A DNA stretch of 64,000 nucleotides. Source: Candidatus Dormiibacterota bacterium. GTDB taxonomy: Bacteria > Chloroflexota > Dormibacteria > CF-121. The stretch's first letter is position 1, and each line of letters opens with the position of its first letter. The position numbers and the translations under genes were made by a program. The stretch spans positions 7,939 to 71,938 of the forward strand of contig DATEHI010000052.1 of assembly GCA_035279665.1 (NCBI GenBank), in the 5' to 3' direction. The notes beneath the pieces were generated by a model. It was not told where the DNA came from and did no database searches. It was given only the letters and a program-made list of their open reading frames with translations. Below are positions 1-64,000 of the stretch, piece by piece.

Positions 1-1016
1 ATGATGTTCGGACATGCCAAACGGGCGACATCGCTCCGGGAAACGACGCGCACGGCACCAAGGAGACTCACGCGGCGCACACTGAAGTCGTCGACGACGG
101 TCCGGCGCCCATTCCGATAGCGCCAGTGAAAGGCGACAGCGGCGACGATGGTAGCAACCGTCGCCCCAAGGACGACCTCAGCGATGGGGCCTGGGGTGCG
201 CATACGCAAGACAAACGACGGCACCCCCAACCCGAGAGCGATCAGACCCACCCACCAGGGGCGCCTGGTCGGCATAGGATGCGGTCGGAGCGTAAACGGA
301 AGCGTCACCGACGGCTGCGGGCCTGCCGTCACCGAGGGCGTCTCGGCCGGCGGATCCTGCAGTAGCGCGTGGCGCAGCAGCGCCTCCTGCTCCGCGATGG
401 GTAGCGTCGTGTCAATCGCCACCAGCGACCCGACCGTAGCCTGTTTCTGGCCGCGCATGGTGATGAAGGTCGCCATCGCGATGATCAGCCCCAGCGTCGG
501 AATCAACACCGCGCCGAGACGCAGATCGCTCTGCTTATAGATGGGACTGTCCTTCGTCTCAATGCCGATGGCGCCCAGATACACCGCCGTGATCGCTCCC
601 TGGTAGAACTCCGCCTGAATTGGCGCCCCAACATGTAGCGCGTCCTCCTGTTGCCAGTTGGTCTTGGCCCAGGTCGACCTCGTGCCGTCCCGGAGCTGCA
701 GCGTCATGTCAGCGGTGTCGCCGGTCTTGCCGTGGGTGACGGAGAACTTGGCAAGCGTGCCCGTGACCGTCGTGTAGCAGGTAGCGGTGGTCACTGCGCC
801 GCGGCAGGGTGTTGCGTTGCGATAAGTCTGCACCGCGGCATCCAGCTCATTTGCGGCGACCAGTAAAGCGCTACCGCCAGCGCCGCCGGCTAGAGGGATC
901 CCAAGCAGAAACGACCAGTAAAGGACTCGCCCAATCGACAGCCGGCGCCTGGTTTTGCCGGAGGGCTGCTCGGTCGGCTCGACGAGGTTGAACATGCGGC
1001 TGTTTTGGAAACGCAT
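1..1016 (-). CDS. Hypothetical membrane protein, partial (3' end runs off window start)
   Basis: Hand translation of the minus strand from ATG at 1016..1014 gives an uninterrupted frame of about 339 codons to position 1 (MRFQNSRMFNLVEPTEQPSGKTRRRLSIGRVLYWSFLLGIPLAGG...WWVGLIALGLGVPSFVL...). It has several hydrophobic TM-like segments. It is absent from the ORF track only because no stop codon falls inside the window. All plus-strand ORFs here are short and Arg-rich. Confidence 0.5.
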   Translation of the reverse strand, partial: MRFQNSRMFNLVEPTEQPSGKTRRRLSIGRVLYWSFLLGIPLAGGAGGSALLVAANELDAAVQTYRNATPCRGAVTTATCYTTVTGTLAKFSVTHGKTGDTADMTLQLRDGTRSTWAKTNWQQEDALHVGAPIQAEFYQGAITAVYLGAIGIETKDSPIYKQSDLRLGAVLIPTLGLIIAMATFITMRGQKQATVGSLVAIDTTLPIAEQEALLRHALLQDPPAETPSVTAGPQPSVTLPFTLRPHPMPTRRPWWVGLIALGLGVPSFVLRMRTPGPIAEVVLGATVATIVAAVAFHWRYRNGRRTVVDDFSVRRVSLLGAVRVVSRSDVARLACPNI

Positions 1017-1107
1017 AGCCAGTGGTTTCCCTCCCCCTCTAGGGAGCGCAAGGCAGGGATTTCCGAATTGACAAACGAACGCATGTTCGCTAAACTAACA
1101 CAGAATT

Positions 1108-2523
1108 GTGGTAGATGCGGAACCGACCCTGCCGACGAGCGTCCACGTGGCGGACCTGTTGAGCGCCGTCGATCGGTTCCGCCGGCGCCCGAAAACCGAC
1201 CGGCAGCCCCAGGTGCTTGCCGCAGAACTGAAAGGGATCCGCCACGCGTCGGATCTCCTCGAGCTGGAGTTCTCGCAAACCGCGGCGGCCTTCAGCAAGA
1301 CGGAGGAATACGACGAGCAGGGGTCTGTGAGCCCCATCGATTGGATCCGTCATCAATGCCGGATGTCCAGTGGGGCGGTATGGAACAGTTTGGCGGTCGG
1401 CGAGCACCTCGATGACCTTCCGCGCAGCATCGAGGCGGTCGAGAGTGCGGAGATCGGTTACGCCCACCTGGCGCTCATGGCCCGAACCGCCGAATCCGTA
1501 CAGGGATCATCCACCGCCGCACCTTTCGAGGAGGATGGGTTACTCGACAAGGCCCGCGAGTACAGCGTCGGCCGGCTCTGGTACTTCTGTCATCACATGC
1601 GCCACGCCACAGACCCGGAGGAATTTACCGCCGAGCAGAGCCGCGCGACCGAGGCGCGCAGGTTAAAGATGAGCACCTACGAAGACGGCTCCCTGGCTAT
1701 CGAGGGCTGGATCGACTCGGTCGGTGGCGCCGTGGTTCGCAGCGCGCTCGAGCCGTTGGCTCAGCCGCATGGCGACCACGATGAGCGCGGCCGGGAACAC
1801 CGCAACGCGGACGCCTTCGTCGAGGTCTGCAGTCACGCACAAGACACTGGCGTGCTACCCCAACGTCCTCACCTTCAGGTAACGGCCTCGCTCGACACGC
1901 TCCGGGGACTGGCCGGCTCGCCTGCGGGTGACATGGAGTACTCGCTACCAGTGTCGTCGGCGACCGTACAACGCCTGGCGTGCGACGGCACGATCACCCG
2001 CGTCGTGCTGGCACCGGAGTCCGTCGTGATCGATGTCGGACGGGCGCGTCGCGTGGTCGCCGGGGCCATGCGTCGCGCGCTGAACGCCCGCGATGGTCAT
2101 TGCAAGTGGCCGCGGTGCGATCGGCCGGCGTCGTGGAGCGATGCCCACCACGTCGTCCACTGGACGAATGGCGGCGAGACCGATCTTGCGAACATGATCC
2201 TGTTGTGCCACCGACATCATTGGATGGCGCATGAGGGCGGTTGGCAACTGGTGCGAACGGCGGAGGGTGAGGTGCTGGCCGTGCCGCCTCGCCCACCCGG
2301 GCTGGCGCGCGTGGCAGACGTTGACGATCCCGTTGAGGCTGCTCGCCGGTTCGCGGAACAGTTGCGCATCGCGCGAAGCTTACGAACCGACTGGCCGCCT
2401 GGAAAACGTGCACCAGCCGACGACGCCGCGTGGGCCCGAGTCATGAACACGCACGATGCCGCGGGTCATCAGGCGAACCAGCGGTCGGACCTCGACCCCA
2501 GCCTCCCCGACCCCGCCGCCTGA
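1108..2523 (+). CDS. HNH endonuclease domain protein, DUF222 / REP13E12 repeat-family type
   Basis: C-terminal HNH motif HCKWPRCDRPASWSDAHHVVHWTNGGETDLANMILLCHRHHW. The N-terminal region resembles DUF222 as in mycobacterial 13E12-repeat proteins. GTG start at 1108. Confidence 0.85.
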   Translation: MVDAEPTLPTSVHVADLLSAVDRFRRRPKTDRQPQVLAAELKGIRHASDLLELEFSQTAAAFSKTEEYDEQGSVSPIDWIRHQCRMSSGAVWNSLAVGEHLDDLPRSIEAVESAEIGYAHLALMARTAESVQGSSTAAPFEEDGLLDKAREYSVGRLWYFCHHMRHATDPEEFTAEQSRATEARRLKMSTYEDGSLAIEGWIDSVGGAVVRSALEPLAQPHGDHDERGREHRNADAFVEVCSHAQDTGVLPQRPHLQVTASLDTLRGLAGSPAGDMEYSLPVSSATVQRLACDGTITRVVLAPESVVIDVGRARRVVAGAMRRALNARDGHCKWPRCDRPASWSDAHHVVHWTNGGETDLANMILLCHRHHWMAHEGGWQLVRTAEGEVLAVPPRPPGLARVADVDDPVEAARRFAEQLRIARSLRTDWPPGKRAPADDAAWARVMNTHDAAGHQANQRSDLDPSLPDPAA

Positions 2524-2832
2524 GGAATTGTTGACCCACCGCTAGGTTCGGCGCGTGCCGCAAGGAGCCGGTCCAGCTCGGCGACGTCGGCCAAGCAAGG
2601 GGCGAGGCGGTGCGGGTTCCCCTTCGTCGCGACGACCCGCCTTCGCAGGCGGCGAGGCGGCGCGGGTCGCCCTCCGGAGCGCCGCAGAGGGGTCGGGCCG
2701 CTTAACCAACGATCGACCCACTTCGGGGAATGGGATCTCGGCACGAACGGCGGAGGCGTTTACGCCGGCTAATCCGTAGCCGATTCAGGCTGAGCAGGCC
2801 GGCCCCTCGAGCAGTCCGGAGGGTGCGCCGCC

Positions 2833-2893
2833 GTTAGCCGCTTGCGAAAGTCGGCCTCGCCGACGTCAGCCGCTTGCGAAAGTCGGCCTCGCC
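2833..2893. repeat. Tandem direct repeat, 2 units of 29 bp (gtYagccgcttgcgaaagtcggcctcgcc) separated by 'gac', abutting the gltB stop codon
   Basis: Seen directly: unit 1 at 2833..2861, unit 2 at 2865..2893, one mismatch. The related GGCGAGGCG motif also occurs at 2601..2624 and 2651..2674 in the same 370-bp intergenic region. Confidence 0.7.
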
Positions 2894-7534
<4,641 letters not shown>

Positions 7535-7645
7535 TCTGAGTTACCAACGCTATCGATTGCGGCCGCTTCACGCCACGGACGATTGGTCCAAAAGGATGGC
7601 GTGGCGTCGTACCTTCCGCACAATGGTCGTGCGAGGTCGAGCAGG

Positions 7646-8764
7646 TTACCCGAGACGCTCCTTCAGCCAGTCGGCCATCAGCGGCCGGTATTTGTACGCG
7701 ATGTTGTTGCAGACGTGGTTGCCATCCGGGTACATCACGAGCGTCGCGTTCGGCGCCTCGCGTGCAATCCGCTCCGCCTGCGCGGGCGGAAACAAGCCGT
7801 CGCGGGCGCCATGGATCACGAGTAGTGGTTGGGTGACCTTGTCGAGGACGCCCTCGAGGTTTAGCGTGTATGCCTTGCGCTTGGCCTCGGCCTCATCCGC
7901 CGATTTCGTGTAGAAGATGTAGCCGCCTTTGGTCAGTGGGTTGATCGCGTCCCAGCACTCTCCGAGGTTGTACGGCCCGGACAGTCCGACGACGGCAAGC
8001 AGCCGCCTTTCGTGCGCCGCCGCCCTGGGGCCGTAGATCGCACCCATGCTGATCCCCATCAGGCCGATCCGGTTCAAGTCGACGCCCAGGTCATGGCGCC
8101 GCTCGAGATCGTCGACCAGCGGCGTGATCACGGATTCCCAATTGACGCGAATCGGAAAATGCACCGAGTTCTCCGACTGGCCGGGGCCGTCGATAGTCAG
8201 GGTCGCCAGACCGCGCCGGAGGAACTCCTCCTCGATGGCGAACAGCTCCTCCTTCGAGGAGTCGAGTCCCGGTACGATGAGGATGAGCGGTGGCCGGCGC
8301 ACGTCGCGAGGACGACGCAAGTGCCCCGGGATGATGTGGCTCTCGAATGGGATCTCGAGGCGCTCCGCCGGCGGGTCCAGGTGTGGAAGCGTCTTGCCGT
8401 AGACCGAGACCGAACGGTCGCGGAGCTCGCCGTGGAGCGAGAGATCCTCGAACCAGAGGAACTTCCCGAGGTGATAGCACCAGGCCGCCCGCTGGTAGGC
8501 CGCGGTGGCCGACACCATGCGCTCGTGCTGCTCGGCTTCGCGGCCGAGCGCCTCGTGCACCTCACCGACCGCCCGCCAGTTCGGGCCCCAGTCCTTCCAC
8601 TCCGTCGTCTTCCCCACGATCGTGTCGAAGTCGTTGACATCGATGCCGTTGGCCACGAAGCGCGCCCGCCAGTGATGGGCGGCGACCTGGACCCGGTTGC
8701 TCGGTAGATCTCCCTCCCCCCTTGTGGGGGAGGGTCGCGGTGGCGGGGTGGCGTGCACCGTCAT
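7646..8764 (-). CDS. Alpha/beta hydrolase fold protein (dienelactone hydrolase / S9-like)
   Basis: GISMG nucleophile elbow and alpha/beta-hydrolase core. The true start is most likely ATG at 8764..8762, overlapping the upstream gene's TGA (ATGA), not the longer 7646..8986 ORF. The first 25 codons are encoded by a palindromic repeat (PPPRPSPTRGEGD). Confidence 0.75.
   Translation of the reverse strand: MTVHATPPPRPSPTRGEGDLPSNRVQVAAHHWRARFVANGIDVNDFDTIVGKTTEWKDWGPNWRAVGEVHEALGREAEQHERMVSATAAYQRAAWCYHLGKFLWFEDLSLHGELRDRSVSVYGKTLPHLDPPAERLEIPFESHIIPGHLRRPRDVRRPPLILIVPGLDSSKEELFAIEEEFLRRGLATLTIDGPGQSENSVHFPIRVNWESVITPLVDDLERRHDLGVDLNRIGLMGISMGAIYGPRAAAHERRLLAVVGLSGPYNLGECWDAINPLTKGGYIFYTKSADEAEAKRKAYTLNLEGVLDKVTQPLLVIHGARDGLFPPAQAERIAREAPNATLVMYPDGNHVCNNIAYKYRPLMADWLKERLG
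8712..8750. repeat. Short GC-rich palindromic repeat, copy 1 (CCCTCCCCC-cttgt-GGGGGAGGG followed by G-rich tail)
   Basis: Perfect 9-bp inverted arms seen in sequence. A related copy lies at 35067..35098 and a weaker one at 1029..1059. Confidence 0.6.
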
Positions 8765-10368
8765 GTGACTTTCTCCTTCTGATGGATGGCCGCGTGGAGA
8801 CCGGAGCCGAGATCCTGCAGGAGGATGGCGGCGCAGTTCCGGCCCGGTAGACCGGACACCGACCCGCCCGGATGCGTGCACGCGCCCGTCTGATACAGAC
8901 CGTTGACCGGGGTCCGGTATGACGACCAGCCTTCGACCGGGCGGAAGTAGCCGCTCTGGTCCGGTGTGCTGGCCCCACCATGACACGATCCCCGCCAGTT
9001 CGCCGGATTCCGTCGCTCGAGGTCCAGCGGGCTTTCGACGTGTCGCGCCAGCACGATGCGCTCCGACAGATTCGTGGTCAGCGGCGCCAGCCGCTGGAAC
9101 AGGCGCGTCGCCACCTCCTCCTTGATCGCGTCCCAGTGTGGCGGGCCCTCGGCGAGTTCGTACGGGAGGAAGCTGATCAGCTTGAACGTCTGCTTGCCGG
9201 CGGGCGCGCGGGAGGCATCGACCACGGTTGGCGTGATCGCCAGGTAGACGGGGTCATCGAGCTCGACCCGCCCGGCGCGAAACGCGGTCAACATGCGATG
9301 CAGCGAGTCCAGCGATTCGAGCCCGCCCATCGTCACGCTCTCCAACGACCCGACTTCCGTCTGAAAGCGCGGCGCCTCACTCAACGCATAGTGAGCCACG
9401 AACATCGTCACGCTGGGCTTCCAGCGGGCAATTCCAGCGCGGTACTCGGGCGTGAGGTTCGCCTCTCCCACGATGCCGCTCAGATGCGCGATGTGGATCG
9501 TCGAGACCACGGCCTTCGAGGCGGAATAGCTCGAACCGTCGGCCGTGACGACGCCAGTCGCCCGTCCGCCTTCGACGACGATCCGGGTCACCGGCTTCGA
9601 TGTCAGGATGGCGCCGCCGTGCTCCCCAATGATCCGCGCGAGCGCGATGGGCAGGCGGTTCGAGCCACCCTCGGGCAGGATCCAGCTGAAGCGCTGCCGT
9701 CCCGCCACCAGCGAAAGAGCCAGCAGCCCTGTCTCCGGCTCGTCCAGTGGATGCAGCGTCATGAAGGCGATCCAGGCGAAGAAGGCGCGCACGTGCTCCT
9801 CGGCGAAACGTGCGGTGATGACATCGAGCGCGGTCGCCCGGCGGATGTCCAGCCCGCGCGCGCCGAGCGGCCCTGCCTGCGTCCGCGCCGCGACCTCAGC
9901 AGGTGGTCGGGGCGAGTTTTCCCGCTCGGCGTTCACGATCGGCGAGAGCGACTGCCAATCGGCGAGCAGCTCGCGATAGGCGTCGGCATCCGCACGCGAA
10001 AAGCGAGCCAGCTCCGCACACGTGCGATCGAGGTCGCGCCACATCGTAATGCTGCGGCCGTCGCGGAACGGCATGGTGAACACTGGATCGGGCGACAGGT
10101 AACGCAGCCCGTAGCGGTCGAGTTGCAATTCGTTGTTGCGCATCAACGGGTTGCTCTGGATCAGGTTATGCGCGGTCGCACACGAATCATGGACAAAGCC
10201 CGGCAGCGTGAGTTCCTCGGAGATTGTGTCGCCGCCGATCTGCGCGGCGGCCTCGAGAACCAGTACCTTGAAACCGGCGCGGGCGGCGTAGGCGGCGGTC
10301 AGCAGGCTGTTGTGGCCGGCGCCGGCGACAATGATGTCCCACTCGCCACCGCGGGCGGATACGCTCAA
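8761..10368 (-). CDS. FAD-dependent oxidoreductase (phytoene desaturase/CrtI-like amine oxidase family)
   Basis: N-terminal Rossmann motif DIIVAGAGHNSLLTAAYAARAGFKVLVLEA. The length (535 aa) is typical of CrtI-family flavoproteins. Confidence 0.8.
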   Translation of the reverse strand: MSVSARGGEWDIIVAGAGHNSLLTAAYAARAGFKVLVLEAAAQIGGDTISEELTLPGFVHDSCATAHNLIQSNPLMRNNELQLDRYGLRYLSPDPVFTMPFRDGRSITMWRDLDRTCAELARFSRADADAYRELLADWQSLSPIVNAERENSPRPPAEVAARTQAGPLGARGLDIRRATALDVITARFAEEHVRAFFAWIAFMTLHPLDEPETGLLALSLVAGRQRFSWILPEGGSNRLPIALARIIGEHGGAILTSKPVTRIVVEGGRATGVVTADGSSYSASKAVVSTIHIAHLSGIVGEANLTPEYRAGIARWKPSVTMFVAHYALSEAPRFQTEVGSLESVTMGGLESLDSLHRMLTAFRAGRVELDDPVYLAITPTVVDASRAPAGKQTFKLISFLPYELAEGPPHWDAIKEEVATRLFQRLAPLTTNLSERIVLARHVESPLDLERRNPANWRGSCHGGASTPDQSGYFRPVEGWSSYRTPVNGLYQTGACTHPGGSVSGLPGRNCAAILLQDLGSGLHAAIHQKEKVT

Positions 10369-10390
10369 GCGATCGCCGCCGCCGAATCAT

Positions 10391-11131
10391 TCACGCCGTG
10401 GCCCCCAGGTAGAGGCGGCCGATCTCCGGGTTGTTGAGCACCGCGGGGCCAGCGCCCTGCAGCCGCACCCGGCCGCTTTCCATGACGACGCCGTGCGTCG
10501 CCAGTCCGAGTCCGGACCGTGCGTTCTGCTCGACCAGCAGGATGGTTCGTCCCGCCTGGTTCATGGCGCGGATGGTGTCGAAGACAACGGTGCGCGTCTT
10601 CGGGTCGAGACCCATCGAGGGCTCGTCGAGGACTACGAGGGCGGGATCGAGCATCAGCGCCCGCGCGAACTCCACGATCTTCTGCTGCCCGCCAGAGAGC
10701 GACGCGGCAGGTTCGTGACGTCGCTCGCGCACGATGGGAAAGCTCTCGCAGACGGCACCCAGCCGGCGCTCAACGAGCCCGCGATCGCGCACCGTGTAGG
10801 CACCCATACGAACGTTCTCCCACACCGTCATCGTCGGAAAGAGGCTTCGCTCCTGCGGCACCTGCACGACGCCGCGGCGCAAGATCGCCGGCGGGCTGAG
10901 CCCGACGATGGATGCGCCGCGAAAGCGGATACGGCCGAGGCGCGGTCGCAGCAACCCGCTGATCACGCGCAGCACCGTCGACTTCCCGGCCCCGTTGGGC
11001 CCGACGATGCAAGTGATGGCCCCATCCTCAACCGTGAGGTCGAGCTCATGGAGGATATCGCCCCCGCCGTAGCCGGCGGTCACGCCTTCGAGCTCGAGCA
11101 GCGCCCCCATCTCAGGCTCCCAGGTAGGCAT
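10391..11131 (-). CDS. livF: Branched-chain amino acid ABC transporter ATP-binding protein (LivF type)
   Basis: Walker A GPNGAGKST, ABC signature LSGGQQ and Walker B LLDEPS. Position in a livJHMGF-order operon. Confidence 0.9.
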   Translation of the reverse strand: MPTWEPEMGALLELEGVTAGYGGGDILHELDLTVEDGAITCIVGPNGAGKSTVLRVISGLLRPRLGRIRFRGASIVGLSPPAILRRGVVQVPQERSLFPTMTVWENVRMGAYTVRDRGLVERRLGAVCESFPIVRERRHEPAASLSGGQQKIVEFARALMLDPALVVLDEPSMGLDPKTRTVVFDTIRAMNQAGRTILLVEQNARSGLGLATHGVVMESGRVRLQGAGPAVLNNPEIGRLYLGATA

Positions 11132-11843
11132 CGAGCACGGCTGGATTCTCGCGCACCTCGCTGGGCTTGCCGCTCGCGATCACGCGGCCCCGGTGCAGGA
11201 CCACGACCTCGTGGCACAGGTTCATCACGAAGCTCATGTTGTGCTCGACCAGCAGGAAGGTCACGCCCTGCCCATTCAGCTGCCTGATGTGTTCGGCAAT
11301 CCGCTCGAGCAGCACCGGGTTGACCCCGCCGGCGGGCTCATCGAGCAACACCAGTTCCGGCTGCGCCATCATCACCGCGGCCAGTTCCAGCAGCTTGCGC
11401 TGCCCGTACGACAGCGCACCACCGAGCGTGCCCGCGACTCGACTGATGTCCATGAACTCCAACATCTGCATCGCCCGCGCCTTCTCGTGGCCCCACTGTC
11501 CATGGGAAAGCAGCGCGCGCAACCCCGCACGCCGCACCGGTACCAGCATGTTCTCCAGCGCCGTCAGCCGTGGAAAGATGCGGGCCAGCTGGAAGGTGCG
11601 TCCGATACCCAGCCCGTAGATGCGGTCGGGGCCCAGGCCGGTGATCGACCGCGACTTGAATCGCACGTCGCCGCCGTCTCGCGGCAGGAAGCCGGTCACC
11701 AGGTTGAAAACGGTCGTCTTCCCGGAGCCGTTCGGACCGATCAGCCCGGTGATGCTGCCGGCCGGAACCGAGAGCGAGCACGAGTCGACCGCCACCACAC
11801 CACCGAAGCGCTTGGAGAGGTCCTGGATTTCGAGCAGGCTCAT
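11112..11843 (-). CDS. livG: Branched-chain amino acid ABC transporter ATP-binding protein (LivG type)
   Basis: Walker A GPNGSGKTT and signature LSYGQRK. Start taken at MSLLEIQDL (ATG 11843), which overlaps the livM stop (ATGA). The longer ORF to 11903 is an upstream extension. Confidence 0.9.
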   Translation of the reverse strand: MSLLEIQDLSKRFGGVVAVDSCSLSVPAGSITGLIGPNGSGKTTVFNLVTGFLPRDGGDVRFKSRSITGLGPDRIYGLGIGRTFQLARIFPRLTALENMLVPVRRAGLRALLSHGQWGHEKARAMQMLEFMDISRVAGTLGGALSYGQRKLLELAAVMMAQPELVLLDEPAGGVNPVLLERIAEHIRQLNGQGVTFLLVEHNMSFVMNLCHEVVVLHRGRVIASGKPSEVRENPAVLDAYLGA

Positions 11844-12886
11844 GGTGATGTGGCCCGGTGCTCTGCCGGCGTTGCCACGTCCTGTCGGGCACCGACGCGC
11901 CAACGGTGGAAGAGGTCCGCGAGCGAGGGAACGATCCCCCGGGGGAGGAAGAGGATCACGATCAGAAAGACCGCCGAAAACAGCAACAGGTAGAGCCGGC
12001 TAGCCCCGAAGCGATAGGCAAACTCCAGCTGTGCACGCTCGAGGAGCACCGCCCCGATCACCGGCCCGCTGAGCGTTCCGAGACCACCGAGGAAGGTCAT
12101 CAGCACCATCGAGATGCCGAGCAGCGGATCCACCACGAACTGCGGGTACAGGTAAGTGACGTAATAACCGTAGACGGCGCCGATCATGCCTACCAGCGTC
12201 GCGCTGATGACGAAGGCGGTGAGCTTGAACGCGCGCGTCGGCACGCCCACCGCCAGCGCCTTGTCCTCATCGTCGCGGATCGCGAGCAAGCCGAGCCCGA
12301 ACTTGGAGCGGCGAATCCACCAGGACAAGGCGAGCCCGAGGACCGCCAATGCGAGCATCGCGTAATAGAAGGGGATGTTGAAGAAATCACCCGTCCAGTC
12401 GTGAGGGTAGGGAACGCTCAGGCCGGCGCCACCTCCAGTGAGCTTGACAAGGTTTTCCGCCAGCAACTGCACGATGAACATGAAGGCGATGGTGACGATG
12501 ACAAAGGTCGCGGCCCGGGTGCGCAGCGCGATCCAGCCGATCCCGACCGCGGCCACCGCCGTCAGAAAGCCGGCGACCGGCACCAGCAGGAAGGGCGCGT
12601 AGCCCGGCGTGATGTTGAGGTGGATCAACAGCAGGCCGAACGAATAGGCACCGATCCCGAAGAATGCCGCGTGACCGAGGGAGATGTAACCGGTGTAGCC
12701 GCCCATGACGTTCCAGGCGGTTGCCAGCCCCACGTACATCACCGTGAAGACGGCGATGTTGGTGGTCGCCGGGTCGGGCGCGATCACGGGCAGGAACAGC
12801 GCGAAGGCGGCGAGCACGACCAGGCTGAGCGCCTTGAGTGCGGTCGTTTGACCGCTTCTCAGCCTGAGCGTGGGGATGGCGGTCAT
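11840..12886 (-). CDS. livM: Branched-chain amino acid ABC transporter permease (LivM type)
   Basis: Polytopic membrane protein with LivM-like conserved region (YISLGHAAFFGIGAYS). Confidence 0.9.
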   Translation of the reverse strand: MTAIPTLRLRSGQTTALKALSLVVLAAFALFLPVIAPDPATTNIAVFTVMYVGLATAWNVMGGYTGYISLGHAAFFGIGAYSFGLLLIHLNITPGYAPFLLVPVAGFLTAVAAVGIGWIALRTRAATFVIVTIAFMFIVQLLAENLVKLTGGGAGLSVPYPHDWTGDFFNIPFYYAMLALAVLGLALSWWIRRSKFGLGLLAIRDDEDKALAVGVPTRAFKLTAFVISATLVGMIGAVYGYYVTYLYPQFVVDPLLGISMVLMTFLGGLGTLSGPVIGAVLLERAQLEFAYRFGASRLYLLLFSAVFLIVILFLPRGIVPSLADLFHRWRVGARQDVATPAEHRATSP

Positions 12887-13758
12887 ATTCGATCACGCAC
12901 GCGCACGCCATAGAGGCCCTGCGGTCGCGCGATCAGGACGGCGACCAGAATGACGAAAAACACGAAGTTGGCCCAGACCGGCGAGACCAGGACGGCGGTG
13001 ATGTCTTCGGTGACCAGCATGACCAGCGCGGCGACGACGGCCCCGCGCAGACTTCCCAGGCCACCGAGCACGATGATGGTGAGAAGGCGCGAGATCAGAT
13101 CGTAGTGGCTGCCCGGGTTGAACGCATTGGTGATGCCGAACACCACGCCGCCGGCCGCCGCGGTCGCGACCCCGACGCCGAAGGCGAGCGCGGCGACTCG
13201 GTCGACGTCGATGCCGATCAACTGCGCCGCGGTTCGGTTGAGCATTGTCGCCCGGATAGCTCCGCCGAATGCGGTGCGGTAGAGCATCAAGAACAGCGCC
13301 CCCAGGATCGCGAGGCAAAGCACGAAGCCGAAGACATAGACATAGGTGATGCGGAAACCGAAGATCGGAAAGCTGGCGGTCTCGTACCAGGCCCGCAACT
13401 GGACGTAGTTGGTGCTGAAGAAATAACCGAGGACGCCCTCGACGCCAAGGGCGATCGCGTAGGTCACGAGTACGGACAGCGCTTCGCGGTCCGTCCTGAG
13501 CGGGCGAATGAACGCCAGCTGCAAGACGACGCCCAGCGCGAACATGGCCGGCATGGTGACCACCAGGCTGAGGAACGGGTCGATGTGGAAGGAGCGGAAG
13601 AGCGCGAAGCTGAGGTAGGCGCCGAGCACCACCAGCGCGCCGTGGCCGACGTTGATGATGCGCATCACGCCGAAGATCAAGGTGAGCCCCGAGGCCATGA
13701 GCGCGTAGACCCCGCCCGTCAGGATGCCGAGGGCCGCGGCCTGAAGGACGAGGCTCAT
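12883..13758 (-). CDS. livH: Branched-chain amino acid ABC transporter permease (LivH type)
   Basis: LivH-like N-terminus MSLVLQAAALGILTGGVYALMASGLTLIFGVMRIINVGHG. About 8 TM segments. Confidence 0.9.
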   Translation of the reverse strand: MSLVLQAAALGILTGGVYALMASGLTLIFGVMRIINVGHGALVVLGAYLSFALFRSFHIDPFLSLVVTMPAMFALGVVLQLAFIRPLRTDREALSVLVTYAIALGVEGVLGYFFSTNYVQLRAWYETASFPIFGFRITYVYVFGFVLCLAILGALFLMLYRTAFGGAIRATMLNRTAAQLIGIDVDRVAALAFGVGVATAAAGGVVFGITNAFNPGSHYDLISRLLTIIVLGGLGSLRGAVVAALVMLVTEDITAVLVSPVWANFVFFVILVAVLIARPQGLYGVRVRDRI

Positions 13759-13818
13759 CGCGGAAGCAAGCGAAAGATGAGGGGACGGCGCCTGCTGGTC
13801 ACCGTCCCCTCAGCCTAA

Positions 13819-15045
13819 CTAAGGCCAGTTCGGCTTCGGAAACTCGGGCTTGTTGGAGCCGGCCACGGTCGGGGGATAGACAAAGACTGCCTGGCCGGAT
13901 TGCCATTGTTCGATGTAGACGCCCACGCCACCCTGCGGCTTGCCCGTACTGTCGAAGGACATGGGGCCCTGGATCGTCTGGTAGGTCCCCGAATGCAAGG
14001 CGATGATCAGCTTCGAGTTCTCGATGCTGTTCGCCTTCTTGGCCGCCTGCTCGACCACCTGGCCAACACTGTAGGCCTCGGCGGCGTCGGCGCTGATGCC
14101 GCCAGCCGTACCGCCGTACTTGGCGATGAACTCGCTGACGAACTGGCTGTTGCCATAGGCGGTGGCATCAGACGTCCAGCCGGCCGGCACCATCACACCC
14201 TCGTCCGCCGAACCCACCTTGTCGGAGAAATCCTTGCCCTGGTCCGGGCCGGTGGTTTCGATCAGCGACTTGGGGTTGTAGTGCTGTTGCTGGAAGACCT
14301 TGATGAAGGCGACGGCGTCGGGGATCTGTGTTCCCAGGATCACGACGTCGGCATTCGCATGGATCATCTGCAGGGCGATCGGCGTGAAGTCCGTCGTCTC
14401 CGCTGGATATACCTTGTACCCACCGGACGGTGTGGTGATCCCGCCGGCCTCGAGCAGGGCCTTGGCCTTGTCGACTTGCGGCTGGGTGAAGGGATCATCC
14501 TGCGTCGCGTAGGCGGCGGTCTTCGGGCGCTGGCTGCTGGGGAGTCCGAGCAGCCATTTCGTATAGCTCACGAGGTTGTCTTCGACGGCCGCCGGCTGCA
14601 CGAAGAAAATGGACTTCAGGCCGCGGTTGAAGACGGCCGGACCGCCGCCGGCCGGCTCGGGAAAGGCGTAGCCATAACGGTCAGTGACCGTGGAGGCCGG
14701 GATCGTCAGCAGCGAGCTGAACGGTCCGAAGACCAACGCCACCTTCTCCTGCGTGATCAGGTTTGTATAGTTCGTGACCACCTGCTGCTGGCTGCTGGCG
14801 TCGTCGACGTATTTCATGGTTACCTGGTGCCCGAGCAGTCCGCCCTTCTTGTTGACGTCCTGCATCCACAGGTCATACCCCTGCTCCAGCGCTTTCCCGT
14901 CGGTCGAGAAGTCGCCGCTCAGCGATACGGAGACTCCGATCGTAATCGGCGCCTGGGGTGACGCGGTCGTGCTCGCCGTTGAGCTGCCGCACGCTGATAG
15001 AACCAGGGCGAACCCGGCCACGATCATCGACACGGGCTTACGCAT
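13819..15045 (-). CDS. livJ: ABC transporter substrate-binding lipoprotein, Leu/Ile/Val-binding (type I PBP) family
   Basis: Lipoprotein signal peptide with lipobox LSAC. PBP-I fold motifs (ITIGVSVSLSGDFS, KYVDDASSQQ). First gene of the liv operon. Confidence 0.88.
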   Translation of the reverse strand: MRKPVSMIVAGFALVLSACGSSTASTTASPQAPITIGVSVSLSGDFSTDGKALEQGYDLWMQDVNKKGGLLGHQVTMKYVDDASSQQQVVTNYTNLITQEKVALVFGPFSSLLTIPASTVTDRYGYAFPEPAGGGPAVFNRGLKSIFFVQPAAVEDNLVSYTKWLLGLPSSQRPKTAAYATQDDPFTQPQVDKAKALLEAGGITTPSGGYKVYPAETTDFTPIALQMIHANADVVILGTQIPDAVAFIKVFQQQHYNPKSLIETTGPDQGKDFSDKVGSADEGVMVPAGWTSDATAYGNSQFVSEFIAKYGGTAGGISADAAEAYSVGQVVEQAAKKANSIENSKLIIALHSGTYQTIQGPMSFDSTGKPQGGVGVYIEQWQSGQAVFVYPPTVAGSNKPEFPKPNWP

Positions 15046-15107
15046 GCTCCCTCCCTTCGGGCCAGAATCGACTCATTCTTTTGGCTCAGCCGGTTTGTTC
15101 TTGCATT

Positions 15108-15123
15108 GAACAAACGATTGTTC
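15108..15123. promoter_or_regulatory. Candidate LacI-family operator (GAACAAACGATTGTTC) in the divergent livJ/lacI promoter region, flanked by extra TTGTTC half-sites (15095..15100)
   Basis: Near-palindrome with central CG seen in sequence. It shares the core CAAACG(A/T)TTG with the perfect palindrome at 17372..17385. Confidence 0.35.
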
Positions 15124-15166
15124 TATGTTAGGCACGGGTCATACGATTGTCAATGAGGACGCGAGC

Positions 15167-16222
15167 ATGCCGGTCACACTGAAGCAGCTGGCCGCTCGCG
15201 CCCACGTCCACCCCTCCACCGTCTCGCGGGTCGCCAACCACGATCCGAGCCTGCGCATCGGCCCCGTCACACGGCAGCGGATCGAGACGCTGCTCCGCGA
15301 AACCGAATACCGCCCCAACGGCGTCGCCCGCGGGCTGAAGCTGGCGCAGACCCTGGTGCTCGCGGTGGTCATCCCCGACGTTACCAACCCCTTTTTTGCG
15401 GCCCTCTTTCGCGGCGTCGAGGATGGCGCCACGCCACGGGGGTATAACGTCCTGCTCTGCAACACGGATGGGAGTCCAGAGCGCCAGCGCTCGCACGTGC
15501 GAAGCCTGCACGCGCGTCGGGTCGATGGCGTCATTCTCGCCAGCAGCTTCCTCAAAGATCCGACGGTTCGCTGGCTGCGGCAGCAGCACATTCCCTATGT
15601 GTTGGTGAATCGGTTCAGCGACGAGGACCAGGACCCATTCGTCGGCTCGGACGACCTCGTCGGGGCCCGGGTCGCCACAACGCACCTCGCCCAACTCGGC
15701 CATCGCCGCATCGGCCACCTCGCCGGCAAGCCAACCGTCAGCACCGGAGTGCTACGTCGGCGGGGCTACCTCTGCGCGCTCCGCGATGCCGGCCTGACTC
15801 CGGACCCAGCCCTGGTCATCGAGTCCGGCTATACGGAGGAGGGCGGCGCGCGGGCGGCCGAGCGCCTGCTCGCGCTCGAAGATCGACCCACGGCCCTCTT
15901 CGCCGTGACCGACATGACGGCGGTGGGGGCTTTCGGCGCGGCCCGCCGGATGGGTTTGCGCGTCCCCGAGGACGTGGCGATCGTGGGCTACAACGACATC
16001 CCGCTGGCGATGCGAATGGTACCGGCACTCACAACGGTGCACGTCCCGATCCATGATTTCGGGGCCGCGGCGGCTCGCTTGCTGCTGGAGCAGATCGAGA
16101 CGGGCGAGCGCAGCCGGCGACGGGTGATCTTCAATCCCGAGCTGATCGTCCGCGGGTCGACGGTTGCCGGCGCTGGCACTCAAGCGGCTCACCAAGCCGT
16201 ACCGGCGTTTGCCAGCGAATGA
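15167..16222 (+). CDS. LacI-family transcriptional regulator
   Basis: N-terminal HTH (VTLKQLAARAHVHPSTVSRVAN) and periplasmic-binding-protein-like sugar-binding core. Start chosen at MPVTLKQ (ATG 15167). Confidence 0.9.
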   Translation: MPVTLKQLAARAHVHPSTVSRVANHDPSLRIGPVTRQRIETLLRETEYRPNGVARGLKLAQTLVLAVVIPDVTNPFFAALFRGVEDGATPRGYNVLLCNTDGSPERQRSHVRSLHARRVDGVILASSFLKDPTVRWLRQQHIPYVLVNRFSDEDQDPFVGSDDLVGARVATTHLAQLGHRRIGHLAGKPTVSTGVLRRRGYLCALRDAGLTPDPALVIESGYTEEGGARAAERLLALEDRPTALFAVTDMTAVGAFGAARRMGLRVPEDVAIVGYNDIPLAMRMVPALTTVHVPIHDFGAAAARLLLEQIETGERSRRRVIFNPELIVRGSTVAGAGTQAAHQAVPAFASE

Positions 16223-16232
16223 TGACACTGCA

Positions 16233-17171
16233 ATGGTAAGCAATCGTTTGCGCACACTCGGCTGGATTGGGACGGGGCGAATGGGATCGGTACTCGCCAC
16301 CCGCCTGCTGGAGCACGGCTGCGACCTGACGGTCTACAACCGCACTCGGGCCAAGGCCGAAGCACTGGCGCAGCACGGCGCGCGCATCGTTGATCAGCCG
16401 GCGGACCTGCGCGACCGCGACATCGTCATCACCTCCGTCGCGGGATCCCGTGACTTCGCCGAGGTGATGACCGGGCCGCACGGTCTCCTCGCGAACGGCA
16501 GCCGGGTGCCCGCGATGGTGATCGACACGTCCACCGTTTCGATGGACGTCTCGCAAACGATCCGTCAGAAGGCGGCCGAGCTCGGTGCGGCGCTGCTCGC
16601 GGCGCCGGTCAGCGGCAACCCGAAGGTCGCGCGCGCCGGCAAGTTGAGCCTGGCCGTGTCGGGGCCACGCCAGGCGTTCGAAGACGCGCTGCCCTACCTG
16701 GAGATGCTGGGAAAGAGCGTGACCTATGTCGGTGAGGGCGAGGCGGCCAGGCTGGTCAAGATCTGCCACAACCTCATCCTGGGCGTCGTCACGCAGATCC
16801 TCGCCGAGACAATCATCCTCGCGGAACGCGGCGGCATCAGCCGCGCCGACTACCTCGCGTTCATCAACGACAGTGTGATGGGCTCGACATTCAGCCGCTA
16901 CAAGACGCCTGCATTCGTCAGCCTCGATTTCACGCCGACCTTCACCGGCCACTTGCTGCGGAAGGACTTTGAACTCGGTTTGGACGCCGCGCGCCAGCTC
17001 GACGTTCCGTTGCCGGTCGCGGCCCTCACCCACCAGATCGTCGTCAGCCTTATCGAGAACGGCCTGGGCGAGGTCGATTTTGCCGCGCTCCTCGAGCTCG
17101 AGGCCCGTGGAGCGAATCTCCACCTGGCTCCGGAGGCACGCGAGATGTCGGACGGACTCGAGGCAGACTAA
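16233..17171 (+). CDS. NAD(P)-dependent oxidoreductase, 3-hydroxyisobutyrate / 6-phosphogluconate dehydrogenase-like (HIBADH family)
   Basis: Dinucleotide-binding motif LGWIGTGRMGSVLATRLLEHGCDLTVYNRT and a HIBADH-like C-terminal domain. Start at MVSNRL, 10 bp after the lacI stop. Confidence 0.85.
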   Translation: MVSNRLRTLGWIGTGRMGSVLATRLLEHGCDLTVYNRTRAKAEALAQHGARIVDQPADLRDRDIVITSVAGSRDFAEVMTGPHGLLANGSRVPAMVIDTSTVSMDVSQTIRQKAAELGAALLAAPVSGNPKVARAGKLSLAVSGPRQAFEDALPYLEMLGKSVTYVGEGEAARLVKICHNLILGVVTQILAETIILAERGGISRADYLAFINDSVMGSTFSRYKTPAFVSLDFTPTFTGHLLRKDFELGLDAARQLDVPLPVAALTHQIVVSLIENGLGEVDFAALLELEARGANLHLAPEAREMSDGLEAD

Positions 17172-17337
17172 CCCGACGCGCGGTCCGCGATGGACGCACC
17201 ACCAGGGCGGAGCGGCGCTACAGACAACCGCTCTGCGCCGGTATCCGTATCGCCGCCCCCTTCGCCGCCCTGGCACTCGGGGATAGCACGTCGCGAACCC
17301 CTCGCTGACCGCCATGCTAACCACCCCCATTTGATCT

Positions 17338-17385
17338 GTCAAAGGTTTGGCCATACCGCCCTTTTCTGCGTGCCAAACGTTTGGC
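17338..17385. promoter_or_regulatory. Two operator-like palindromes: imperfect gtCAAAgGTTTGgcc (17338..17352) and perfect 14-bp GCCAAACGTTTGGC (17372..17385)
   Basis: Perfect palindrome with central CG seen directly. It lies upstream of the truncated LacI paralog and the M24/E1/ALDH operon. Confidence 0.35.
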
Positions 17386-17499
17386 GCCCGTTAACCTCAG
17401 CCGCGCGGGGTTGCGGAGCGTTGCTTCCGATGCATACCCCTCACCAGCGGTTAACGTTGGACCAGGGCGCTGAGCGCCTGGGTGATGGCAGGGCGGGGC

Positions 17500-18292
17500 G
17501 ACGGGTGGGCGAACGCAACGCGCGCCGGGGGCGGACGATCGTGACCCTGGAGGAGGTTGCTCGGGCAGCGGGCGTTCACTATTCGTGGATCGGATCCTCA
17601 ATCACCTCTTGAGCCGGCGGGTCGACGCCATCATCCTGACCGGTGCGCGAATCCGCGACGCACCCAGACTGCGCCAGATCCGGCGTCAAGGCATCCCGCT
17701 TGTGCTGGTGGTTCAGGATGTTCCCGGGATCCGCTTGCCGGCCGCCATCAATGACGACTTCCTCGGCGGCGTGCTGGCGGCTAAACATCTCCTCTCGCTC
17801 GGGCACCGGCGCGTCGCCCAACTGCGCGGACCGCCGGACCTCAACTCCTGCGTCTTGCGTGCCCGGGGTTTCAGCAAGACGATTGCGGCCGCGGGCGCCG
17901 TGGAAGTCGCCCTTCGGTCCACGGCCCCCACGGGATCACCCGACGAGGGTCGTTTCCTGATGGGGAAGCTCCTCGATCGCAAGGGACCGAGGCCATCCGG
18001 GATCTTCGCGCATCATGACCTGATGGCCTTCGGCGCGCTCACCGCGGCGGAGGAGCGAGGCTTGCTGGCTCCGAAGGACCTGTCGATGATCGGCTATCAC
18101 GATCTGCCGCACGATGAGCGCATCGTGCCGCCGCTCACCTCCATCCGACAACAGCGCGAGAAAATCGGCCGGACCGCCGCACAGTTTCTCGTAGAAATGC
18201 TCAGGCCGCCGGGCCGGGCGCCGGCCCCTCGACGGCTCGCCCCCGAGCTGGTGGTGCGCCAATCGACCGGTCCGCCTCCAGCCATTCGTTAA
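17500..18292 (+). pseudogene. Truncated/frameshifted LacI-family regulator paralog (HTH disrupted, about 85 codons deleted)
   Basis: An HTH remnant RTIVTLEEVARAAGVH is in one frame (17190..17612 ORF). It then switches frame near 17580 into a LacI ligand-binding domain starting at the position equivalent to ...RRVDGVIL... of the intact paralog at 15167..16222. No intact DNA-binding domain remains. Confidence 0.5.
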
Positions 18293-18294
18293 CC

Positions 18295-19566
18295 TTGAGC
18301 GCGGTGGCACGAACGAAATCCGAGTTCACCGTGACCTCCGTCCCCGCACCGGGGCGGATGCACGTCGATTGGGAGGAACGGGTCGATTTCCGCCGCCTCC
18401 ACGACTACCGGCTGGGACGCACCCGCCAGGCGATCGCGAATGCCGGCCTCGGTGCGGTGCTGGTCTTCGACATGAACAACATCCGCTACATCACCAGCAC
18501 CACCATCGGCGAGTGGGCGCGCGACAAGATGGCTCGCTTCGCGCTGCTGACCCGGGGCGGCGACCCGATCCTGTGGGATTTCGGCTCGGCGGCGAAGGCG
18601 CATCGCCTGCACGCGCCCTGGCTGCGGCCAGAGAATTCTCGAGCCGGAATGACGGGTCTACGTGGGTCCGTTGCCCCCGATGCGGGCCTCTCGGATGACG
18701 TCGCGATGACCGTAAAGGACCTGATGCGCGAGCAAGGCGTCGCCGGCGAGCCGCTTGGCGTCGACATCGCCGAGCTGCCGATGGTCTTCGCGCTGGAGAA
18801 GGCGGGCATCAACGTCGTCGATGCGCAGCAGGCGATGCTCGACGCGCGACAGATCAAGTCCCAGGACGAGATCACGCTGCTCAGCATGTCGGCCGCGCTC
18901 GTCGATGGCGTCTACCAGACGATCTACGAAGTGTTGAAGCCGGGCATCCGCGAGAACGAGATCGTCGCGATTGCCAACAAGCAGCTCTACGACATGGGCT
19001 CCGACGATGTCGAGGCGATCAATGCCGTGTCGGGCGAGCGTTGCAGCCCGCATCCTCATGTCTTCTCCGATCGCCTCATCCGGCCCGGCGACCAGGCGTT
19101 CTTCGACATCATCCAGGCCTACAACGGCTATCGCACCTGCTACTACCGGACCTTCAACGTCGGCCGCGCGACGCAGAGCCAGCGCGACGCCTACAAGAAG
19201 GCGCGCGAATGGATCGATGCGGGGATCGACATGGTGAAGCCCGGGGTCACGACCGACATGATCGCCCGGGCCTGGCCGAAAGCGCAGGATTTCGGCTTCG
19301 AGAACGAGATGGAGGCCTTCGGCCTACAGTTCGGGCACGGCCTTGGGCTGGCGCTGCACGAACGACCGATCATCAGCCGCCTCACTTCGCTCGACCACCC
19401 GGTCGAACTGAACGAGGGCATGGTCTTCGCCCTGGAAACCTATTGCCCGGCGTCGGACGGCCATTCGGCGGCGCGCATCGAGGAGGAAATCGTGGTGACG
19501 GCGACGGGGCACGAGGTGATCACCCTCTTCCCCGCCGAGGAGCTCGTCATCGCGAACGCCTATTGA
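18295..19566 (+). CDS. M24-family metallopeptidase (creatinase / Xaa-Pro dipeptidase / ectoine-hydrolase-like)
   Basis: Creatinase-type N-terminal domain followed by a pita-bread catalytic domain with metal ligands (DxxxD...H...E...E pattern). Start uncertain: TTG at 18295 or ATG at 18358. Confidence 0.8.
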   Translation: MSAVARTKSEFTVTSVPAPGRMHVDWEERVDFRRLHDYRLGRTRQAIANAGLGAVLVFDMNNIRYITSTTIGEWARDKMARFALLTRGGDPILWDFGSAAKAHRLHAPWLRPENSRAGMTGLRGSVAPDAGLSDDVAMTVKDLMREQGVAGEPLGVDIAELPMVFALEKAGINVVDAQQAMLDARQIKSQDEITLLSMSAALVDGVYQTIYEVLKPGIRENEIVAIANKQLYDMGSDDVEAINAVSGERCSPHPHVFSDRLIRPGDQAFFDIIQAYNGYRTCYYRTFNVGRATQSQRDAYKKAREWIDAGIDMVKPGVTTDMIARAWPKAQDFGFENEMEAFGLQFGHGLGLALHERPIISRLTSLDHPVELNEGMVFALETYCPASDGHSAARIEEEIVVTATGHEVITLFPAEELVIANAY

Positions 19567-19586
19567 GCACCCAGGTCGGTCGGCCC

Positions 19587-20576
19587 GTGGAGGATGAGGT
19601 GGACCGCCCAACGCAGCTGCGCCTTTATCGATTGATGGTCGAGCTGCGCGATTTCGAGCAGCGCGCCTACGAGCTGTTCCTCGAGAACCTGGTGCGCGGC
19701 ACGAGCCACCTGGCGCTCGGGCAGGAGGCCATCGCCGCCGGCTACGCGGTGGCGATGCGCGCCGATGACTACACCTTCTGCACCTATCGCGGTCACGGCC
19801 ACACCCTCGCTCGCGGCGCGTCGATGGCCGGCGCGCTGGCCGAGCTGATGGGGCGTGGCAACGGCATGCTCCACGGCAAGGGCGGGTCGATGCACCTTAC
19901 CGACGTCACGCATGGGGCCATGGGGTCCTACGCGATTGTCGGCGCGCACCTGCCGATCGCGGCCGGCGCCGCCTGGTCGGCGCAGGTTCGCAAGTCCGGA
20001 CAGGTCGCGGTCTGTTTCTTTGGCGACGGGACGACCAACATCGGCGCCTTTCACGAAGCCCTCAACCTGGCGGTGATCTGGAAGCTGCCGGTGGTCTTTT
20101 GCTGCGAGAACAACCAGTACATGGAGTACACGCCGATTCGATCGGTGACCGCTGTCGAGCATCCGGCCGCCGACCGCGCCTCGGCCTACGGCCTCGACGC
20201 AATCCTGGTCGACGGCAACGATGCCGACGTGATGTACGAGACGGCGAGGCAAACGATCGGCAAGGCTCGCAACGGTGGCGGCCCCTCGCTGATCGAGGCC
20301 CTCACCTATCGGCACGGTGGTCACTCGCGCGCCGATCCCGCCAAGTACCGGCCGGAGGCCGAGGTGCAGGAATGGCTCGGCCGCGACCCGGTGAAGCGCT
20401 ACCGCGAACGGCTGCAGGCCGCCGGCATCGGCGAGGCCGAGCTCAACGAGATCGATACCCGCGCTCAGCAGAAGGTGGACGCGGCGACCGATGAGGCGCG
20501 CAAGGGTGCCCCGGCCCGGGTCGCCGAGATCGAACGCCAGGTCTGGAGTGACGGAGGCGCAGCATGGCGGAACTGA
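19587..20576 (+). CDS. Thiamine-diphosphate-dependent 2-oxoacid dehydrogenase E1 component, alpha subunit
   Basis: Conserved YRLMVELRDFE...GQEA...YRGHG... and TPP-binding GDG(X)nNN (FFGDGTTNIGAFHEALNLAVIWKLPVVFCCENNQY). GTG start at 19587 after the M24 stop. The longer 19041 ORF overlaps the preceding gene. Confidence 0.85.
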   Translation: MEDEVDRPTQLRLYRLMVELRDFEQRAYELFLENLVRGTSHLALGQEAIAAGYAVAMRADDYTFCTYRGHGHTLARGASMAGALAELMGRGNGMLHGKGGSMHLTDVTHGAMGSYAIVGAHLPIAAGAAWSAQVRKSGQVAVCFFGDGTTNIGAFHEALNLAVIWKLPVVFCCENNQYMEYTPIRSVTAVEHPAADRASAYGLDAILVDGNDADVMYETARQTIGKARNGGGPSLIEALTYRHGGHSRADPAKYRPEAEVQEWLGRDPVKRYRERLQAAGIGEAELNEIDTRAQQKVDAATDEARKGAPARVAEIERQVWSDGGAAWRN

Positions 20577-21538
20577 GTTTCCGCGAGGCGATCGCGGCCG
20601 GCATCGCGCAGGAGATGGAGCGGGACCCGATGGTCTACTTCATCGGCGAGGACGTCGGCGCCGCCGGCGGTGTCTTCAAGGCGACGGTCGGGCTATTCGA
20701 ACGCTTCGGCCCGGAACGCGTGCGCGATACGCCGATCTCGGAGCAGGCGATCATCGGCGCCGCGATGGGAGCGGCGATGACCGGTCTTCGGCCGGTGGCC
20801 GAGATCATGTTTTCCGATTTTCTCGCGACCTGCTGGGACATGATCGCGAACCAGGTGGCCAAGACGCGCTACATGACGGACGGCCAGGTCTCGCTCCCGC
20901 TCGTGATCCGGACCGCCAACGGCGGTGGCACACGCTTCGGCGCGCAACACTCGCAGAGCCTCGAGAACTGGGGCATGGCGGTGCCAGGCTTGAAAGTCGT
21001 CGCGCCCTCGACACCCGCCGACGCCAAGGGCTTGCTGGCGGCTGCCATCCGCGACCCGGACCCGGTGCTCTTCTTCGAGCAGAAATCGCTCTACGGCGTC
21101 AAGGGCCAGGTCCCGGACGGCGAGCATGTCGACCGCCTCGGGACGGCGAACGTGCTTCGGAATGGGAAGGATTGCACCATCGTGGCGCTAGCTGCGATGG
21201 TGCCCAGGGCGATGCAGGCCGCCGAGAAACTCGAAGACCTGGACATCGACGCGACCGTTGTCGATGTCCGCAGCCTGGTGCCGCTCGATACGCGGATGAT
21301 CCTCGCGGAAGTCATCAAGACCGGCCGGCTCTTCACGGTCGAGGAGAACCCGCGACTCTGCGGCTGGGGCGCCGAGATCGCCTCGATCGCAGCCGACGAG
21401 TGCTTCGACGACCTGGACGGCCCCATCGTCCGCATCACGACGCCGCACGTCCCGCTGCCGGCCGCCGACGTGCTGGAGGATGTGGCCATGCCGTCGGTGG
21501 AGCGCATCGTCGCGACCGTGCGAAAATCAATGAAATGA
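20564..21538 (+). CDS. 2-oxoacid dehydrogenase E1 component, beta subunit (transketolase-like)
   Basis: MAELSFREAIAAGIAQEMERDPMVYFIGEDVG... is typical of E1-beta. It overlaps the alpha gene by 13 nt. Confidence 0.9.
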   Translation: MAELSFREAIAAGIAQEMERDPMVYFIGEDVGAAGGVFKATVGLFERFGPERVRDTPISEQAIIGAAMGAAMTGLRPVAEIMFSDFLATCWDMIANQVAKTRYMTDGQVSLPLVIRTANGGGTRFGAQHSQSLENWGMAVPGLKVVAPSTPADAKGLLAAAIRDPDPVLFFEQKSLYGVKGQVPDGEHVDRLGTANVLRNGKDCTIVALAAMVPRAMQAAEKLEDLDIDATVVDVRSLVPLDTRMILAEVIKTGRLFTVEENPRLCGWGAEIASIAADECFDDLDGPIVRITTPHVPLPAADVLEDVAMPSVERIVATVRKSMK

Positions 21539-22992
21539 CCCCTGTCAGTGAGCTGATCTCCGTCCGCCATACCGACCTCTACCTCAATGGCTCCTGGGGC
21601 CCGGCCGCCGACGGCCAGCGGATCGATGTCCAGGACCCGGCGACCGGCGAGGTGATCGCGACCGTCGCCAGTGCCGCGGTGCAGGATGCGCTCGCGGCCG
21701 TGCAGGCTGCCGCGGACGCCTTGCGACCCTGGGCCGCCAGGCCGCCCCGGCAGCGCGCCGAGATCCTGCGCAAGGGCTTCGAGCTGATGATGCGCGACCA
21801 GGAAAAACTCGCGGAGTTGATGGTCCGCGAGAACGGCAAGCCGATGGCCGAGGCGCGCGGCGAGGTCGCCTACGCGGCCGAGTTCTTCCGTTGGTTCTCC
21901 GAAGAAGCCGTGCGGAATATCGGCTCGGTGTCGATCTCGCCCAGCGGTGCCAACCGCATCCTGGTCGAGCACCAGCCGATCGGGGTGTCCGTGCTGGTCA
22001 CGCCCTGGAATTTCCCGGCGGCGATGGCCACCCGAAAGATCGGACCTGCCCTGGCCGCCGGCTGCACCGTCGTGTTGAAGCCGGCATCGGAAACGCCGCT
22101 GACGGCGCTGGCGATTGCGGACCTCCTCGAGCAGGCCGGCGTGCCGAAGGGGGTCGTCAACGTGATTCCGTCGAAGCGCTCGTCGGAAGTGGTCAAGGCC
22201 ATGCTGAAAGATCCGCGGGTGCGCAAGCTCTCCTTCACGGGCTCGACCGAGGTAGGGCGCATCCTGCTGGCGCAGGCGGCGGAGAATGTGATCAGCTGCT
22301 CCATGGAGCTGGGCGGCAATGCGCCGTTCATCGTGCTGGCGGACGCCGACCTGGATGCCGCGCTCGAGGGTGCGATGGTCGCCAAGATGCGAAACACCGG
22401 GCAGTCGTGCATCGCCGCCAACCGGTTCTACGTCGAGGCGCCGGTCGCGGAGAAGTTCTCGACGATGCTGGCGCGTGCCATGGGCGCCTTATCGATAGGC
22501 TCGGGCATGGATCCCGACGTCAAGGTCGGGCCGGTCATCAACCAACCCGCCCGCGAGAAGATGCTGGGATTGGTCGCGGAAGCGGCGGGGCATGGGGCCC
22601 GGGTGCTGACCGGAGGCAGCGCGCCGAACCGACCAGGGTATTTCGTCCCACCCACGGTGCTGAGCGAAGTTCCACCCGATGAACACATCCTCAAAGAGGA
22701 AATCTTCGGGCCGATCGCGCCCGTCGTCACCTTCCGCGATGTCAACGAAGCCATCGAGTTTGCGAACCGGACCGACCGTGGCCTGGCCTCCTACGTTTAT
22801 ACGCGCGACCTGGCGAAAGGCCTGGCGATCGCCGAGGCGATCGAGTCCGGGATGGTCGGCCTCAACCGCGGCTTCATCTCGGATCCCGCTGCCCCCTTCG
22901 GCGGCGTGAAGCAGAGCGGCGTCGGTCGCGAGGGTTCGCACGAGGGTCTGCTCGAGTTCCTCGAAACCAAGTACATCGCGACCAACTGGTAG
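21535..22992 (+). CDS. NAD(P)+-dependent aldehyde dehydrogenase, succinate-semialdehyde dehydrogenase (GabD)-like
   Basis: ALDH motifs VTPWNFPAAMATRKIGPALAAGCTVVLKPASETP and catalytic Cys in GQSCIAANR. ATG at 21535 overlaps the E1-beta stop (ATGA). The 833-aa ORF from 20491 is a frame artefact. Confidence 0.9.
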   Translation: MTPVSELISVRHTDLYLNGSWGPAADGQRIDVQDPATGEVIATVASAAVQDALAAVQAAADALRPWAARPPRQRAEILRKGFELMMRDQEKLAELMVRENGKPMAEARGEVAYAAEFFRWFSEEAVRNIGSVSISPSGANRILVEHQPIGVSVLVTPWNFPAAMATRKIGPALAAGCTVVLKPASETPLTALAIADLLEQAGVPKGVVNVIPSKRSSEVVKAMLKDPRVRKLSFTGSTEVGRILLAQAAENVISCSMELGGNAPFIVLADADLDAALEGAMVAKMRNTGQSCIAANRFYVEAPVAEKFSTMLARAMGALSIGSGMDPDVKVGPVINQPAREKMLGLVAEAAGHGARVLTGGSAPNRPGYFVPPTVLSEVPPDEHILKEEIFGPIAPVVTFRDVNEAIEFANRTDRGLASYVYTRDLAKGLAIAEAIESGMVGLNRGFISDPAAPFGGVKQSGVGREGSHEGLLEFLETKYIATNW

Positions 22993-22995
22993 GCG

Positions 22996-23439
22996 GTGGA
23001 AGAGCGAGACCTCGCTCTTCGACGTCAGACCTACCGGCTCTTCATCGATTTCGGTCGGGCGCCGACTGTCGAGGAGGCCGCGGAGGCCGCCTCGCTACCC
23101 GCCCACGACGTCGCGGATGGCTGGCGCCGGCTGCACGACGCGCACGCTCTGGTGCTGCAACCCGACCGAGCGGAAATCCGTATGGCGAACCCCTTCTCGG
23201 CAATTCCGACTCGCTATCGCGTCCGCGCCGGCGGCCGGGACTGGTATGCCAACTGCGCCTGGGACGCATTTGGGATTTGTGCCGCCCTCCATGCCGACGG
23301 ACATATCGACTCGAACTGTATCGATTGCGGCGCACCAATCAAGATCGATGTCCGGGCTCAACGACCCGAGCAGCAAGATCTCTTCTTCCATTGCCTGGTT
23401 CCGGCCCGACACTGGTGGGAGGACATCGTCTTCACCTGA
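22996..23439 (+). CDS. Alkylmercury (organomercurial) lyase MerB-family protein, N-terminal/catalytic portion
   Basis: YANCAWDAFGICAA matches the MerB active-site region (YAWCALDTLIFPA with Cys/Asp). LFFHCLVPARHWWED matches the MerB second-Cys region. The ORF ends at an in-frame TGA. Confidence 0.65.
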   Translation: MEERDLALRRQTYRLFIDFGRAPTVEEAAEAASLPAHDVADGWRRLHDAHALVLQPDRAEIRMANPFSAIPTRYRVRAGGRDWYANCAWDAFGICAALHADGHIDSNCIDCGAPIKIDVRAQRPEQQDLFFHCLVPARHWWEDIVFT

Positions 23440-23445
23440 AGCACG

Positions 23446-23655
23446 ATGAATCTCTTCCGGTCGGAAGAGCACATTACACGCTGGCTCGGGGGACGCAACC
23501 CTGGGGCGACCACAAGCGTCACGAAACTCAGCGAGCTGGCGCATGCCTGGTGGGCTGACCGGCTGTCGCCGGATTGGGTCCCGCACACGCGCGATCAGAA
23601 CCAGGCGATTCTCGATCGCCTGGGATTGACCGGCGAGTCGTGGAGGCTGCCCTAG
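23446..23655 (+). CDS. Small ORF in the same frame as, and 2 codons downstream of, the MerB-like gene (possible C-terminal remainder)
   Basis: Same reading frame (both positions are 1 mod 3). The combined length (147+69 aa) roughly matches full-length MerB (about 212 aa). Confidence 0.35.
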   Translation: MNLFRSEEHITRWLGGRNPGATTSVTKLSELAHAWWADRLSPDWVPHTRDQNQAILDRLGLTGESWRLP

Positions 23656-23677
23656 GCTCGCCGCCACGGCAACAACA

Positions 23678-25060
23678 TCAGCGGGATACAGCGAGTTGTT
23701 GTGTCCAGTGGTAGCCGCCGTCGCTCGTGGCGGCAATCACCCAGGCCCCACTGGTGTTGTGCGCGAGCACCCAACCGGTCGATGGCGTCACAAAAGCCGC
23801 GTCGAGCGTCTCCACAGCGTCCGCGATTGCTCCCGTGGCCTTCAAGGTCGCCCCTCCGTTGCTGGCGAGCATGGTGGTCGCGGCGTTGGCCGGCGGCGTA
23901 TCACCGACAAAGACTGCGTCCGACGGATCTACCACACTGAAGCTTCCCGGATACGAACCGGGACCGGCCGGAACACCTGGCAAGCTGTTGCCGATCGTGC
24001 CGGACTCAGCCATCACGGTGCGCCAGTGTTGTCCATCGACAGTGGCATAGACGACGTACGGCACATGTCCGGCTGCGGCGCCACCGGGCGACCACTGCAC
24101 CCAGAGTGCCGACGACGCCGCGCATTCGACGCGAGCCCACCCGGTCAGACCGGGCTGACTGCTGGCCATCTGGAGAACCTGGTTCCAGCTCTGGCCGCCA
24201 TCTTGACTGCGGAAGACTGCTCCCGATAGGCTGGCCAACCAGCCATGGGCGTCGTCGCTGAAGCAGACCGACTGGGGGTCGCCGCCCGGGTCGCCAGGAC
24301 CGTTCAATTCCGTCCACGTGCGACCGCCATCATTCGACACGATCAGGGTGCTTCCGCCGCCCCCCGGGATCAGGGTACCGTGCATGATCAGCGGCTCGTT
24401 GCCACCCGCGATTCCCCAACCGTGCGTCGCACTGACGAAGTGAACGGATCGAATCAACTGCCGCGCCTCGCCAAGCTGGTGCCAGCTCCGCCCGCCGTCG
24501 GTGGTTCCGAGCAGCGTCCGGCCACCTACAACCCAGCCAGTCGTGCTGCTGATGAAGTCAACGCCGACGTAGTCCTCGGTAGATAAATACTGCTTCGTCC
24601 AATGCATCCCGTCGCTGGTCGTGTAGATAGCGTGCGAGCCCACCGCCCAGCCCAAGTGCGCACCGACCATTTGAATCGACGCCAGCGCCGGAACCGATCC
24701 GGGCACTGCGCCTGACGGCGGTACCACTGAGGGCGTTGGGGTTGGCGTCGGCACCGGCGTCGCCGTCGGTTGGGCACTTGCGCTCGGCGTCGGCGTGGTG
24801 ATGCTGACTGGCGGGGTGACGACAGGCGACGGCCGGCCCAGGTTGTGGAGCTGGATCGCGCCGAACGTGATCACGAGGCCGGCCACCAGCACGCCAGCGG
24901 CCATGGCGAAGGCCGGAACGATGCTTCGCTGGGCAGCCGGTCGAGCAGCGGCCAGGCCGTTCGTCAACGAGCCGGCCAGGCTGGCCGGCGGGTTGGCCTC
25001 CCGCCGAAACGCCTGCGCATAGCGGCGGAGGCGGTCTTCACCCATTGAATCCTTTTCCAT
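23678..25060 (-). CDS. Anti-sigma factor with transmembrane segment, Pro/Thr-rich linker and extracytoplasmic BNR/Ycf48-like beta-propeller domain
   Basis: N-terminal cytoplasmic anti-sigma region, one TM (IVPAFAMAAGVLVAGLVITFGAI), a PT-rich linker and repeated S-x-DGG-x-W motifs (TDGGRSWHQ, NDGGRTWTE, QDGGQSWNQ, SDGGYHWTQ). The start overlaps the sigma gene stop. Confidence 0.75.
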   Translation of the reverse strand: MEKDSMGEDRLRRYAQAFRREANPPASLAGSLTNGLAAARPAAQRSIVPAFAMAAGVLVAGLVITFGAIQLHNLGRPSPVVTPPVSITTPTPSASAQPTATPVPTPTPTPSVVPPSGAVPGSVPALASIQMVGAHLGWAVGSHAIYTTSDGMHWTKQYLSTEDYVGVDFISSTTGWVVGGRTLLGTTDGGRSWHQLGEARQLIRSVHFVSATHGWGIAGGNEPLIMHGTLIPGGGGSTLIVSNDGGRTWTELNGPGDPGGDPQSVCFSDDAHGWLASLSGAVFRSQDGGQSWNQVLQMASSQPGLTGWARVECAASSALWVQWSPGGAAAGHVPYVVYATVDGQHWRTVMAESGTIGNSLPGVPAGPGSYPGSFSVVDPSDAVFVGDTPPANAATTMLASNGGATLKATGAIADAVETLDAAFVTPSTGWVLAHNTSGAWVIAATSDGGYHWTQQLAVSR

Positions 25061-25590
25061 CAGTTCGACTGCTCCTGGATGTTCAGTGTGGGAGCCAGGC
25101 GGCGCAGCTTCTGCACCGTGCGATGCAACATGACACGCACGGTCGCGGGCTTGATCCCCAACGAGCGGCTGATCTCATCGGCAGGCTGGTCTTCGAAGTA
25201 ATAGAGGTAGGCGACCTGACGTTCGCGCGGAGACAGCGAGCGGAGCAGGCGGCCCACTTCCTGGTCGCCGACTCGCCGCTCAATCTCCGCCATGGGATCG
25301 GGCGAGGCGGGTGCGAAGAAACGGATCCGCCGGGCCAGCGCCTGGCGCCGGCGGTAATCGGTGGCCCGGCTCGCCACGATTCGATACAGGTAGCGTCGGA
25401 AGTCGGCCAGCTCCGAAGGCGTACCGGGCGACGCCCAGAGTTGGGTGAAGGCCTCTTGCAGGACCTCCTCAGCGATGGCGGGATTCTGAGTAAGCATCAG
25501 GCTGAACTGGTAGGCGGGACGCGCCAGTAGCCGAACGTGTGCTTCGAACCACGGACGGTCGGCAGCGGGCAGCGTGGCCTCCTTTCTCAT
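25060..25590 (-). CDS. ECF-type RNA polymerase sigma-70 factor
   Basis: Sigma-70 region 2 (FRRYLYRIVASRATDYRRRQ) and region 4 (LSPRERQVAYLYYFEDQPADEISRSLGIKPATVRVMLHR). Confidence 0.9.
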   Translation of the reverse strand: MRKEATLPAADRPWFEAHVRLLARPAYQFSLMLTQNPAIAEEVLQEAFTQLWASPGTPSELADFRRYLYRIVASRATDYRRRQALARRIRFFAPASPDPMAEIERRVGDQEVGRLLRSLSPRERQVAYLYYFEDQPADEISRSLGIKPATVRVMLHRTVQKLRRLAPTLNIQEQSN

Positions 25591-25720
25591 CGGTACTACG
25601 AACGGCAGCCCCAGAACGTTTACATCGAGAAACGCCCCGGGAAAGCCGCTGGTTACTGAAGCAAATCAGCGTAATCGGCCCGACCCTGAAGCGAGTGGCG
25701 GATCGGCGCATCATTGAACA

Positions 25721-26875
25721 ATGAGGAAGATCCTCGTCGTCGCGACCGGTGGCGCCGGCGGCGACCTGCCGCCCCTGGTCGCCGCAAGCCTGGCCCTGCG
25801 TGAGCGGGGCTACGGCACCGTCTTTATCGGCGATGCGTCGGTACAGCGCACACTCGCTCCGCTCAGGGTGGTGGTCGAACTCCTTCCCACAGAGCTCGAC
25901 CTCGGTCCTCGGCTGGCAAGGCTGGTCCAGGATGCGATGCAGGCGTCGGGGGGTGAGCTGGCAAAGGCCGGTCCATTGCTTCAACGCGGCATGACCGTGT
26001 GGGCGCACGACGTGGCGGCGCCGATCTCCCTGGCGATCGATCGTCATCGACCGACGGCGATCGTCGCCTCTCTCTTTGGCGTCGAGGCGGTTGACGCCAC
26101 CTGCCCACCGTGTCCCTGGGCGGTCGTAAACAGCACCTTTTACATTGGCCCCAACCCGCCGCGGCCCGTTGAGGAGGACTTTGGCCCGCGGGCGATCCCC
26201 CTGGTCACGCGCTACGCGGAATTGCTCGAGGGGGCGGACCTCGTCTTGCACGCCACGGACCAGGTCTTCGACTACTCCTTTGACCGCCTGCCGTCTCGTC
26301 ATCACTATGTCGGACCGCTCGGCATCTGGGAGCCACCTCGAGAACGTCCGCCCTACCTTCGAGAACCAGGCGATCCGTGGGTCCTCGTGTCGATCAGCTC
26401 ACAGCGACAGGACGACGTCGCGCTCGCCGACGCGGCCGTTCGCGCGCTCGCCACTGAGCCGCTGCGAGTTCTCGTCACGCTTGGCGCGGAACACGAGCCC
26501 TCAGAGCTCTCAGCAGATCCCCCGAACCTGCAGGTCGAAAACACCGTTTCGCATGCGGCGGTATTGGAGCAAGCCGCGCTGCTCGTCAGCCACGCGGGTC
26601 ATGGGAGCGTCATGAAGGCGCTGTGGCACGGGAAGCCGATGGTGCTCATCCCCTGGGGCCGTGATCAACCAGGGGTCGCCGCACGAGCCGAGGCGCTCGG
26701 TGTCGCCGAGGTCGTGCCGCGCGAGCAAGCAACGCCCGAAACCATCGGCGCCGCCGTGAAGCGGGCGCTCGTCAATCAGGAGATGGGCCATAGGGCCGCG
26801 AAGCATTCCGCTCGATTACGCGCGACGAATCCGCCGGCAACGGCGGCGGGCCACCTCGCGTCACTGCTCGAATGA
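25721..26875 (+). CDS. Glycosyltransferase family 1 (UDP-glycosyltransferase / MGT-like)
   Basis: GT1 C-terminal signature HAGHGSVMKALWHGKPMVLIPWGRDQPGVAARAEALGVAEVV and N-terminal ILVVATGGAGGDLPP. Confidence 0.85.
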   Translation: MRKILVVATGGAGGDLPPLVAASLALRERGYGTVFIGDASVQRTLAPLRVVVELLPTELDLGPRLARLVQDAMQASGGELAKAGPLLQRGMTVWAHDVAAPISLAIDRHRPTAIVASLFGVEAVDATCPPCPWAVVNSTFYIGPNPPRPVEEDFGPRAIPLVTRYAELLEGADLVLHATDQVFDYSFDRLPSRHHYVGPLGIWEPPRERPPYLREPGDPWVLVSISSQRQDDVALADAAVRALATEPLRVLVTLGAEHEPSELSADPPNLQVENTVSHAAVLEQAALLVSHAGHGSVMKALWHGKPMVLIPWGRDQPGVAARAEALGVAEVVPREQATPETIGAAVKRALVNQEMGHRAAKHSARLRATNPPATAAGHLASLLE

Positions 26876-26879
26876 GCGA

Positions 26880-27470
26880 CTACGGCATTGCCGCCGGAAG
26901 CCAGGCCGACCGGGCTGTCTCGTAGCGGGCGATAGCGGCCTCCTGTCGCAGCGTCAGCGCGACCTCGTCCCAACCGTTGAGGAGGCACTCGCGGTAAAAC
27001 GGGTCGATCGTGAAGGACGTCTCGAATCCGCCCGCGACGATCCGCTGGGCCGCGAGGTCGACCGTGACCTCCATCCCTGGCTCCTCGGTGGCGAGACGGA
27101 TCAGCTCGGCAACCTGAGGGTCAGGGAGCTCGACCGGGAGCAGCCCGCTACGAAAGCTGTTGCTCTTGAAGATGTCGCCGAAGGAGGGCGCGATCACGAC
27201 GCGAAACCCGGCGTCCAGTAACGACCAGGCCGCGTGCTCGCGCGACGAGCCGCAGCCGAAGTTCTCGCCGGTGACCAGGACTGACGCCCCCCGGTACGCC
27301 GCCGTGTCGAGGATGAACTCGCCGTTACGCCGCCAGTCGTAGAAGAGGAAGGGCCCGAAGCCCGAACGCTCGATCCGTTTGAGGAATTGCTTGGGAATGA
27401 TCTGGTCGGTGTCGACGTTCGACCGATCCAGCGGGGCGAGCACGCCGGTGACACGAGTGAAGGCCTCCAT
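26880..27470 (-). CDS. leuD: 3-isopropylmalate dehydratase small subunit
   Basis: [31 protein letters not shown]... is typical of LeuD. The ATG overlaps the leuC stop. The upstream extension to 27674 is rejected. Confidence 0.9.
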   Translation of the reverse strand: MEAFTRVTGVLAPLDRSNVDTDQIIPKQFLKRIERSGFGPFLFYDWRRNGEFILDTAAYRGASVLVTGENFGCGSSREHAAWSLLDAGFRVVIAPSFGDIFKSNSFRSGLLPVELPDPQVAELIRLATEEPGMEVTVDLAAQRIVAGGFETSFTIDPFYRECLLNGWDEVALTLRQEAAIARYETARSAWLPAAMP

Positions 27471-28873
27471 CAGTTCCTCGAGAATTCCCTCACGTCGACC
27501 AGGTGGCCGGCGATCGCTGCCGCGGCCGCCATCGGTGGGCTGACCAGGTGGGTGCGGCCTCCACTCCCCTGCCGGCCTTCGAAATTGCGGTTGCTCGTCG
27601 ATGCGCATCGCTCGCCCGGCCCGAGGATGTCGGGATTCATGCCGAGGCACATGGAGCAGCCCGCATCGCGCCACTCGAAGCCGGCCGCGCGAAACACCGC
27701 ATCCAGTCCCTCGGCCTCCGCCTGATGCTTGACGCTGGCGGAGCCCGGCACGACCATCGCCCGAACCTTCGGATGGACCATCTGGCCGCGGATCACGGCG
27801 GCCGCCAGGCGGAGGTCCTCGAGACGGGCATTGGTGCAGGAGCCTATAAAGACGCGGTCGATCGCGATCGCCTCGATCTTCGTTCCCGGCTCGAGCGCCA
27901 TGTAGGTGAGCGCCCGGGCATCGGTTTCAGTTGCCGGCTTCGGGACGCTCCCGGTTACTGGCACTGACTGGCCGGGGTTGGTTCCCCAGGTCACGTATGG
28001 CTCGAGGTGCGTGGCGTCGATCGTGACCTCCTGGTCGAATTGCGCGTCAGCCTCCGTCGCCAGCGCCTTCCAGCGCGCGATCGCCTCCTCCCAGTGCTCA
28101 TCGCGGGGCGCATGCGGTCGCCCTTTCAAGTAGGCGAACGTCGTCTCATCCGGCGCCACCATCCCGGCGCGAGCGCCGCCCTCGATCGTCATGTTGCAGA
28201 CCGTCATCCGCCCCTCCATCGACAGCGCCCGCATGGTCGACCCGCGGTACTCGATGACGTGACCTCGGCCGCCGTCGACGCCGATCCTGGCGATGATGCC
28301 GAGCGCAACGTCTTTGGCAGTCACGCCGAGCGGTAGCGCGCCGTCGACCGTCACCGCCATCGTCTTCGGCCGGCGTTGCCGCAAACACTGGGTGGCGAGG
28401 ACGTGCTCGACCTCGGATGTCCCGATGCCGAAGGCGAGCGCGCCGAAGGCGCCGTGGGTCGAGGTGTGCGAGTCGCCGCACACGATCAGCAGGCCGGGCT
28501 GGCTGAGGCCAAGCTCCGGCCCGATGACGTGGACGATCCCCTGGCGGGCGTGCCCCATACCGTAGAGGGCAATGCCCTCCTGCCGGCAGTTGGATTCGAG
28601 CGCCGACATCTGACGTTCCGCGATCTCGTCGGCCGCCGGCCGCCCACCACGCGTCGGCACGTCATGGTCCATGGTCGCCACCGTGAGGTCGGGCCGGCGA
28701 ACCCGCCGGTTGGCCAGCCGCAAGCTCTCGAACGCCTGAGGTGAGGTCACCTCGTGGACCAGGTGGAGATCGACATAGAGCAGGTCCGGGTCACCGTGGC
28801 CCGCGGCGACGATGTGCTGGTCCCAGATCTTGGCGATCATGGTTCGCCCCTTCACGGTAGTCATTGGGCCCAC
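27470..28873 (-). CDS. leuC: 3-isopropylmalate dehydratase large subunit (aconitase family)
   Basis: Aconitase-family motifs ([35 protein letters not shown]-like NAMC region). The start may be one of the internal Met codons (M4 or M12). Confidence 0.9.
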
Positions 28874-28882
28874 AGTTCCAAC

Positions 28883-30577
28883 CTACCTTGTCTCGGCGAG
28901 GGCTCGCACCCGCAAGGCGAGTAGCAGGTCGAGTCGGGCGTCGGCGTCCTTGAGGTCGACCCCGGTGACCTCGCTGATCCGGCGAAGCCGGTAATGAAGC
29001 GTGTTGAGGTGAATGTGCAGGTCACGCGACGACTGCCGGAGGTTGCCATGCCGCTGTAGGTAGACCTCGAGCGTCTTCAGTAACGGCGTGCCACGGGCAC
29101 GGTCGTAGTCGACCAGCGGCGCCAGCATTCGGCCGGCAAAGGCGTCCAGGCCGGCTCGATCTTCGACCTGCGCCAGCAGCCGGTAGACGCCCAGCCGCTC
29201 GTAGTTGATGACCTGCTCGCGTTTGCCGAAGCGCACCATCAGGTCGAGCGCGCGCTGGGCTTCGACGAAGGCGGGCTTGAAGTCTTCCGGCTTCACGCAG
29301 AGCCGGCCGATCGAGACCGACACCGTGATGCCGAGCTCCGACTCGGCGACGGCCTCGCGGATCCGCGTGGCCAGGCCCTCGGCCTCGGGGTCCATGCCGT
29401 CAGCAGGTTGGGGTACCAGCACGATGACGCTATCGCTGTGGGCGCTGACCAGGTGGCGCGGATGCTGCCGGCGAACTGCGCCGGTCACCACCTGGAACAG
29501 CTGATGCTTGAGCGCGATGACGCGCCCTTCCTCGTAGCGTCGCTCTCTGATGAACCGTCCGAAGTGATCCACGTCCACCACCAGCAGCCGGTGTGGCACC
29601 GACAGGTCATAGCGAAGATGTCGCGCCCGGCGCTGCACGTTCGCCTGATCGCCAAAGGTGCCGTTGAGCAGGTCATCGACCAGCTCGCCGCGCACGCGGT
29701 CCTCGGCTTCCGCCACCTCGCGCTGTTTGATCATCTCGAGCGCTATCACCGTGGCGGCGTGCTCGACGGCGATCATAGCGAGCTCCTCGAGATGCTGGGG
29801 ATGGTCGATGATCGAGAGCAAGCCGAGGTGCTCGCGCCCGGCGAGGACCGGCGTGATGATGCGGGGCGCGGTCAGCCCAAGTTCGGGAAATGGGGGAACC
29901 TTACGGGGGACGCGGCCGACGACCACCTCGTGCAGCATGGCTTTGATGGCGGCGGACTGCTGGACCTTGGGCGGCGTGCCGTGGTGGGCGAGCGTCTGCT
30001 GCCGGTGCTTGTCTGTGACGCCGGGAACGACGTGGCTGGCCAGCAGCCGGAAGCTCGCGTCTTCCAGCGCGATCGAGCTCTCGACCAGCTCGCCAAGCTT
30101 CTTGACGATCACCTCCAGGCCCTGGCCGTCCAGGGCGAGGTCGGTGAACTGCCGGTGGATCTCGATCGAGCGCCGGAGCTGGCTGTTCTGGGCGTTGATG
30201 ATCCGCTCCAGGATCGGGTTCATGATCTCCAGGTAGGAGACGTCCGGTGGGATCCGGATCAGAGGAATCTTGAATTCGTCCGCCTGGCCAAGCATGTCCT
30301 CCGGGATCTGGGGAAGGTAACGCTCTGGCTTGATGACCAGCCCGGCGGAGCCGACCGCGGCCAGGTTGCGCATCAGGTCCTTCTGGGCCGCCTGGTCATC
30401 CTTGATGGCGAACGCCACGGTCAGCAGGAGCTCGCCCTCCGCGAGCCAACTGATCGTCTCTGGGGATTCGAGTACCTTGACCCAGGTGATCGTGCGGTCG
30501 AGGCCGCCGGCCCCGGCCAGGACCTCGCCCCTCCTCAACCCCCCCAGCGCCATCGCTTCCCGGACTGTGAGCGCCAT
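28883..30577 (-). CDS. PucR/CdaR-family transcriptional regulator
   Basis: C-terminal PucR HTH (LHIHLNTLHYRLRRISEVTGVDLKD) and N-terminal GGDEF-like/PucR sensor region. Located between leuCD and the divergent ilv/leu operon. Confidence 0.85.
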   Translation of the reverse strand: MALTVREAMALGGLRRGEVLAGAGGLDRTITWVKVLESPETISWLAEGELLLTVAFAIKDDQAAQKDLMRNLAAVGSAGLVIKPERYLPQIPEDMLGQADEFKIPLIRIPPDVSYLEIMNPILERIINAQNSQLRRSIEIHRQFTDLALDGQGLEVIVKKLGELVESSIALEDASFRLLASHVVPGVTDKHRQQTLAHHGTPPKVQQSAAIKAMLHEVVVGRVPRKVPPFPELGLTAPRIITPVLAGREHLGLLSIIDHPQHLEELAMIAVEHAATVIALEMIKQREVAEAEDRVRGELVDDLLNGTFGDQANVQRRARHLRYDLSVPHRLLVVDVDHFGRFIRERRYEEGRVIALKHQLFQVVTGAVRRQHPRHLVSAHSDSVIVLVPQPADGMDPEAEGLATRIREAVAESELGITVSVSIGRLCVKPEDFKPAFVEAQRALDLMVRFGKREQVINYERLGVYRLLAQVEDRAGLDAFAGRMLAPLVDYDRARGTPLLKTLEVYLQRHGNLRQSSRDLHIHLNTLHYRLRRISEVTGVDLKDADARLDLLLALRVRALAETR

Positions 30578-30862
30578 GGGAGTGACTAGTATGCCTCAAG
30601 CGCGGGCTGGCGTGAAGGACCAAAGGAACCAACGACTTTTAGATGGTTTGCACAATAGACTCGGGCGCCTGAGGCTGGTAGCGTTTCGGGTTGAGTCAAC
30701 CGGCGTTGATGGGGATTTACTCACCCCCGGAGCTGGCCGGCTCGACAAGAGCGGCGGCCGTGGCCGCAAGCAGGGTGGTACCGCGGGAGGGGATCCTCTC
30801 GTCCTTGCAGCAGGAACGTGTCGTTCGAGCCAGCCAGCTGCAACGAGGAGGAAGGTACCAAA

Positions 30863-31053
30863 TGGCCAGCTACACCATCGAGATCCCTGACGGGCTGCAC
30901 CACGAGATCCAGGAGCGGCGGCACCAGATCGACGTGGCGGATATCTGCACCCAGGCGCTGACCGCCGCCGTCGCCGGAAGGCCCACCGAGGCCCATCCGT
31001 TCGGGCGCGGACACGAGGTCACCGAAGCGATCAATCGCATGTTCAGTGGTTGA
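30863..31053 (+). CDS. Small ribbon-helix-helix-like protein (63 aa)
   Basis: Strong SD GGAGGA 8 nt upstream of the ATG. MASYTIEIPDGLHHEIQERRH fits the RHH beta-strand plus helix pattern of CopG/antitoxin-like DNA-binding proteins. Immediately upstream of the TPP enzyme gene. Confidence 0.5.
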
Positions 31054-31068
31054 GAGGCGTCGAATCTG

Positions 31069-32865
31069 ATGAGTACTGAAATGATCGACCGCGTCGAGCA
31101 GGAGCTGACACCGTTTGGGCCAGCGCCACTGGAGCGCACCAGCGGCAACTTCTGGCTGATCGAGACGCTGCGGCGCTGGGGCATCACCTCTTACGCGGGT
31201 GTCAACGGTGGTGGCCTCATCCACGTGACCAAGCACCTCGAGCCGTTGTCCGACCCCTCGGAAGCTACCGACGGCGCACCGCGGATGCTGACGATGGGCG
31301 AGTACGTCGCCGGCTTCGTCCCACTCGGCTACTACCTCGCCTCCGGCCGGGTCGCCGGCTGCATCACCACTACCGGCGCCGCCACCAAGTTGGGAGGGAG
31401 CGGTCTGACGGACGCCAAGCTGCACAACATCCCGGCCGTCTATCTGGTCGCCCTCAACTCCACGCTATCGATCGGCCAGGCGCCGCTCCAGGACGTGTCG
31501 GTCCACGGCATGAACATCGTGCCGCAACTCCAGGCGGAGCTAGGTGACGGCTGCATCGTGATCGACGACATCGACACCATGGAGGAGCAGCTCGAGCGGG
31601 CCCAGGCGATCTTGATGGAATCCAAGCCGATCGCCATCGCCTTTTATCCGGACATCCTCTCGAAGGACGTCGAGGTCGACGTGCCCTCACGTCTCCGCCC
31701 CCGCGGCTTTCGACCGCAGGACGTGGAGCGCTTCCTTCAGGACTTTCCACAGATCGCCGACGGGCGCCGGGTCGTCATCTATGTCGGCAGTGAGGCCGCG
31801 CGCTGGCCGGGCATGCCGGCCTTGACCACCCAGCTGTCGGAGTTGCTGCAGGCCCCCACTGTCTGGTCGGTCAACGGGGCCAATGCCGTTTCCCCCGACA
31901 ACCGCTTCGGCTTCGGCTACATCTCCTTCGGCGGCAACGACGAGGCGATGAAGCTCTGGCGAAGTGTCGGTCCCGACGACTGCGTCATCACGCTCGGCTT
32001 CGACCCGGGCGAATATTCCCTCAACCTGGCGACGATACCTGCTGGACAGGTGTGGAACTTCACCGGGTGGACGGAGCAGTACGGCCACATCGCCGGCGAG
32101 TTCCGCCATCGCGTTCGTGGCAACTACGACGTCGTGCACGGGGACCTGGACGCCGTTCTCGAAGAGGTTATTCCGCAGCTCTCGAAGCGTGGCGTCGGCC
32201 GGCGGCCATCGATGGCTGTGCCCGAGCGCCTCAATACGCGCCAGATCTCTCGTGACGTGCGCGAGGGTAGCGTCGACTTCATCCGCTTTTACGAGCAGCT
32301 GCACCAATCGTGGCGGCCGAACAGCATCGGGTTCGACGATGTCTGCATCGCCTACAAGGATCGGCAGTACGTCACCCAGCGACCCCATCCCTGGATTCCG
32401 TTCCACAGTACCCACGACGGGTCGGCGATGGGCGGCGGGTTCGGGCTCGGCGTCGGGGCAAAGATGGCCGACCCGACCCTGCACACCTTCGTCTTCTCCG
32501 GCGACGGCTGCTGGCGCCTGTTCGGCGGCGCGCTGGCCGACGCCGCCAATCTCGACCTGCGGCTCTTCATCATCAACAACGGCGTCTACGGGATCGTCGA
32601 CAAAGGCCTCGAGGTCGTCATCCCCGACGTCGAGAAGCGGCGCTACCATTCGACGCTGCCGACGATCGACTTCGTCGGTGCGGCGAAGGCGCATGGCTGG
32701 GACGGCTACCGGGTGAAGCCGGACTTGAGCAATCTCAAGGAGATCATGGACGCCTGCTACGAGACCTCGGGCCAGTCAATCCTGATCGACGTGCCGGTCG
32801 ACGCCGACCAGGTGATCGGCCTGAACCCTCGGCTGAACAACCTGACGACCAAGACGTACCTCTAA
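31069..32865 (+). CDS. Thiamine-diphosphate-dependent enzyme of the acetolactate synthase/pyruvate oxidase family (divergent; candidate ilvB-equivalent)
   Basis: Three-domain DC-family architecture. C-terminal TPP motif [12 protein letters not shown]...FIINNGVYG. Central GFDPGEYS resembles AlsS IGYDPIEYD. The N-terminal Pyr domain is divergent. The stop overlaps the ilvC ATG (TAATG). Confidence 0.75.
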
Positions 32866-33875
32866 TGGCCAAGGTCTACCACGACGACGACGCCGACATG
32901 GCGGCGCTGGCGGGCCAGCGAGTCGCGGTCATCGGCTACGGCAGCCAGGGCCACGCCCATGCCTTGAACCTGCAGGACAGTGGCGTCGATGTCGTGGTCG
33001 GCCTCTACAAGGGCAGTAAGTCCTGGGAGGCGGCGGAAAAGGAAGACCTGCGGGTCGAGACGGTCGAGAAGGCCGTCGAGCTGGGCAACCTGGTGATGAT
33101 GCTCGTGCCCGATCAGACGCAGAAGCGACTCTACGATGAAGTGGTCAAGCCGAACTTAAAGCCGGGCAGCGCGCTGATGTTCGCGCACGGCTTCAACATC
33201 CACTTCAGCCAGATCCTGCCGGCGGCTGATATCGACGTCACCATGGTCGCGCCCAAAGGGCCCGGCCACATCGTGCGCCGGCTCTTCAAAGAGCGGGTCG
33301 GCGTACCGGCGCTCTTTGCCGTCCACCAGGACACGACCGGCAAGGCGCGCGCCCGCACGCTCGCCTACGCCCGCGGGATCGGCTCGACCATGGCGGGCGT
33401 GCTGGAGACGACGTTCAAAGAGGAGACCGAGACCGACCTCTTCGGTGAGCAGGCGGTCCTCTGTGGTGGACTCACCTCGCTCGTCAAGACCGGCTTCGAC
33501 ACGCTGGTAGAAGCCGGCTACCAGCCGGAGCTCGCCTATTTCGAGTGCCTGCACGAGATGAAGCTGATCGTCGACCTGATGTACCAGGGCGGCATGAGCT
33601 ACATGCGCTACAGCATCAGCGACACCGCCGAGTTCGGCGACTACGTCAGCGGCCCCCGGATCATCAGCCCCGCGGTCCGCGAGGAGATGCGCCAGATCCT
33701 CCGCGAGATCCAGGACGGCACCTTCGCCCGCACCTGGATCCTGGAAAACCAGGCGGGCCGGCCCGCCTTCAACGCCTCCCGGCAGCGCGCCAAGGGCGAG
33801 CTGATCGAGAAGGTCGGCTCGGAGCTGCGCGCCATGATGCCCTGGCTGAAAGCCGACAAGAAGGCCAGCAACTGA
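32865..33875 (+). CDS. ilvC: Ketol-acid reductoisomerase (class I, short form)
   Basis: [22 protein letters not shown] motif and conserved KARI core throughout. Confidence 0.95.
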
Positions 33876-35107
33876 TGGAGGCCCGAGTACCGACACCGAC
33901 GGGCGACCGCGTGTTCATCTTCGATACCACCCTGCGCGACGGCGAGCAATCGCCCGGCGCGTCGCTGACGCCCGATCAGAAGCTCGCGATCGCCTGGCAA
34001 CTCGCTCGCCTGGGCGTCGACGTGATCGAGGCCGGCTTCCCCCTCTCCTCCCCCGGCGATTTTGAGGCGGTGCAACGGATCGCCCGGCAGATTCGAGGCC
34101 CGATGATCACCGCGCTGGCGCGTGCGGCCCGTCCTGACATCGATGCCGTGTGGCAGGCCGTCCAGGATGCCGAGAGAAAGCAGATCCACATGGTGCTCTC
34201 CGTGTCGGACATCCATATCGAGCGGAAGCTTCGCTCCAACCGGCGCGACGTGCTCCGCCGCGGCGTCGAGGCCGTTGCCTATGCGCGCTCGCTGTGCGAC
34301 GACGTCGAGTACTCACCGGAGGATGCGGGCCGCGCCGATCTCGCGTACCTCTTCGAAACGCTCGAGGCGGTGATCGACGCCGGCGCCACGGTCGTCAACA
34401 TTCCCGATACGACCGGTTACACGCTCCCCAACGAGTTCGGGGCGCTGATCGCATCGATCTGCGAGAACGTCCGCAACATCGACCGGGCCTTGATCAGCGT
34501 GCATTGCCACAACGATCTCGGCCTCTCGACCGCGAACAGTATCGCCGCCGTCCTGAATGGCGCTCGCCGGGTCGAGTGCACGATCAACGGCATCGGCGAG
34601 CGGGCCGGCAACGCCTCGCTCGAAGAAGTCGTGATGATCCTCCGCACCCGCGAGAAGTCACTCGGGCTGCGAACCGGGATCGACACCACGCGCCTGGCCG
34701 AGGTCAGCGCGCTGGTCTCGCGACACACCGGCATTCCGGTGCAGCCCAACAAGGCGGTGGTCGGCGGCAACGCTTTTGCGCACGCCTCCGGCATCCACCA
34801 GGACGGGGTCCTCAAGGACAAGCTGAATTACGAAATCATGCGGCCCGAAGAGGTCGGGATGGGAGAAAGCCGGATCGTGCTCTCGCCCCGCTCGGGACGG
34901 CACGCGTTCCAGTTCCGCCTGGGGGAGCTCGGGTATCACTTGTCGGAGGCGGACTTCGGAAGGGCCTGGGAGCTCTTCCTGGAGCTCGCCGACCGCAAGA
35001 AAGACATCCTCGATCGGGACCTGGAGGATATCGTGCGCCGCACACAGTCGCTGGTATCCTCGATTCCTCCCCCTCCGGGGGAGGGCAGGGTGGGGGTGAT
35101 CGCCTGA
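33875..35107 (+). CDS. 2-isopropylmalate synthase / (R)-citramalate synthase family, short form (about 410 aa, no C-terminal LeuA regulatory domain)
   Basis: [15 protein letters not shown] and [21 protein letters not shown] (DRE-TIM metallolyase). The gene ends after the catalytic and subdomain II regions. The C-terminal tail [13 protein letters not shown] is encoded by a palindromic repeat. ATG overlaps the ilvC stop. Confidence 0.85.
35067..35098. repeat. Short GC-rich palindromic repeat, copy 2 (CCCTCC-ggg-GGAGGG with G-rich tail)
   Basis: Seen directly. It is related to 8712..8750 and lies in-frame at the leuA 3' end immediately before the TGATG junction with ilvE. Confidence 0.55.
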
Positions 35108-36096
35108 TGGCCGTCGAGCCCCTGCACCCGTCGGAGACCGCGCCACCCCCGCCCACGAAGGCGATCTATGGCGGCTTTGCCTACTTCAAGGGCGCGATCG
35201 TGCCCTTCGGCGAGGCGAACGTCAGCGTCGGCACCCATGCCCTGAACTACGGCACGGGATGCTTCGAGGGGATTCGCGGGTACTGGAACGCCGAGCAGCA
35301 CGAGATCTATCTCCTGAAATTGGCCGAACATTACGAGCGGTTCCTCAAGTCGACGGCGCTGCTCAAGATCAAGCTCGAGGAGAATGTCGACCAGCTGTGC
35401 GAGCTGACGCGCGAGATCGTCCGCCGTGACGGCTTCCATACGGACGTTTATGTCCGGCCGATTGCCTTCAAGTCCTCCGCCATGATCAAGGTCGATCTTC
35501 ACTCGTCCGAGGATGCGGTCGCGATCTTCGCCATGCCGATGGGGGCCTACGCACGGATCGATGGGTTGCGAGTCACGATCTCCTCCTGGCGGCGGGTCAG
35601 CGACAACAGCATCCCGGCTCGGGCGAAGATCACCGGCGCCTACATCAACACCGCGCTGGCCACCGAAGATGCCAACGCCGCCGGTTACGACGATTGCCTG
35701 ATGCTCACGGAGGACGGTCACATCGCCGAGGGGGCCGCCGCCAACTTCTTCATGGTCCAGGGCAGAACCCTGATCACGCCCCCCGTCACCGACGACATCC
35801 TGGTTGGCATCACCCGGGCCGCGGTGATGGGGCTGGCCCTTGACCTCGACCTCGACGTCGTCGAGCGAAGCATCGACCGGACCGAGGTCTACCAGGCCGA
35901 TGAGGCCTTCCTCTGCGGCACCGGTGTCCAGGTGGCGCCGATCGTCGAGGTCGATGGGCGCGCGGTTGGCAGCGGCCGGCCCGGCACGATCACCATGGGA
36001 CTTCAGGAGGCGTATTTCCGCGCGGTGCGGGGCCAGGACCCGCGCTACCGGCAATGGTGCACCCCCGTTTATGGGGGGATGCCCCGAATTAGGTAG
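35107..36096 (+). CDS. ilvE: Branched-chain amino acid aminotransferase (class IV PLP enzyme)
   Basis: Class IV aminotransferase motifs (FEGIRGY, ITPPVTDDILVGITR, EAFLCGT). Confidence 0.9.
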   Translation: MAVEPLHPSETAPPPPTKAIYGGFAYFKGAIVPFGEANVSVGTHALNYGTGCFEGIRGYWNAEQHEIYLLKLAEHYERFLKSTALLKIKLEENVDQLCELTREIVRRDGFHTDVYVRPIAFKSSAMIKVDLHSSEDAVAIFAMPMGAYARIDGLRVTISSWRRVSDNSIPARAKITGAYINTALATEDANAAGYDDCLMLTEDGHIAEGAAANFFMVQGRTLITPPVTDDILVGITRAAVMGLALDLDLDVVERSIDRTEVYQADEAFLCGTGVQVAPIVEVDGRAVGSGRPGTITMGLQEAYFRAVRGQDPRYRQWCTPVYGGMPRIR

Positions 36097-36152
36097 TCAA
36101 GTTGCAAGGCGGAGGCAGGGACTGTTAGGCTTTTCGGACAACTGAATACCGA

Positions 36153-36258
36153 CGGTTATCAAGAGTGGCGGAGGGACCGGCCCAGAGATGCCTGCCAACC
36201 TACCGGAATACCGGCAAGGTGGAAAGTCCGTCAGACGAGAGTCTGAAAGATGATGCAG
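36153..36258 (+). ncRNA. SAM-I riboswitch (S-box leader) aptamer
   Basis: UUAUCAAGAG-UGGCGGAGGGAC-CGGCCC-AGAGAUGCC-UGCCAACC...GGUGGAAAGUCC...GUCAGACGAGAGUCUGA-AAGAUGA aligns to the S-box consensus nearly position for position (for example B. subtilis yitJ: CUUAUCAAGAGAGGUGGAGGGACUGGCCCGAUGAAACCCGGCAACC...GGUGCCAAUUCC...AAAGAUGAG). Confidence 0.8.
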
Positions 36259-36271
36259 TCACGGACGAGAC

Positions 36272-36298
36272 GGCCCCTCCCCGCAGGGGCTTTTTTTA
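36272..36298 (+). terminator. Intrinsic terminator (riboswitch expression platform): GGCCCCUCCCCGCAGGGGC followed by UUUUUUU
   Basis: GC stem with 7-U tract seen directly, 66 nt upstream of the thrC-like start. Confidence 0.75.
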
Positions 36299-36363
36299 TG
36301 GTGAGGCCGCGAGAATGAGCGGCCCCGGCGTGGAAAGGCCGCGAGAAGATCAGGAGGAAATCG

Positions 36364-37608
36364 GTGAAGCAGTTGCGATGTCGGGAGTGCGGACGATTGC
36401 GGGACTTCGAGCCCGCCTACGTCTGCGAGCACTGTTTCGGACCGCTCGAGGTGGCGTACGACCTCGACGCCGTCAGGGAGCGGGTCAGCCACGACTCGAT
36501 CGCGAAAGGACCGAACACCATCTGGCGCTATCGAGAGCTGTTGCCCGCCCCGGACAGCGAGCCCATCGACCTGGGGACGGGCTTCACGCCGTTGGTGCAC
36601 GCCCCCAACCTCGGGAAGGTCCTGGGCCTCGATCATCTCTACCTGAAGAACGACACGGTGAACCCGACCGGCTCGTTCAAGGATCGCAACGTCGCGGTCG
36701 CCACCAACTTCGCGCTCTCCTACGGCTTCGACACGCTCTCCTGCTCCTCCACCGGTAACCTCGCCGGCTCGGTCGCCGCCTACGCGGCGCGCGCGGGAAT
36801 GCGCGCGCTCGTCTTCATTCCCGCCGATCTGGAGCCGGGCAAAGTCGGCGCGGCGAGCGCCTATGGCGCCACCGTGGTCGAGGTCAACGGCACCTACGAC
36901 GACGTCAACCGGCTGTGCGTCGAGCTCGCCGACCTATACGGCTGGGCGATCGTCAACGTCAACCTCCGGCCGTTCTATTCCGAAGGGAGCAAGACGCTGG
37001 CGTTCGAGGTGGTGGAACAGCTCGGCTGGAGGGCGCCCGATCATATCGTCGTTCCCGTCGCCGCAGGGTCCCTGCTCGCCAAGACCGCCAAGGCGTTCCA
37101 GGAACTCTTCGGCGTCGGCCTCGTCGACCGGGTCTCCACGCGGATCCACGCCGCGCAGGCGGAAGGCTGCGCCCCCGTGAGCACGGCCATCAAGGAAGGC
37201 CGCGACCAGGTCACGCCGGTGCGGCCGAATAGCATCGCGAAGTCACTGGCCATCGGCAACCCCGCCGACGGCCGCTACGCGGCACGGGCGGTGCGCGCCT
37301 CGGGAGGGTGGGGTACCGCCTGCCGCGAGGACGCGGTCCAGAAAGCGATGGCACTGCTGGCCGAGACCGAGGGCGTCCTGAGCGAGCCCGCCGGTGGCGT
37401 CGTGGTCGCCGGGCTCGAGGAACTCATCGGGAGCGGGCGCATCCGGCGGGAGGAAACCGTCGTGATCTGCATCACCGGCAACGGCCTGAAGACGACCGAG
37501 CTCTTCGACGTCCGCGATGGGCTCCGGCTGCACCTGGCGAAGCCCCGCGCGTCAGAGTTCGAGAAGGCGCTGGCTGCTGCGGAAAAAGCCCCAGCCGCGG
37601 TCGCATGA
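36364..37608 (+). CDS. Threonine-synthase-family PLP enzyme with N-terminal Cys4 zinc ribbon (ThrC paralog; MetM-like candidate)
   Basis: CRECGRLRDFEPAYVCEHC zinc ribbon, PLP lysine motif PTGSFKDRN and fold-type II core. GTG start. A second canonical thrC exists at 45670..46710. Confidence 0.85.
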   Translation: MKQLRCRECGRLRDFEPAYVCEHCFGPLEVAYDLDAVRERVSHDSIAKGPNTIWRYRELLPAPDSEPIDLGTGFTPLVHAPNLGKVLGLDHLYLKNDTVNPTGSFKDRNVAVATNFALSYGFDTLSCSSTGNLAGSVAAYAARAGMRALVFIPADLEPGKVGAASAYGATVVEVNGTYDDVNRLCVELADLYGWAIVNVNLRPFYSEGSKTLAFEVVEQLGWRAPDHIVVPVAAGSLLAKTAKAFQELFGVGLVDRVSTRIHAAQAEGCAPVSTAIKEGRDQVTPVRPNSIAKSLAIGNPADGRYAARAVRASGGWGTACREDAVQKAMALLAETEGVLSEPAGGVVVAGLEELIGSGRIRREETVVICITGNGLKTTELFDVRDGLRLHLAKPRASEFEKALAAAEKAPAAVA

Positions 37609-38681
37609 CCCAAACGCTCCGGGTCGGAGTCATTGGCGCGACCGGGCTCGCCGGCCAGCAGGTGCTGGCCGCACTGGTCCAGCACCCGTGGTTCACGGTT
37701 GTGGCGGTGGGCGCCTCCGAGAGCTCGGCCGGGAAATCGCTGGACCACGCGCTCCGTGACCCGTCTGGTGCAAGCCGCTGGTTTGCCGAGGGTCATCCCG
37801 ATGGGTCGCTGCTGTCGCTCCGCTGCCTCAACGCTGAGCAACTCCTCGCGCAGCCGCTCGACCTGGTCTTCAGCGCGGTCTCAAAAGAGGTCGCGGAACT
37901 CTGGGAGCCTCGCTTTGCGGAACGGGTGCCCGTGATCAGCACCGCGTCGGCGTTTCGCTATGACCCCGATGTCCCGATCTTGATCCCCGGGATCAACGAC
38001 GCGCATGCCGAAGCGCTGCACGATCAGCGCCGCAACCGCGGCTGGCGCGGCTTCATCGCGCCGATCCCCAACTGCACGACGAGCGGGCTGGCCGTCTCGC
38101 TGAAGCCGCTCCAGGATGCCTTCGGCGTCCGCACCGTGATGATGACCTCGCTCCAGGCCGTCTCGGGCGCGGGCCGGCAGGACGGGGTGCTGGCGCTCGA
38201 CGTGATTGACAACGTCATCCCCTTCATCCCCGGTGAAGAAGAAAAGGTCGAGCGCGAGACGAAGAAGATCCTCGGGCACTGGGGCGAGCCCGCGCAATTT
38301 ACGGTTTCGTGCACCTGCACCAGGGTCAATGTCCAGGACGGACACCTGGAAGCCGTTTACGTTGGGACGGAGCGGCCCTCCGATGCAGCGACGGCCACCG
38401 CCGCGATGGAGCGGTTCGGCGTCGACGGACTCAAAGGTCTCCCCTCGGCGCCCGAACGGCTGCTGCAGGTCAATCCCGACCCCTTCCGACCGCAACCACG
38501 CCGGGACCGCAACGCGGGCGACGGCATGACGGTCACCGTCGGCCGCGTGCGCGACGAGCCCGCGCTCCACGGGGTGAAGTACGTCGTGCTTTCGCACAAC
38601 ACCAAGCTCGGCGCGGGCAAGGGGGCGGTCCTTACGGCTGAATGGCTGACGCGGGAGGGATTTATTGTCAGCAATTCCTGA
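37605..38681 (+). CDS. asd: Aspartate-semialdehyde dehydrogenase
   Basis: MTQTLRVGVIGATGLAGQQVL NAD(P) motif and active-site region IPNCTTSGLAVSLKPL. ATGA overlap with the upstream gene. Confidence 0.9.
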   Translation: MTQTLRVGVIGATGLAGQQVLAALVQHPWFTVVAVGASESSAGKSLDHALRDPSGASRWFAEGHPDGSLLSLRCLNAEQLLAQPLDLVFSAVSKEVAELWEPRFAERVPVISTASAFRYDPDVPILIPGINDAHAEALHDQRRNRGWRGFIAPIPNCTTSGLAVSLKPLQDAFGVRTVMMTSLQAVSGAGRQDGVLALDVIDNVIPFIPGEEEKVERETKKILGHWGEPAQFTVSCTCTRVNVQDGHLEAVYVGTERPSDAATATAAMERFGVDGLKGLPSAPERLLQVNPDPFRPQPRRDRNAGDGMTVTVGRVRDEPALHGVKYVVLSHNTKLGAGKGAVLTAEWLTREGFIVSNS

Positions 38682-39903
38682 GTCCCTCACGCGACCGATC
38701 CTCGTTCAGAAGTTCGGCGGTACGTCGCTCAGTACGCCTGCCCGCATCAAGCGGGCGGCCAAGCGGGTCGCCGCGAGCCGGCGGACGGGCTACGACGTCG
38801 TCGTTGTGGTCAGCGCCATGGGGGACTCGACCGACCACCTGGTGAGCCTGGCGTCGCAGGTCGCGAAAGAGCCGACCGCGCGCGAGCTCGACCTGTTGCT
38901 CTCGACCGGGGAGGGCGTCTCGGCCCCGCTGATGTCGATGGCCCTCAACGAACTGGGCGTGCCGGCCGTCTCTCTCCTCGGCTTCCAGGCGGGCATCCAG
39001 ACCGACCAACGCCACGCGAAGGCTCGCATCGTCGGTCTTACCCCGGGTCGGATCGAGCGCGAGCTGGCCGCCGGGCGGGTCGTCGTGGTTGCCGGCTTCC
39101 AGGGCATGGGCGACGAGATGGAAGTGACCACCCTCGGACGGGGTGGCTCGGACACGACGGCCGTGGCGCTCGCCGCGGCCCTCAAAGCGCAAGCCTGCGA
39201 GATCTTCACCGACGTGCGCGGCATCTACACCGCCGATCCGCGATTCGTTCCGAACGCGCGATTGCTGCCGCACATCGCTTACCCGGAGATGCTCGAGCTG
39301 GCCAGCTCTGGCGCCCAGGTGATGCACCCGCGAGCCGTCGAGATCGCCGAGGCCTACTCGATGGAGCTGCATGTCCGCTCGAGCTTCCACGCGGGGCCGG
39401 GTACCATCATCAGTTCAGAGGCAACGATCATGGAAGAGCGGAATCGCGTAAGGGGCATCGCGCACGAGGAGCACGTCGCCCGGCTCTCCGTGGTCGGCGT
39501 CCCGGATCGGCCCGGCATCGCCGCCGCCATCTTCGCGCCGCTGGCGGAAGCCGACATCGCCGCCGACGTGATCGTGCAGACCGCGAGCCACGAAGGTGTA
39601 ACCGACATGTCGTTCACGGTGTCATCGGCCGACGGCAGGCAGGCCGAGCGCATCGTCCAGGGCGTCGCCAAAGAAATCGGCGCGCGCACGGTGCTCGCGC
39701 AAAACGGCCTCGCCAAGGTCTCCGTGATCGGGAGCGGCATCCGTGGGCAACCTGGCGTGGCGGCGACCATGTTCCGCACGCTGTCGGACCACGGCATCAA
39801 CATCGAGATGATCTCCACGTCGGAGGTGCGCATCACCTGCATCATCGAGGCAAGAAAGGTCAAGGACGCCGTCACGGCTCTGCACGAGGCGTTCAGGCTG
39901 TAG
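38665..39903 (+). CDS. lysC: Aspartate kinase with C-terminal ACT domains
   Basis: LVQKFGGTSL kinase N-terminus and two ACT-like repeats at the C-terminus (LSVVGVPDRPGIAAAIF..., VSVIGSGIRGQPGVAATMF...). TTG start overlaps the asd 3' end. Confidence 0.88.
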   Translation: MSAIPESLTRPILVQKFGGTSLSTPARIKRAAKRVAASRRTGYDVVVVVSAMGDSTDHLVSLASQVAKEPTARELDLLLSTGEGVSAPLMSMALNELGVPAVSLLGFQAGIQTDQRHAKARIVGLTPGRIERELAAGRVVVVAGFQGMGDEMEVTTLGRGGSDTTAVALAAALKAQACEIFTDVRGIYTADPRFVPNARLLPHIAYPEMLELASSGAQVMHPRAVEIAEAYSMELHVRSSFHAGPGTIISSEATIMEERNRVRGIAHEEHVARLSVVGVPDRPGIAAAIFAPLAEADIAADVIVQTASHEGVTDMSFTVSSADGRQAERIVQGVAKEIGARTVLAQNGLAKVSVIGSGIRGQPGVAATMFRTLSDHGINIEMISTSEVRITCIIEARKVKDAVTALHEAFRL

Positions 39904-40817
39904 TGTCCAAAAGCGCCGCGGTGCGGGTCCCGGCATCGTCGGCCAACCTCGGACCGGGCTTCGATGTGCTCGCCCTGGCGCTCGACCTCCACCTCACGCT
40001 CGAGGCGCGCGAGTCGCCGACGACGACGATCACCTGGAAGGGCGAAGGCGCCGGGGAAGTGCCGCTCAACCGCAAGAACCTGATCGTCCGCGCAGCCGAG
40101 GAGCCGTTTGCGGGTTGGAGCCGCCCGCTGAGTGGACTCGAGGTTCGCGTGAAGAACGACATACCGATCGGCCGCGGCCTGGGCAGCAGTGCCGCCGGTA
40201 TCGTCGCGGGGATCACGCTGGGAGCGAAACTGCGCGGCCTGCGAATGCCGGCGCAGCGGCTCCTCGAGCTCGCCATCCCGCTCGAGGGCCATGGTGACAA
40301 CCTGGCAGCCGCGCTCTACGGTGGCTTCTGCATCGCCGTCATCGAAAACGGCGGGGTGCGCGTGCACCGCCTCGACTGGCCAGCCCGCTGGCGGGCCGTC
40401 CTGTTCGTTCCGAACGAAGTATCTCCCACTCACGAGGCCCGCCGCCTGGTGCCGCGCCGTCCAACGCGCGAGGATGCGGTCTTCAATCTTGGCCGGGTCG
40501 CGGAGTGGGTGCTCGCGTGCTCCCAGAAGGACCGCTCGCTGGTCGCTAGCGCGATGGACGACCGGCTGCATCAGCCCGGCCGGGCGCAGGCCTATCCCTA
40601 TCTGGACGACACGATCGCGGCGGCCGAACAGGCGGGGGCCCTGGGGGCGGCGCTCAGCGGCGCGGGCGGCAGTGTCATCGCCGTTGCGGATCGAAACCTG
40701 GCGGCCGTCGGCATGGCGATGATCAGGGCCGCGGGCTTGCACGGAGTCAAGGGGAGTATGGCCATGCTGAGGGCCTCGCCGGCCGGCGCTACCCTGAAAA
40801 AAGACCGGTCCCTGTAA
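39903..40817 (+). CDS. thrB: Homoserine kinase (GHMP kinase family)
   Basis: VPASSANLGPGFDVLALAL and GHMP motif PIGRGLGSSAAGIVAG. GTG start overlapping the lysC stop. Confidence 0.9.
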   Translation: MSKSAAVRVPASSANLGPGFDVLALALDLHLTLEARESPTTTITWKGEGAGEVPLNRKNLIVRAAEEPFAGWSRPLSGLEVRVKNDIPIGRGLGSSAAGIVAGITLGAKLRGLRMPAQRLLELAIPLEGHGDNLAAALYGGFCIAVIENGGVRVHRLDWPARWRAVLFVPNEVSPTHEARRLVPRRPTREDAVFNLGRVAEWVLACSQKDRSLVASAMDDRLHQPGRAQAYPYLDDTIAAAEQAGALGAALSGAGGSVIAVADRNLAAVGMAMIRAAGLHGVKGSMAMLRASPAGATLKKDRSL

Positions 40818-40855
40818 CCCTTCTGAAAGGTTCGCCCGGGCAGACTGAGCCCAGC

Positions 40856-41272
40856 GTGGAGACGTGCTTCTCCATGCCTGCGATTTCAGATGAGAAGGAG
40901 GTGAGAAGCATCACTCCAACCCAACGCGTAATCACGATTGTCGGCGTCGCCGGATCGCTCATCGCGGGCGGCGTGATCGGGGCCACACTGGCCGGTCCGC
41001 TGGCGGCCGCGGCGGCGAACACGAGCAATTCGACTCAGCAGATCACGGCAACGGCAGCTCCGAGCGCGAGCGCCGGTACTTTCAAGTCCAACGAGGACGC
41101 GACCCACGAGGCTGGTGAAAGCGCCACCGTCGAGGCCCAGGAGAATTCAGGCCAGCGGCCGGGCGGCGGATCCGGGAAATTCACCCCGAACGAGAACGCG
41201 GCGCACGAGACGACCGAGAGCGCCGCACGCGAAGCACAGGAGAACGCGGGCCAGCGCCCGACCGTTCCCTAA
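40856..41272 (+). CDS. Small secreted/membrane-anchored protein with an internal tandem repeat of about 31 aa
   Basis: N-terminal hydrophobic segment ITIVGVAGSLIAGGVIGATLAGPLAAAAA. Repeats ...NEDATHEAGESATVEAQENSGQRPGG / ...NENAAHETTESAAREAQENAGQRPTVP seen in translation. Confidence 0.45.
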   Translation: METCFSMPAISDEKEVRSITPTQRVITIVGVAGSLIAGGVIGATLAGPLAAAAANTSNSTQQITATAAPSASAGTFKSNEDATHEAGESATVEAQENSGQRPGGGSGKFTPNENAAHETTESAAREAQENAGQRPTVP

Positions 41273-41287
41273 CAAACACCCGACATC

Positions 41288-41320
41288 GCATCGGGACCCA
41301 CCGCAAAGGGGTCCCGATGC
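41288..41320 (+). terminator. Strong stem-loop (12-bp perfect stem GCATCGGGACCC/GGGTCCCGATGC, 9-nt loop) 16 nt after the stop; no U-tract
   Basis: Seen directly. Candidate factor-independent terminator typical of high-GC genomes, or an mRNA stability element. Confidence 0.4.
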
Positions 41321-41363
41321 CTCCCTCTGCAAAAGGTCGGGGCGACGGCCTCGTTGTGGCCTT

Positions 41364-41927
41364 ATGGCGGAGATCGTCTCGGACGAAATCGAGATCGCAG
41401 CCCACTGGCCCCTTCCCCGGTTCGGGGTCCACCGGGTCAGGTACGGGATCCCGCTGATGGCGGCTTCCTACCTCGCACTCGTATTGACGGTGGTGCGGTA
41501 TCTTCCGGGCATACACGATCCGCGGCTCCTCTACGGCGTTGCGTTTCCGGTCGTGGCGTGCATCCTGACTACCTGGGGCGCCTCGTACTACGACGGGACG
41601 ACGATCATGGCCAACCGCGACCACGTCACTCTGAAGCGCTGGTGGCGGCGGCCGGCGGTTGTCCCCATCAGCGAGGTCGCTCGGATCGTTCGACTCACCG
41701 TCGATGAGCCTACGAAGAACGGCACGACCCCGAGACCCGCGCTTTTCTTTTTCAATTCCAAGGGCCGCTGCGTCCTCTCGCTGTTCTCGGCTCGTTTTGA
41801 TGATCGCGACCTGGCGCAATTGTGGTCGACCATCGGAATGGAGCCCGAAGGCAGCTTGGACGATCACGTGAAGATCATGAAGCTGGGCGATCGCTTTCCC
41901 GGAGCCTTCGACAAGCCCGCCGCCTAG
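41364..41927 (+). CDS. Hypothetical membrane protein (two TM segments, possible bacterial PH-like domain)
   Basis: ORF with hydrophobic segments LMAASYLALVLTVVRYL and VAFPVVACILTTWGA. ATG at 41364. No recognisable catalytic motif. Confidence 0.45.
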   Translation: MAEIVSDEIEIAAHWPLPRFGVHRVRYGIPLMAASYLALVLTVVRYLPGIHDPRLLYGVAFPVVACILTTWGASYYDGTTIMANRDHVTLKRWWRRPAVVPISEVARIVRLTVDEPTKNGTTPRPALFFFNSKGRCVLSLFSARFDDRDLAQLWSTIGMEPEGSLDDHVKIMKLGDRFPGAFDKPAA

Positions 41928-41963
41928 AGTCGGCCCCGGCCCTCACTCGCGGAGGGAGCAAAG

Positions 41964-42419
41964 TCAGCTCGCAGCGGCGGCGCGAAATTCCAGGAGGAGC
42001 GGCGAGCTGATCAACACATCCGCGGTCGCGATGTTCGTGGCCAGCGGAATGTTGCAGACGTTGCAGATTCGGAGCAACGTCTGGATATCGGGATCGTGCG
42101 GATGCTTGTCGAGCGGGTCCACCATGAAGAGGACGGCATCGATATCGCCCTCCACAACGCGGCTGGCAATCTGGACGTCGCCACCGTGCGGCCCGGCCGT
42201 CACGCGCTCGACGTCCAGCCCGACCTTGTCGCGCAGCAGGTCGCCGGTCGCCCCGGTGGCGACGATGTCGTACTCCTGCAAGCGGCTGCGGTTGAACGTC
42301 GCAAAGGCGACCAGGTCTGCCTTCTTGCCGTCATGAGCAATGATGGCGAGGCGCGGCCGCTCACGATTCGAAGCTAACTTCACGTCCGAAAGCATACGTC
42401 TCCCGTATTTCGAAAGCAT
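41964..42419 (-). CDS. mgsA: Methylglyoxal synthase
   Basis: MGS-like domain: LAIIAHDGKKADLVAF..., GATGDLL, HPHDPDIQTLLRICNVCNIPLATNIATAD matches MgsA (HDxxK, VPHDPDV, LRLATVWNIPVATN). Confidence 0.85.
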   Translation of the reverse strand: MLSKYGRRMLSDVKLASNRERPRLAIIAHDGKKADLVAFATFNRSRLQEYDIVATGATGDLLRDKVGLDVERVTAGPHGGDVQIASRVVEGDIDAVLFMVDPLDKHPHDPDIQTLLRICNVCNIPLATNIATADVLISSPLLLEFRAAAAS

Positions 42420-42503
42420 CGGACGCTGGCTACAAAAGCGTGACGGTATCTTTGAATCGATCGCACACCCCTATTCAACACCCCGATCGCCGCTGCTATT
42501 CCC

Positions 42504-43124
42504 CTATTGGTCACCCTGAGTGACGCGCGTATTGCGCCAGTCACGCGCATCCTGCAGGAAATTCGTGAGCAACAGATGGCCATGCTCGGTCAGGATCGCC
42601 TCCGGATGGAACTGCACGCCGGCGAGCGGATGCTGCCGGTGGCGCAATCCCATCACCGTGCCCTCCTCGGTCCATGCCGTGACCTCCAGGTGGTCGGGCA
42701 GCTTGTCGCCCTCGACCACCAGCGAGTGATAGCGCGTGGCCACGAACGGGCTTGGCAGACCGCGAAAGACCGATTGCTCCCGGTGAAAAACGCGCGAGAC
42801 CTTTCCGTGCATCACCTGCGCGGCCCGACGCACCTGCCCGCCGTAGGCTTCGCCGAGACACTGATGGCCGAGGCAAACGCCGAGCGTCGGCAGGGTCGGG
42901 CCCAGCTCGACGAGGAGATCCTTACAGATACCTGCATCGGCAGGTGTCCCGGGCCCGGGCGAGAGCACAGCGGCAACGGGGCGTAGATGCGTTATTTGCT
43001 CGAGCGTGATCTCGTTGTTGCGGTGGACCACCACCCGCTCGCCCAGCTCGCCCAGGTACTGAACCAGGTTGTAGGTGAAGGAGTCGTAGTTGTCGATCAC
43101 CAGCACGACGTCCCTGGGATTCAT
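42504..43124 (-). CDS. trpG: Anthranilate synthase component II / class-I glutamine amidotransferase
   Basis: VLVIDNYDSFTYNLVQYLGELG, catalytic LGVCLGHQ and GVQFHPE. Start at MNPRDVV (ATG 43124), one nt after the trpE stop. Confidence 0.9.
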   Translation of the reverse strand: MNPRDVVLVIDNYDSFTYNLVQYLGELGERVVVHRNNEITLEQITHLRPVAAVLSPGPGTPADAGICKDLLVELGPTLPTLGVCLGHQCLGEAYGGQVRRAAQVMHGKVSRVFHREQSVFRGLPSPFVATRYHSLVVEGDKLPDHLEVTAWTEEGTVMGLRHRQHPLAGVQFHPEAILTEHGHLLLTNFLQDARDWRNTRVTQGDQ

Positions 43125-43125
43125 G

Positions 43126-44598
43126 TCAGCCCGCGGCGGCGAGCGCCTGCAGCAGCGCGGATGCCTTATTGCGCGTCTCGAGGAATTCTTCCTCGGGGAC
43201 CGAGTCGGCAACGATGCCGGCGGCGGCCTGAACCGTCGCGTTTCCATCCTTGACCACCATGGTTCGAATCGCGATGCAGGTGTCCAGATCGCCGGTGAAG
43301 CTCAGGTAACCGATCGCCCCGGCGTACACGCCCCGCCGCTCGCGTTCGAGCTCGGCGATGATCTCCATGGCGCGGATCTTCGGCGCCCCCGTTACCGTGC
43401 CCGCGGGGAAACACGCCCGCAGCGCATCCATCGGGCTGCAGTCGGCGCGCAGCCGGCCGGTGATGTTCGAGACCAGGTGCATGACGTGCGAGTAGCGTTC
43501 GACATTCATCAACTCCGTCACCTTCACGCTCCCTGTCTCGCAGACCCGTCCGAGGTCATTGCGCCCCAGGTCGACGAGCATCACGTGCTCGGCACGTTCT
43601 TTTTCACTGGAACGCAGTTCGTCTTCCATGCGCTGATCGGCCGCCGCATCGCGACCTCGCCGTCGGGTGCCCGCGATCGGCCGGTAGCGCACCCTCCGAC
43701 CCTGCACCGTCACGAGGATTTCCGGCGATGTGCCGAGGATGGTGGTGGCGGGCAGCTTGAGAAAATACATGTAGGGCGAAGGATTAAGCGCTCGTAGAAG
43801 GCGGTAGACGTCAAATGCATCGGCCTGGAGCGGCGTGGTGAATCGCTGGGCGATCTGCACCTGGTAGATGTCACCCGCAAGGATGTGCGACTTCGCCTGC
43901 TCGACGGCGTGGAAGAACTCCGGCTGCGACAAGCGACCTTCGAGGCTTAAACCGGCCGGCCGGTCGGCGGGCTCGAGCGCGCGAAGGCGAACGGTCCGGT
44001 TCAGCCGGCGGGCCAGGTCGTCGAGCCGCGCCACGGCTTCGGCATAGCGCGATTCGATCGGCGGCCGCTGCGTGCGGACGTGGGTGACGAGCTTCAACCG
44101 GTGCCGGACATGGTCGAAGCAGGCGAGTGTGTCGGTGATGACGAACACGCCATCGGCCACCTGTAGTGGATCGGCCGCCGGCACCGGAAGGCGCTCCAGA
44201 TAACCCGCGGCTTCGTAGCCGAGGTATCCGACCGCGCCGCCGCAAAACCCTTCGGGAAGACCTTCCGCCGGTTCCGCGGCAAATGTCTGCAGGTAGGCTT
44301 CCAGGGCGCGCAGCGGGTCGGCTCCGTCGAGCTCATGGCGGCCGCTGGCATCCTGCACGGCGGCGCGACCACCCGCGATCGTCACGATCGCCATTGGGTC
44401 GGCGGCCACGAAAGAGTAGCGGCCGAGCTGCTCCCCGCGCTCGACACTCTCGAGCAGGTAGGCGGGACCGTCGCTCGCCAGCGCCGCGTAGGCCGTGACC
44501 GGTGTCAGCGCGTCCGAGAGCATGTCGCGGAAGATCGGCACCATCGGCGCGCGCCGCGCGCGTTCCTTGACCTGGTCGAGCGTCAGCGAAACGGACAC
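43126..44598 (-). CDS. trpE: Anthranilate synthase component I
   Basis: Chorismate-binding domain motifs (LESVERGE, IAGTRRRG, GAPKIRAMEII, GGAIGY). Confidence 0.9.
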   Translation of the reverse strand: MSVSLTLDQVKERARRAPMVPIFRDMLSDALTPVTAYAALASDGPAYLLESVERGEQLGRYSFVAADPMAIVTIAGGRAAVQDASGRHELDGADPLRALEAYLQTFAAEPAEGLPEGFCGGAVGYLGYEAAGYLERLPVPAADPLQVADGVFVITDTLACFDHVRHRLKLVTHVRTQRPPIESRYAEAVARLDDLARRLNRTVRLRALEPADRPAGLSLEGRLSQPEFFHAVEQAKSHILAGDIYQVQIAQRFTTPLQADAFDVYRLLRALNPSPYMYFLKLPATTILGTSPEILVTVQGRRVRYRPIAGTRRRGRDAAADQRMEDELRSSEKERAEHVMLVDLGRNDLGRVCETGSVKVTELMNVERYSHVMHLVSNITGRLRADCSPMDALRACFPAGTVTGAPKIRAMEIIAELERERRGVYAGAIGYLSFTGDLDTCIAIRTMVVKDGNATVQAAAGIVADSVPEEEFLETRNKASALLQALAAAG

Positions 44599-44611
44599 GC
44601 GGCCCCCGTCA

Positions 44612-45646
44612 TCATGAGGCTGCAGGATACGGGTTCTTTGGTCCGAGCGGCGCGACCGCCGTCAGCGGCATGTCCGCCAGGCTCGCGAGCAGCGAGCCCG
44701 CTGACGCGGGCACATCCCTTGCCGCCCGTAACAGATCGGCGAGCACCGCGCTCGCGGCGGCGTCCGGGCCGGCCCCCGGCCCTTCAAAGGTGAGCGGCCC
44801 GGCGTATTCGGCGTCGAGGCTGATCGCATTCATCGCGCCATGGACGCGCGCCATCGGCGCAGCCGCGGGGACCAGTCGTGGACGGACGTCGGCCTCGATA
44901 GAGGCATCGTCGTGGATCGTCGCCGCCGCGAGTAGCTTGATGACGAATCCACGCCCGCGTGCCGCCTCGACCTGCACCGGATCGACGCCACGAATCCCGA
45001 CCCGATCAATCTGGGAGGGATCGATGCGGCGCCGAAAGGCCAGCATCACGAGGATGGCAAGCTTGGCGGCCGGGTCATGCCCATCGACGTCGGCGCTCGG
45101 ATCGGCCTCGGCGAGGCCGCGGCGCTGAGCGTCCGCGAGGGCTTCCGCATAGGTCGCCCCGCCGTCAATCGCGGCGAGGATCGAGTTGGTCGTGCCGTTG
45201 AGGATGCCCATGATCGAGCGGATCCGGTCCGCGCCGAGCGTGTCGGCCAGGGTTTCGACGATCGGGATCGCGCTGGCGACGGAGGCCTCGAACCGAATCG
45301 GCCCGAGTCGCGCCAGCTGCGGCCCTTCCGCGGCGATCAACTGCTTGTTGGCCGTAATCACCTGGCGGCCTGCCTGGAGCGCCGTATGTATATAGGTATG
45401 CGCCGGTTCCAGGCCGCCCATCACCTCGACGACGGCATCGAGCTGTGGCTGGGCCAGCAATTGCGCGGCGGGGAGCAATGGTGCCGGTGCGCGCCGGCCC
45501 TGAGGGTGCGCCACCGCAATGGCTTCCAGCTGGATCGGCCGGCCGGCGGCCTGCGTGATCCGATCGGCATCCTCCACCAACCGTCGCGCCAGCGCTCCGC
45601 CGACGTGGCCAAGGCCGAGCAGCCCAACGCGATACGGGGCACGCAT
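44612..45646 (-). CDS. hom: Homoserine dehydrogenase (no C-terminal ACT domain)
   Basis: VGLLGLGHVGGALARRL NAD-binding motif, catalytic-domain motifs and ANKQL. 344 aa. Confidence 0.88.
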   Translation of the reverse strand: MRAPYRVGLLGLGHVGGALARRLVEDADRITQAAGRPIQLEAIAVAHPQGRRAPAPLLPAAQLLAQPQLDAVVEVMGGLEPAHTYIHTALQAGRQVITANKQLIAAEGPQLARLGPIRFEASVASAIPIVETLADTLGADRIRSIMGILNGTTNSILAAIDGGATYAEALADAQRRGLAEADPSADVDGHDPAAKLAILVMLAFRRRIDPSQIDRVGIRGVDPVQVEAARGRGFVIKLLAAATIHDDASIEADVRPRLVPAAAPMARVHGAMNAISLDAEYAGPLTFEGPGAGPDAAASAVLADLLRAARDVPASAGSLLASLADMPLTAVAPLGPKNPYPAAS

Positions 45647-45669
45647 TCGGGAACGCTACCATCACCGCC

Positions 45670-46710
45670 ATGACCGCCGGCATCATCGAGCGCTACGCGG
45701 CGTATCTGCCGGTTACCCCGTCGACCCCCCGCATCACGCTTGGTGAGGGGTCGACACCACTAGTCCGGTCGTCGAGGATAGGCCCGGCGATCGGGCTCGA
45801 CCAGCTCTATTTCAAATGCGAGGGCCTGAATCCGAGCGGGTCGTTCAAGGACCGCGGGATGGCGCTCGCCACGGCCAGGGCGATCGAGGCCGGGTCCCGA
45901 ACGCTGATGTGCGCCTCGACCGGGAACACGAGCGCCTCTGCGTCGGCCTATGCCGCCCGCTTTGGTCTGCGCGCGGTCGTGGTCGTGCCCGCCGGAGGCG
46001 TCGCCGCCGGAAAACTGGCGCAGGCACTCGCCTATGGCGCGATCATCGTGACCGTCAAGGGATCGTTCGACCGCGCGCTGACCCTTGTGCGCAAGCTGGC
46101 GGACGAACCTACTGTCACCCTGGTGAACTCGGTCAACCCCTATCGCATCGAGGGTCAGAAGACAGCGGCCTTCGAGATCATCGAACAGCTGGGCCGCCCA
46201 CCGGCACAGCTCTTCATTCCGGTGGGCAACGCCGGCAACATCACCGCCTACTGGCGCGGGTTTCGCGAGCTCGCCGGCCGCAGTACCGCGTCACTCCCGA
46301 CGCTGCACGGCGCGCAGGCCAAGGGAGCGGCGCCGCTGGTCCGCGGACGGCCGGTGGCACGGCCGCAGACGGTCGCGTCCGCGATTCGGATCGGCAACCC
46401 CGCCTCCTGGAGCGCCGCCATTGCGGCACGTGACGAGTCGGGCGGCACGATCGAAGCCGTCAGCGACGACGAGATCATCGCGGCGCAGCGACGGCTGGCG
46501 CGCGAAGAAGGTCTGCTGGTCGAGCCGGCATCAGCGGCCGCCGTGGCCCTTTTGCTGAAAAGGGCGCCCGCCGGAACCCTGGGCGACGAGCCGGTTGTTT
46601 GCGTGCTTACCGGTCATGGGCTCAAGGATCCGCAGGCCCTGACTCGTGGCTCACGAGTGCCTCGGCCCGTTGAGCCGACGCTCAAGGCGCTGCGACGCGC
46701 GATCGGCTAA
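45670..46710 (+). CDS. thrC: Threonine synthase (canonical short actinobacterial/Bacillus type)
   Basis: Near-colinear with M. tuberculosis ThrC (EGLNPSGSFKDRGMALA..., CASTGNTSASASAYAAR, VNSVNPYRIEGQKTAAFEI, VGNAGNITAYW, LTGHGLKDP). Confidence 0.95.
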   Translation: MTAGIIERYAAYLPVTPSTPRITLGEGSTPLVRSSRIGPAIGLDQLYFKCEGLNPSGSFKDRGMALATARAIEAGSRTLMCASTGNTSASASAYAARFGLRAVVVVPAGGVAAGKLAQALAYGAIIVTVKGSFDRALTLVRKLADEPTVTLVNSVNPYRIEGQKTAAFEIIEQLGRPPAQLFIPVGNAGNITAYWRGFRELAGRSTASLPTLHGAQAKGAAPLVRGRPVARPQTVASAIRIGNPASWSAAIAARDESGGTIEAVSDDEIIAAQRRLAREEGLLVEPASAAAVALLLKRAPAGTLGDEPVVCVLTGHGLKDPQALTRGSRVPRPVEPTLKALRRAIG

Positions 46711-47792
46711 CCCAGCGCATCCACGATGGCGTCGGCCATCGCGGTGCTCCCCACCGGGGTCTGGCCCGCGGGGACGATGTCCGCGGTTCGCAAGCCTCCC
46801 GCCAGGACCTGGGAGACGGCGCGCTCGATCGCCTGCGCCGCGTCCTCCCGGTTGAGCGACCAGCGCAGCAGGAGCGCGGCGCTCAGGATCGCGCCGATCG
46901 GATTTGCGATGTCCTTTCCCGCGATGTCCGGTGCCGAACCGTGGATCGGCTCGTAGAATCCCAGCGTTCCGGCGCCGAGGCTTGCGGACGGCAGCATCCC
47001 CAGCGCGCCGGCCAGCATCGACGCCTCGTCGGTGAGGATGTCGCCAAAGAGGTTCTCCGTGAGCACGACGTCGTACGCCTGCGGCCGGCGGAGCAGTTCC
47101 ATCGCGAAGGCGTCCACCAGCATGTGGCTGCAGGCGACGTCGGGGTAGCGTTGCCCGACCCGGCTGACGACCGCGCGCCAGAGCCGGGAGGTCTCGAGCA
47201 CGTTGGCCTTGTCGACCGACAGCAGCTTGTGGCGCCGCAGGCGGGCCAGCTCGAACGCCCGGACGGCAACCCGCTCGATTTCCGGAGTGCTGTATCGCAT
47301 GGTATCGACGGCGGCCTCGCCACGCGCAGTCATGTAGCGCCGCTTGGGACGGCTGAAATAGAGCCCACCCGTCAGCTCGCGAACCACCAGCAGATCGACG
47401 TCGCGGACCCGCTCGGGGCGTAGCGCCGAGGTCGCGACCATGGCGGCATCAACCCTTACCGGACGTAAGTTGGCGAAGAGGCCAAGGCCTTTGCGAAGCC
47501 CGAGCAGGGCCGAGCCGGGCCGCAGCTTGCTGTCCGGCGCCGCGTCGTCCCATTTGGGTCCACCAACCGCGCCGAAAAGGATCGCGTCCGCGGTCTTGCA
47601 GAGACGAAGTGTCTGCGGTCGCAGCGCCACGCCATAGGCATCGACCGCCGCACCGCCCACGACATCGTCGACGTAGTCGAGTGCGATGCCAACCTTGCCC
47701 GCGGCGGCATCCAGGACTCGCCGCGCGGCGGCGGTCACCTCCGGACCAATGCCGTCTCCAGGCAGCACCACGATGCGCGCGGCGATCGCCAC
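46707..47792 (-). CDS. leuB: 3-isopropylmalate dehydrogenase
   Basis: VLPGDGIGPEV, GPKWD and DKANVL motifs of the isocitrate/isopropylmalate DH family. Its stop overlaps the thrC stop convergently. Confidence 0.95.
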   Translation of the reverse strand: MAIAARIVVLPGDGIGPEVTAAARRVLDAAAGKVGIALDYVDDVVGGAAVDAYGVALRPQTLRLCKTADAILFGAVGGPKWDDAAPDSKLRPGSALLGLRKGLGLFANLRPVRVDAAMVATSALRPERVRDVDLLVVRELTGGLYFSRPKRRYMTARGEAAVDTMRYSTPEIERVAVRAFELARLRRHKLLSVDKANVLETSRLWRAVVSRVGQRYPDVACSHMLVDAFAMELLRRPQAYDVVLTENLFGDILTDEASMLAGALGMLPSASLGAGTLGFYEPIHGSAPDIAGKDIANPIGAILSAALLLRWSLNREDAAQAIERAVSQVLAGGLRTADIVPAGQTPVGSTAMADAIVDALG

Positions 47793-47801
47793 GGTAAAAG
47801 G

Positions 47802-48938
47802 TTATCGTGCGACCGGGAGCGTGAAGCGGATCTCCGTCCCTTTTCCGGGTTCGCTGATCGCCTCGATCGTGCCCCCGTGAGCGGTCACGATATCTCTCGC
47901 GATCGCCAGCCCGAGGCCCGAACCCGGCGAGCCGGGACCTTTGACGAAGCGCTCGAAGATGCGCGGGCGTAGCTCGTTCGGGATTCCCTGGCCGGTGTCG
48001 CGAACCGCGAACGTGACACTGTCACCCGTTCGTCGAGCGCTGGCGGTGACCGTCCCGCCGCGGGGCGTATAGCGAATCGCATTGGAGAGCAGATTGCCGA
48101 GGACACCTCGAATCCGCGCCGGATCCGCGTCGACCGCCGGTAGGTCCGGCTCGAGGTCCGCGACCAACCGCGCCGAAGCGGCGTCCGCGGCGCTCTGAAA
48201 TGCCGCCAGGCTGCTCGTAACGAGGACCGGCACATCGACGGCTTCACGCTTGAGCCTCAGGCTGCCGACGTCGGCCAGCGTCATCGTGGCCAGCGCGTCG
48301 ACGAGCGTGTCGAGCGACGCCGCGGCATCGAGGATCGGCGTCACGTGCGCCTGGTCACCGGGATAAATACCGTCACCGATGCCCTCGGCTTGCCCGCGAA
48401 TAATGGCGAGCGGCGTTCGCAGCTCGTGCGTCAGATCCGCGACAAAGGCGCGCCGGTTGCGGTCGGCGGCCGCGAGACGCGCACTCATCGCGTTGAAGGC
48501 GCGGGCCAGCGTCCGAAGCTCACGCGGGCCGCGCTCGGCGATCTGCACTCCGTAGTCGCCGGCTTCGATCCGCCCGGCGGCGTCGACGAACTCGCCCAGG
48601 TTGACGGCCATCCGTTGAAACCGCCGGCTGCCGCGAACGATGAGGAGCACCAAGAGGATCAGAGCCGCAATCGCGACGAAGCGAACGGCGTGTGGCGCCT
48701 CGATCAGGCCGAGGGCGGTGCCGGCGAGCACCACACCAATCGTGAGCAGCACGGCGATGACCAGAAAAGCGGCTGCGATGAAGCCGGCAATCCGCCAAAG
48801 GAAGCGGCGGCCGACACGGCGCCAGGGCGGCCGGCCGGCCGGCGGCCAGGGCTGACCCTCGGGCCACCAGGGCGGCTGACCGCGGCCACGCGAACCCGGC
48901 GGGCCCCAGCCCCGGCCGCGCCATCCCGACGGGCTCAT
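47802..48938 (-). CDS. Sensor histidine kinase (intramembrane-sensing type: two closely spaced TM helices, HAMP, HisKA, HATPase)
   Basis: H-box LTHELRTPL, and N/G1/G2 boxes (LLSNAIRYTP, RDTGQGIP, GSGLGLAIARDIV). An unusual Pro/Trp/Gly/Arg-rich N-terminal tail. The ATG overlaps the RR stop (ATGA). Confidence 0.85.
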   Translation of the reverse strand: MSPSGWRGRGWGPPGSRGRGQPPWWPEGQPWPPAGRPPWRRVGRRFLWRIAGFIAAAFLVIAVLLTIGVVLAGTALGLIEAPHAVRFVAIAALILLVLLIVRGSRRFQRMAVNLGEFVDAAGRIEAGDYGVQIAERGPRELRTLARAFNAMSARLAAADRNRRAFVADLTHELRTPLAIIRGQAEGIGDGIYPGDQAHVTPILDAAASLDTLVDALATMTLADVGSLRLKREAVDVPVLVTSSLAAFQSAADAASARLVADLEPDLPAVDADPARIRGVLGNLLSNAIRYTPRGGTVTASARRTGDSVTFAVRDTGQGIPNELRPRIFERFVKGPGSPGSGLGLAIARDIVTAHGGTIEAISEPGKGTEIRFTLPVAR

Positions 48939-49630
48939 CGCCGTCCATCCGTGAAGCGATAACCGACGCCGAAGACGGTTAACAGGTAGCGCGGATTGTG
49001 TGGGTCCGGCTCGATCTTGCGGCGCAGGTTCTTGATGTGGGCGTCGATCGCGCGCTCGAACGGTTCACCCGCATCGCCATGGACGGCGTTGAGGAGTTGG
49101 GCCCGGCTGAACACGCGGCCCGGCTGCCGTGCCATCGTCGCGAGCAGTTGAAATTCCGTCGGCGTCAACTCGATTCGCGTGCCGGCGATGGTCAGCTCCA
49201 TGCTCGGCACGATCAGCTCGACGTCCCCCGAGCGAATCAGGTCGCCCGGCGCTTGGGCGGCTTCGCTGCGACGGAGCACGGAGCGCACGCGCGCGACCAA
49301 CTCCTTGGGACTGAAGGGCTTGGTGAGATAGTCGTCGGCACCAAGCTCGAGACCGATCAGCTTGTCGGATTCATCGGTGCGCGCGGTCAGCATGATGATG
49401 GGGACGGTACCGTTGCGGCGCAGGGAGCGGGTCACGTCGAGGCCATCGATGCCGGGCAGGCCGAGGTCGAGGACAACGAGGTCGGGGTGCTGCGTGGACG
49501 CCGTCCGTAGCGCCGTTGGCCCGTCGGCTGCCGTGAACACCGAGAAGCCCCCACGCTCGAGATAATCGCGCACCAGGGTGACGATCTGCGGCTCGTCGTC
49601 CACCACCAGGATCGTCTTCACCAGCGCCAT
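48935..49630 (-). CDS. OmpR/PhoB-family response regulator
   Basis: Receiver domain ILVVDDEPQI...DLVVLDLGLPGIDGL...TAR, and winged-helix output LTPTEFQLL...YLLTVFGVGYRF. Start at MALVKTIL (ATG 49630). Confidence 0.9.
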   Translation of the reverse strand: MALVKTILVVDDEPQIVTLVRDYLERGGFSVFTAADGPTALRTASTQHPDLVVLDLGLPGIDGLDVTRSLRRNGTVPIIMLTARTDESDKLIGLELGADDYLTKPFSPKELVARVRSVLRRSEAAQAPGDLIRSGDVELIVPSMELTIAGTRIELTPTEFQLLATMARQPGRVFSRAQLLNAVHGDAGEPFERAIDAHIKNLRRKIEPDPHNPRYLLTVFGVGYRFTDGRR

Positions 49631-49697
49631 CCTATGCCGAAGGTTGACAAAGTTGAGGCGGAGTGGGGACTCCGCCTCAATCGGGTGGGAGGGGAAA

Positions 49698-50015
49698 TCA
49701 GACCTGGACGGTTCCTGACGGACCCGTCGGTGCCTGGGGCGCAGTTCCGTGCGCCCGGTCGTGCCAGGCACGCAGCGTCGACTCGATGAAGGGCGGGAGC
49801 GTGAACGCCTGCTGATATCCACCATGACCGCCGGAGCCATAGCCGCCGAAGGGGCCCCATGGCCCACCGCCGCCATATCGGCCAAATCCCCGCGCAACCA
49901 TCCGGGCCATCAACATTCGGCGCACCAGGCGGCCCCGACCGAAGAGCGCCAGCCCCAGGCCAAGCCCGAGCCACTTCAGCGTCCGGCTCCTACCTCGAGT
50001 TCTGTAATCGTTCAT
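49698..50015 (-). CDS. Small glycine-rich protein (about 105 aa) with one hydrophobic segment
   Basis: Strong SD AAGGAGAA 5 nt upstream of ATG 50015. Sequence MNDYRTRGRSRTLKWLGLGLGLALFG...GRYGGGGPWGPFGGYGSGGHGGYQQ. It lies directly upstream of the RR/HK pair on the same strand. Confidence 0.5.
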   Translation of the reverse strand: MNDYRTRGRSRTLKWLGLGLGLALFGRGRLVRRMLMARMVARGFGRYGGGGPWGPFGGYGSGGHGGYQQAFTLPPFIESTLRAWHDRAHGTAPQAPTGPSGTVQV

Positions 50016-50236
50016 GTCGTTCTCCTTTATCAGCCGCCCCGATGTTGAAAGGGCGGCGGTTTTATCTGCACTCCATCCTGCCCGAGAGTTGTGAATCAGC
50101 TGTGAAGCAATCTGACGTGGCGTGCGGAGGAGGCTTCGACAGGCAGCTGTCACGAGGGGCGGGAACAATGCACCAACGCGCCCTGAGCCGGCGGCGGTGG
50201 GACCCGGAGACCATTCACCGCCGGCAACGGGCGCGC

Positions 50237-51034
50237 CTAGGGAAGACCCGCCGCGATCTTCAAGACGTCGGCCTTCGAGAGGCCGGATTCGATTCGGTAG
50301 GTGACGCCGGCATGCTCCCAGATCAGCGTGTTGGCTGCCATGCGCAACGTCTCCATCTGGTCCGTACCCGCGACCTTCACGTAGATGATGTGAGGCTCGC
50401 CCGCGATCCACCAGCCGGGGTCGCCGTGCACGGAGACTTCCTCCACTGTCGTGCCCGGCCCGACGCCTTTCGTGATAAAGCCCGGCATGAGGTCGCCGCG
50501 AAACTCGCTGATCAGCAAACCCAACCCGGTTTGCTTGACCAACGGGATGCCAGGGCGCGGTGCGTACGCCAGCGCGACCTCGCCTCCAGGAATCCCGCTC
50601 ACGACATAGACCGCCTCCGGTTGGCCGACCTCAGGGGGTACCGCGATGGAGAAGCTCAGCCTCGATTGGGCGTCGGCCATGGTGGTGCGACGGCCGAGGT
50701 CCAGCGGCGTGCCTGGAGACAGCGATGGAAGCGGCGACGCCTCGCGGTTTACGATCACTCCTCGAACGTGGAAGAAGTGCGCGATGGCATCGCGTGTCAC
50801 GGGGTTGGCGAGGGCCGCGGCGCCCAGCAGGACGAGGAGCACCGCGGCGACCAGGGCGAGCCGGCGCGGATCGCGCCAGAGCTCGAGCCGGCGCGGCCGA
50901 GCAATCGGCTGGGCGGTGATGCGCAGGCGCACGTGGCTCGCCAGGTTGGGGGTCGGTGGGTACGGATAGCGCGGCCCGAGGTCCCGGAGCGCTCGCTCCA
51001 GCTCGACGCCGGTCACGCGCCTCGGATCAGTCAT
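50237..51034 (-). CDS. Putative anti-sigma factor (single-pass membrane protein, DUF4367-like extracytoplasmic domain)
   Basis: Immediately downstream of, and overlapping, the ECF sigma gene. One TM (LALVAAVLLVLLGAAALA). Start chosen at MTDPRRV. Confidence 0.65.
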   Translation of the reverse strand: MTDPRRVTGVELERALRDLGPRYPYPPTPNLASHVRLRITAQPIARPRRLELWRDPRRLALVAAVLLVLLGAAALANPVTRDAIAHFFHVRGVIVNREASPLPSLSPGTPLDLGRRTTMADAQSRLSFSIAVPPEVGQPEAVYVVSGIPGGEVALAYAPRPGIPLVKQTGLGLLISEFRGDLMPGFITKGVGPGTTVEEVSVHGDPGWWIAGEPHIIYVKVAGTDQMETLRMAANTLIWEHAGVTYRIESGLSKADVLKIAAGLP

Positions 51035-51617
51035 CGGTCTCTCCTCCCGCGATCGGCATGCGGATGTCGGCCGGCAAGGCGGCACGAAGGCGCGCGAGAG
51101 CCCGGGAGAGGCGCGACTTTACCGTACCCCGCGGGCAGGCGAGTGCTTCCGCCATCTCGGCCTCGGACAGATCGAAAAAGAGTCGGTAGGCAAGGATCAG
51201 ACGGTCGTCTTCCCGCAGCGTCTTCAAGGCCGCTATCAGGGTGGAGCGAAACTCATCCGCCTCGGCCGCGTCCTCGGGGGACTGGGCCGAGTCCCCCGAG
51301 GATTGGGCGACCAAGGCGCGCTCGGCCAGGACCGTCCGCCGACGGGCCGATGTCCGGCGATTACGCGCTTCGTTGGCGACGATCCGGCACAGCCAGGGCT
51401 TGAATGGCGCGCCGGCGCGGAAACGGCCGAGCGCGTAGTAGGCGTTCACGAATGCCTCCTGCGCTGCATCTTCCGCCTCGGCGGCGTCACCGGTGACCTG
51501 GTAGGCGACCCGAAACGCCAGCTGCTGGTACTGCTGGACAAGTGCTTCATAAGCGTTGACATCGCCGTGTCGTGCGCGCTCGACGAGCGCTACGTCGTCC
51601 AGTGGCCGGCCCTCCAC
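51027..51617 (-). CDS. ECF-type RNA polymerase sigma factor
   Basis: Region 2 (LVERARHGDVNAYEALVQQYQQLAFRVAYQVTGDAAEAEDAAQEAFVNAY) and region 4 (LSEAEMAEALACPRGTVKSRLSRA). Confidence 0.9.
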   Translation of the reverse strand: MEGRPLDDVALVERARHGDVNAYEALVQQYQQLAFRVAYQVTGDAAEAEDAAQEAFVNAYYALGRFRAGAPFKPWLCRIVANEARNRRTSARRRTVLAERALVAQSSGDSAQSPEDAAEADEFRSTLIAALKTLREDDRLILAYRLFFDLSEAEMAEALACPRGTVKSRLSRALARLRAALPADIRMPIAGGETDD

Positions 51618-51681
51618 GGATCGATTGCTAACCCTTCATACCACCCAGCGCGTCCGCTGGTTCCCGTAGGTCAGCGCCGCG

Positions 51682-52689
51682 TTACGGTAGGGTAATGGTC
51701 CGCTCGAAACTGCCGACACCCTCATACGCGATCCGGAGCCGATAGTCGCCCGGGTGCGTGATCACCCAACCCGCCCAGACCTGGGCGGCGGGTCCGATCC
51801 CAGTCGAACCCGTCCCGTTCATGTGCGTTGCGACGCGATCGCCGGCGTCGACGAGTTCATAAGAGAAGGCCAGATGCGGCTTGGCGACGTAGGGAATCGT
51901 CGGCCCAACCATCCGGTCGAGCTGCTTCGCCAACGGCCCGCTTATCACCATATAGACCGAAACCGTGGCGCTGGTTGCCTCGACCCTGGTGAAGCGGACC
52001 GTCGAGTCACCCAGTGTTCCTGCGGCGGGCGGCGGCAACGGGCGACTCGACTCAACCGGGATCGTGCCCTGCAGCGTCCAATCGCCCGCGACCGTTTGGC
52101 CGCCCGGAGCAGCTGCGAGTGTGCTGGCATGCAGGCGGAGACGCGCACCGAGGAACGAATCAGGCCAGGGGAGGCCATCGAAGATCAGGACGTTGTCGCC
52201 GGTTCGCGCGTCCGAGGTCCCGCCACTGATCGCAATTGCGCGACCAAACTGATCGGTTAGCTCGTTCCGCCCGAAAAGCATGAGGTCGGGCGGATCCACG
52301 CTGAGCACGAGGACGGTTTGGTTCTTGTCGGCGTAACCAGCGACCAGCCGCACCGTGTAACCGGACGACGTTGCGCGGCTGTCCAGGGCGGTGAAACGCC
52401 CCTGCAGACCGGCAAGCCCCGCCGACCGCAGCGCCGGACCGACGGCGGTTCCGACGATCGGGGCATCGGCCAGGGCCTGCGCGAATCGCGGCGCATAGAA
52501 CGTGGCCCCACTCACCGAGACGATGAGCAAAACGACCGCCAGCGCGACGGTTGCCCACCGAGGACGGCGTTGCATCGAACGGGTCCGCCGGGCAGCGGGC
52601 TCGGCCATTCGGGCGAGGACGCGCGGCACCAGCGCGTCCGGCATCGGCAAATCGAGGTCGGCCAAACGATCTTCAAGGCTGGTACTCAT
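51682..52689 (-). CDS. Putative anti-sigma factor (membrane-anchored, extracytoplasmic beta-rich domain)
   Basis: Overlaps the stop of the upstream ECF sigma gene. N-terminal cytoplasmic segment and one TM (WATVALAVVLLIVSVSGATF). Confidence 0.6.
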   Translation of the reverse strand: MSTSLEDRLADLDLPMPDALVPRVLARMAEPAARRTRSMQRRPRWATVALAVVLLIVSVSGATFYAPRFAQALADAPIVGTAVGPALRSAGLAGLQGRFTALDSRATSSGYTVRLVAGYADKNQTVLVLSVDPPDLMLFGRNELTDQFGRAIAISGGTSDARTGDNVLIFDGLPWPDSFLGARLRLHASTLAAAPGGQTVAGDWTLQGTIPVESSRPLPPPAAGTLGDSTVRFTRVEATSATVSVYMVISGPLAKQLDRMVGPTIPYVAKPHLAFSYELVDAGDRVATHMNGTGSTGIGPAAQVWAGWVITHPGDYRLRIAYEGVGSFERTITLP

Positions 52690-53237
52690 CTCGTCTCCTT
52701 CAGAAGGATGCGCAGCGTGTCGAGCGCTCGCCGGATCGCCATCGTCGCCGCAGCCGGGCTGATACCGTACGCAGCCCCGACCTCCGCGAAACCGAGGCCC
52801 GCGCCAAACCGCAGCGCGATCATGCCCCGCTCCCGCGGCCGGAGCCGCCGGACGGCCGCCAGCAGCTCGGCCGCCGTGATCCGCAGGAGCGCAAGGTCTT
52901 CGACGTTAACGCCCAACATTGGCTGCGATCGAAATCGCTCCCACAGCCGGCGACGCCTGGTCGAAACGCGACCGGCGTCGGTCGCGGTGTTGACGACGAT
53001 CCGCCACAACCAGGTCTCGACCGGCCCGCGGCTGGCGTCGAACCGTCCCAAATTCCGGATGGCGCGCACCAAGGCATCCTGGGCCAGGTCCTCGGCCTCG
53101 ACGTCGCCGGCCGCCACCATGGCGGCGAAACGATAGACGCGCTGCGCGTACCGGGCGCAAAACAGATCAGCTGTTAGCGGCCGATTGTCGCCGCCTTCCA
53201 CAGGTTCTCCGGGGGCACGCTGCTCATGGCCGGCCAC
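52686..53237 (-). CDS. ECF-type RNA polymerase sigma factor
   Basis: Region 2 (AEDLAQDALVRAIRNLGRFD...TWLWRIVVN) and region 4 (GMIALRFGAGLGFAEVGAAYGISPAAATMAIRRAL). Confidence 0.85.
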   Translation of the reverse strand: MAGHEQRAPGEPVEGGDNRPLTADLFCARYAQRVYRFAAMVAAGDVEAEDLAQDALVRAIRNLGRFDASRGPVETWLWRIVVNTATDAGRVSTRRRRLWERFRSQPMLGVNVEDLALLRITAAELLAAVRRLRPRERGMIALRFGAGLGFAEVGAAYGISPAAATMAIRRALDTLRILLKETR

Positions 53238-53321
53238 AGTCTATATACGCTCCGAACTGGAGAACCCTAACAAACGCTCACCGCTGAAGCGGAGCAAGCG
53301 ACGAGCAGTAGCCTTGAAGCG

Positions 53322-54020
53322 ATGACACCCGCGACCAGCCGACAATTCCTCCTGATCGACGGCGACGATACGCTGTGGGAGAACAACGTCTACTTCGAGC
53401 AGGCGATCGAGGCGTTCATCGACTTCCTCGGTCACTCGTCGATGACTCGGGAGCAAGTTCGCGCCGCGCTCGACGAGGTGGAGCACATGAACGTCCGCGT
53501 TCACGGGTACGGATCGGCCGCCTTCACGAAAAACCTCCAGCAAACGTATGAGCGGCTTGCCGGACGAGACGTAGAGCCGCAAGAGATCGAGCATGTCATG
53601 CAACTGGGCCAGCGGATCGCGAGCCAACCACTGACGCTCATCCCAGAAGTCGCAGCGACGGTCGACTATCTCGCCGGTCGCCACGATCTGATGCTGGTGA
53701 CCAAGGGGCACCCCGAGGAGCAGCGGCTAAAGATCGAGCGATCCGGGCTGGAGTCACGCTTTACGGCGACCGCCGTCGTCAGCGAAAAAGCCGTGGAAAC
53801 TTACCGGGCGATCGTCGAGCAGCGGCAGCTCGACCCGGCGCGTACCTGGATGATCGGCAACTCGCCGCGCTCCGACATCAACCCCGCGCTCCGGGCCGGA
53901 CTCAGTGCGGTCTTCATTCCACATGAGCACACCTGGCGGCTTGAAAAGGAGGAGGTCGACCATGCCGACGGCCGCCTCCTCGTCTTGCGCAGGTTTGCCG
54001 AGCTTCGGGCGCATTTCTAG
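53322..54020 (+). CDS. HAD-superfamily hydrolase (subfamily IA-like)
   Basis: Motif I LIDGDDTLW and motif III/IV (MIGNSPRSDINPAL). Confidence 0.85.
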   Translation: MTPATSRQFLLIDGDDTLWENNVYFEQAIEAFIDFLGHSSMTREQVRAALDEVEHMNVRVHGYGSAAFTKNLQQTYERLAGRDVEPQEIEHVMQLGQRIASQPLTLIPEVAATVDYLAGRHDLMLVTKGHPEEQRLKIERSGLESRFTATAVVSEKAVETYRAIVEQRQLDPARTWMIGNSPRSDINPALRAGLSAVFIPHEHTWRLEKEEVDHADGRLLVLRRFAELRAHF

Positions 54021-54032
54021 CGCGTCGACGAC

Positions 54033-56399
54033 TTACTCCGTCTGCAGCACCTCGGTTACCCTCGACCGCGCCGCCCACTGCGCCGGGATGAGCGCCCCGA
54101 GCATGGCGATCGCGAGGCCGGCCGCAGCTAGCGCAACGAGCAAGCCGATGTCGAACACGTTGAAGTACTGGCTCGGAATGCCCGTCCCCGAGGCAATCTG
54201 GCCCATCAGCACCAGGATGTTGCGGTGAAGGATCATGCCGCCCGGGATGCCGATGCCGGCACCAACCACGCCGAGTAGCGCGACCGACGCCAGGACCATC
54301 GCGGTCACCTGGCCTGGCGTCATGCCAATGGCCTTGAGGACCGCAACGTCGCGAGCCTTCTCGCGGGTATTCAGCACAACGGTGTTGAAGACGCCGGCGA
54401 GCGCGATCAGGGTCAGGATCAGCGCCAGCCCCGCCAGCGTGCTGTTGATCAGGATGAATGCGGTATCGACGCCGCCCTGGGCGCGAACGTCAACACCGAG
54501 CTCGGGGCTGGCCGACTGCAGGGTACCTGCGTAAACGTTGGCGTTGGTGCCCGGCCGCAGCTGGATTTCGTACTGCTGTGCCTCAAAATTGCCGGGAAGG
54601 CTCCCCCAATCGGTGCGCAGCAGGATGTTGTCGCCCTGGATGTCGAAGATTTCGCCGACCAGCCTGAGGCTGAGGTCCTGACCATTCAGGCTGGCGGTGA
54701 TCGTATCGCCGAGACGGTGTTGCGTCCTGGTCAGAAACGCTGTCGGTGCCACCGCTTCGCCCGCCGAATTGAACCATCGCCCGCCGATGACCGGATAGCC
54801 GAGCCAGGAGGCATCGCCTCGGTAGGCGGTTAGCGGAACGGGCTCACCGGCGCCTGCCACCGCCACGTCCAGCGTGGTTTCCGAAACGACGTGCGCGGTT
54901 CCGGACTGTGCCCCGATCAGGGCCGTGACCTGCTGGTCGGTTGGCGTGGTGCTTGGGCCTTTGGTACCGGCACCCTGTGGCTGAGCCGTTTCCTTACCGA
55001 CACCCCCAACCTGCCGAAAGACGGTGACCTGCACCTGCTGGTCGCGGCTCAGGCCGGACTTGACATCGGCTAGCGATCGGCTCAATCCGAGGCTGAACGT
55101 GACCGTTGCGACGCCGATCAGGATCGCGGCCGCGGTCATTGCCGACCGGACCGGTCGCGCTAGGGAATCACCACCGCCGAGTGTCAGGGCGCGCGGCAGC
55201 GCGAGCCGCGCCGCGATTCGAGCAAGCCGGAACCCGTGTCCGGCGGACGGCGCGCTGCCGGTGGCGATCGCCGTCGCGGCGGTCATTCGGCCTGCGCCCA
55301 GGGAAGCGAGCACCGTCGTGATGATCACGACCATGAGGATCGCAAGGACTCCGAGGGCATCCGTCACCGGGGCAATCCCGAACGTCTGCGGCAGGTTGAA
55401 CGCGTGTGCCGTGTCCGCCAGGAATGGCTGGCTCAGCACGATGCCGAGCGGCACACCGGCAAGACAGCCGGCGATCGCTGGGATCAGCATCTGGCCGGCC
55501 ACCACCGACATCACCTGCCCCGGGGTGAAGCCGATCGACTTCATGATCCCAATGTCACGCGTGCCCGCGATCACGGCACCGCTGACCAGGGTGGCGATGA
55601 TGAAGACCGATGCCAGCAAGGCGAAGGCGCTGAAGGCAAGCAGGAAGGGGATCATCACGGCCGTCGTGCGGTCAGCATCGAGCTTGGCCGTGAGGTAGCT
55701 GGTGGTATCGATGACGGCGCCCCCGTGGAGTCCGGCACTGATCCTGTTGGCCACGGTGTCGATGTCGTGCTGCGAGCTGGCATTGACCAATCGGTACTCC
55801 ATCAAATCGGTGGTCTGGAGCTTCCCGCTGGTCACCAGCGGCACCGCCGCCGGGACGGTCCAGGCGGCCGGCTGATTGCCGACGCCAACCGCGACACCCA
55901 CGACCGTCAGGGGCGGCAGCAGACTGCCGATGCCCGGCGTCACCGTGTCGCCAAGCTGGATCCCACTCCTGTCCGAAAACTGCTGGGACAGGACCACCTC
56001 GTTGGGCCGCTGCGCCCAGCGACCGGCGATCTGCGTCAGACGGTCGACGGCCCCATCCGGTCCGTCGCGTCCCGCGAGCGGTACGGTAAACGTCTGCCCA
56101 TCGGGTTGCGCAATCGGCCATGGGGTCACGCGCCAGGGGCCGACAAACGCGCTGACCCCCGCCGTCTGCCCGGTCGCGCGAAGTTGTGCCTCGCTGACAG
56201 CAGAGGCGGCGAAGGTCATCGTCAGGTGCGCGCCCCGGGCCTGCTGAAACGCGTGGTCGAACGGTGCGTCCGACTCGACCAGAAGCGTCAACGCGAGCGT
56301 GGCGGAAAGGCTCGAGAGCAGGAGGACGATGGCAATGACCGCGGTCTGCACCTTGCGGCGGCGCAGGTCGGCAAGGCTCTTGCGAAGTACGGCGCTCAT
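54033..56399 (-). CDS. ABC transporter permease with duplicated FtsX-like domains (MacB/YbbP type)
   Basis: 788 aa. Two 4-TM FtsX modules, each preceded by a large extracytoplasmic domain. The stop overlaps the ATPase gene. Confidence 0.85.
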   Translation of the reverse strand: MSAVLRKSLADLRRRKVQTAVIAIVLLLSSLSATLALTLLVESDAPFDHAFQQARGAHLTMTFAASAVSEAQLRATGQTAGVSAFVGPWRVTPWPIAQPDGQTFTVPLAGRDGPDGAVDRLTQIAGRWAQRPNEVVLSQQFSDRSGIQLGDTVTPGIGSLLPPLTVVGVAVGVGNQPAAWTVPAAVPLVTSGKLQTTDLMEYRLVNASSQHDIDTVANRISAGLHGGAVIDTTSYLTAKLDADRTTAVMIPFLLAFSAFALLASVFIIATLVSGAVIAGTRDIGIMKSIGFTPGQVMSVVAGQMLIPAIAGCLAGVPLGIVLSQPFLADTAHAFNLPQTFGIAPVTDALGVLAILMVVIITTVLASLGAGRMTAATAIATGSAPSAGHGFRLARIAARLALPRALTLGGGDSLARPVRSAMTAAAILIGVATVTFSLGLSRSLADVKSGLSRDQQVQVTVFRQVGGVGKETAQPQGAGTKGPSTTPTDQQVTALIGAQSGTAHVVSETTLDVAVAGAGEPVPLTAYRGDASWLGYPVIGGRWFNSAGEAVAPTAFLTRTQHRLGDTITASLNGQDLSLRLVGEIFDIQGDNILLRTDWGSLPGNFEAQQYEIQLRPGTNANVYAGTLQSASPELGVDVRAQGGVDTAFILINSTLAGLALILTLIALAGVFNTVVLNTREKARDVAVLKAIGMTPGQVTAMVLASVALLGVVGAGIGIPGGMILHRNILVLMGQIASGTGIPSQYFNVFDIGLLVALAAAGLAIAMLGALIPAQWAARSRVTEVLQTE

Positions 56400-57112
56400 T
56401 GGAGCTGCACCAGGCTGCGGGACCCATCGCCGCGCTGATCAGCGACAGCGCCGTCGACCAGCCGGACGACGCGCGTGGCGCTCGACCGGGCCAGCCGCTC
56501 GTCGTGGGTCACGAGCACCAGCGTCTGTCCGGTGCGGTTCAGGTCGCCGAGGATGGCCATCACCTGGTCGCCGGAGTGTGAGTCGAGGGCGCCGGTCGGT
56601 TCGTCCGCCAGCAGCAAGACCGGATTGTTGATGAGCGCCCGCGCGATCGCCACACGCTGTCGCTCGCCACCACTCATCCGAGCCGGGTACTGGTCTCGCA
56701 AGGGCGCGATGCCGAGGCGTTCGAGCAGATCCAGCGCCCGCCGGCGCGCCTGGCCAGGTTTCATCCCGGCGAGCTGGGCCGGGATCGTGACATTGTCGAG
56801 TGCCGTCAAATTGTTGAGCAGGTTGAAGAACTGGAAGATGATCCCCACTCGAGCGCGGCGGAAGCGCGCCAGGCCGGCCTCGCTGAGCCGGCCGAGGTCG
56901 ACGCCGTCGACGACGATCGTTCCCTTCGTCGGACGATCCAGGCCGCCGATCACGTTGAGCAGCGTGGACTTTCCGCTTCCAGACGGCCCCATGATGGCGG
57001 TCACCTCGCCGGCGGCGATGCCGATCGAGACGCCATCGAGCGCTGCGTGCGCGCGTTCGCCGTTGTAGACCTTCCTGACCTCGGTCAGCGCGATGAGTTC
57101 GGCCATGACCAC
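56396..57112 (-). CDS. ABC transporter ATP-binding protein (MacB/LolD family)
   Basis: Walker A GPSGSGKST, Q-loop, signature MSGGERQR, Walker B LLLADEPTGALD. Confidence 0.9.
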   Translation of the reverse strand: MVMAELIALTEVRKVYNGERAHAALDGVSIGIAAGEVTAIMGPSGSGKSTLLNVIGGLDRPTKGTIVVDGVDLGRLSEAGLARFRRARVGIIFQFFNLLNNLTALDNVTIPAQLAGMKPGQARRRALDLLERLGIAPLRDQYPARMSGGERQRVAIARALINNPVLLLADEPTGALDSHSGDQVMAILGDLNRTGQTLVLVTHDERLARSSATRVVRLVDGAVADQRGDGSRSLVQLQ

Positions 57113-57302
57113 GCTCCTTTTGGGCTGCGGCCCACGGTTGATGGAGCGCAGCCTATGGTGGATTCAGCGCGCCGGCGTCATCGCCAGAGATGAATTCGGA
57201 TCATTCCTGCGGGCGATGGTTCGCCGGGCTCATCCCGCCGAATGACCCCGGCTCATCCCCCGGGCTGATGCGCCGCGCACGCCGCCCCGCTAGAGTCGTG
57301 GT

Positions 57303-58445
57303 GTGCGGCAGCTCGGCACGCTCGCCCGCCGCCTCGATATCCACTGGACCGATGCTGCGCTCGCGCTGGGCCTGACCGCTTGGACCGTCGTAGAAGGGTC
57401 AGGATCGGATCAGTTGGAAGGCTCCCCCGCCGTTCTCCTCTGCACCCTGCCGTTGCTGGTCCGGCGACGGTGGCCGATTCCCGTGCTCATCCTGGCCGTC
57501 ATCGGCTTCAGCATCGCGCAAAACGCCACGAACCTGGCCGCCCTCATCGGCGGGGTGACCGCCGCGGTCTCGGTCGGCCTTTATACGCGTCAAGAAATAC
57601 TGGCATGGCTGGCCGTGGCAGGCAGTGCGCTCGTCATCGCCCTGGAGTTCGGCCATGGCCCGACGAGCACGCTCCCAATCCCCGGCGCCGCGCTCGCCTT
57701 CATTCTTCTCGGCGCCTCGTTCCTGGCTGGCCGGGAGATCTCAACCCGTCAGCAGCAGCTGAATCAGCAACGCGAGCGCGCCGGCAAGCTGGAGGAGGAA
57801 CACGCTGAGGCGATCAAGGCGGCGGCCGAGGCGGAGAGACGCCACATCGCGCGCGAGCTCCACGACGTCGTGGCTCATACGGTAAGCGTCATGGTCGTTC
57901 AGGCCGGGGCCGCGCGGCAAATCCTCATGGAAAAACCAGAGGCAGCCCGCGAGTCATTGCAAAACGTGGAGAACACGGGCCACGAAGCCATGGCCGAGCT
58001 GCGCCGGCTGCTCGGCGTGCTGGGCGAGAACGGTAGCCAGGCGCCACCGCTGGCTCCGCAGCCCGGGCTCGATGGGCTGGAAGCGCTGGCGGCTCGCGTC
58101 CGAGAGGCCGGGCTTCCGGTCGAGTTGCGCGTCGAGGGTCCACCCCTGCTCTTGCCACCCGGGATGGAGGTCGCAGCCTACCGCATCGTGCAAGAAGCGC
58201 TGACCAACGCCCTCAAATACGCCGGAGGCGCGAAGACCGAGGTCGTCGTCCGCAACACCCCTGATGAGCTGGAGCTCGAAGTCGTGGATGAAGGTCTGAT
58301 AGTCAATCCCTCCGACGGCATCGGGCGCGGACTGGTCGGCATGCAGGAGCGGATCGCACTCTTTGGCGGCACGGTCGAGGCCGGTAAACGGCCAGAGGGC
58401 GGCTACGCGGTGCGGGCCCGATTCCCGCTGAAACAGCCAACGTGA
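57303..58445 (+). CDS. Sensor histidine kinase, NarL/DesK type (HisKA_3 + HATPase) with multi-TM N-terminal sensor
   Basis: RRHIARELHDVVAHTVSVMVVQAGAA H-box, ALTNALKYAG N-box and GIGRGLVGMQERIALFGG. Confidence 0.85.
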   Translation: MRQLGTLARRLDIHWTDAALALGLTAWTVVEGSGSDQLEGSPAVLLCTLPLLVRRRWPIPVLILAVIGFSIAQNATNLAALIGGVTAAVSVGLYTRQEILAWLAVAGSALVIALEFGHGPTSTLPIPGAALAFILLGASFLAGREISTRQQQLNQQRERAGKLEEEHAEAIKAAAEAERRHIARELHDVVAHTVSVMVVQAGAARQILMEKPEAARESLQNVENTGHEAMAELRRLLGVLGENGSQAPPLAPQPGLDGLEALAARVREAGLPVELRVEGPPLLLPPGMEVAAYRIVQEALTNALKYAGGAKTEVVVRNTPDELELEVVDEGLIVNPSDGIGRGLVGMQERIALFGGTVEAGKRPEGGYAVRARFPLKQPT

Positions 58446-59107
58446 GCACGAGCGTCCTGATCGCCGATGACCAGTCGCTGGTTCGCGCCGGCTTCCGCCT
58501 GATCCTCGAGTCGCAACCCGACTTCGAGGTGGTTGGTGAAGCCCATGATGGCGAGCAGGCGGTCGCCCTCGCACGGCGGCACCATCCCAATGTCGTGCTG
58601 ATGGACGTGCGCATGCCACGGCTCGATGGGCTCGAGGCGACCCGCCAAATCCTGAAGGACGGCTTGAGCGGCTGCCGGATCGTGATCCTCACGACCTTCG
58701 ACCTGGATGAGTATGTGTATGCCGCCCTGCGCGCCGGCGCCTGCGGCTTTCTCCTCAAGGACGTGGCGCCGGAGCAGCTGATCGCCGCCGTTCGGCTGGT
58801 GGCCGCCGGCGACGCGCTGCTCGCGCCATCGATCACGCGACGGTTGATCGAACGATACGCGGCGCGCAACGCCCGCAGCGACTCGACCGCGGACTTATCG
58901 TCACTCACCGAACGCGAGGTGGACGTTCTTCGCCTGATGGCCCGCGGACTGGGCAACCAGGATATCGGCGAAAAGCTCTTCGTCAGCGAAGCGACGGTGA
59001 AGACGCATGTCGCTCACATCCTGGACAAGCTCCAGGTAGGGAATCGGGTTCAGGCCGTCGTCGCCGCCTACGAATCGCGCCTGGTAACCCCCGGCGAGCC
59101 TGCCTGA
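58442..59107 (+). CDS. LuxR/NarL-family response regulator
   Basis: Receiver domain VLIADDQSLVRAGF...VLMDVRMPRLDG and LuxR HTH LTEREVDVLRLMARGLGNQDIGEKLFVSEATVKTHV. Confidence 0.9.
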   Translation: MSTSVLIADDQSLVRAGFRLILESQPDFEVVGEAHDGEQAVALARRHHPNVVLMDVRMPRLDGLEATRQILKDGLSGCRIVILTTFDLDEYVYAALRAGACGFLLKDVAPEQLIAAVRLVAAGDALLAPSITRRLIERYAARNARSDSTADLSSLTEREVDVLRLMARGLGNQDIGEKLFVSEATVKTHVAHILDKLQVGNRVQAVVAAYESRLVTPGEPA

Positions 59108-59174
59108 TCACGGCGGAATTCGCACGACTGCCGGGCAGGGTTTTAGAATCTGCCAAGACCGAAGGAGGGAGCAG

Positions 59175-60761
59175 ATGACCGACCGGCGCCGTTGGATCCT
59201 GGTTGCCGCTGTGCTCGGCTCCGGCATCGTGTTCCTCGACTCCACGGTGGTCAACGTTGCCCTCCCCCGAATCGGCCGGGACCTCCCGCGACTCTGGTTC
59301 GGCATCCTCGAGGGCCAGTCCTACGTCTACAATGCCTACCTGCTGACGCTTAGCGCGCTGCTGATCCTGGCTGGCGCGCTCAGCGATTACTACGGCCGCA
59401 AGCGCATGTTCCTCTACGGCCTGGTCGGCTTCGGCCTGACCTCGGTGCTTTGCGGTCTGGCCCCCAACATCGAGTTGCTCGTCCTCTTTCGCGTTCTCCA
59501 GGGTGTGGCGGGGGCCGTCCTGGTCCCTGGATCGCTGGCGCTCCTCACGGCCAACTTCGAGGGGGAGGCCCAGGGCCGGGCCTTCGGCCTCTGGGCCGGC
59601 GCCTCCGGGGCAACCACCATCCTCGGCCCGTTCGTCGGCGGCCTGTTGGTAGACACGATTTCCTGGCGCGCCGCCTTCCTGATCAACGTGCCGCTGATCC
59701 TGGTTGCGCTCTGGGCAACTTACGTTCACGTGCCGGAAAGCCGTGACGAAACCTCAACGGCGCATTTCGATTGGCTGGGGTCCGCGATCGTCGCCCTGGC
59801 GGTCGGAGGGCTCGCCTTCGGGACGATCTACGGCCAGCAACGCGATTGGCAGGATCCGTTGGGCTACCTTGCGCTTGCCGTCGGCGTGCTCTGCACGATC
59901 GCTCTCCCCTTCTACATGGCGCGGGCGCCGCACCCATTGATTCCCCTCTCGCTCTTTCGCTCGCGCAACTTCACGGTGACGAACATCTCGACGCTCGTGA
60001 TCTACGGCGCGCTCTATGTCACCTTCTATTACTTGACGCTCTTCATGCAGGGAACGATCGGCTACACCGCGGCCGCGGCTGGGCTGGCCGGCATTCCGGG
60101 CTCGCTCTTTCTGACCTTTCTCTCGGCTCGCTTCGGCGGCCTCGCCGGCCGGATCGGATCGCGCCTCTTCATGGCCATCGGCCCGGTGATCATGGCCATC
60201 GGCGTCCTGTGGTACGCGCGCATGCCGGCGACGAGCACCCCCTGGCATCTCGAACCGCAGAACCCGGCGACCTGGGTCCCCCCGCTCTCCTACGTCATCG
60301 ATCTCCTTCCGGCCGGGATCATCTTCGGCCTGGGGCTGTCCCTGCTGGTCGCGCCCCTGACGACCGCGTTGATGCGCTCGGTGCCGGCGCACAACGCGGG
60401 CCTCGGGTCTGCGATCAACAATGCCATCTCGCGGGTCGGCCCGCAGCTCGCCGGCGCCTTGATCTTCGTCTTCATCACCGCCAGCTTCTACAGTTACATT
60501 GCCGCGCGGCGGTCCGACATCGATGTCAACGATCCCGCGTTTCGCAAATTGGTGAGCCCGCTGAACCCCGCCGGGATCCCGGTCATGGGCAGCCTCGTGC
60601 GCGACGCCTCGACAGCATCCTTCCACCTGGCGATGATCGTCGGTGCCGCGCTCCTCCTCCTGGGGGCCATCGTGAACGCGGTCGGCATCCAGGACCCGGC
60701 CCGGGCGCCGCAGCGTGAGGCCACCCAGGGCCAGACTCAGCCCGCGAAGGAGAGTCTCTGA
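59175..60761 (+). CDS. MFS transporter, DHA2 (EmrB/QacA, 14-TM) family
   Basis: 14 hydrophobic segments. MFS motif A-like regions GALSDYYGRKRM. Confidence 0.88.
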   Translation: MTDRRRWILVAAVLGSGIVFLDSTVVNVALPRIGRDLPRLWFGILEGQSYVYNAYLLTLSALLILAGALSDYYGRKRMFLYGLVGFGLTSVLCGLAPNIELLVLFRVLQGVAGAVLVPGSLALLTANFEGEAQGRAFGLWAGASGATTILGPFVGGLLVDTISWRAAFLINVPLILVALWATYVHVPESRDETSTAHFDWLGSAIVALAVGGLAFGTIYGQQRDWQDPLGYLALAVGVLCTIALPFYMARAPHPLIPLSLFRSRNFTVTNISTLVIYGALYVTFYYLTLFMQGTIGYTAAAAGLAGIPGSLFLTFLSARFGGLAGRIGSRLFMAIGPVIMAIGVLWYARMPATSTPWHLEPQNPATWVPPLSYVIDLLPAGIIFGLGLSLLVAPLTTALMRSVPAHNAGLGSAINNAISRVGPQLAGALIFVFITASFYSYIAARRSDIDVNDPAFRKLVSPLNPAGIPVMGSLVRDASTASFHLAMIVGAALLLLGAIVNAVGIQDPARAPQREATQGQTQPAKESL

Positions 60762-61183
60762 TGGCCGTCCGCGACGATGTCGTCAATACTATCGCCGCCT
60801 TCTCGCTGTTCGCGGACCTGACAGGCCCTCAACTCGAGGAGGTGGCGCACCTGTTCGACGAGTCCTTCTTCGGGCAGGGCGAGCGAATCCTCCGCCAGGG
60901 CGTCAGTGGATCGGGCTTCTACGTCATCCTCGAGGGGACCGCCGGGATCCGCGTCGACAACGTCGAGCGCAGTACGCTGAAAGCTGGCGATTACTTCGGC
61001 GAAATCTCCTGCTTGCTCGGCGAGGTGCCGGTTGCCGACATCGTGGCGGAAACACCCTTGCGGTGTCTTGTCCTGCCGGCCGCCCAGCTCGAGGGATTTC
61101 TGACGCGGCATCCGCGGATCATGTATCGCCTGCTGCAGGGGGAGGCGCGCAAGCTCAAGAACACAACCAAGTGGCTGAGCTAG
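60761..61183 (+). CDS. Stand-alone cyclic-nucleotide-binding (CAP effector) domain protein, 140 aa
   Basis: cNMP-binding fold motifs (FGQGERILRQGVSGSGFYVILEGTAGI...GDYFGEIS). No DNA-binding domain. TGATG junction with the MFS gene. Confidence 0.8.
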   Translation: MAVRDDVVNTIAAFSLFADLTGPQLEEVAHLFDESFFGQGERILRQGVSGSGFYVILEGTAGIRVDNVERSTLKAGDYFGEISCLLGEVPVADIVAETPLRCLVLPAAQLEGFLTRHPRIMYRLLQGEARKLKNTTKWLS

Positions 61184-62685
61184 CGCAGAAGCCTTTTCCC
61201 CCGGGCCGCTATCGACTGGTCGTGGTGGGCAGCGGGCCCGGTGGCCTGCAGCTCAGCTATTCGTTGAGCCGGCTGGGCATCGACCACGCGGTCATCTCGG
61301 ACGACCCGGCGCCGGGCGGCATGTTCCGGCGCTGGCCGGTGTTCCAGCGGATGCTGAGCTGGACCAAGCCCTTCACCGGCGTCGAGCACACGTCGCGCGC
61401 CTACGAACGCTACGACTGGAACAGCCTGCTGGCCGACGACGAGCGGGATCGTGCGGTGATGCCCGCCCTGATGGACGGGACATCATACTTTCCGTCGCGG
61501 CCAGAGATGCAGAAAGGCCTGGAGGCATTTGCGGAGCGCACCGGTATCCGCGTGCGCCATGGAACGCGCTGGGAATCGACCCGTCAGGACGGTGAGGAGT
61601 TCGTGCTCACCACCTCCGAGGGCGAGTACCGCGCGCCGGTTGTCGTGTTTGCCGTCGGCGTCGCCCAACCCTACAAACCCCCAACCCCCGGTCTGGAGCA
61701 GGTGCCGCACTACGGTGACTTTCGTCCGGTCGAGACGTACAAGGACCGGCGGGTCTTCATCGTGGGAAAGCAGAATTCGGGTTTCGAAATCGCAACCGGG
61801 TTGCTGCCCTGGGCTCGGCAGCTGGTTCTGGCGTCGCCGAGCCCGACCAAGCTCTCCGTCAACACGCACACCCTGGTCGGCGTCCGCGCCCGCTATGTTC
61901 AGCCCTACGAGGACGGGGCGCTGGCGGGCGGGGTCATCGTTCTCGACACGACCATCGAAGAGGTCATGAAGGATGGCGCCGGCTATCGGGTCCGCACTCG
62001 GAATGCAGCCGGGCGCGAGCTCACCATGGCGGCCGACGATGTCATCGCCGCGACCGGCTTCGTCACGCCCCTTCGCGACCTGCCCGCGCTGGGGGTCGCG
62101 ACCTTCGGCCAGAGCCGGCTTCCGGCGCAGACACCCTTCTGGGAAAGCGCCACCAGGCCAGGCATTTTTTTCGCCGGAACGATCACCCAGGGCGCGGGGG
62201 GCCTGAAGAAGCACGGCATCCCGAGCAACTCCGGCGCCGTTCAGGGCTATCGCTACAACGCCCGCGTCCTTGCCCGGCACCTGGCCGAAACGAAGTTCGG
62301 CGTTCCCGCAACGCGGGAGCACCTGGACCCGGCAAGCATCGTCCCCTACCTCCTCGATCAAGTGAGCAACGGCCCCGAGCTCTGGCACCAGCGTGCCTAC
62401 TTGGCCCGCGCGATCAATCTCGATCGCGACGCCGGGATCTTAAACGACGGCATCGTGCCCCTGCAACACTTCCTCGACTCGGGTGGCGTCGACGCCGTCG
62501 CGGTTACGCTCGAATCGAACGGCCAGGGGAATCCGTACCCGGTCGTCTACGTCCGCAAGGCCGATTCCGTTGCGGAGCACGCGTTGGCACCGGACCCACT
62601 GCTCGATTTCACCGGCCGCGACTACCAGGACGAGTTGCGCAACGCGCTCGAGCCGGTGTTGAGCGAAGCGGCGTCGCCCGCATGA
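61171..62685 (+). CDS. FAD/NAD(P)-binding oxidoreductase (flavin-containing monooxygenase / pyridine nucleotide-disulfide oxidoreductase-like)
   Basis: Two Rossmann motifs (VVVGSGPGG; RVFIVGKQNSGFE). The GTG start at 61171 is uncertain. Confidence 0.7.
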   Translation: MAELAQKPFPPGRYRLVVVGSGPGGLQLSYSLSRLGIDHAVISDDPAPGGMFRRWPVFQRMLSWTKPFTGVEHTSRAYERYDWNSLLADDERDRAVMPALMDGTSYFPSRPEMQKGLEAFAERTGIRVRHGTRWESTRQDGEEFVLTTSEGEYRAPVVVFAVGVAQPYKPPTPGLEQVPHYGDFRPVETYKDRRVFIVGKQNSGFEIATGLLPWARQLVLASPSPTKLSVNTHTLVGVRARYVQPYEDGALAGGVIVLDTTIEEVMKDGAGYRVRTRNAAGRELTMAADDVIAATGFVTPLRDLPALGVATFGQSRLPAQTPFWESATRPGIFFAGTITQGAGGLKKHGIPSNSGAVQGYRYNARVLARHLAETKFGVPATREHLDPASIVPYLLDQVSNGPELWHQRAYLARAINLDRDAGILNDGIVPLQHFLDSGGVDAVAVTLESNGQGNPYPVVYVRKADSVAEHALAPDPLLDFTGRDYQDELRNALEPVLSEAASPA

Positions 62686-64000
62686 GCCCACTGCCGACCG
62701 GGACCGTCACCTTCTTCTTCAGCGATATCGAGGGGTCGACGCGGCTGATCCAGCAACTCGGCGACCGCTACCCCGACGTCCTGCTCGCCCATCACACGAT
62801 CCAGCGCGAGGCGCTCGCCGCCAACGGCGGCCACGAGCTTCGCACCGAAGGCGATTCGTTCTTCATCGTTTTCAAGAGCGCACTGGAAGCTTGCGCCGGC
62901 GCCGCCGCCGTCCAGAAGATGCTGGCGCAGCACGCATGGCCGGAGAACGGAGAGATCCGGGTACGGATCGGTCTGCATACCGGCGAAGCCACGCTCGTCG
63001 GCAATGAGTACCTCGGCCTGGACGTCCATCGGGCCGCCCGCGTGGCGAGCGCCGGCCACGGCGGCCAGGTACTTGTTTCCGAGACCACCCGGGCACTGGT
63101 CGATCACATGCTCGCGCCGGGTCTAACGCTGAAGGACCTGGGCATGCATCGCCTCAAAGACCTGGCCCGGCCCGAACGCCTTTTCCAGCTCACGGTCGAG
63201 GGCCTGCCCGCCGACTTTCCACCGCTGAAGACGCTGGAGGCGACCCCGAACAATCTCCCGACCCAGCTGACGAGCTTCATCGGCCGGGACGATCAGGTCC
63301 GCGAAGCCAGGGGGCTGCTGGCCCGATCGCGGCTGCTAACCCTCACCGGGCCGGGCGGCACCGGCAAGACGCGCCTCAGCCTAGAAATCGCAGCGGAGGT
63401 CCTGGACCAGTTCTCCGACGGCGTCTACTTTGTGCCGCTCAGCGCGGTGCATGACCCCGACCTGGTCGCGTCGGCGATCGCACAGGCGCTGGCCATCTCG
63501 ACGACCGGCAGCCGACGGCCGATCGACGCCCTGCTCGACCACCTGCGAGAAAAACAAACACTGCTGGTGCTCGACAATTTCGAACAGCTGCTCAAAGCCG
63601 CGCCGATCGCGACCCAGCTGCTCGAGGGAAGCGCCGGGCTGCGCGTGCTCGTCAGCAGTCGCACGGCGCTGCGCGTTTCGGGTGAGCAGGAATTTCCGGT
63701 TCCTCCCCTTGCGCTACCCGACCTCAAAGCCCTGCCCTCACTAGCCGCCCTCTCGCAGTTCGAGGCGGTGCGGCTCTTTATCGAGCGCGCGGTCGCGGTC
63801 AAGCCCGATTTCGAGGCGACCAATGAGAATGCGCCGGCGATTGCGGGGATCTGCGAGCGCGTCGACGGACTGCCGTTGGCGATCGAACTCGCGGCCGCGC
63901 GCGTCAAGCTCTTTTCGCCGCAGGCACTCTTGAGCCGGCTGGTGAAATCGCTGAGCGCCCTGGGCACTGGGGCACGAGACGCCCCCGCGCGGCAGCAGAC
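62682..64000 (+). CDS. Class III adenylate/guanylate cyclase fused to an AAA/NB-ARC-like NTPase domain (partial; continues past window end)
   Basis: Cyclase domain (VTFFFSDIEGSTRL...ELRTEGDSFFIVF...RIGLHTGEA). Then P-loop LTGPGGTGKTRL and Walker B LLVLDN. ATGA overlap with the upstream gene. No stop within the window. Confidence 0.8.
   Translation, partial: MSPLPTGTVTFFFSDIEGSTRLIQQLGDRYPDVLLAHHTIQREALAANGGHELRTEGDSFFIVFKSALEACAGAAAVQKMLAQHAWPENGEIRVRIGLHTGEATLVGNEYLGLDVHRAARVASAGHGGQVLVSETTRALVDHMLAPGLTLKDLGMHRLKDLARPERLFQLTVEGLPADFPPLKTLEATPNNLPTQLTSFIGRDDQVREARGLLARSRLLTLTGPGGTGKTRLSLEIAAEVLDQFSDGVYFVPLSAVHDPDLVASAIAQALAISTTGSRRPIDALLDHLREKQTLLVLDNFEQLLKAAPIATQLLEGSAGLRVLVSSRTALRVSGEQEFPVPPLALPDLKALPSLAALSQFEAVRLFIERAVAVKPDFEATNENAPAIAGICERVDGLPLAIELAAARVKLFSPQALLSRLVKSLSALGTGARDAPARQQ

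Follow-up and report, generated by a model that had tools for sequence, protein, structure and literature searches.

A conserved ilv-leu operon with an unusual first enzyme was found in a 64,000 nt stretch of DNA (hereafter the window) from Candidatus Dormiibacterota bacterium, a soil organism (GCA_035279665.1 DATEHI010000052.1:7939-71938). Judged by sequence, the enzyme encoded in the position of ilvB is a member of a discrete, previously undescribed ThDP-dependent family, distinct from IlvB, and is most likely an IlvN-independent acetohydroxyacid synthase (AHAS). The operon follows a reduced, leucine-specific T-box leader that is probably its main cis-regulator. We hold it moderately probable that this explanation is right as a whole, namely that this is a biosynthetic operon of a Dormibacterota bacterium with T-box regulation and an enzyme of AHAS function.

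Organization of the operon

The plus strand carries, in order, a 63-codon ORF, the ThDP enzyme gene, ilvC, a short leuA and ilvE (Table 1). All junctions are close or overlapping. The SD of the ThDP enzyme gene (TGAGAGG) overlaps the stop codon of the 63-codon ORF, the TAA of the enzyme gene shares bases with the ATG of ilvC (TAATG), and TGATG overlaps link ilvC to leuA and leuA to ilvE. The same arrangement was found again in 24 other species-level genomes and is therefore not due to chance. A Pfam survey of the whole 64-kb window found no ilvN, canonical ilvB or ilvD, and the window contains no tRNA gene. The match of the short leuA to NF002086 (604 bits, cutoff 532) extends over model positions 5-384 of 516, and Pfam identified the HMGL-like and HCS_D2 domains; the LeuA_dimer C-terminal regulatory domain was not found by Pfam in this protein, which stops at model position 384. 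The CimA model TIGR00977 gave 200 bits against a cutoff of 450.

On the opposite strand, a PucR-family gene ends 9 nt before the start of leuC and is apparently co-transcribed with leuCD. Its PucR, GGDEF-like and HTH_30 domains all exceeded the Pfam cutoffs, and a CodY GAF-like match was weak (E=1.4e-4). The gene is kept at the same position in 24 related loci. The original prediction had placed a PucR-family regulator divergent from the ilv operon and upstream of leuCD, had the enzyme gene overlapping the start of ilvC, and considered the whole arrangement atypical for branched-chain synthesis. These points were borne out, and both the PucR linkage and the arrangement itself proved to be conserved in related genomes.

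Table 1. Coordinates of the features in and around the operon
Feature	Position	Strand	Basis or remark
leuD, 3-isopropylmalate dehydratase small subunit	26880..27470	-	NF002458 269 bits, TIGR00171 229 bits
leuC, 3-isopropylmalate dehydratase large subunit	27470..28873	-	TIGR00170 732 bits
PucR-family transcription regulator	28883..30577	-	Pfam PucR 111, GGDEF_2 69, HTH_30 75 bits
Putative promoter, TAGACT - 17 nt - TAGCGT	30656..30684	+	Conserved hexamers
Reduced T-box leader	30690..30812	+	Rfam RF00230 35.9 bits, E=2.3e-6
Proposed SD sequestrator	30795..30855	+	MFE fold pairs both segments
63-codon ORF, small acidic protein	30862..31053	+	First cistron after T-box
ThDP-dependent enzyme, 598 aa	31069..32865	+	ilvC-linked distinct family
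ilvC, ketol-acid reductoisomerase class I, 336 aa	32865..33875	+	NF004017 546 bits
Short leuA, 2-isopropylmalate synthase catalytic core, 410 aa	33875..35107	+	NF002086 604 bits
ilvE, branched-chain amino acid aminotransferase	35107..36096	+	NF005146 344 bits

A distinct family of ThDP-dependent enzymes

The Pfam TPP N, M and C domains of the enzyme scored 37, 32 and 61 bits, all above cutoff, in agreement with the expected ALS/POX-superfamily ThDP protein in the ilvB slot with no ilvN following. Divergence had been assigned to the N-terminal Pyr domain; it is present there, but the domain scores indicate that the whole enzyme diverges. Identity as a canonical IlvB was ruled out, with TIGR00118 giving 79.2 bits against a cutoff of 538 (the true IlvB of locus L051 gives 796 bits), and every NCBIfam AHAS model scored the enzyme 7-10 times below its cutoff. 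The family comprises about 20 full-length clusters at 50 % identity with scores of 396-747 bits, whereas all other ThDP enzymes reached at most 86 bits. The description as a divergent ALS-like enzyme was right about the superfamily; the family is separate, paralogous and found preceding an intact ilvB-ilvN pair in seven loci.

Residues E78, Q141, GDG478-480 and N504 are invariant in family members of 36-74 % identity, and the family retains the catalytic Glu, the FQE-type Gln and the GDG...NN ThDP/Mg motif. Aligned by profile, at an identity of ~20 % that leaves some uncertainty, GARFDDR of E. coli IlvB falls on GFDPGEY, such that the RFDDR Arg is replaced by Tyr, and YLGGG on YVGEE, this motif being GSE in the window and G(S/E)E across the family. 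In AHAS, the acceptor carboxylate is bound by the RFDDR arginine, and GGG is presumably part of the FAD site. The AF2 model of the enzyme (pLDDT 90) has a three-domain fold with a TM of about 0.75 to AHAS structures. By family profile the best solved relative was E. coli AHAS I IlvB (6lpi, 116.7 bits) with BbmA next, while the best match by single-sequence search and by Foldseek was BbmA/CsmA (PDB 8x3x, 8x3z).

Relatives were detected in 234 species genomes, from Dormibacterota, Limnocylindria, Methylomirabilota, Armatimonadota and Nitrospinae. In 73 of 81 loci, which represent at least four phyla, the family gene adjoins ilvC; it directly precedes ilvC in 48 of these, follows leuA with a convergent ilvC in 18, and precedes ilvB, ilvN and ilvC in seven. 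One member of 49 % identity has a ketol-acid reductoisomerase gene directly after it. No ilvN lies beside the family gene in 74 of the 81 loci, and elsewhere ilvN follows a separate canonical ilvB. The order in the seven loci with ilvB and ilvN indicates that the enzyme is a paralogue able to coexist with IlvBN. Canonical ilvB and ilvN were found in none of the more than 50 Dormibacterota loci; the sequence covered amounts to 64 kb of this genome plus some 0.7 Mb of related loci. Three states occur in Armatimonadota: a classical operon that lacks the gene, an operon with the gene ahead of ilvBN (L046) and one in which ilvC follows the gene directly (L030). The latter two also occur in Methylomirabilota. 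Members at greater distance (36-48 % identity), among them proteins of Chitinophaga, Dyella and an archaeon, lack ilv genes in their neighbourhood, and in two phyla such members are paired with a MEKHLA-domain gene; the wider family is therefore not uniformly AHAS. As a separate observation, coexistence with intact ilvBN means that the enzyme need not be redundant with AHAS.

A reduced T-box leader

The T-box leader scored below the RF00230 gathering threshold (35.9 vs 93 bits) and was missed in a scan at that threshold. Stem I, at about 30693-30743, has a K-turn-like UGA/GGAG element around a 4-bp helix, and its terminal loop is the Specifier Loop, with the specifier CUC-A (Leu codon CUC) at 30720-30723; CUCA is invariant in related loci. 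Stem I is followed by an 11-nt linker, Stem III, the T-box sequence AGGGUGGUACCGCG (30772-30785) and the 3' strand of the antiterminator or anti-sequestrator. Both the T-box sequence and its UGGU bulge (30776-30779) are invariant. An AAGAG-stem-AA element matches the RRRNG-Stem III-AA motif that characterises T-box discriminators (PMC7778990). The distal Stem I platform, on which the tRNA elbow docks, and Stem II and IIA/B are absent from the leader. The original prediction made no mention of a T-box, which occupies the intergenic region proposed there as the target of a ribbon-helix-helix (RHH) protein.

In an alignment of 17 sequences, 90.5 % of cells paired under the T-box model vs 37-55 % with slid partners, and 10 pairs showed compensatory change. 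The Stem III and antiterminator helices were 97-100 % paired, with compensatory change in seven pairs. A model of the leader (R1) matched all 25 window-type loci at 85-130 bits. Canonical Leu (CUC) T-boxes (98 bits) lie upstream of the family gene in L030 and L046, mirroring the position of ilvB in the ilvBNC-leuABCD operon of B. subtilis (PMC12452182). A consensus scan found no promoter; alignment of 23 intergenic regions revealed two conserved hexamers with a variable 17-nt spacer. This putative promoter would, tentatively, place the transcription start at about 30690, where the T-box begins.

In the MFE fold, CCUCUCGUCCUUGCAGC (30795-30811) pairs with GCUGCAACGAGGAGG (30837-51), overlapping the SD of the 63-codon ORF. 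This duplex had an energy of -24.4 kcal/mol in the window, compared with -14.6 +/- 3.4 for shuffles, and of -20 to -29 kcal/mol in most related loci (-15 +/- 3 for shuffles). In four loci a hairpin plus U-run replaces the sequestrator. We propose that uncharged tRNA-Leu would pair with the specifier and the bulge and so stabilise the anti-sequestrator; otherwise, the 3' strand would pair with the SD of the 63-codon ORF and block translation of that ORF. Once begun, translation would proceed through the junctions from the small ORF to ilvE. The ThDP enzyme would condense pyruvate with pyruvate or 2-oxobutyrate, feeding the adjacent ketol-acid reductoisomerase. Because the 2-isopropylmalate synthase also lacks a leucine-binding domain, feedback would rest on gene expression, through the T-box and perhaps the PucR-family regulator, and not on allostery.

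The 63-codon ORF

The SD of the ORF, GAGGAGGAAGG, lies 7 nt upstream of its start. The predicted length and SD held, although the start is at 30862 and not at 30863. The ORF was intact in 24 of 24 loci, with an SD and with indels in frame, and changes at the third codon position dominated in codons 1-38 (3198 vs 1061 and 611 at the other positions). By this pattern of conservation it is a real, conserved gene, apparently restricted to Dormibacterota. All 93 homologues of the 63-aa protein are annotated 'hypothetical protein', and the few with organism names are nearly all from Dormibacteraeota. The AF2 model (pLDDT 69) has an extended segment and helices at residues 10-22, 25-38 and 50-62.

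Alternative explanations

The protein was predicted to be an RHH repressor or activator that binds 30578-30862 and, with the PucR-family protein, controls transcription of the operon. We now regard this model as unlikely. The order of the extended N-terminal segment and first two helices is RHH-like, the N-terminal 38 residues are strongly conserved, hhalign aligned residues 1-19 with seven RHH proteins, in register with their strand and the beginning of helix A, and upstream of the putative -35 there is a partial inverted repeat (AACCA-N12-TGGTT, 30627-30648). However, the hhalign probability was only 19 %, Pfam gave no match at E<=10 for 14 members and the PDB profile search returned no RHH match, so that the RHH assignment is not upheld. 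The protein has no lysine and, by eye, about as many acidic as basic residues, which would be unusual in a DNA-binding RHH; L020 has lost the central 45 codons in frame but kept start, SD and stop; and the conserved intergenic blocks are explained by the T-box RNA. A second reading, possible though doubtful, is that the ORF is mainly a translated leader cistron gated by the T-box; ribosomes leaving it would reinitiate 6-16 nt downstream, on the enzyme gene, and a translational switch would thereby reach all of a five-gene operon; in variants, ribosomes would protect the mRNA from Rho, and the peptide could also be a small partner of the enzyme. The positions of SD, ATG and stop are kept in 25 of 25 loci, including L020 with its 17 remaining codons, the sequestrator pairs with the SD of this very ORF, the SD of the enzyme gene overlaps its stop and all downstream junctions overlap. 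Against this, the peptide shows clear purifying selection, for which a pure spacer ORF would give no reason, the terminator-type loci L021, L022 and L059 retain the ORF too, and clades that lack the ORF express the enzyme without it.

The enzyme itself may not be an AHAS but may catalyse another 2-oxo acid carboligation or a decarboxylation, with the true ilvBN elsewhere in the genome, a reading that we consider rather improbable. The seven loci in which one operon also carries an intact ilvB-ilvN would fit it, as would the distant members outside ilv contexts that are paired with MEKHLA or Cache sensor genes, FDPGEY and G(S/E)E in place of RFDDR and GGG, the low NCBIfam scores, and the equal closeness to AHAS, by sequence and fold, of BbmA, a non-AHAS carboligase. 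However, AHAS is the sole ThDP-dependent step that feeds ketol-acid reductoisomerase, and the gene, often with an overlapping stop and start, adjoins ilvC in 73 of the 81 loci. In Leu-T-box operons it takes the position of first enzyme gene, and canonical ilvB and ilvN are absent from all of the more than 50 Dormibacterota loci covered. In otherwise identical operons, ilvBN comes and goes while the gene stays (L046 vs L030; L051 vs L060), a pattern that fits redundancy. The reading of the enzyme as a stand-alone AHAS is preferred; in the Dormibacterota lineage it would have taken the place of IlvBN.

That the ilvC-linked family is a third class of AHAS and, jointly, that the leader is a functional minimal tRNA-Leu T-box without platform or Stem II is put forward tentatively, as a proposal less likely than not to be right. 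If it is true, the third class would be anabolic, with no regulatory subunit and probably no FAD, and the family, having entered ilv operons, would later have supplanted IlvBN in Dormibacterota as well as in parts of Chloroflexota, Methylomirabilota and Armatimonadota. The minimal T-box would pass a translational decision to a whole operon via a conserved small leader cistron.

Comparison with known systems

The enzyme resembles IlvB/IlvI/IlvG (TIGR00118) in its three-domain ThDP fold, catalytic Glu, FQE-type Gln and GDG...NN motif, and in being encoded by the first enzyme gene of an ilv-leu operon, directly before ilvC. It differs from IlvB with IlvN/IlvH in its identity of about 20 % and its lack of a small subunit, and the family has a C-terminal NPRLxNL tail of its own. 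AlsS (TIGR02418) is likewise a stand-alone ThDP enzyme without a regulatory subunit, and works without FAD. However, it is not closer by sequence (38-45 bits), and it is found in acetoin (alsSD) operons, whereas the window enzyme is encoded in a biosynthetic ilv-leu operon that is probably controlled by a T-box. BbmA/CsmA share with the enzyme a G-x-x-x-G-[DE]-[WY] motif where AHAS has RFDDR, but are only 20 % identical to it; their biology is taken here from PDB titles (the 8x3x entry is a 'ThDP-dependent HKA synthase'), and we know of no link between them and ilvC. The short leuA product is comparable to IPMS_Sufob (NF041069) and Leptospira LeuA2 (NF042434), which likewise consist of the HMGL-like and HCS_D2 core only (about 370-410 aa); unlike these, it belongs to the ordinary bacterial LeuA family (NF002086) and is merely truncated past position 384.

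The Bacillus ilv-leu T-box, whose specifier is also CUC, is similarly a Leu-specific leader before the first enzyme gene of an ilv-leu operon. It is full-length and of the terminator type, whereas the window leader, at about 120 nt, is missing the upper Stem I and Stem II/IIA-B and is of a type that mostly appears to act by SD sequestration. In B. subtilis, the ilvBNC-leuABCD operon is controlled by a tRNA-Leu T-box (PMC12452182). Actinobacterial ileS T-boxes have an ultrashort Stem I without the tRNA-elbow platform and act by SD sequestration, not termination, and Stem II is said to become essential once Stem I is truncated (PMC7583486). The window leader shares the truncated Stem I without elbow platform and the apparent SD sequestration; however, the ileS T-boxes retain the Stem II domain, whereas in the window Stem I and Stem III are just 11 nt apart. 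The specifier is for Ile in the ileS T-boxes and for Leu in the window leader, which targets a biosynthetic operon whose first cistron is a small ORF.

Organization of the ilv operon

The gene arrangement of the original prediction, with a ThDP enzyme gene in the ilvB position before ilvC, was borne out by the ORF map and translations and by Pfam and NCBIfam annotation. The small ORF heading the operon and its Shine-Dalgarno (SD) sequence were also recovered, with the start at 30862 instead of 30863. The leuA product reaches only to position 384 of the 516 in the LeuA model: it contains the catalytic HMGL-like and HCS_D2 domains but lacks the regulatory domain. In the remaining window sequence, a Pfam survey detected no ilvN, second ALS-type gene or ilvD, and the sole match in a tblastn search of the window with true IlvB and IlvN was a weak one to the 598-aa ORF itself.

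The operon lies in an amino-acid biosynthesis supercluster of approximately 21 kb, comprising leuDC, the ilv operon, thrC-like/asd/ask/thrB, trpEG, hom, a second thrC and leuB, and the window also encodes a branched-chain amino acid (BCAA) ABC transporter. A SAM riboswitch precedes a gene for a threonine-synthase-like protein whose N-terminal segment is rich in Cys; asd, the aspartate kinase gene and thrB follow. The SAM control of this neighbouring operon hints at a role in methionine synthesis from O-phosphohomoserine rather than in threonine synthesis.

Features of the window and their coordinates
Feature	Position	Strand	Details
BCAA ABC transporter	10391-15072		
Amino-acid biosynthesis supercluster	26880-47801		
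PucR-family regulator gene	28883-30577	-	Divergent; leuC then leuD after 9 nt
Inverted repeat AACCA-N12-TGGTT	30627-30648	+	Immediately upstream of the putative ilv -35 element
Hexamers TAGACT and TAGCGT	30656-30684		Tentative promoter
Predicted T-box leader	30690-30812	+	
Rfam T-box match	30697-30809		35.9 bits, E=2.3e-6
Small ORF	30862-31053	+	63 codons; GAGGAGGAAGG 7 nt upstream of start
ThDP enzyme gene	31069-32865	+	598-aa ORF
ilvC	32865-33875	+	Start within the enzyme-gene stop codon (TAATG)
leuA	33875-35107	+	410 aa; TGATG junction with preceding gene
ilvE	35107-36096	+	TGATG junction with leuA
SAM riboswitch	36153-36256	+	RF00162, 61.8 bits
Genes behind the SAM riboswitch	36364-40817		thrC-like, asd, aspartate kinase, thrB
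Second thrC paralogue	45559-46710		TIGR00260, 287 bits

A separate family of AHAS-like ThDP enzymes

All three Pfam ThDP domains were detected in the enzyme narrowly above cutoff (37, 32 and 61 bits), and the best NCBIfam models were those of acetohydroxyacid synthase (AHAS) large subunits, at approximately 79 bits against cutoffs of 538-976. Metagenomic proteins with 70-88 % identity number in the hundreds; the named ones are annotated as 'acetolactate synthase large subunit' or 'thiamine pyrophosphate-dependent enzyme' and derive from Candidatus Dormibacteraeota or Chloroflexota. The window enzyme itself had no identical counterpart in the contig index. In a set of 1.84 billion cluster representatives, approximately 20 full-length clusters scored 396-747 bits with 36-58 % identity and the next proteins reached at most 86 bits. 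Judged by sequence, the enzyme belongs to a family of its own and is not a drifted IlvB. Pfam and the gene layout agree with the original prediction of an acetolactate synthase/pyruvate oxidase-type enzyme in the IlvB position without ilvN, while the reading as a merely divergent IlvB is contradicted by the separate family, the gap in bit scores and the coexistence with IlvBN described below.

Every family member keeps the catalytic Glu (E78), the Gln of the FQE motif known from AHAS (Q141), GDG478-480 and N504. An AlphaFold model (pLDDT 90) has the usual three-domain fold, for which Foldseek did not separate BbmA (labelled HKA synthase in the Protein Data Bank), AHAS, glyoxylate carboligase and pyruvate oxidase as the nearest relative (all TM ~0.75, 16-20 % identity). 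Comparison of the family profile with solved structures ranked E. coli IlvB first (116.7 bits) and BbmA second (105.8 bits). In the profile alignment, GARFDDR of E. coli IlvB, whose RFDDR arginine we take to bind the acceptor carboxylate in AHAS, corresponds to GFDPGEY in the family, and YLGGG, in which GGG is presumably part of the AHAS FAD site, corresponds to YVGEE (GSE in the window enzyme). The enzyme is probably a previously undescribed variant of the AHAS-like ThDP carboligases. No relevant papers on BbmA/CsmA, HKA synthases or Dormibacterota with acetolactate synthase were found in the literature searched, nor, as far as it shows, has a member of the family been characterised.

Genomic context and the role of the enzyme

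A scan of one genome per species, seeded with a narrow family alignment, detected relatives of the enzyme in 234 genomes. The best 80 loci were from Dormibacterota, Limnocylindria and other Chloroflexota, Methylomirabilota (NC10), Rokubacteria, Armatimonadota and one Nitrospinae genome. Window proteins were mapped onto these loci and a further Dormibacterota locus, L001 (n=81). The enzyme gene was followed directly by ilvC in 48 loci, lay between leuA and a convergent ilvC in 18, and preceded canonical ilvB, ilvN and ilvC in seven. No ilvC was seen in the remaining eight, four of which had <700 nt of downstream sequence and were not assessable. In the seven loci the middle gene encodes a true IlvB (TIGR00118, 796 bits) and is followed by a true IlvN, indicating that the family is a paralogue able to coexist with IlvBN.

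The 18 loci of the second type (L001 and 17 similar loci, e.g. L025 and L032) form a second Dormibacterota clade, in which the enzyme gene directly follows a full-length leuA (577 aa) and is convergent with a gene for a long ketol-acid reductoisomerase (KARI; 499 aa). No small ORF, PucR neighbour or T-box (by Rfam or by R1, a covariance model of the leader) was detected in this clade.

Three states were found in Armatimonadota: classical operons without the enzyme gene, an operon in which it is added before ilvBN (L046) and one in which it stands directly before ilvC (L030). Similarly, some Methylomirabilota genomes have the order enzyme gene, ilvB, ilvN, ilvC and others have the enzyme gene directly before ilvC. 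This series of absent, added and alone is the pattern expected from displacement of one enzyme by an analogue, and the case for an AHAS-like role rests chiefly on it. The full order in L046 is enzyme gene, ilvB, ilvN, ilvC, leuA, leuCD; a protein search with the L046 IlvB returned Armatimonadota-type proteins only and is silent on Dormibacterota.

A KARI gene also follows a family member of 49 % identity. Members of 36-48 % identity have no ilv neighbours, which counts against a uniform function over the whole family. One of the distant members has a Cache-domain gene upstream and another lies on an archaeal-looking contig. In Chitinophaga varians and Dyella (L082, 10001-12224; L083/L084, 10001-12230), members of 44-48 % identity have a MEKHLA-domain gene (~158 aa) at most 20 nt downstream, a pair that is kept across two phyla with no ilv genes nearby. 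Overall, an AHAS-like role of the enzyme combined with T-box control is considered moderately probable as an explanation, with the identification of the T-box much firmer than the function of the enzyme.

A reduced T-box leader

With Rfam at the gathering threshold, only the SAM riboswitch was reported. The T-box was seen after alignment of 23 intergenic regions between the PucR-family gene and the small ORF, which contain long conserved blocks (among them AGGGTGGTACCGCG), and an Rfam rescan at an E-value threshold; its score lies well under the gathering score of 93, which accounts for its absence from the first scan. No part of the upper Stem I or of Stem II/IIA-B is covered by the match. 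In our reading, a basal helix is followed by a K-turn-like internal loop (UGA/GGAG) and then by a helix of four pairs, closed by a loop with an invariant UA-CUC-A. Next come a linker of 11 nt that has AAGAG at its end, Stem III, AA and an antiterminator with a UGGUACC bulge. The RRRNG-Stem III-AA motif and a UGGN bulge are discriminator features of T-boxes (PMC7778990).

Across 17 sequences, 90.5 % of cells were paired, compared with 37-55 % with slid partners, and compensatory changes were present at 10 pairs, compared with two to four when partners were slid. Pairing reached 97-100 % in Stem III and the upper antiterminator helix. R1, built on the leader alignment, matched 25 of 25 loci with the arrangement of the window (85-130 bits) and nothing comparable elsewhere. 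Homologous operons of Armatimonadota have full-length T-boxes (98 bits) directly before the same enzyme gene that present CUC and a purine, supporting the reading of CUC as the specifier. We infer T-box function in the window solely from conservation.

In the Nitrospinae locus L071 a full-length T-box (101 bits, 14502-14747) precedes leuA, and the enzyme gene lies 2.7 kb upstream, adjoining ilvC. In L046 a Guanidine-I/ykkC-type riboswitch match (63 bits) is in tandem with a full-length Leu T-box (267-370 and 427-644); such ykkC variants sense ppGpp. This match was dropped as a clue to enzyme function, as tandem T-box and guanidine-type elements before BCAA operons are already known in Bacillota (PMC12452182).

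The antiterminator 3' strand, extended to CCUCUCGUCCUUGCAGC, complements GCUGCAACGAGGAGG, a segment that includes the SD sequence of the small ORF, and the minimum-free-energy fold pairs both. Across loci, this putative sequestrator duplex has -20 to -29 kcal/mol, compared with about -15 +/- 3 when the SD regions are shuffled, and it is not followed by a U-run. A hairpin and U-run replace it in four loci (L020, L021, L022 and L059). Hence, translational T-boxes are suggested for most members and transcriptional ones for a few.

The small ORF and control of the operon

The originally predicted small ORF proved to be a real gene. It was intact in each of 24 loci (59-63 codons in frame, with conserved SD, ATG and C-terminus), and differences within the first 38 codons are concentrated at third positions (3198 versus 1061 and 611). 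Its 93 homologues, all at least 64 % identical, are annotated as hypothetical proteins, and the few with an organism name are nearly all from Candidatus Dormibacteraeota. In one Dormibacterota locus (L020, 8449-8502) an in-frame internal deletion has reduced the ORF to 17 codons (MASYAIEAAAINRIFGD), retaining the SD, start, stop and N- and C-terminal residues; the T-box (110.9 bits) and enzyme gene are intact. This suggests that translation at this position is no less important than the peptide. Leader-peptide attenuation was ruled out, as runs of Leu, Val or Ile codons are absent from the small ORF. Given this deletion and the overlap of the enzyme gene's own SD with the small-ORF stop codon, a leader cistron is favoured, possibly with a protein function of another kind in addition.

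The conserved hexamers have a variable 17-nt spacer and tentatively represent a promoter whose transcript would start at the first T-box base; a consensus promoter/terminator scan of 30400-31200 called nothing, hence the caution. The inverted repeat may be a regulator binding site and is kept in part of the clade only (absent, for example, from L016 and L023). A PucR-family gene is the divergent neighbour in all loci of the window type, and short PucR-like HTH genes lie upstream of the enzyme gene in Limnocylindria. In the window this gene is apparently co-transcribed with leuCD, and its product has a weak CodY GAF-like match (Pfam E=1.4e-4, residues 240-297; NCBIfam CodY E=2.3e-5). CodY senses BCAAs through its GAF domain, and the protein could be a BCAA-sensing PucR-type regulator. 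With an AHAS-like enzyme without IlvN and an isopropylmalate synthase (IPMS) without the leucine-binding domain, both classical allosteric checkpoints appear to be missing. Control of the operon would rest on the T-box, and perhaps also on the PucR-family protein.

Implications and comparison with known systems

The observation behind the original prediction was thus upheld, and its interpretation in part. Should the enzyme be an AHAS, several abundant, uncultured phyla of soil and groundwater would carry out the first committed step to Val, Leu and Ile with a protein rejected by curated AHAS models, which bears on auxotrophy predictions from metagenomes. This would also show a route to replacing a central herbicide-targeted enzyme, and a natural AHAS free of a regulatory subunit could serve the engineering of branched-chain products. 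If the leader is a working T-box, it is a natural one without the Stem I platform and without Stem II, which tests the current view that one of these is needed for tRNA binding, and the small leader cistron suggests a way for a translational riboswitch to govern a polycistronic operon.

A tRNA-Leu T-box controls the ilvBNC-leuABCD operon of B. subtilis (PMC12452182), as is proposed here for the operon in the window. According to a review, Stem I is often truncated in translational T-boxes, and Stem II is then essential (PMC7583486); the predicted element in the window is unusual in having neither the upper Stem I nor Stem II.

Follow-up and report, generated by a model that had tools for sequence, protein, structure and literature searches.

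A SAM-I riboswitch operon with a MetM-like threonine synthase paralog: a candidate O-phosphohomoserine route to methionine in a probable Dormibacterota lineage

The 64-kb stretch of DNA analysed here (the window), which comes from a soil bacterium, probably of the Dormibacterota, very probably holds a methionine-biosynthesis operon that is attenuated by a SAM-I riboswitch and whose first gene encodes an enzyme of the MetM family. The operon consists of four overlapping genes (thrC-like, asd, ask and thrB) and spans 36364-40817. All four were identified by profile matches (Table 1), and every junction overlaps: the asd ATG overlaps the metM-like TGA (ATGA), the TTG start of ask, preceded by GGGAGGG, lies 17 nt inside asd, and ask and thrB share TAGTG. 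These junctions bear out an earlier reading of the locus, made from the sequence alone, as a four-gene, translationally coupled operon, in which asd, ask and thrB would be coupled to the metM-like gene. The step that is absent from the operon is provided by hom, which lies outside it, 4 kb downstream; the separate canonical thrC that the sequence-only reading had placed beside hom is indeed there, and its product is 41% identical to the metM-like paralog.

Table 1. Leader elements and genes of the riboswitch operon and the nearby hom and thrC genes (positions in the window).
Feature	Position	Strand	Description
Putative promoter	36102..36131	+	-35 TTGCAA (36102-36107), extended -10 TGnTAGGCT (36123-36131); read by eye
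SAM-I (S-box) riboswitch aptamer	36153..36256	+	RF00162
Antiterminator helix	36165..36284	+	5' arm 36165-36179, 3' arm 36271-36284; MFE fold
Intrinsic terminator	36272..36298	+	7-bp GC-rich stem, 6-nt loop, T7; terminator scan
Shine-Dalgarno AGGAGG	36352..36357	+	6 nt 5' of the GTG start; read from sequence
metM-like (thrC-like) gene	36364..37608	+	414 aa; PALP domain 244 bits; N-terminal CxxC...CxxC zinc ribbon
asd, archaeal/EA type (asd_EA)	37605..38681	+	TIGR00978 327 bits, PRK08664 345 bits
ask, monofunctional aspartokinase	38665..39903	+	two ACT domains; NF005155 544 bits; AA_kinase + ACT_9/ACT_7
thrB, GHMP-type homoserine kinase	39903..40817	+	TIGR00191 235 bits (cutoff 168)
hom, homoserine dehydrogenase	44612..45646	-	Homoserine_dh 183 bits, NF004976 333 bits
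canonical thrC	45670..46710	+	346 aa, without zinc ribbon; TIGR00260 288 bits

A SAM-I aptamer, antiterminator and terminator in the operon leader

The S-box aptamer, which had been placed at 36153-36258 from the sequence alone, was recovered by Rfam cmscan within two nucleotides of that position as a full-length RF00162 match (model positions 1-108; 61.8 bits, E 6e-12; gathering score 44.4), the only Rfam match above gathering score in the whole 64-kb window. The predicted U-tract terminator was likewise confirmed by a terminator scan: its stem, GGCCCCTCCCCGCAGGGGC, is followed by T7 and folds with -12.3 kcal/mol. The unconstrained MFE fold of 36140-36310 (-62.1 kcal/mol) contains 13 long-range pairs that form an antiterminator, whose 5' arm lies inside the aptamer core and P2 and whose 3' arm overlaps the 5' arm of the terminator, such that this helix and either the aptamer or the terminator are mutually exclusive. 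The promoter is putative; it was missed by a consensus promoter scanner, and its TGnTA(G/C)(G/T)CT motif is kept at equal spacing to the aptamer in four related leaders (L002, L003, L005 and L010) in the leader alignment.

Orthologous aptamers lie 5' of the same gene in related loci (L002-L005, L010 and L092-L096), and the P4 helix shows compensatory changes, with CAGAC/GTCTG in the window and CCGGC/GCCGG in L010. The GGCCCCT...AGGGGC stem and the T-run are invariant across five related leaders, and the scan found the same terminator in L010. Aptamer, terminator and gene order are found again in nine further loci from five other related lineages, which together with that of the window make six, probably Dormibacterota. 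All six keep the riboswitch-metM pair, usually joined to asd-ask(-thrB), around which three different sets of flanking genes are found; since the arrangement recurs in related lineages with different flanks, it is not a chance co-occurrence.

From this architecture we infer that the leader binds SAM. At low SAM the two antiterminator arms would pair and RNA polymerase would enter the operon, whereas SAM bound to the aptamer would free the terminator sequence from this pairing, so that the hairpin and U-tract would form and transcription would stop before the first gene. Aspartate would be converted to O-phosphohomoserine by the aspartokinase, aspartate-semialdehyde dehydrogenase and homoserine kinase of the operon together with the product of the unlinked hom, and the MetM-family enzyme would exchange the phosphate of O-phospho-L-homoserine for sulfur to give homocysteine. 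As the operon holds both this enzyme and substrate-making genes, SAM would thereby throttle both the committed enzyme and the supply of its substrate.

The synthesis of threonine, lysine and diaminopimelate also draws on the products of ask, asd and thrB, and tblastn found no second copy of thrB in the 64-kb window. SAM control of what are possibly the only copies of ask, asd and thrB would sit awkwardly with physiology unless the terminator leaks or the genome encodes paralogs elsewhere.

Identity of the thrC-like protein

We surveyed 185,579 species genomes for homologs of the thrC-like protein. The best 79 loci outside the lineage of the window encode proteins with 52-58% identity to it, and in 71 of these a ThiS-like gene of ~91 codons (MetO), with a product ending in ...SIVPAVAGG, lies directly downstream; a SAM-I aptamer is found directly upstream of the thrC-like gene in 23 of 80 genome loci. 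Nonomuraea gerenzanensis has the order SAM-I (68.7 bits), metM-like gene, metO (HMM E 2.5e-37), and the product of its metM-like gene is 52% identical to the window protein, a value that refers to a gene of the same layout and not to the characterised MetM of Streptomyces albulus. In a neighbour-joining tree the window protein is nested in this MetM-like zinc-ribbon clade, away from the canonical ThrCs with which clade members share a genome; the canonical ThrC of the window falls among bona fide ThrCs from other genomes. All four zinc-ribbon cysteines are present in the window protein, which carries the MetM-type residue at 27 of the 30 catalytic-domain columns that separate the clade from co-resident canonical ThrC and keeps 140 of 151 family-conserved columns. 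T88, S155, N157 and R160 of Thermus thermophilus ThrC correspond to L133, N200, R202 and Y205.

Could the paralog nonetheless be a second genuine (or bifunctional) threonine synthase, with the riboswitch coupling the common aspartate pathway to SAM? The genes that accompany it in the operon, ask, asd and thrB, classically belong to the threonine pathway, and an AlphaFold model (pLDDT 84.5) has threonine synthases as its best PDB matches. The protein also passes the generic ThrC model TIGR00260 (270 bits, cutoff 167), which is a point against the MetM reading, and comes within one bit of the 'threonine synthase' model PRK08197 (302 bits, cutoff 303); however, MetO-linked members of the clade score the same on both, and these models are therefore non-discriminating. 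One related lineage (L092-L094) has no thrB and no canonical thrC within +-10 kb, and with no canonical thrC near hom a threonine role would be possible there on local evidence. In the window, by contrast, a canonical thrC that groups with true ThrCs lies 8 kb away, and the paralog clusters with enzymes whose genes are firmly linked with a sulfur-carrier gene and with SAM riboswitches, and has substitutions at the ThrC-invariant T88, S155 and R160. We know of no threonine-specific genes under the control of SAM riboswitches, and we regard a second threonine synthase as very unlikely.

These data support the view that the thrC-like protein is of the MetM type rather than a canonical threonine synthase, as the sequence-only reading had proposed: members of its clade almost always have an adjacent MetO gene and often a SAM-I aptamer upstream. 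Judged from the company it keeps and from its residues, its activity is most likely that of an O-phosphohomoserine-dependent homocysteine synthase.

Candidate sulfur donors

The sequence-only reading had noted that no metO is visible, and this is correct for the window and holds for ten further loci of related lineages, which comprise nine distinct sequences. With an HMM built from 71 MetO sequences, the best match in the 64-kb window had E = 1.5, and the window contains no plausible GG-ended small ORF and no MetO, ThiF/MoeZ or JAMM (Mec) gene; nor was a metO, ThiF or JAMM gene found around the metM-like gene in the ten relatives, mostly within +-10 kb. A partner that defines the published system is thus unaccounted for in these regions.

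As the most likely sulfur donor we favour, by a modest margin, a thiocarboxylated carrier of the MetO type whose gene lies elsewhere in the genome; we give distinctly less credence to free sulfide or some other donor. Close to the latter, and in our view rather unlikely, is the reading in which operon and riboswitch are as described but the MetM-like enzyme is carrier-free and uses sulfide or a small donor directly on O-phosphohomoserine. It is consistent with the lack of metO, ThiF and JAMM genes around the gene in all six related lineages, mostly within +-10 kb, whereas metO is the adjacent gene in ~90% of other lineages, and with changes throughout the clade of the window at 11 positions that are conserved to at least 90% in MetO-linked enzymes, among them V109N (three positions past the PLP lysine) and T342P (within the E-T-A-G-G loop). 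Yet the deviations amount to 10-13 of the 151 conserved columns, equal to those of metO-bearing Acidobacteria homologs (13-14), and neither the zinc ribbon nor any other family signature has been lost. With 140 of the 151 conserved residues kept, as in those MetO-linked homologs, the window protein offers no positive support for the direct use of sulfide that had been suggested from the sequence. The remaining ~10% of other lineages likewise have no adjacent metO, and in MetO-less loci of Anaerolineae the operon includes a carrier-activating enzyme of the ThiF type, which shows that it is normal for a carrier to be unlinked. Moreover, moeZ and mec are separate pathway steps in Streptomyces, and absence from ~20-64 kb is weak evidence for a genome of several Mb.

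The missing carrier also leaves the nucleophile open, and some enzymes of the ThrC fold use other nucleophiles (cysteate synthase; CapA2, PDB 9k3c, a fold match). Another gamma-replacement on O-phosphohomoserine, for example with cysteine to give cystathionine, or one that leads to another SAM-related metabolite, is nevertheless the least probable of the readings considered, as neither the operon nor its conserved neighbours include a cystathionine beta-lyase or other partner and the family-conserved residues are highly retained.

Relation to known systems

The MetM/MetO pathway of S. albulus was reportedly described by Hasebe et al. in 2024 (Appl Environ Microbiol 90:e01247-24). The citing literature characterises it as an O-phosphohomoserine pathway (PMC12172450; bioRxiv 10.1101/2024.10.14.618325), with a SAM riboswitch upstream of S. 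albulus metM, a metO that neighbours metM in other organisms, and cyanobacterial homologs (PMC12172450). The pathway is already modelled in GapMind 2026, which points out that annotations frequently mistake MetM for threonine synthase. Both the association of SAM riboswitches with metM and the broad occurrence of MetM/MetO are therefore published, and the pathway is not new; what is new here is how this lineage arranges the operon and that the sulfur carrier is unlinked or absent. The lack of a metO close by is the main peculiarity of the layout. Akin to the S. albulus system, as far as synteny and the citing papers describe it, the window has a ThrC-homologous first enzyme behind a SAM riboswitch, with a predicted substrate, O-phosphohomoserine, drawn from the threonine branch, and standard pipelines label the enzyme 'threonine synthase'. 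Unlike the S. albulus-type layout in those same sources, the window and its relatives have no metO adjacent or in the surrounding DNA examined, asd, ask and thrB share the SAM-controlled transcript, and the phylum is different (probably Dormibacterota).

Canonical ThrC (TIGR00260; PDB 1UIM, 2ZSJ, 6CGQ, 2D1F) resembles the window protein in fold, predicted substrate and sequence (36-41% identity), and both have the STGN loop and a PLP lysine within SFKDR. The window protein differs in an extra N-terminal zinc ribbon of ~50 residues, in its genomic partners and in 30 clade-specific substitutions, among them T88L, S155N, N157R and R160Y (T. thermophilus numbering).

In Mycobacterium tuberculosis, CysM/CysO/Mec make cysteine from O-phosphoserine and CysO-thiocarboxylate by means of a fold-type II PLP enzyme. 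The displacement of phosphate by the thiocarboxylate of a ThiS/MoaD-type protein makes this a mechanistic model for MetM/MetO, although it is a beta-replacement on phosphoserine by the CysK/CysM family rather than a gamma-replacement by a ThrC-family enzyme, and the carrier gene lies in the CysM cluster. In the cystathionine gamma-synthase route of plants, sulfur enters at O-phosphohomoserine, so that methionine and threonine synthesis draw in competition on what homoserine kinase makes. O-phosphohomoserine would likewise be the methionine/threonine branch point here, but the plant enzyme is of PLP fold-type I, uses cysteine and yields cystathionine, and plant control operates through mRNA stability and the activation of ThrC by SAM, with no riboswitch.

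E. coli metL, which encodes aspartokinase II, is under methionine-specific control, and asd belongs to some MetJ regulons (PMC3228920). These cases place aspartokinase and asd under methionine/SAM-responsive regulation, as would be so in the window; there, the protein repressor MetJ acts together with dedicated isoenzymes, whereas here a riboswitch would act on ask, asd and thrB genes that may have no second local copy. Among ThrC-fold enzymes, cysteate synthase and CapA2 (TIGR03844; PDB 9k3c) similarly bring a sulfur nucleophile onto a phospho-amino acid. Cysteate synthase joins phosphoserine and sulfite; this identity was rejected for the window protein (TIGR03844, 62 bits against a cutoff of 325), and CapA2 is among the fold matches of its model (TM 0.80, 18% identity).

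The riboswitch leader and its operon

The sequence-only reading had placed a SAM-I aptamer and a U-tract terminator ahead of a translationally coupled operon of a threonine synthase (ThrC) paralog, asd, ask and thrB, with a separate canonical thrC adjoining hom, and every factual statement in it was borne out. Searched end to end against Rfam, the 64-kb window gave RF00162, matched over the full model, as the sole family above the gathering score; a terminator scan recovered the terminator, and all four genes are present with overlapping junctions (ATGA; a TTG start of ask 17 nt inside asd, with GGGAGGG before it; and TAGTG).

Features of the riboswitch operon and of the separate thrC-hom pair (window coordinates)
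Feature	Position	Strand	Description
Putative extended -10, TGnTAGGCT	36123-36131	+	conserved among leaders; TTGCAA 17-18 nt upstream
SAM-I (S-box) aptamer	36153-36256	+	RF00162, 61.8 bits (gathering 44.4), E 6e-12, model positions 1-108 of 108
Antiterminator	36165-36179 paired with 36271-36284	+	unconstrained MFE fold of 36140-36310
Intrinsic terminator	36272-36298	+	7-bp GC-rich hairpin and seven T, fifteen bases 3' of the aptamer (terminator scan)
Ribosome-binding site, AGGAGG	6 nt before the start at 36364	+	found in the sequence
metM-like gene	36364-37608 (GTG start)	+	PALP/ThrC-family, 414 aa, N-terminal CxxC-x11-CxxC
asd	37605-38681	+	second gene; asd_EA-type aspartate-semialdehyde dehydrogenase
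ask	38665-39903	+	third gene; monofunctional aspartokinase, two ACT domains
thrB	39903-40817	+	fourth gene; GHMP homoserine kinase
hom	44612-45646	divergent from thrC	homoserine dehydrogenase, outside the riboswitch operon
Canonical thrC	45670-46710	divergent from hom	346 aa, no zinc ribbon

Orthologous operons were compared in ten further loci, which comprise nine distinct sequences and represent five other lineages, with proteins 81-92% identical, and in all ten a SAM-I aptamer lies directly upstream of the ThrC-like gene. L002 and L095/96 share the upstream ilvBC-leuA-ilvE context of the window; L003-L005 have wholly different flanks, with glycosyltransferases upstream and gltB downstream; L092-L094 (metM-like protein 81.6% identical) carry SAM-I, metM-like, asd and ask, with no thrB and with no canonical thrC between hom and leuB, its place in the window; and in L010 hemA-hemL-lysE is inserted between the metM-like gene and asd-ask-thrB. 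The riboswitch and the ThrC-like gene therefore form the constant unit, usually fused to asd-ask(-thrB). A soil-metagenome contig in ENA is identical to the window over 58 kb, and the nearest named genome locus, in a MAG labelled Candidatus Dormibacter sp., encodes a ThrC-like protein 82% identical, the remaining species genomes reaching at most 58%. Near-identical MAG proteins are named by NCBI as Candidatus Angelobacter or Acidoferrum (Acidobacteriota), or as Chloroflexi; the homolog in genuine Terriglobia and Acidobacteriaceae loci is a different one (53% identity), linked to a gene for a MetO-type sulfur carrier. The window thus probably comes from Dormibacterota, though the conflicting labels leave some doubt.

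The orthologous leaders scored 45.9-64.6 bits against the SAM-I model. Among five close leaders P4 alone varies, with both of its sides changed (CAGAC/GTCTG versus CCGGC/GCCGG) and the other helices invariant at such divergence, and the terminator stem is identical in the five aligned leaders and, by the terminator scan, in L010. A chance or relic riboswitch match was rejected, since this is the only Rfam match in 64 kb and aptamer and terminator are conserved together across six lineages. Folded alone, the terminator hairpin has a free energy of -12.3 kcal/mol. The aptamer does not form in the unconstrained fold, which pairs the conserved GGCGGAGGGACC (aptamer core and P2) as 5' side with the 5' arm of the terminator as 3' side; this pairing is a classical S-box antiterminator. 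SAM binding would sequester its 5' arm and let the terminator hairpin form, so that transcription would end at ~36298 when SAM is high, while at low SAM the antiterminator would allow metM-like, asd, ask and thrB to be transcribed. The conserved extended -10 with its TTGCAA suggests that the leader may have its own promoter; a consensus scanner made no call at this site. Transcription of the ilv operon could run on into the riboswitch, since the stretch from the ilvE stop (36096) to the aptamer has no predicted terminator. Between terminator and ribosome-binding site we noted a 12-nt direct repeat, AGGCCGCGAGAA, at 36304-36315 and 36336-36347; the leaders of L002, L003, L005 and L010 lack the ~40-50-nt stretch that bears it, which looks like a small duplication or insertion.

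The operon sits in an amino-acid biosynthesis supercluster (27.5-47.8 kb: leuCD, a PucR regulator, ilvB-ilvC-leuA/cimA-ilvE, the SAM operon, mgsA, trpG-trpE, hom, thrC, leuB). Between the PucR-family regulator (28883-30577, minus) and ilvB lies a 63-aa ORF (30862-31053, +) with no Pfam match. Without an enrichment in branched-chain residues it looks unlike a classical leader peptide; gene calls put a 60-63-aa gene at the equivalent position in L002, L092, L093 and L095/96. Two ORFs without family matches lie just 3' of thrB (40856-41272 and 41364-41927, both +), the first with a hydrophobic N-terminal segment and a ~27-aa motif occurring twice (NEDATHEAGESATVEAQENSGQRP / NENAAHETTESAAREAQENAGQRP), and L002 and L095 too have an unannotated 120-132-aa gene after or near thrB. 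Beyond the supercluster, two-component systems, sigma factors and transporters occupy 47-64 kb, and 1-26 kb contains, among other genes, gltB, a branched-chain amino-acid ABC system, LacI regulators and an aldehyde dehydrogenase; a DUF222 and HNH endonuclease ORF (1108-2523, +) adjoins gltB (2894-7534, minus), and the protein encoded at 18295-19566 had no record in an exact-protein look-up.

The ThrC-like protein as a probable MetM-type enzyme

According to papers citing the original work, MetM of Streptomyces albulus is a ThrC homolog that makes homocysteine from O-phospho-L-homoserine with thiocarboxylated MetO, a ThiS-like sulfur carrier (PMC12172450; GapMind 2026 preprint; bioRxiv 10.64898/2026.09.15.751699), its gene has a SAM riboswitch upstream and homologs in cyanobacteria (PMC12172450), MoeZ and Mec provide further steps, that of Mec being a maturation step, and MetM is often misannotated as threonine synthase (both GapMind 2026 preprint). 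A search of 1.84 billion cluster representatives revealed a large family of 400-445-aa proteins sharing the zinc ribbon. We then scanned 185,579 species genomes with the family alignment and analysed the best 80 loci by tblastn, by HMM and with a custom covariance model. In 71 of the 79 best loci outside the window's lineage, a ThiS-fold gene of ~91 aa lies within a few hundred bases downstream, ending nearly always in ...(S/E)IVPA(V/I)AGG, at times with a short extension; these loci span Chloroflexota, Cyanobacteria, Acidimicrobiia, Nitrospirota, Planctomycetota, Acidobacteriota and others. A SAM-I aptamer immediately precedes the metM-like gene in 23 of the best 80, none of them cyanobacterial.

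Some carrier genes depart from this pattern. In MAGs of Deltaproteobacteria (L066, 11266-11781), Planctomycetia (L069, 6334-6906) and Omnitrophota (L039, 3041-3475) the MetO-like ORF runs past the GG into a C-terminal extension that resembles by eye a NIL/ferredoxin-like domain (...ARVTETVGEMTLELEG...KGI.VEP), and these may be a fused sulfur-carrier variant. In L008 (9432-9758) and several other MetO-like genes, 1-25 residues follow the ...AGG motif, consistent with a need for C-terminal processing.

As proxy for the characterised S. albulus MetM we used a homolog from Nonomuraea gerenzanensis, an actinomycete in culture. It shares 52% identity with the window protein, and its gene is preceded by SAM-I (68.7 bits) and followed by the carrier gene (HMM E 2.5e-37). 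A search seeded with a Micromonosporaceae homolog returned Micromonosporaceae matches only. The Nonomuraea record (PLSDB NZ_LT559118.1), labelled 'plasmid I', is 11.85 Mb long with 10 annotated features and is evidently the chromosome; SAM-I, metM-like and metO sit at 11.81 Mb.

A neighbour-joining tree was built from 86 family members together with canonical ThrCs of the same loci. In it the window protein formed one clade with its relatives inside the MetM-like group, at a great distance from all canonical ThrCs, that of the window among them; the window protein is 52-58% identical to MetO-linked proteins versus 41% to the window's canonical ThrC.

The PALP domain of the window protein scored 244 bits, with SFKDR and its K106 invariant. 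The AlphaFold model (pLDDT 84.5) best matched threonine synthases in the PDB (TM 0.68-0.82), the entries searched holding no MetM-type structure. Diagnostic positions were defined as 30 catalytic-domain columns with at least 90% conservation among MetO-linked proteins and a different conserved residue in canonical ThrC; at 27 of these the window protein carries the MetM-type residue, and it also has all four zinc-ribbon cysteines (C6, C9, C21, C24). The ThrC-invariant residues T88, S155, N157 and R160 (Thermus thermophilus ThrC numbering) are replaced by L133, N200, R202 and Y205, while all 8 co-resident canonical ThrCs examined keep T88, S155 and R160. Omi et al. in 2003 reportedly found that T88, S155 and R160 of T. 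thermophilus ThrC bind the substrate phosphate, in which case the leaving-group pocket has been remodelled. A literature search found no publications on ThrC phosphate-pocket residues.

That the paralog is a second true threonine synthase is very improbable: a canonical ThrC coexists in the window, sulfur carriers and SAM switches accompany the clade, and the ThrC-invariant pocket residues are replaced. The window protein does pass TIGR00260 (269.9 bits, cutoff 167.1), as do all family members, MetO-linked or not, and each falls just below the cutoff of PRK08197 'threonine synthase' (NCBIfam); TIGR00260 therefore does not discriminate, and the scoring by both models explains the universal 'threonine synthase' label. 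The cysteate synthase model TIGR03844 gave 62 bits, far from its cutoff of 324.9. Another gamma-replacement, such as cystathionine formation, finds no supporting gene context and is extremely improbable. The MetO-linked clade, the diagnostic columns and the upstream SAM-I support the MetM-type reading proposed earlier, and the genes of this clade, uniformly annotated 'threonine synthase', probably encode homocysteine synthases.

Sulfur carrier and donor

In agreement with the earlier remark that no metO-like gene is visible, the window yielded no MetO-like ORF; the best match to an HMM of 71 MetO sequences had E = 1.5, and no GG-terminated ORF was a candidate. None was found around the gene in the ten related loci either, mostly within +-10 kb (HMM on L002, L003, L005, L010 and L092-L096). 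By Pfam and gene-call annotation the window contains no ThiF/MoeZ, JAMM or rhodanese gene, which were absent around the gene in the related loci too, and no met genes elsewhere. An adjacent metO is also missing in the metagenome locus L006 and in 8 of the 79 best genome loci; as ~10% of other lineages thus lack it, adjacency is typical rather than universal. In the Anaerolineae MAGs L012 and L042, SAM-I and metM-like are followed by a ThiF-family activating enzyme, ask, hom and asd, with no metO, which shows that a carrier-activating enzyme can be co-operonic though the carrier gene is elsewhere. The L012 region (9768-17188) reads metM-like, a PRTase-domain ORF, ThiF, ask, DinB, hom and asd, and that of L042 (2896-10727) has an MttB-family methyltransferase in addition. 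The fusion of metM-like with aspartate-pathway genes thus arose at least twice.

The window's clade deviates at 10-13 of 151 family-conserved columns, the MetO-linked Acidobacteria homologs at 13-14, and its 11 clade-specific substitutions (e.g. V109N next to the PLP lysine, T342P, E324A) bear no mark of a functional shift. Relaxed or shifted conservation as a sign of MetO loss, and with it as evidence for direct sulfide use, was therefore dropped. A carrier-independent sulfhydrylase, on which the evidence is negative in kind only, is an unlikely identity for the paralog; we favour as the probable donor an unlinked MetO-type carrier over direct sulfide.

Regulation of the aspartate pathway and relation to known systems

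With Hom acting from outside the operon, the pathway would run from aspartate through aspartyl phosphate, aspartate semialdehyde, homoserine and O-phosphohomoserine to homocysteine, and as a consequence the committed enzyme would be co-regulated with its substrate supply. A difficulty is that threonine, lysine and diaminopimelate also require thrB, ask and asd, of which the 64-kb window contains no further copy; paralogs elsewhere, a leaky terminator or an internal promoter may supply them. In L010 a ~530-bp intergenic gap parts the riboswitch-controlled metM-like gene from hemA-hemL-lysE-asd-ask-thrB, so that SAM control of asd/ask/thrB is not obligatory in the lineage. A bolder scheme, in which a carrier-free MetM using sulfide or a small donor is combined with SAM as master regulator of the whole aspartate family (Met, Thr, Lys/DAP), the transcript holding the genome's only aspartokinase, asd and homoserine kinase, seems to us decidedly unlikely. 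A literature search found no publications on S-box control of thrB, ask or asd, or on methionine metabolism in Dormibacterota.

If MetM-type, the enzyme extends the set of organisms apparently making methionine via O-phosphohomoserine to a soil phylum that is poorly known (probably Dormibacterota). That PRK08197 and TIGR00260 fail to separate the two enzymes matters for metabolic reconstruction and for predicting auxotrophy from MAGs. The asd-ask-thrB fusion and the consistent absence of a linked metO make the locus a test case for whether MetM can use donors besides MetO-thiocarboxylate, and for how O-phosphohomoserine is partitioned between threonine and methionine. The novelty claimed by the sequence-only reading was overstated: the pathway, the ThrC-like enzyme, its riboswitch and their wide distribution were published in 2024 and are encoded in GapMind. 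The locus is thus an extension rather than a discovery of its kind, useful for annotation and no surprise to a specialist; what is new is that the family gains a member from a phylum little studied so far, and that its operon is a variant one.

Such co-regulation of a committed enzyme and its substrate supply is similar in concept to the methionine-specific aspartokinase control of enterobacteria. The metM-metO layout of S. albulus is matched by the metM-like, carrier and SAM-I arrangement of the wider family, and a SAM riboswitch lies upstream in the window and, reportedly, in S. albulus; the window differs from the S. albulus system in having asd, ask and thrB fused behind the switch, and metO unlinked.

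Follow-up and report, generated by a model that had tools for sequence, protein, structure and literature searches.

The 64-kb stretch of Dormibacterota DNA analysed here (the window) carries two genes of the threonine synthase (ThrC) family within 10 kb of each other, and raises the question of whether the first of them, beginning at 36364, encodes a second threonine synthase or an enzyme of methionine biosynthesis. Dormibacterota are an uncultured phylum, widespread in soil. The initial annotation had proposed a functional divergence of the first gene towards methionine or other O-phospho-amino-acid chemistry, and the sequence-level evidence compiled here points the same way: a SAM-I riboswitch, a homoserine kinase gene (thrB) in the same operon, and a clade linked to MetO-like sulfur carriers (Table 1). 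The gene probably encodes a MetM-type, O-phosphohomoserine-dependent homocysteine synthase, first in a SAM-riboswitch-gated operon, with a carrier thiocarboxylate as sulfur donor by analogy. The first description of the MetM route to methionine dates only from 2024 (Hasebe 2024, as relayed by citing papers including PMC12172450); in the MetM/MetO system of S. albulus, O-phosphohomoserine and a carrier thiocarboxylate are reported to yield homocysteine (Hasebe 2024, through passages of PMC12172450, bioRxiv 10.1101/2024.10.14.618325 and bioRxiv 10.64898/2026.09.15.751699).

Table 1. Features of the metM-like locus and related genes, in window coordinates.
Feature	Position	Strand	Basis and remarks
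SAM-I riboswitch aptamer (S-box, RF00162)	36153..36256	+	61.8 bits vs gathering score 44.4, E 6e-12, full model 1-108
Intrinsic terminator, riboswitch expression platform	36272..36298	+	hairpin GGCCCCTCCCCGCAGGGGCT then TTTTTTT; GC-rich
Shine-Dalgarno-like AGGAGG	36352..36357	+	6 nt before the GTG of the metM-like gene; read from the sequence
metM-like ThrC homolog	36364..37608	+	414 aa; ORF, family matches, clade placement, signature residues, ThrC fold
Four-cysteine zinc-ribbon motif codons (C6, C9, C21, C24)	36379..36435	+	sequence and conservation; predicted metal site
PLP-binding lysine codon K106 (motif SFKDRN)	36679..36681	+	invariant in 20-homolog alignment; aligns with SFKDR lysine of solved threonine synthases
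asd, aspartate-semialdehyde dehydrogenase (asd_EA type)	37605..38681	+	TIGR00978 327 bits; NF006416 345 bits
ask, aspartate kinase, two ACT domains	38665..39903	+	NF005155 544 bits; 17-nt overlap with asd end
thrB, homoserine kinase	39903..40817	+	TIGR00191 235 bits vs cutoff 168; 1-nt overlap with ask stop
hom, homoserine dehydrogenase	44612..45646	-	NF004976 333 bits; supplies homoserine to thrB
thrC, canonical threonine synthase, outside the operon	45670..46710	+	346 aa; TIGR00260 288 bits

Both ThrC-family proteins, recognized as such from the outset, matched Pfam PALP (244 bits for the metM-like protein and 267 bits for the thrC product) and the thrC equivalog TIGR00260 (269.9 bits for the metM-like protein, against a cutoff of 167.1), and in the NCBI records of a 'Candidatus Dormibacteraeota bacterium' MAG both are named threonine synthase (HKV30532.1, HKV30542.1). 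They share 41% identity over 327 residues. The thrC product aligned along its whole length to threonine synthases of solved structure (345-396 bits), and the near-colinearity with mycobacterial ThrC that had been pointed out was confirmed with M. tuberculosis 2D1F (345 bits, residues 4-337 against 14-351). The metM-like gene, which starts with GTG, encodes a PLP enzyme with the threonine synthase fold; its nearest solved structures were threonine synthases without exception, with alignments of 189-199 bits from residue ~50 onward only, and its matches to cysteine synthase families were weak. Its AlphaFold2 model (mean pLDDT 82.8) also matched ThrC structures.

The TIGR00260 score, the identity of the closest structures and the NCBI name all favour a true second threonine synthase, an isozyme with a zinc ribbon, for which the SAM riboswitch would tune flux through the shared aspartate pathway. 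In addition, passages of PMC12172450 describe a cyanobacterial family member that formed some threonine in vitro and acted mainly as a threonine synthase/deaminase, not as a clear MetM. This isozyme reading is nevertheless very unlikely, given the profile scores, the phylogeny, the pocket residues and the regulation. TIGR00260 is unable to discriminate MetM-type proteins from ThrC, because MetO-linked homologs scored between 247 and 341 bits, and on the PRK08197-type profile NF006050 the metM-like protein reached 302 bits, just below the cutoff of 303, with true members at 330-365. A full canonical thrC lies 8 kb away, and canonical thrC genes also accompany metM-like genes in four other loci (L028, L036, L037, L042), so that the two paralogs are not redundant copies. 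Moreover, SAM repression of a threonine synthase would have no evident regulatory logic.

The placement of the protein was examined in a homolog scan of one genome per GTDB species, which returned 80 homologs with 52-58% identity to the metM-like protein, except for a Dormibacter locus at 82%. In the phylogeny, which is neighbour-joining only and from which the S. albulus MetM sequence is absent, the Dormibacterota clade grouped with MetO-linked proteins, apart from canonical ThrC and from PRK08197-type proteins, in 100/100 bootstraps, and fell inside the MetO-linked crown in 81/100. Signature positions, defined by at least 90% conservation among MetO-linked proteins and a difference from ThrC, pointed to the same family, with 59 of the 65 present in the metM-like protein. 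Its pocket segment reads R-P-F-Y-S-E-G-S-K-T where ThrC has N-P-Y-R-I-E-G-Q-K-T, and the ThrC pocket motif N-P-[YF]-R-x-E-G-Q-K-T was not found in it upon alignment to the solved enzymes. The Dormibacterota clade also has substitutions of its own, namely N109 near the catalytic lysine (V in the family), A234 and P342.

Two local features had been taken as signs of divergence. The lysine motif is indeed S-F-K106-D-R-N in the metM-like protein and S-F-K-D-R-G in the thrC product, but the N is peculiar to the Dormibacterota clade, the consensus of the MetM family being SFKDRV. The N-terminus carries C6-R-E-C9 ... C21-E-H-C24. In an alignment of 20 homologs with identities as low as 40%, C6, C9 and C21 do not vary, and C24 shows at least 90% conservation. 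AlphaFold2 placed three short beta-strands there (residues 3-6, 12-14 and 27-31, pLDDT about 80), a model compatible with a zinc ribbon and predicted metal binding. The cysteines of the archaeal-type ribbon in the initial annotation are present and conserved, but the motif is not specific to archaea: it occurs in archaeal ThrC profiles and also in the bacterial ThrC-like sister group of PRK08197 type, and alignments to the zinc-ribbon ThrC-like profiles begin at residues 2-4 of the metM-like protein. Because that sister group of ThrC-like proteins carries it too, the ribbon is not diagnostic, and its proposed use as a mark separating the metM-like protein from real threonine synthases was not upheld.

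Upstream of the metM-like gene, an aptamer scoring above the gathering threshold, the sole Rfam match across the 64 kb, is followed by an intrinsic terminator and then by the gene, and SAM binding is predicted. In the minimum free energy fold, the 5' arm of the terminator pairs with the GGAGGG of the aptamer, which suggests a possible antiterminator. Relatives were surveyed with a core-motif regular expression, and with Rfam on subsets; a custom covariance model was set aside, as the four aptamers on which it was based aligned poorly (MAFFT) in the 3' half. The same aptamer was found in the same place in L002 and L006 (Rfam), where the terminator hairpin and T-run are kept with differences in the loop only, and the SAM-I core motif in L001 and L087-L092 (regular expression). 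In all, RF00162 was detected upstream of metM-like homologs in 19 loci besides the window, and further loci showed the core motif alone. The riboswitch, the terminator and the operon, the most informative features of the locus, were absent from the initial annotation.

The ATG of asd overlaps the stop codon of the metM-like gene (ATGA), which is translationally coupled to the genes for aspartate-semialdehyde dehydrogenase, aspartate kinase and homoserine kinase. O-phosphohomoserine is the product of homoserine kinase, and thrB is the only homoserine kinase gene found in the window. Following pathway logic, a homoserine kinase under SAM control would make sense only if O-phosphohomoserine feeds methionine. 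The four-gene operon would cover the route from aspartate to O-phosphohomoserine except for homoserine dehydrogenase, whose gene lies about 4 kb downstream of the operon end on the opposite strand. The metM-like-asd-ask order, with or without thrB, is repeated in L001, L002 and L087-L092 with an aptamer or core motif upstream, and in L006, which has the SAM-I aptamer, about 3 kb separates the metM-like gene from asd-ask. This insert was ruled out as a set of sulfur genes, as it contains hemA, hemL and a LysE exporter. A foreign origin of the locus was likewise rejected: GC content is level over the whole window (about 0.64-0.70), and thus nothing suggests a foreign island. The metM-asd-ask-thrB layout is unusual and new for metM-type loci.

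SAM control would be compatible with any step towards methionine, and the PALP fold is known for many beta- and gamma-replacement reactions, so the enzyme might catalyse another gamma-replacement or an elimination, with O-phosphohomoserine or a similar compound as substrate, for example forming cystathionine from cysteine or another SAM-related metabolite; the clade-specific N109 could alter the choice of nucleophile. No cystathionine beta-lyase or other partner gene was found in the operon, however, and both the phylogeny and the signature residues place the protein in the MetO-linked clade, which makes such a reaction a distant prospect.

In the favoured MetM-type reading, the enzyme would swap the phosphate of O-phospho-L-homoserine for sulfur and release L-homocysteine, the immediate precursor of methionine. 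With abundant S-adenosylmethionine, the aptamer would fold, the downstream terminator would form and the operon would be switched off. By analogy with MetM/MetO of S. albulus, the sulfur would probably be donated by a small MoaD/ThiS-like carrier through its C-terminal thiocarboxylate, the carrier gene lying in another part of the genome.

The distribution of such carriers was followed across loci. A MoaD/ThiS-like gene lies downstream of the metM-like gene, on the same strand, in 71 of the 80 homolog loci, and encodes a protein of roughly 91 aa ending in AGG-Gly-Gly. SAM-I riboswitch, metM-like gene and MetO-like gene occurred together in 11 loci. One of these 11 SAM-I/metM/metO-type loci is that of the actinomycete Nonomuraea gerenzanensis, whose metM-like protein is 52% identical to that of the window; it came from a tblastn search of a plasmid collection that lists this chromosome among its plasmids. 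Searches for a Streptomyces metM locus among representatives, through clusters and with a second round of homologs led no further than Micromonosporaceae. Among Dormibacterota-type loci, no MetO-like, ThiF/MoeZ-like or Mec-like gene was detected, either across the 64 kb of the window or up to 10 kb from the metM-like gene on nine related contigs. A MetO HMM relaxed to E 1-10 had no match in the window, L001, L002, L006 or L087-L092; it matched 71 of 80 other loci. A six-frame scan of the window for small GG-ending ORFs gave no MetO candidate. A protein-database search with a MetO profile had no Dormibacterota label among its best 120 matches, a result that carries no weight either way. Three ORFs were considered and rejected: 37633-37935 as MetO, as it is nested in asd in a different frame and matches no family, and 40874-41272 and 41364-41927, after thrB, as sulfur partners, as neither has a family match; one of these last two encodes a low-complexity repeat membrane protein.

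In 71 of 80 other genomes the carrier gene neighbours the metM-like gene, whereas none of the Dormibacterota-type loci examined has it or a ThiF-type gene. This pattern would suit an enzyme of the same family and product that uses free sulfide or a donor other than MetO, that is, a one-enzyme O-phosphohomoserine sulfhydrylase. The substitutions specific to the clade around the active site (A234, P342 and, next to the PLP lysine, N109) fit this as well, and Na2S is reported to have mimicked MetM activity in vitro (passages of PMC12172450). However, little can be concluded for a whole genome from roughly 20-64 kb of flanking sequence, and adjacent carrier genes are also missing for the Micromonosporaceae and Anaerolineae homologs; in the Anaerolineae operons, an activating enzyme of the ThiF family implies that a carrier gene lies at some other site. 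Since the metM-like protein also retains 59/65 family signature positions, the use of sulfide or another donor is considered unlikely. It is equally doubtful that the Dormibacterota clade defined by N109, A234 and P342 runs a carrier-independent O-phosphohomoserine route using sulfide directly, with ask, asd and thrB behind one SAM riboswitch; if true, O-phosphohomoserine would, as in plants, be the committed precursor of methionine under SAM regulation, and making threonine would require a homoserine kinase that SAM represses. The cyanobacterial result, the three clade-specific residues and the missing local carrier genes were counted against the MetM-type reading.

The enzyme class being known from 2024, what is new here is most likely a MetM-type locus in Dormibacterota together with the layout SAM riboswitch-metM-asd-ask-thrB. 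MetM-type genes are annotated nearly everywhere as "threonine synthase", and no MetM-specific model was present among the NCBIfam matches of the metM-like protein. Because MetM-type proteins pass the cutoff of the thrC equivalog and no MetM-specific match exists, metabolic reconstructions of Dormibacterota would miss this methionine pathway or show a gap. In genomes, MetM may be told from ThrC by a simple rule: a SAM-I leader, a neighbouring MetO or ThiF gene, and RPFYSEGS instead of NPYRIEGQ. The locus also raises the question of how threonine is supplied when SAM silences an operon containing the only homoserine kinase found in the window.

Compared with known systems, the locus most resembles metM of S. 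albulus, for which an upstream SAM riboswitch and a metM/metO arrangement are reported (Hasebe 2024, as cited in PMC12172450). According to these citing papers and to gene context, rather than to the S. albulus sequence itself, both are ThrC-homologous PLP enzymes with an upstream SAM riboswitch and O-phosphohomoserine as the logical substrate. Within the same limits of the source, the Dormibacterota locus differs in having no metO nearby or in the 64 kb, in being joined with asd, ask and thrB, in its host phylum, and in the residue after SFKDR, which is N instead of V.

Canonical class-II threonine synthases (Aquifex 2ZSJ, B. subtilis 6CGQ/6NMX, T. thermophilus 1UIM, M. tuberculosis 2D1F) share the fold, the SFKDR motif and the presumed substrate with the metM-like protein, at 36-39% identity over residues ~50-380. 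In contrast to them, it has an extra N-terminal four-cysteine ribbon of ~50 residues, RPFYSEGS for NPYRIEGQ and differences at the 65 family-specific positions, and its gene is under SAM rather than threonine-related control, with a true thrC in the same window. PRK08197-type proteins (NF006050) and the archaeal profiles PRK05638, PRK08329 and PRK06450 have the CxxC...CxxC ribbon and the overall length in common with it, but the PRK08197 type forms a separate clade (100/100 bootstraps) and differs at R202, Y205, K240, K293 and T377.

In the CysM/CysO/Mec system of Mycobacterium tuberculosis, cysteine is made from O-phosphoserine and CysO-thiocarboxylate. The logic is that of MetM, in that a PALP-fold enzyme displaces the phosphate of an O-phospho-amino acid with the thiocarboxylate of a MoaD-like carrier, and the MetO-like proteins of the homolog loci resemble CysO (91 aa, ...PAVAGG). 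The MetM substrate is one carbon longer than that of CysM, and the reaction would therefore be a gamma- and not a beta-replacement; unlike CysM, the metM-like protein belongs to the ThrC branch and not to the CysK/CysM branch. In plants, cystathionine gamma-synthase uses O-phosphohomoserine, the branch point of threonine and methionine (bioRxiv 10.64898/2026.09.15.751699). The plant enzyme has a different fold and forms cystathionine, and SAM there activates threonine synthase, with no riboswitch involved. In plants, and as proposed for this locus, threonine and methionine both derive from O-phosphohomoserine, and two enzymes would therefore compete for it.

The ThrC-like gene upstream of the canonical thrC (hereafter the query) is best read as a member of the MetM homocysteine-synthase family of threonine-synthase homologs (described in 2024), one that extends the family to a new phylum and operon layout. 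It is predicted to be under SAM-I riboswitch control together with the genes supplying its substrate. Both ThrC-family genes of the window, whose products shared 41% identity, were named "threonine synthase" by NCBI (exact protein look-up, Candidatus Dormibacteraeota MAG), and GC content was uniform over the window. The canonical ThrC aligned colinearly over its full length with solved threonine synthases, including M. tuberculosis 2D1F (345-396 bits), whereas the query reached only 189-199 bits against the same structures, from residue ~50 onwards. The profile search matched the query to Pfam PALP (244 bits) and to several models of threonine synthase; its N-terminus has C6-x-x-C9 plus C21-x-x-C24, and its PLP-lysine motif is SFK106DRN. 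The initial annotation, which had reported two ThrC-family genes, an N-terminal CxxC...CxxC, SFKDRN versus SFKDRG, and colinearity of the 45670 copy with mycobacterial ThrC, was therefore right in each stated detail.

Coordinates of the features described in the window
Feature	Position	Strand	Description
DUF222-domain protein	1108-2523	+	66.8 bits
Long ORF	2894-7534	-	1546 codons
Short conserved ORF	30862-31053	+	63 codons, no Pfam match
ilvB-ilvC-leuA-like-ilvE operon	31069-36096		
SAM-I (S-box) aptamer, complete	36153-36256		Rfam 61.8 bits (gathering score 44.4), E 6e-12
Terminator	36272-36298		GC-rich hairpin and seven-T run (terminator scan), sixteen bases 3' of aptamer
ThrC-like gene (query)	36364-37608	+	GTG start six bases past AGGAGG; 414 residues
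Predicted membrane-anchored protein	40874-41272	+	132 aa, no family match
hom	44612-45646	-	
Canonical thrC	45670-46710	+	346 aa, SFKDRG

The SAM-I aptamer, the sole Rfam match across the whole window, lay 108 nt upstream of the query start codon. The terminator hairpin and T-run were kept in two related contigs, with sequence changes in the loop only. When the entire leader was folded at minimum energy, the GGAGGG of the aptamer base-paired with the hairpin's 5' arm, a pairing that would act as an antiterminator. The leader has the standard anatomy of a predicted SAM "off" switch acting through transcription termination.

Downstream, the query stop codon overlapped the start of the aspartate-semialdehyde dehydrogenase gene asd (ATGA), asd overlapped the aspartate kinase gene (ask) by 17 nt, and ask overlapped the homoserine kinase gene (thrB) by one base. 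The ThrC-like-asd-ask order, with or without thrB, was found again in eight related Dormibacterota-type contigs (L001, L002, L087-L092), with a SAM-I aptamer or its core motif upstream. The ninth relative, L006 (Candidatus Dormibacter), also possessed the aptamer, with the ThrC-like gene and asd-ask ~3 kb apart; hemA, hemL and a LysE-type exporter (6741-9822) split the operon there. Homoserine kinase produces O-phosphohomoserine, and by pathway logic its control by SAM would make regulatory sense only with O-phosphohomoserine as a methionine precursor here. The divergent hom (homoserine dehydrogenase) and canonical thrC lay about 4-5 kb past the operon end. Their start codons were just 23 bp apart, so both promoters would have to fall within the neighbouring coding region; in L087 and L088, leuB directly followed hom, with no thrC at that spot.

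The 63-codon ORF, just upstream of the ilv operon as in L001 (4499-4690), L002 (4587-4778) and L087 (4555-4746), could encode a leader peptide or else a regulatory subunit of very small size. The membrane-anchored protein contained two copies of a ~30-residue repeat (…NEDATHEAGESATVEAQENSGQRPG… and …NENAAHETTESAAREAQENAGQRPT…); an ORF of equal length (132 aa), likewise without family match, was called in L002. The 1546-codon ORF may be gltB, by analogy with the 1543-aa glutamate synthase adjoining thrB in L089 and L090.

A neighbour-joining tree was built from 118 sequences, and its groupings were assessed in 100 bootstrap replicates. The Dormibacterota clade fell among carrier-linked proteins, i.e. 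those with an adjacent gene for a MetO-like sulfur carrier, between the actinobacterial and Chloroflexota groups (nested within the carrier-linked crown in 81/100 bootstraps). Together they were set apart from canonical ThrC (100/100) and from a sister zinc-ribbon ThrC-like group, the true NCBIfam PRK08197 members (100/100). Against the PRK08197 model (NF006050, cutoff 303), PRK08197-type proteins scored 330-365 bits and MetM-type proteins, including the query, 270-311 bits. Of 65 positions that differ from ThrC and show at least 90% conservation among carrier-linked proteins, the query possessed 59; its six departures (L34, H43, N109, I196, A234, P342) were common to its own clade. Position 109, beside the PLP lysine and noticed initially, was N in the query, V in the family consensus and G in ThrC. 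Residues 202-211 read R-P-F-Y-S-E-G-S-K-T in the query and family versus N-P-Y-R-I-E-G-Q-K-T in threonine synthases, where the Arg of N-P-Y-R presumably contacts the substrate phosphate (Thermus and Aquifex structures).

The query is unlikely to be a genuine second threonine synthase, because it is placed apart from ThrC in the phylogeny, its pocket residues differ, it is predicted to be controlled by SAM, and a canonical thrC co-exists with it. A cyanobacterial family member was nevertheless reported to act mainly as a threonine synthase/deaminase in vitro (PMC12172450), therefore the MetM reading calls for some caution. The earlier suggestion of a methionine-related function is supported by the SAM-I leader, the homoserine kinase in the operon and the placement in the carrier-linked clade.

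The ribbon cysteines (three invariant, the fourth at least 90% conserved) were common to PRK08197-type proteins and archaeal ThrC profiles; the putative zinc ribbon marks a larger ThrC-family branch rather than MetM function. An AlphaFold2 model (pLDDT 82.8) placed three short strands at this segment. The best PDB matches were class-II threonine synthases (~330 residues aligned, 36-39% identity), none covering the N-terminal ribbon segment.

Close homologs (78-92% identity) were all from soil metagenomes and all named threonine synthase, and the nearest 50%-identity cluster representatives were 54-50% identical to the query. One of these belonged to Micromonosporaceae; its Actinoplanes and Micromonospora relatives were stand-alone genes with SAM-I riboswitches upstream. 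Scanning GTDB with a single genome for each species gave 80 loci (52-58% identity, save a Dormibacter locus at 82%) in Chloroflexota, Cyanobacteria, Acidimicrobiia, Nitrospirota, Verrucomicrobiota, Planctomycetota and others, of which 71 had a downstream, same-strand MoaD/ThiS-like gene of ~91 residues ending in ...PAVAGG. In eleven loci, SAM-I riboswitch, ThrC-like gene and carrier gene occurred together, among them that of the actinomycete Nonomuraea gerenzanensis (52% identity). In L036, L037, L042 (Nitrospirota) and L028 (Chloroflexi), metM-like, MetO-like and canonical thrC genes lay within a few kb, with aspartate kinase nearby; L028 had a T-box leader (104 bits) just 3' of the MetO-like gene. 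Carrier-linked MetM-type proteins scored 247-341 bits against TIGR00260 (thrC 'equivalog'; cutoff 167) and no MetM-specific model was among the NCBIfam matches; automatic annotation will therefore label the family as threonine synthase in many phyla.

Neither the 64-kb window nor the 10 kb around the gene on the nine related contigs contained a MetO-like, ThiF/MoeZ-like or JAMM/Mec-like gene. A missing adjacent carrier gene is not in itself evidence that no carrier is used: the Micromonosporaceae homologs likewise lack one. Two Anaerolineae loci lacking a neighbouring carrier gene had a ThiF-family activating enzyme and aspartate kinase inside the same SAM-riboswitch operon, implying a carrier encoded elsewhere. 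Direct sulfide use by the Dormibacterota clade is the main rival reading and the less probable one. In L008 (6664-9540) and L035 (5899-8485), where the carrier gene is not adjacent, the SAM-I operon continued after the metM-like gene with a ThiF-family (MoeZ-like) gene and aspartate kinase; the metM-aspartate kinase linkage therefore recurs outside Dormibacterota. In the Anaerolineae genome of L035 (4470-5921, +, and 5418-5517), the SAM-riboswitch operon comprised, in this order, metM-like, MttB-family methyltransferase, ThiF-family and aspartate kinase genes, with an Rfam PYLIS_3 match within the MttB gene; such a SAM-controlled methyltransferase may point to a step that donates methyl groups in the making of methionine.

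The locus represents no novel type of system; the MetM assignment is of value because it corrects a misannotation that is systematic and raises the sulfur-donor question. Secondary sources on Streptomyces albulus describe MetM as a homolog of threonine synthase, "often misannotated" under that name, which makes homocysteine from O-phospho-L-homoserine with the thiocarboxylate of MetO, a sulfur carrier loaded and matured by MoeZ and Mec; a SAM riboswitch precedes metM (PMC12172450; bioRxiv 10.1101/2024.10.14.618325; bioRxiv 10.64898/2026.09.15.751699). As described there, S. albulus metM/metO has the same SAM riboswitch/metM/carrier arrangement as the eleven loci found here.

Follow-up and report, generated by a model that had tools for sequence, protein, structure and literature searches.

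The final part of the analysed stretch of DNA (64,000 nucleotides, the window), which originates from a soil bacterium in Candidatus Dormibacterota, a phylum without cultured members, carries four tightly coupled genes on the + strand. They encode an MFS transporter, a small protein of the cNMP-binding (CNB) fold, a flavoprotein and a class III cyclase fused to a STAND NTPase (Table 1). An earlier note had made the same four domain assignments, each of which is borne out by Pfam matches, and had described such fusions as common in actinobacteria, a group to which this lineage does not belong. How the genes are arranged, which domains they encode, which residues they carry and how far the cluster is conserved were all established by direct observation.

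Table 1. Features of the locus (feature; coordinates in the window; strand; basis or remark)
Leader upstream of the MFS gene	59108..59174	+	GGAGG Shine-Dalgarno sequence 6 nt before the ATG
DHA2/EmrB-like MFS transporter, 528 aa	59175..60761	+	MFS_1
CNB-fold protein, 140 aa	60761..61183	+	Pfam PF00027, no output domain
Remodelled phosphate-binding cassette, residues 79-96, FGEISCLLGEVPVADIVA	60995..61048	+	column counts, 77 orthologues
CNB/flavoprotein 13-nt overlap	61171..61183	+	flavoprotein in -1 frame relative to the CNB gene
NAD(P)H/FAD two-dinucleotide-binding-domain flavoprotein, 504 aa	61171..62685	+	Pyr_redox_3, GTG start
Class III nucleotidyl cyclase catalytic domain, residues 1-175 of 880 aa	62682..63206	+	PF00211
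STAND (NB-ARC) NTPase module, start only; window end cuts the gene	63207..64000	+	NB-ARC, AAA_22, AAA_16

The gene boundaries, read from the sequence, confirm that the four genes are joined by overlaps, as the note had described. The TGA stop codon of the MFS gene and the ATG of the CNB gene share one base (TGATG), the flavoprotein gene starts at an in-frame GTG (61171) and overlaps the last 13 nt of the CNB gene, and the TGA of the flavoprotein gene overlaps the cyclase ATG (62682) as ATGA. The -13 spacing between the CNB and flavoprotein genes recurs in 60 of 62 measurable orthologous junctions (proteins 60-94% identical), so these junctions reflect more than chance. No slippery heptamer is visible in the 13-nt overlap; there is therefore no evidence for programmed frameshifting at this site, which probably acts as a translational-coupling junction. 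The leader is the sole junction without gene overlap and thus the likely operon start; no convincing sigma-70 consensus was found within it. No terminator-like site occurs on the + strand within the operon. The operon had been described as composed of four genes, but comprises five: in the near-identical contig L001 (5 differences from the window over 13,240 bases) the cyclase gene is followed by a further overlapped gene. Since the genes overlap and the overlaps are conserved across the family, their co-expression, also proposed earlier, is very likely, and they are presumably transcribed as an operon.

About 80 related loci were surveyed, and the cluster occurs in 396 genomes at species level. 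Wherever a locus includes DNA upstream of the flavoprotein gene, that gene is immediately preceded by the CNB gene. Of 81 loci, at least 73 have a cyclase-domain gene, detected by HMM, within 6 kb of this pair, and in two more it is cut by a contig end. The cyclase partners occur in two gene orders and at least three architectures: a cyclase-STAND-TPR gene located downstream, the same gene placed divergently upstream, another class III cyclase (L068), and a LipJ-like alpha/beta-hydrolase-cyclase lacking a TPR or STAND module (L029, L031 and L057). No cyclase-domain gene was found in the available DNA at L040, L070, L081 and L023, the last of which carries DUF2652 instead. Catalase-like and Fur/PerR-type-like genes, recognised by sequence inspection only, occur no more than ~1.5 kb from the pair at L070 and L081. 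When compared with their window counterparts, flavoprotein, CNB protein and cyclase show identities that rise and fall together across loci (Spearman 0.92-0.95), and the parts of the cluster diverge together, as vertical descent predicts. Judging from the sequences, the cyclase, CNB protein and flavoprotein form a conserved unit with a real functional link, given the CNB-flavoprotein adjacency, the kept overlap and the nearby cyclases across loci.

The first and fifth genes are less widely distributed. The MFS protein matches Pfam MFS_1 (1.1e-47) and scores 226.3 bits against TIGR00711 (DHA2/EmrB; cutoff 230.2). Its orthologue (60-96% identity, >85% coverage) was found in the cluster at 36 loci, about half of those surveyed, including L064, L065 and L073 with their rearranged order cNMP2-cyclase-MFS; the transporter is an accessory cluster member. 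The co-occurrence of the quartet and the tie to efflux and a redox enzyme, both raised earlier, thus hold for the CNB-flavoprotein-cyclase core, but for the transporter in only about half of the loci. The fifth gene, located outside the window and present only in close relatives, encodes a class I flavoprotein disulfide reductase (Pyr_redox_2, 9.8e-49; Pyr_redox_dim, 1.1e-24). Its CxxxxC redox disulfide has the form CP[YA][FYW]GC in 17/17 orthologues, and the protein falls below the cutoff for every Lpd, MerA, Mtr, GR and RclA equivalog. The HisKA_3/LuxR two-component pair that precedes the MFS gene in the window rarely keeps this position, being a direct neighbour at only 4-5 of the 80 related loci. 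The chromosomal context of the operon consists of amino-acid biosynthesis (housekeeping) genes and does not resemble an island.

The active sites of class III cyclases form at the interface between the two halves of a dimer. The predicted catalytic domain matches PF00211 Guanylate_cyc (1.2e-14, 54.8 bits; threshold 21.9) and aligns with Ma1120 (4wp3; E 7.5e-21). Residue roles were taken from PMC4215837 and columns were counted over 48 orthologues of the co-directional clade and 10 of the divergent clade. The metal residues D15 and D58, as well as Arg120, are invariant (58/58 sequences). The transition-state positions are occupied by His116 (at the Asn position) and Arg120 (at the Arg position). 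Ma1120, an active adenylyl cyclase, has Ala at the canonical Asn position, and its A164N mutant loses activity (PMC4215837). The base-specifying positions carry Arg54 (48/48) and Glu109 (44/48) in the co-directional clade, and Gly54 with Thr, Asn or Ser109 in the divergent clade. The pair Arg54/Glu109 is neither the Lys/Asp of adenylyl cyclases nor the Glu/Cys-Ser-Gly of guanylyl cyclases. The residue pattern does not establish the cyclic-nucleotide product, and its identity is one that we infer.

The STAND module has an intact P-loop (GPGGTGKT, 63348-63371) and Walker B motif (LLVLDNFE), and scores 31 bits against NB-ARC (threshold 23.5). The full-length gene (L001, 11922-14564) encodes a class III cyclase, an NB-ARC NTPase and a C-terminal TPR region, and NCBIfam matches an AfsR-type NB-ARC region in the protein. 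A C-terminal TPR or LuxR helix-turn-helix domain had been anticipated beyond the window: the former is present (TPR_12, 1e-13, 51.7 bits; threshold 30.1), but the 880-aa protein has no GerE/LuxR match in Pfam at E<=0.01.

The CNB-fold protein matches PF00027 cNMP_binding (5.2e-15, 55.6 bits; gathering score 27.5), and Pfam gives no second or effector domain. Its nearest solved structures are the CNB domains of PKG and PKA-R (E 4e-25 to 1e-18). Gly80, Glu81 and Ser83 of the phosphate-binding cassette are invariant (77/77 orthologues), the first two being the ribose 2′-OH contacts. Pro90 replaces the canonical Arg in 76/77 orthologues, a position confirmed by HMMER alignments to PKG and PKA, and Asp93 the canonical Ser/Thr in 77/77. 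The signature of a functional cNMP receptor, a phosphate-binding Arg followed by [AST]-A-[ST], is thus lacking. Residues 76-96 are the most conserved 21-aa segment of the protein (entropy 0.48 vs 1.04 bits); therefore the pocket seems to be under selection rather than decayed. The cassette is the same in clades whose cyclases have R54/E109 and in those with G54/T-N-S109. Some lineages carry canonical CNB paralogues (P-R-x-A-S/T) in the same clusters, namely cNMP2 in Limnocylindria, with the cassette P-R-[IVM]-A-[ST], and a CNB-DASS transporter in L029 and L031, which implies a distinct role for the Arg-less protein.

These residues bear on a canonical reading, in which cAMP (or cGMP) is the product of the cyclase and binds normally to the 140-aa protein despite the substitutions. 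The Pfam match well over threshold and the invariant ribose contacts are in keeping with it, as are the conservative Lys-to-Arg and Asp-to-Glu changes of the cyclase, and the family-specific invariant Arg101 and Arg123 might replace the missing Arg. However, cNMP binding in PKA, Epac, HCN and CAP is routinely eliminated by mutating the cassette Arg. Equivalent replacements remove cAMP binding from kinetoplastid PKA-R (PMC10959531). Because Pro and Asp occupy the Arg and Ser/Thr positions, canonical cAMP/cGMP binding appears doubtful, and some genomes retain a canonical paralogue beside the Arg-less protein; we therefore regard this reading as rather unlikely. The cAMP/cGMP generation and sensing circuit proposed in the note accordingly keeps its association of a cyclase with the CNB-flavoprotein pair, but is weakened by the absent cassette Arg and the non-canonical base-specifying pair.

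The flavoprotein matches Pyr_redox_3 (8.6e-34, 117.6 bits; threshold 30). Its FAD motif GSGPGG (residues 20-25) and NAD(P)H-type motif GKQNSG (199-204), the latter aligned to GGKNS of 7a76, are invariant in 58 sequences, and the protein carries a C-terminal alpha/beta extension of ~140 aa. The nearest solved structures are the Bdr/YpdA protein 7a76 (profile E 6e-10; Foldseek E 4.6e-15, from a weak structural model with mean pLDDT 62.8) and TrxR-like ferredoxin-NADP+ reductases (FNRs). The window protein is cysteine-free, and among 79 orthologues only position 132 is Cys (70/79). All NCBIfam equivalogs are far under cutoff. The flavoprotein was considered as a Bdr/YpdA bacillithiol disulfide reductase and rejected as such, as it scores 47 bits against TIGR04018 (cutoff 339.9) and has no counterpart of the N-terminal Cys conserved in those enzymes. 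The family is large, with 5713 matches at E<=1e-10 among 8000 candidates scored. One distant homologue (L085) has P450, methyltransferase and AMP-binding neighbours, and another (P0253) is an A-T didomain fusion.

Such biosynthetic contexts (L085, P0253) would suit a CNB protein that binds a nucleoside or a substrate or product of the flavoenzyme, its link to the cyclase being indirect, through a shared regulon or pathway. The strong conservation of the altered cassette is consistent with this, and in kinetoplastid PKA-R the loss of Arg and gain of an acidic residue led to nucleoside binding (PMC10959531). In the present family, however, the acidic residue is not at the kinetoplastid Glu position, and position 83 (PKA Ala202) is Ser. 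The near-universal adjacency to several cyclase types would also be left unexplained, which makes a non-cyclic ligand of this kind quite improbable.

The signal might also flow in reverse. STAND proteins are switched on through a C-terminal repeat sensor (the MalT paradigm), and the flavoprotein with its CNB partner could sense redox state or a small molecule, bind the TPR region and turn the cyclase on, the nucleotide being read elsewhere by canonical receptors (cNMP2, CNB-transporters or CRP-type regulators). The Arg-less cassette, which speaks against cNMP binding, the canonical CNB proteins in the same clusters of some lineages, and the inspected catalase-like and Fur/PerR-type-like genes near the pair at L070 and L081 would all fit. 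However, the pair also accompanies cyclases without TPR or STAND modules (LipJ-like in L029, L031 and L057; L068), hence TPR docking cannot be its general role. As it is the cyclase domain, and not TPR, that is common to the partners, the comparison favours a pair that reads the cyclase product over one that feeds a TPR sensor, and we consider reverse flow unlikely.

A role in anti-phage defence of Pycsar or Avs type, with a cyclase/STAND sensor and a CNB-bearing effector, seems very improbable. STAND-TPR architectures are common among Avs-type defence proteins, and PADLOC gave domain-level matches of the CNB domain to PycTIR and TIR effectors (E 2.5e-9). The cyclase-STAND protein, however, received no cyclase- or STAND-family match in PADLOC, only weak TPR, mad8 and IetA ones, while the sole PycC match is weak (E 3e-4) and falls on the CNB protein. 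No TIR, TM-pore or nuclease effector is encoded, the neighbours are housekeeping genes, and the spread over 396 species-level genomes with parts diverging together resembles vertical descent.

The explanation that we favour, and to which we assign somewhat less than an even chance, is an operon with signalling and redox functions that is inherited vertically in Dormibacterota and the related Limnocylindria and whose CNB protein couples a nucleotide signal to the flavoenzyme. Its core would be the STAND-type class III cyclase, the 140-aa CNB-fold protein and the Bdr/YpdA/FNR-like NAD(P)H flavoprotein; in the window lineage this core stands between a DHA2 MFS exporter, encoded upstream, and the class I flavoprotein disulfide reductase, encoded downstream. 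We hypothesize that a trigger binds the TPR sensor and switches the ADP-state NB-ARC module to its ATP state, and that the resulting oligomer brings the cyclase domains together, so that a cyclic nucleotide is made. The CNB protein, produced stoichiometrically with the flavoprotein, would be its regulatory subunit and pass the nucleotide signal to flavoenzyme activity, with export and disulfide reduction as lineage-specific outputs. As the cassette has Pro in place of the phosphate-binding Arg and an invariant Asp, the contact with the ligand would be non-canonical. Both the CNB-flavoprotein complex and the direction of signal flow are steps that we infer. In favour of this coupling are the intact metal Asp residues, Arg120, P-loop, Walker B motif and TPR_12 region, and the activity of Ma1120 without the canonical Asn. 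Against it count the absent phosphate contact, a cassette that stays constant while the base-specifying positions of the cyclase differ, the canonical CNB proteins of some clusters, which could be the real receptors, the four loci without a cyclase-domain gene, and the weak flavoprotein model. Apparent CNB-flavoprotein fusions proved to be frameshift artefacts, and none backs a physical complex. A more specific and less probable proposal is that the Arg-less protein is a new small-ligand receptor subunit of the flavoenzyme, reading either a non-canonical product of the Arg/Glu/His-type cyclase, for instance a nucleotide other than cAMP/cGMP, or a nucleoside-like ligand. If true, this would be the first bacterial cyclic-nucleotide-family module to control an NAD(P)H flavoprotein directly and allosterically, with coupled export.

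In our reading, the operon links a Bdr/FNR-like flavoenzyme to a variant form of cyclic-nucleotide signalling that is so far uncharacterised. Rv0386, Rv1358 and Rv2488c of Mycobacterium tuberculosis likewise combine an N-terminal class III cyclase with a STAND NTPase and TPR, but the Rv0386 type ends in a LuxR/GerE HTH domain, which the window-type cyclase lacks. Both have non-canonical base-specifying residues, Arg/Glu in the window protein and reportedly Gln/Asn in Rv0386 (Castro et al. 2005). The mycobacterial cyclase-ATPase-TPR-LuxR genes, unlike the window gene, are not known to lie in a conserved operon with genes for a flavoprotein and a protein of the CNB fold. The closest solved cyclase domain, Ma1120 of Mycobacterium avium (4wp3, 4wp9), shares the metal Asp pair and the catalytic Arg, and both proteins lack the transition-state Asn (Ala164 vs His116; PMC4215837). 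Ma1120, however, specifies ATP by Lys101/Asp157, where the window protein has Arg54/Glu109, and has no STAND module.

Canonical CNB receptors (PKA-R, PKG, CAP, HCN and MlotiK1) share the fold, the FGE motif and the barrel glycines with the window CNB protein, which differs from them in its Pro for Arg, its Asp for Ser/Thr and its lack of a fused output domain. Kinetoplastid PKA-R (6flo, 6hyi; PDB matches at E ~1e-5) has also lost the Arg, gained an acidic residue and shifted its specificity off cAMP (PMC10959531), but it is a eukaryotic kinase regulator with tandem domains and its acidic residue lies elsewhere in the cassette. With Bdr/YpdA and the TrxR-like FNRs (7a76, 2zbw, 3ab1) the flavoprotein shares the Rossmann-type dinucleotide domain pair and the GG/GKxNS NAD(P)H motif; it is set apart by ~20% identity, the absence of cysteine, the ~140-aa C-terminal domain and its CNB partner. 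The operon differs from Pycsar (PycC with a CNB-TIR or CNB-TM effector) in its cyclase, which is not PycC-like, its lack of a killing effector, its core-genome context and its vertical inheritance. Nevertheless, the CNB protein gives weak PycTIR matches in PADLOC, and the two systems follow the same logic, with a cyclase gene beside a CNB-fold gene.

The four genes at the 3′ end of the window (see the table) encode an MFS transporter, a small cNMP-binding-fold (CNB) protein, an NAD(P)H/FAD flavoprotein and a class III cyclase fused to an NB-ARC (STAND) NTPase. The gene layout and coupled junctions proposed in an earlier note were borne out by the ORF table and by direct reading of the junctions, and its four domain calls hold in Pfam and NCBIfam. 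The TGA of the MFS gene and the ATG of the CNB gene have one base in common (TGATG), the in-frame GTG of the flavoprotein gene is located 13 nt ahead of the CNB-gene TAG, and the cyclase ATG overlaps the flavoprotein TGA (ATGA). The transporter scored 226 bits with the DHA2/EmrB model TIGR00711 (NCBIfam cutoff 230). No terminator-like sites were found on the + strand inside the cluster, and scans for promoters, terminators, repeats and Rfam families were negative inside the operon. The conserved 13-nt overlap lacks a slippery heptamer, and programmed frameshifting there was rejected for that reason. A 656-aa ORF proved spurious: the flavoprotein frame stays open for 152 codons 5′ of the real GTG, overlapping the CNB gene.

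Features of the cluster, its surroundings and related loci (L numbers)
Sequence	Feature	Position	Strand	Remarks
Window	MFS gene	59175-60761	+	MFS_1 1.1e-47 (Pfam)
Window	CNB gene, 140 codons	60761-61183, TAG stop	+	cNMP_binding 5.2e-15, sole domain (Pfam)
Window	Flavoprotein gene, 504 codons	GTG 61171 to 62685	+	Pyr_redox_3 8.6e-34 (Pfam)
Window	Cyclase gene	ATG 62682, exits window	+	Guanylate_cyc 1.2e-14, then NB-ARC, AAA_22, AAA_16 (Pfam)
Window	Spurious ORF	60715-62685	+	
Window	FtsX-permease/ABC-ATPase pair (-); HisKA_3 kinase/LuxR-type response regulator pair (+)	54033-59107	-/+	Just upstream of operon
Window	SAM riboswitch (RF00162)	36153-36256	+	61.8 bits; gathering score 44.4
Window	414-codon ORF	36364-37608		PALP-family enzyme call in matching contig
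L041	109-aa ORF and ChrB_C-domain gene	14151-14905		ChrB_C 2e-47
L047	Two MFS fragments	9289-9513		72-83% identity, 6-7% coverage
L047	Shortened cyclase-STAND gene	11527-12045		About 20% length
L079	Tandem cyclase-STAND-like genes/fragments	3768-8939		
L070	Catalase-like and Fur/PerR-like genes	5414-7394	Opposite to pair	
L081	Catalase-like and Fur/PerR-like genes	8697-10749	Opposite to pair	
L029	CNB-DASS transporter gene	7618-9549		
L031	CNB-DASS transporter gene	3659-5557		
L029, L031	LipJ-like alpha/beta-hydrolase-cyclase and CNB-fused DASS transporter, directly upstream			STAND cyclase absent
L057	N-terminus of LipJ-like protein, downstream			Contig ends before any cyclase domain; STAND cyclase absent
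L068	Different class III cyclase, downstream			STAND cyclase absent
L023	DUF2652 protein			STAND cyclase absent

The full-length cyclase gene could be read in L001, an ENA soil-metagenome contig that encodes the same 140-aa protein; over the 13,240 bases that it shares with the window, the two sequences disagree at 5. It comprises 880 codons, specifying cyclase, NB-ARC and TPR (TPR_12 1e-13) domains. Of the two C-terminal domains suggested earlier, TPR or a LuxR HTH, the former is thus present, while the 880-aa protein gave no GerE/LuxR match. A fifth gene begins in overlap with the cyclase stop codon and is followed by a convergent gene; the operon therefore consists of five genes. The fifth product (460 aa), in which Pyr_redox_2 and Pyr_redox_dim occur with the redox disulfide CPYFGC, belongs to the class I flavoprotein disulfide reductases and falls under the cutoff for all named equivalogs (Lpd, MerA, mycothione reductase, GR, RclA). 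In loci without this gene another arrangement was seen, exemplified by L041, where a 109-aa ORF without a Pfam match comes after the cyclase gene and overlaps it, together with a gene for a ChrB_C-domain protein.

For the census, one genome per species (GTDB) was scanned with the flavoprotein alignment, and 396 genomes contained a relative. The best 80 loci (60-94% identity), from Dormibacterota, 'Chloroflexi CF_' bins and Limnocylindria, were inspected, and their neighbourhoods were compared by tblastn of the window proteins. Wherever a locus has upstream DNA, the CNB gene is located directly 5′ of the flavoprotein gene and in the same orientation, and the 13-nt overlap shows the same spacing at 60 of 62 measurable junctions. 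In most Dormibacterota loci the cyclase-STAND-TPR gene lies directly downstream; in a more distant clade the cyclase gene is upstream and divergent, often in the order cNMP2 (a second CNB protein), cyclase, MFS. According to a cyclase-domain HMM, a cyclase gene is present at most 6 kb away in 73 of 81 loci, and 2 further loci end at a contig edge. Only in L040, L070 and L081 was no cyclase-like gene seen in the available DNA.

Accessory genes are less constant: the fifth gene is confined to the closest ~17 loci, and the kinase, regulator and ABC genes 5′ of the operon are adjacent in just 4-5 of 80. This leaves a conserved core made up of the CNB protein, the flavoprotein and a cyclase. These three members of the originally proposed quartet recur together across genomes, and the MFS gene is a frequent but not constant companion (an orthologue in 36 loci at >85% coverage, rearranged version included). 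The identities of the three core proteins to those of the window co-vary (Spearman 0.92-0.95), which fits a unit inherited together. In L047 the cluster is decaying, short fragments being all that is left of the MFS gene 5′ of the CNB gene and the cyclase-STAND gene being truncated, while in L079, a complete Limnocylindria-type chromosome (OY970306.1), two cyclase-STAND-like genes or fragments in tandem precede the CNB-flavoprotein genes.

Elsewhere on the contig are genes for amino-acid biosynthesis enzymes, ECF sigma factors and two-component systems; the region is core chromosome and not an island. A role in anti-phage defence is very unlikely: PADLOC did return CNB matches, but at the domain level only, and both this setting and the co-varying identities speak against it. 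The host belongs to Dormibacterota and not to the actinobacteria, in which the earlier note called such fusions common. The two gene pairs just upstream of the operon co-occur in L002, L003 and L019, and partly in L009 (contig end); they were rejected as part of the operon, given the few loci in which they adjoin, and are neighbours, not members. Elsewhere in the window, a SAM riboswitch precedes a 414-codon ORF by ~100 nt.

The closest solved relatives of the flavoprotein are the bacillithiol disulfide reductase Bdr/YpdA (7a76) and TrxR-like ferredoxin-NADP+ reductases (sequence profile E 6e-10). Foldseek with an AlphaFold2 model of mediocre quality (mean pLDDT 62.8) pointed to the same Bdr/FNR/TrxR superfamily (E 4.6e-15, TM 0.3-0.46). 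The FAD motif GSGPGG and the NAD(P)H-type motif GKQNSG, which aligns to GGKNS of Bdr, are invariant in 58 flavoprotein sequences. Cysteine is absent from the window protein, and there is only a single position at which most orthologues have Cys, so that a disulfide reductase working via its own thiols is ruled out. All NCBIfam equivalogs left it far under cutoff. An exhaustive profile search returned 2441 relatives (370 at E<=1e-30), none with an informative name. An NCBI entry assigned to a 'Candidatus Dormibacteraeota bacterium' MAG is 100% identical to the flavoprotein. Roseobacter and Actinomycetota relatives, named only 'NAD(P)-binding domain-containing protein', were rejected as a guide to function. 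None has CNB or cyclase neighbours, so the CNB partnership is specific to the Dormibacterota/Limnocylindria subfamily.

P0253, a 1258-aa library protein distantly related to the flavoprotein, is fused C-terminally to an adenylation and phosphopantetheine-carrier (thiolation) didomain, so part of the wider family may act on carrier-tethered substrates. Putative CNB-flavoprotein fusions (P0165, P0184 and P0190, with both domains, and P0148, with a ~140-aa N-terminal extension) were rejected as Rosetta-stone evidence, because real segments alternate with Arg-rich out-of-frame stretches, indicating frameshifted assemblies. The 656-aa ORF of the window is an artefact of a related kind. A literature search on CNB-thioredoxin-reductase fusions found nothing useful. 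In the Limnocylindria-type loci L070 and L081, inspection of the sequence alone suggested catalase-like and Fur/PerR-like genes 1-3 kb downstream of the pair, which hints at a connection with oxidative stress.

Among solved structures, the domain closest to the cyclase is that of M. avium Ma1120 (E 7.5e-21). Residue roles were taken from PMC4215837 and counted over 58 orthologues. The two Asp residues that bind metal, D15 and D58, are invariant, as is the catalytic R120. At the adenine-specifying Lys/Asp positions, the co-directional clade has Arg54 (48/48) and Glu109 (44/48), and the divergent clade Gly and Thr/Asn/Ser. His116 occupies the canonical transition-state Asn position; Ma1120 is an active adenylyl cyclase with Ala there and loses activity when Asn is put back (PMC4215837), so catalysis is not called into question by the absent Asn. 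The P-loop (GPGGTGKT) and Walker B motif (LLVLDNFE) are intact, and judged by its residues the enzyme is probably active. Our literature search found no paper joining Dormibacterota and adenylate cyclases.

Membership of the small protein in the CNB family is supported by matches to PKG and PKA-R CNB domains (E 4e-25 to 1e-18). The phosphate-binding cassette is remodelled, with the consensus over 77 orthologues being G-D-[YF]-F-G-E-[IV]-S-C-L-L-G-E-x-P-x-A-D-[IV]-V-A. The Gly-Glu ribose contact is invariant, Pro90 (76/77) stands where the canonical Arg binds the cyclic phosphate, and Asp93 (77/77) occupies the conserved Ser/Thr position; HMMER alignments to PKG (E-P-R-S-A-T) and PKA (T-P-R-A-A-T) give the same register. 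Canonical cAMP binding despite these substitutions was considered, but the sequence gives no warrant for the label 'cAMP/cGMP sensor'. Residues 76-96, the cassette, are the most conserved 21-residue segment of the protein (mean entropy 0.48 bits vs 1.04 overall), which indicates a pocket altered and under selection, not decayed.

We favour a forward flow of signal, from the cyclase through the CNB protein to the flavoprotein. Class III cyclase active sites are dimeric, and by the STAND paradigm the TPR sensor and NB-ARC switch would govern oligomerisation and hence dimer-dependent cyclase activity. The CNB protein would then act as the regulatory subunit of the flavoprotein, made in a fixed ratio via the conserved overlap. 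In the reverse scheme, also considered, the CNB-flavoprotein pair would be a sensor for the TPR; however, the pair is found with cyclases of several architectures, whose common element is the catalytic domain and not TPR, and this is the chief argument for the forward direction. What mainly speaks against it is that the cassette lacks the Arg and that some clusters also encode canonical CNB proteins. What stands of the circuit proposed earlier is a conserved cyclic-nucleotide-linked module with a redox enzyme and often an exporter.

Dormibacterota are abundant uncultured soil bacteria, and to our knowledge next to none of their signalling has been characterised by experiment; nor do we know of an explained function for cyclase-STAND switches, a common class. 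The cluster is a defined three-protein module open to testing and gives such a switch a specific candidate downstream partner. Bacterial cyclic-nucleotide outputs include transcription factors, acetyltransferases and channels; if the CNB protein regulates the flavoenzyme, a direct enzymatic output would be added.

The cassette also represents a natural bacterial case of a CNB pocket remodelled yet strongly conserved, which bears on changes of ligand specificity in this fold. It differs from those of cNMP2 and the CNB-DASS transporter of related clusters, which retain the canonical R-x-A-[ST]. The latter, a 632-643-aa protein of L029 and L031, consists of an anion transporter of the DASS/CitMHS type fused to a CNB domain with a canonical R-T-A-T cassette. 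Its gene is flanked by that of the LipJ-like hydrolase-cyclase on one side and, on the other, by the gene pair for the Arg-less CNB protein and the flavoprotein. A ligand unrelated to cyclic nucleotides was considered as well. In kinetoplastid PKA-R, replacement of the Arg and a new acidic residue together turn a cAMP site into one for nucleosides (PMC10959531), but that residue occupies another cassette position than Asp93, so we regard the parallel as a lead only.
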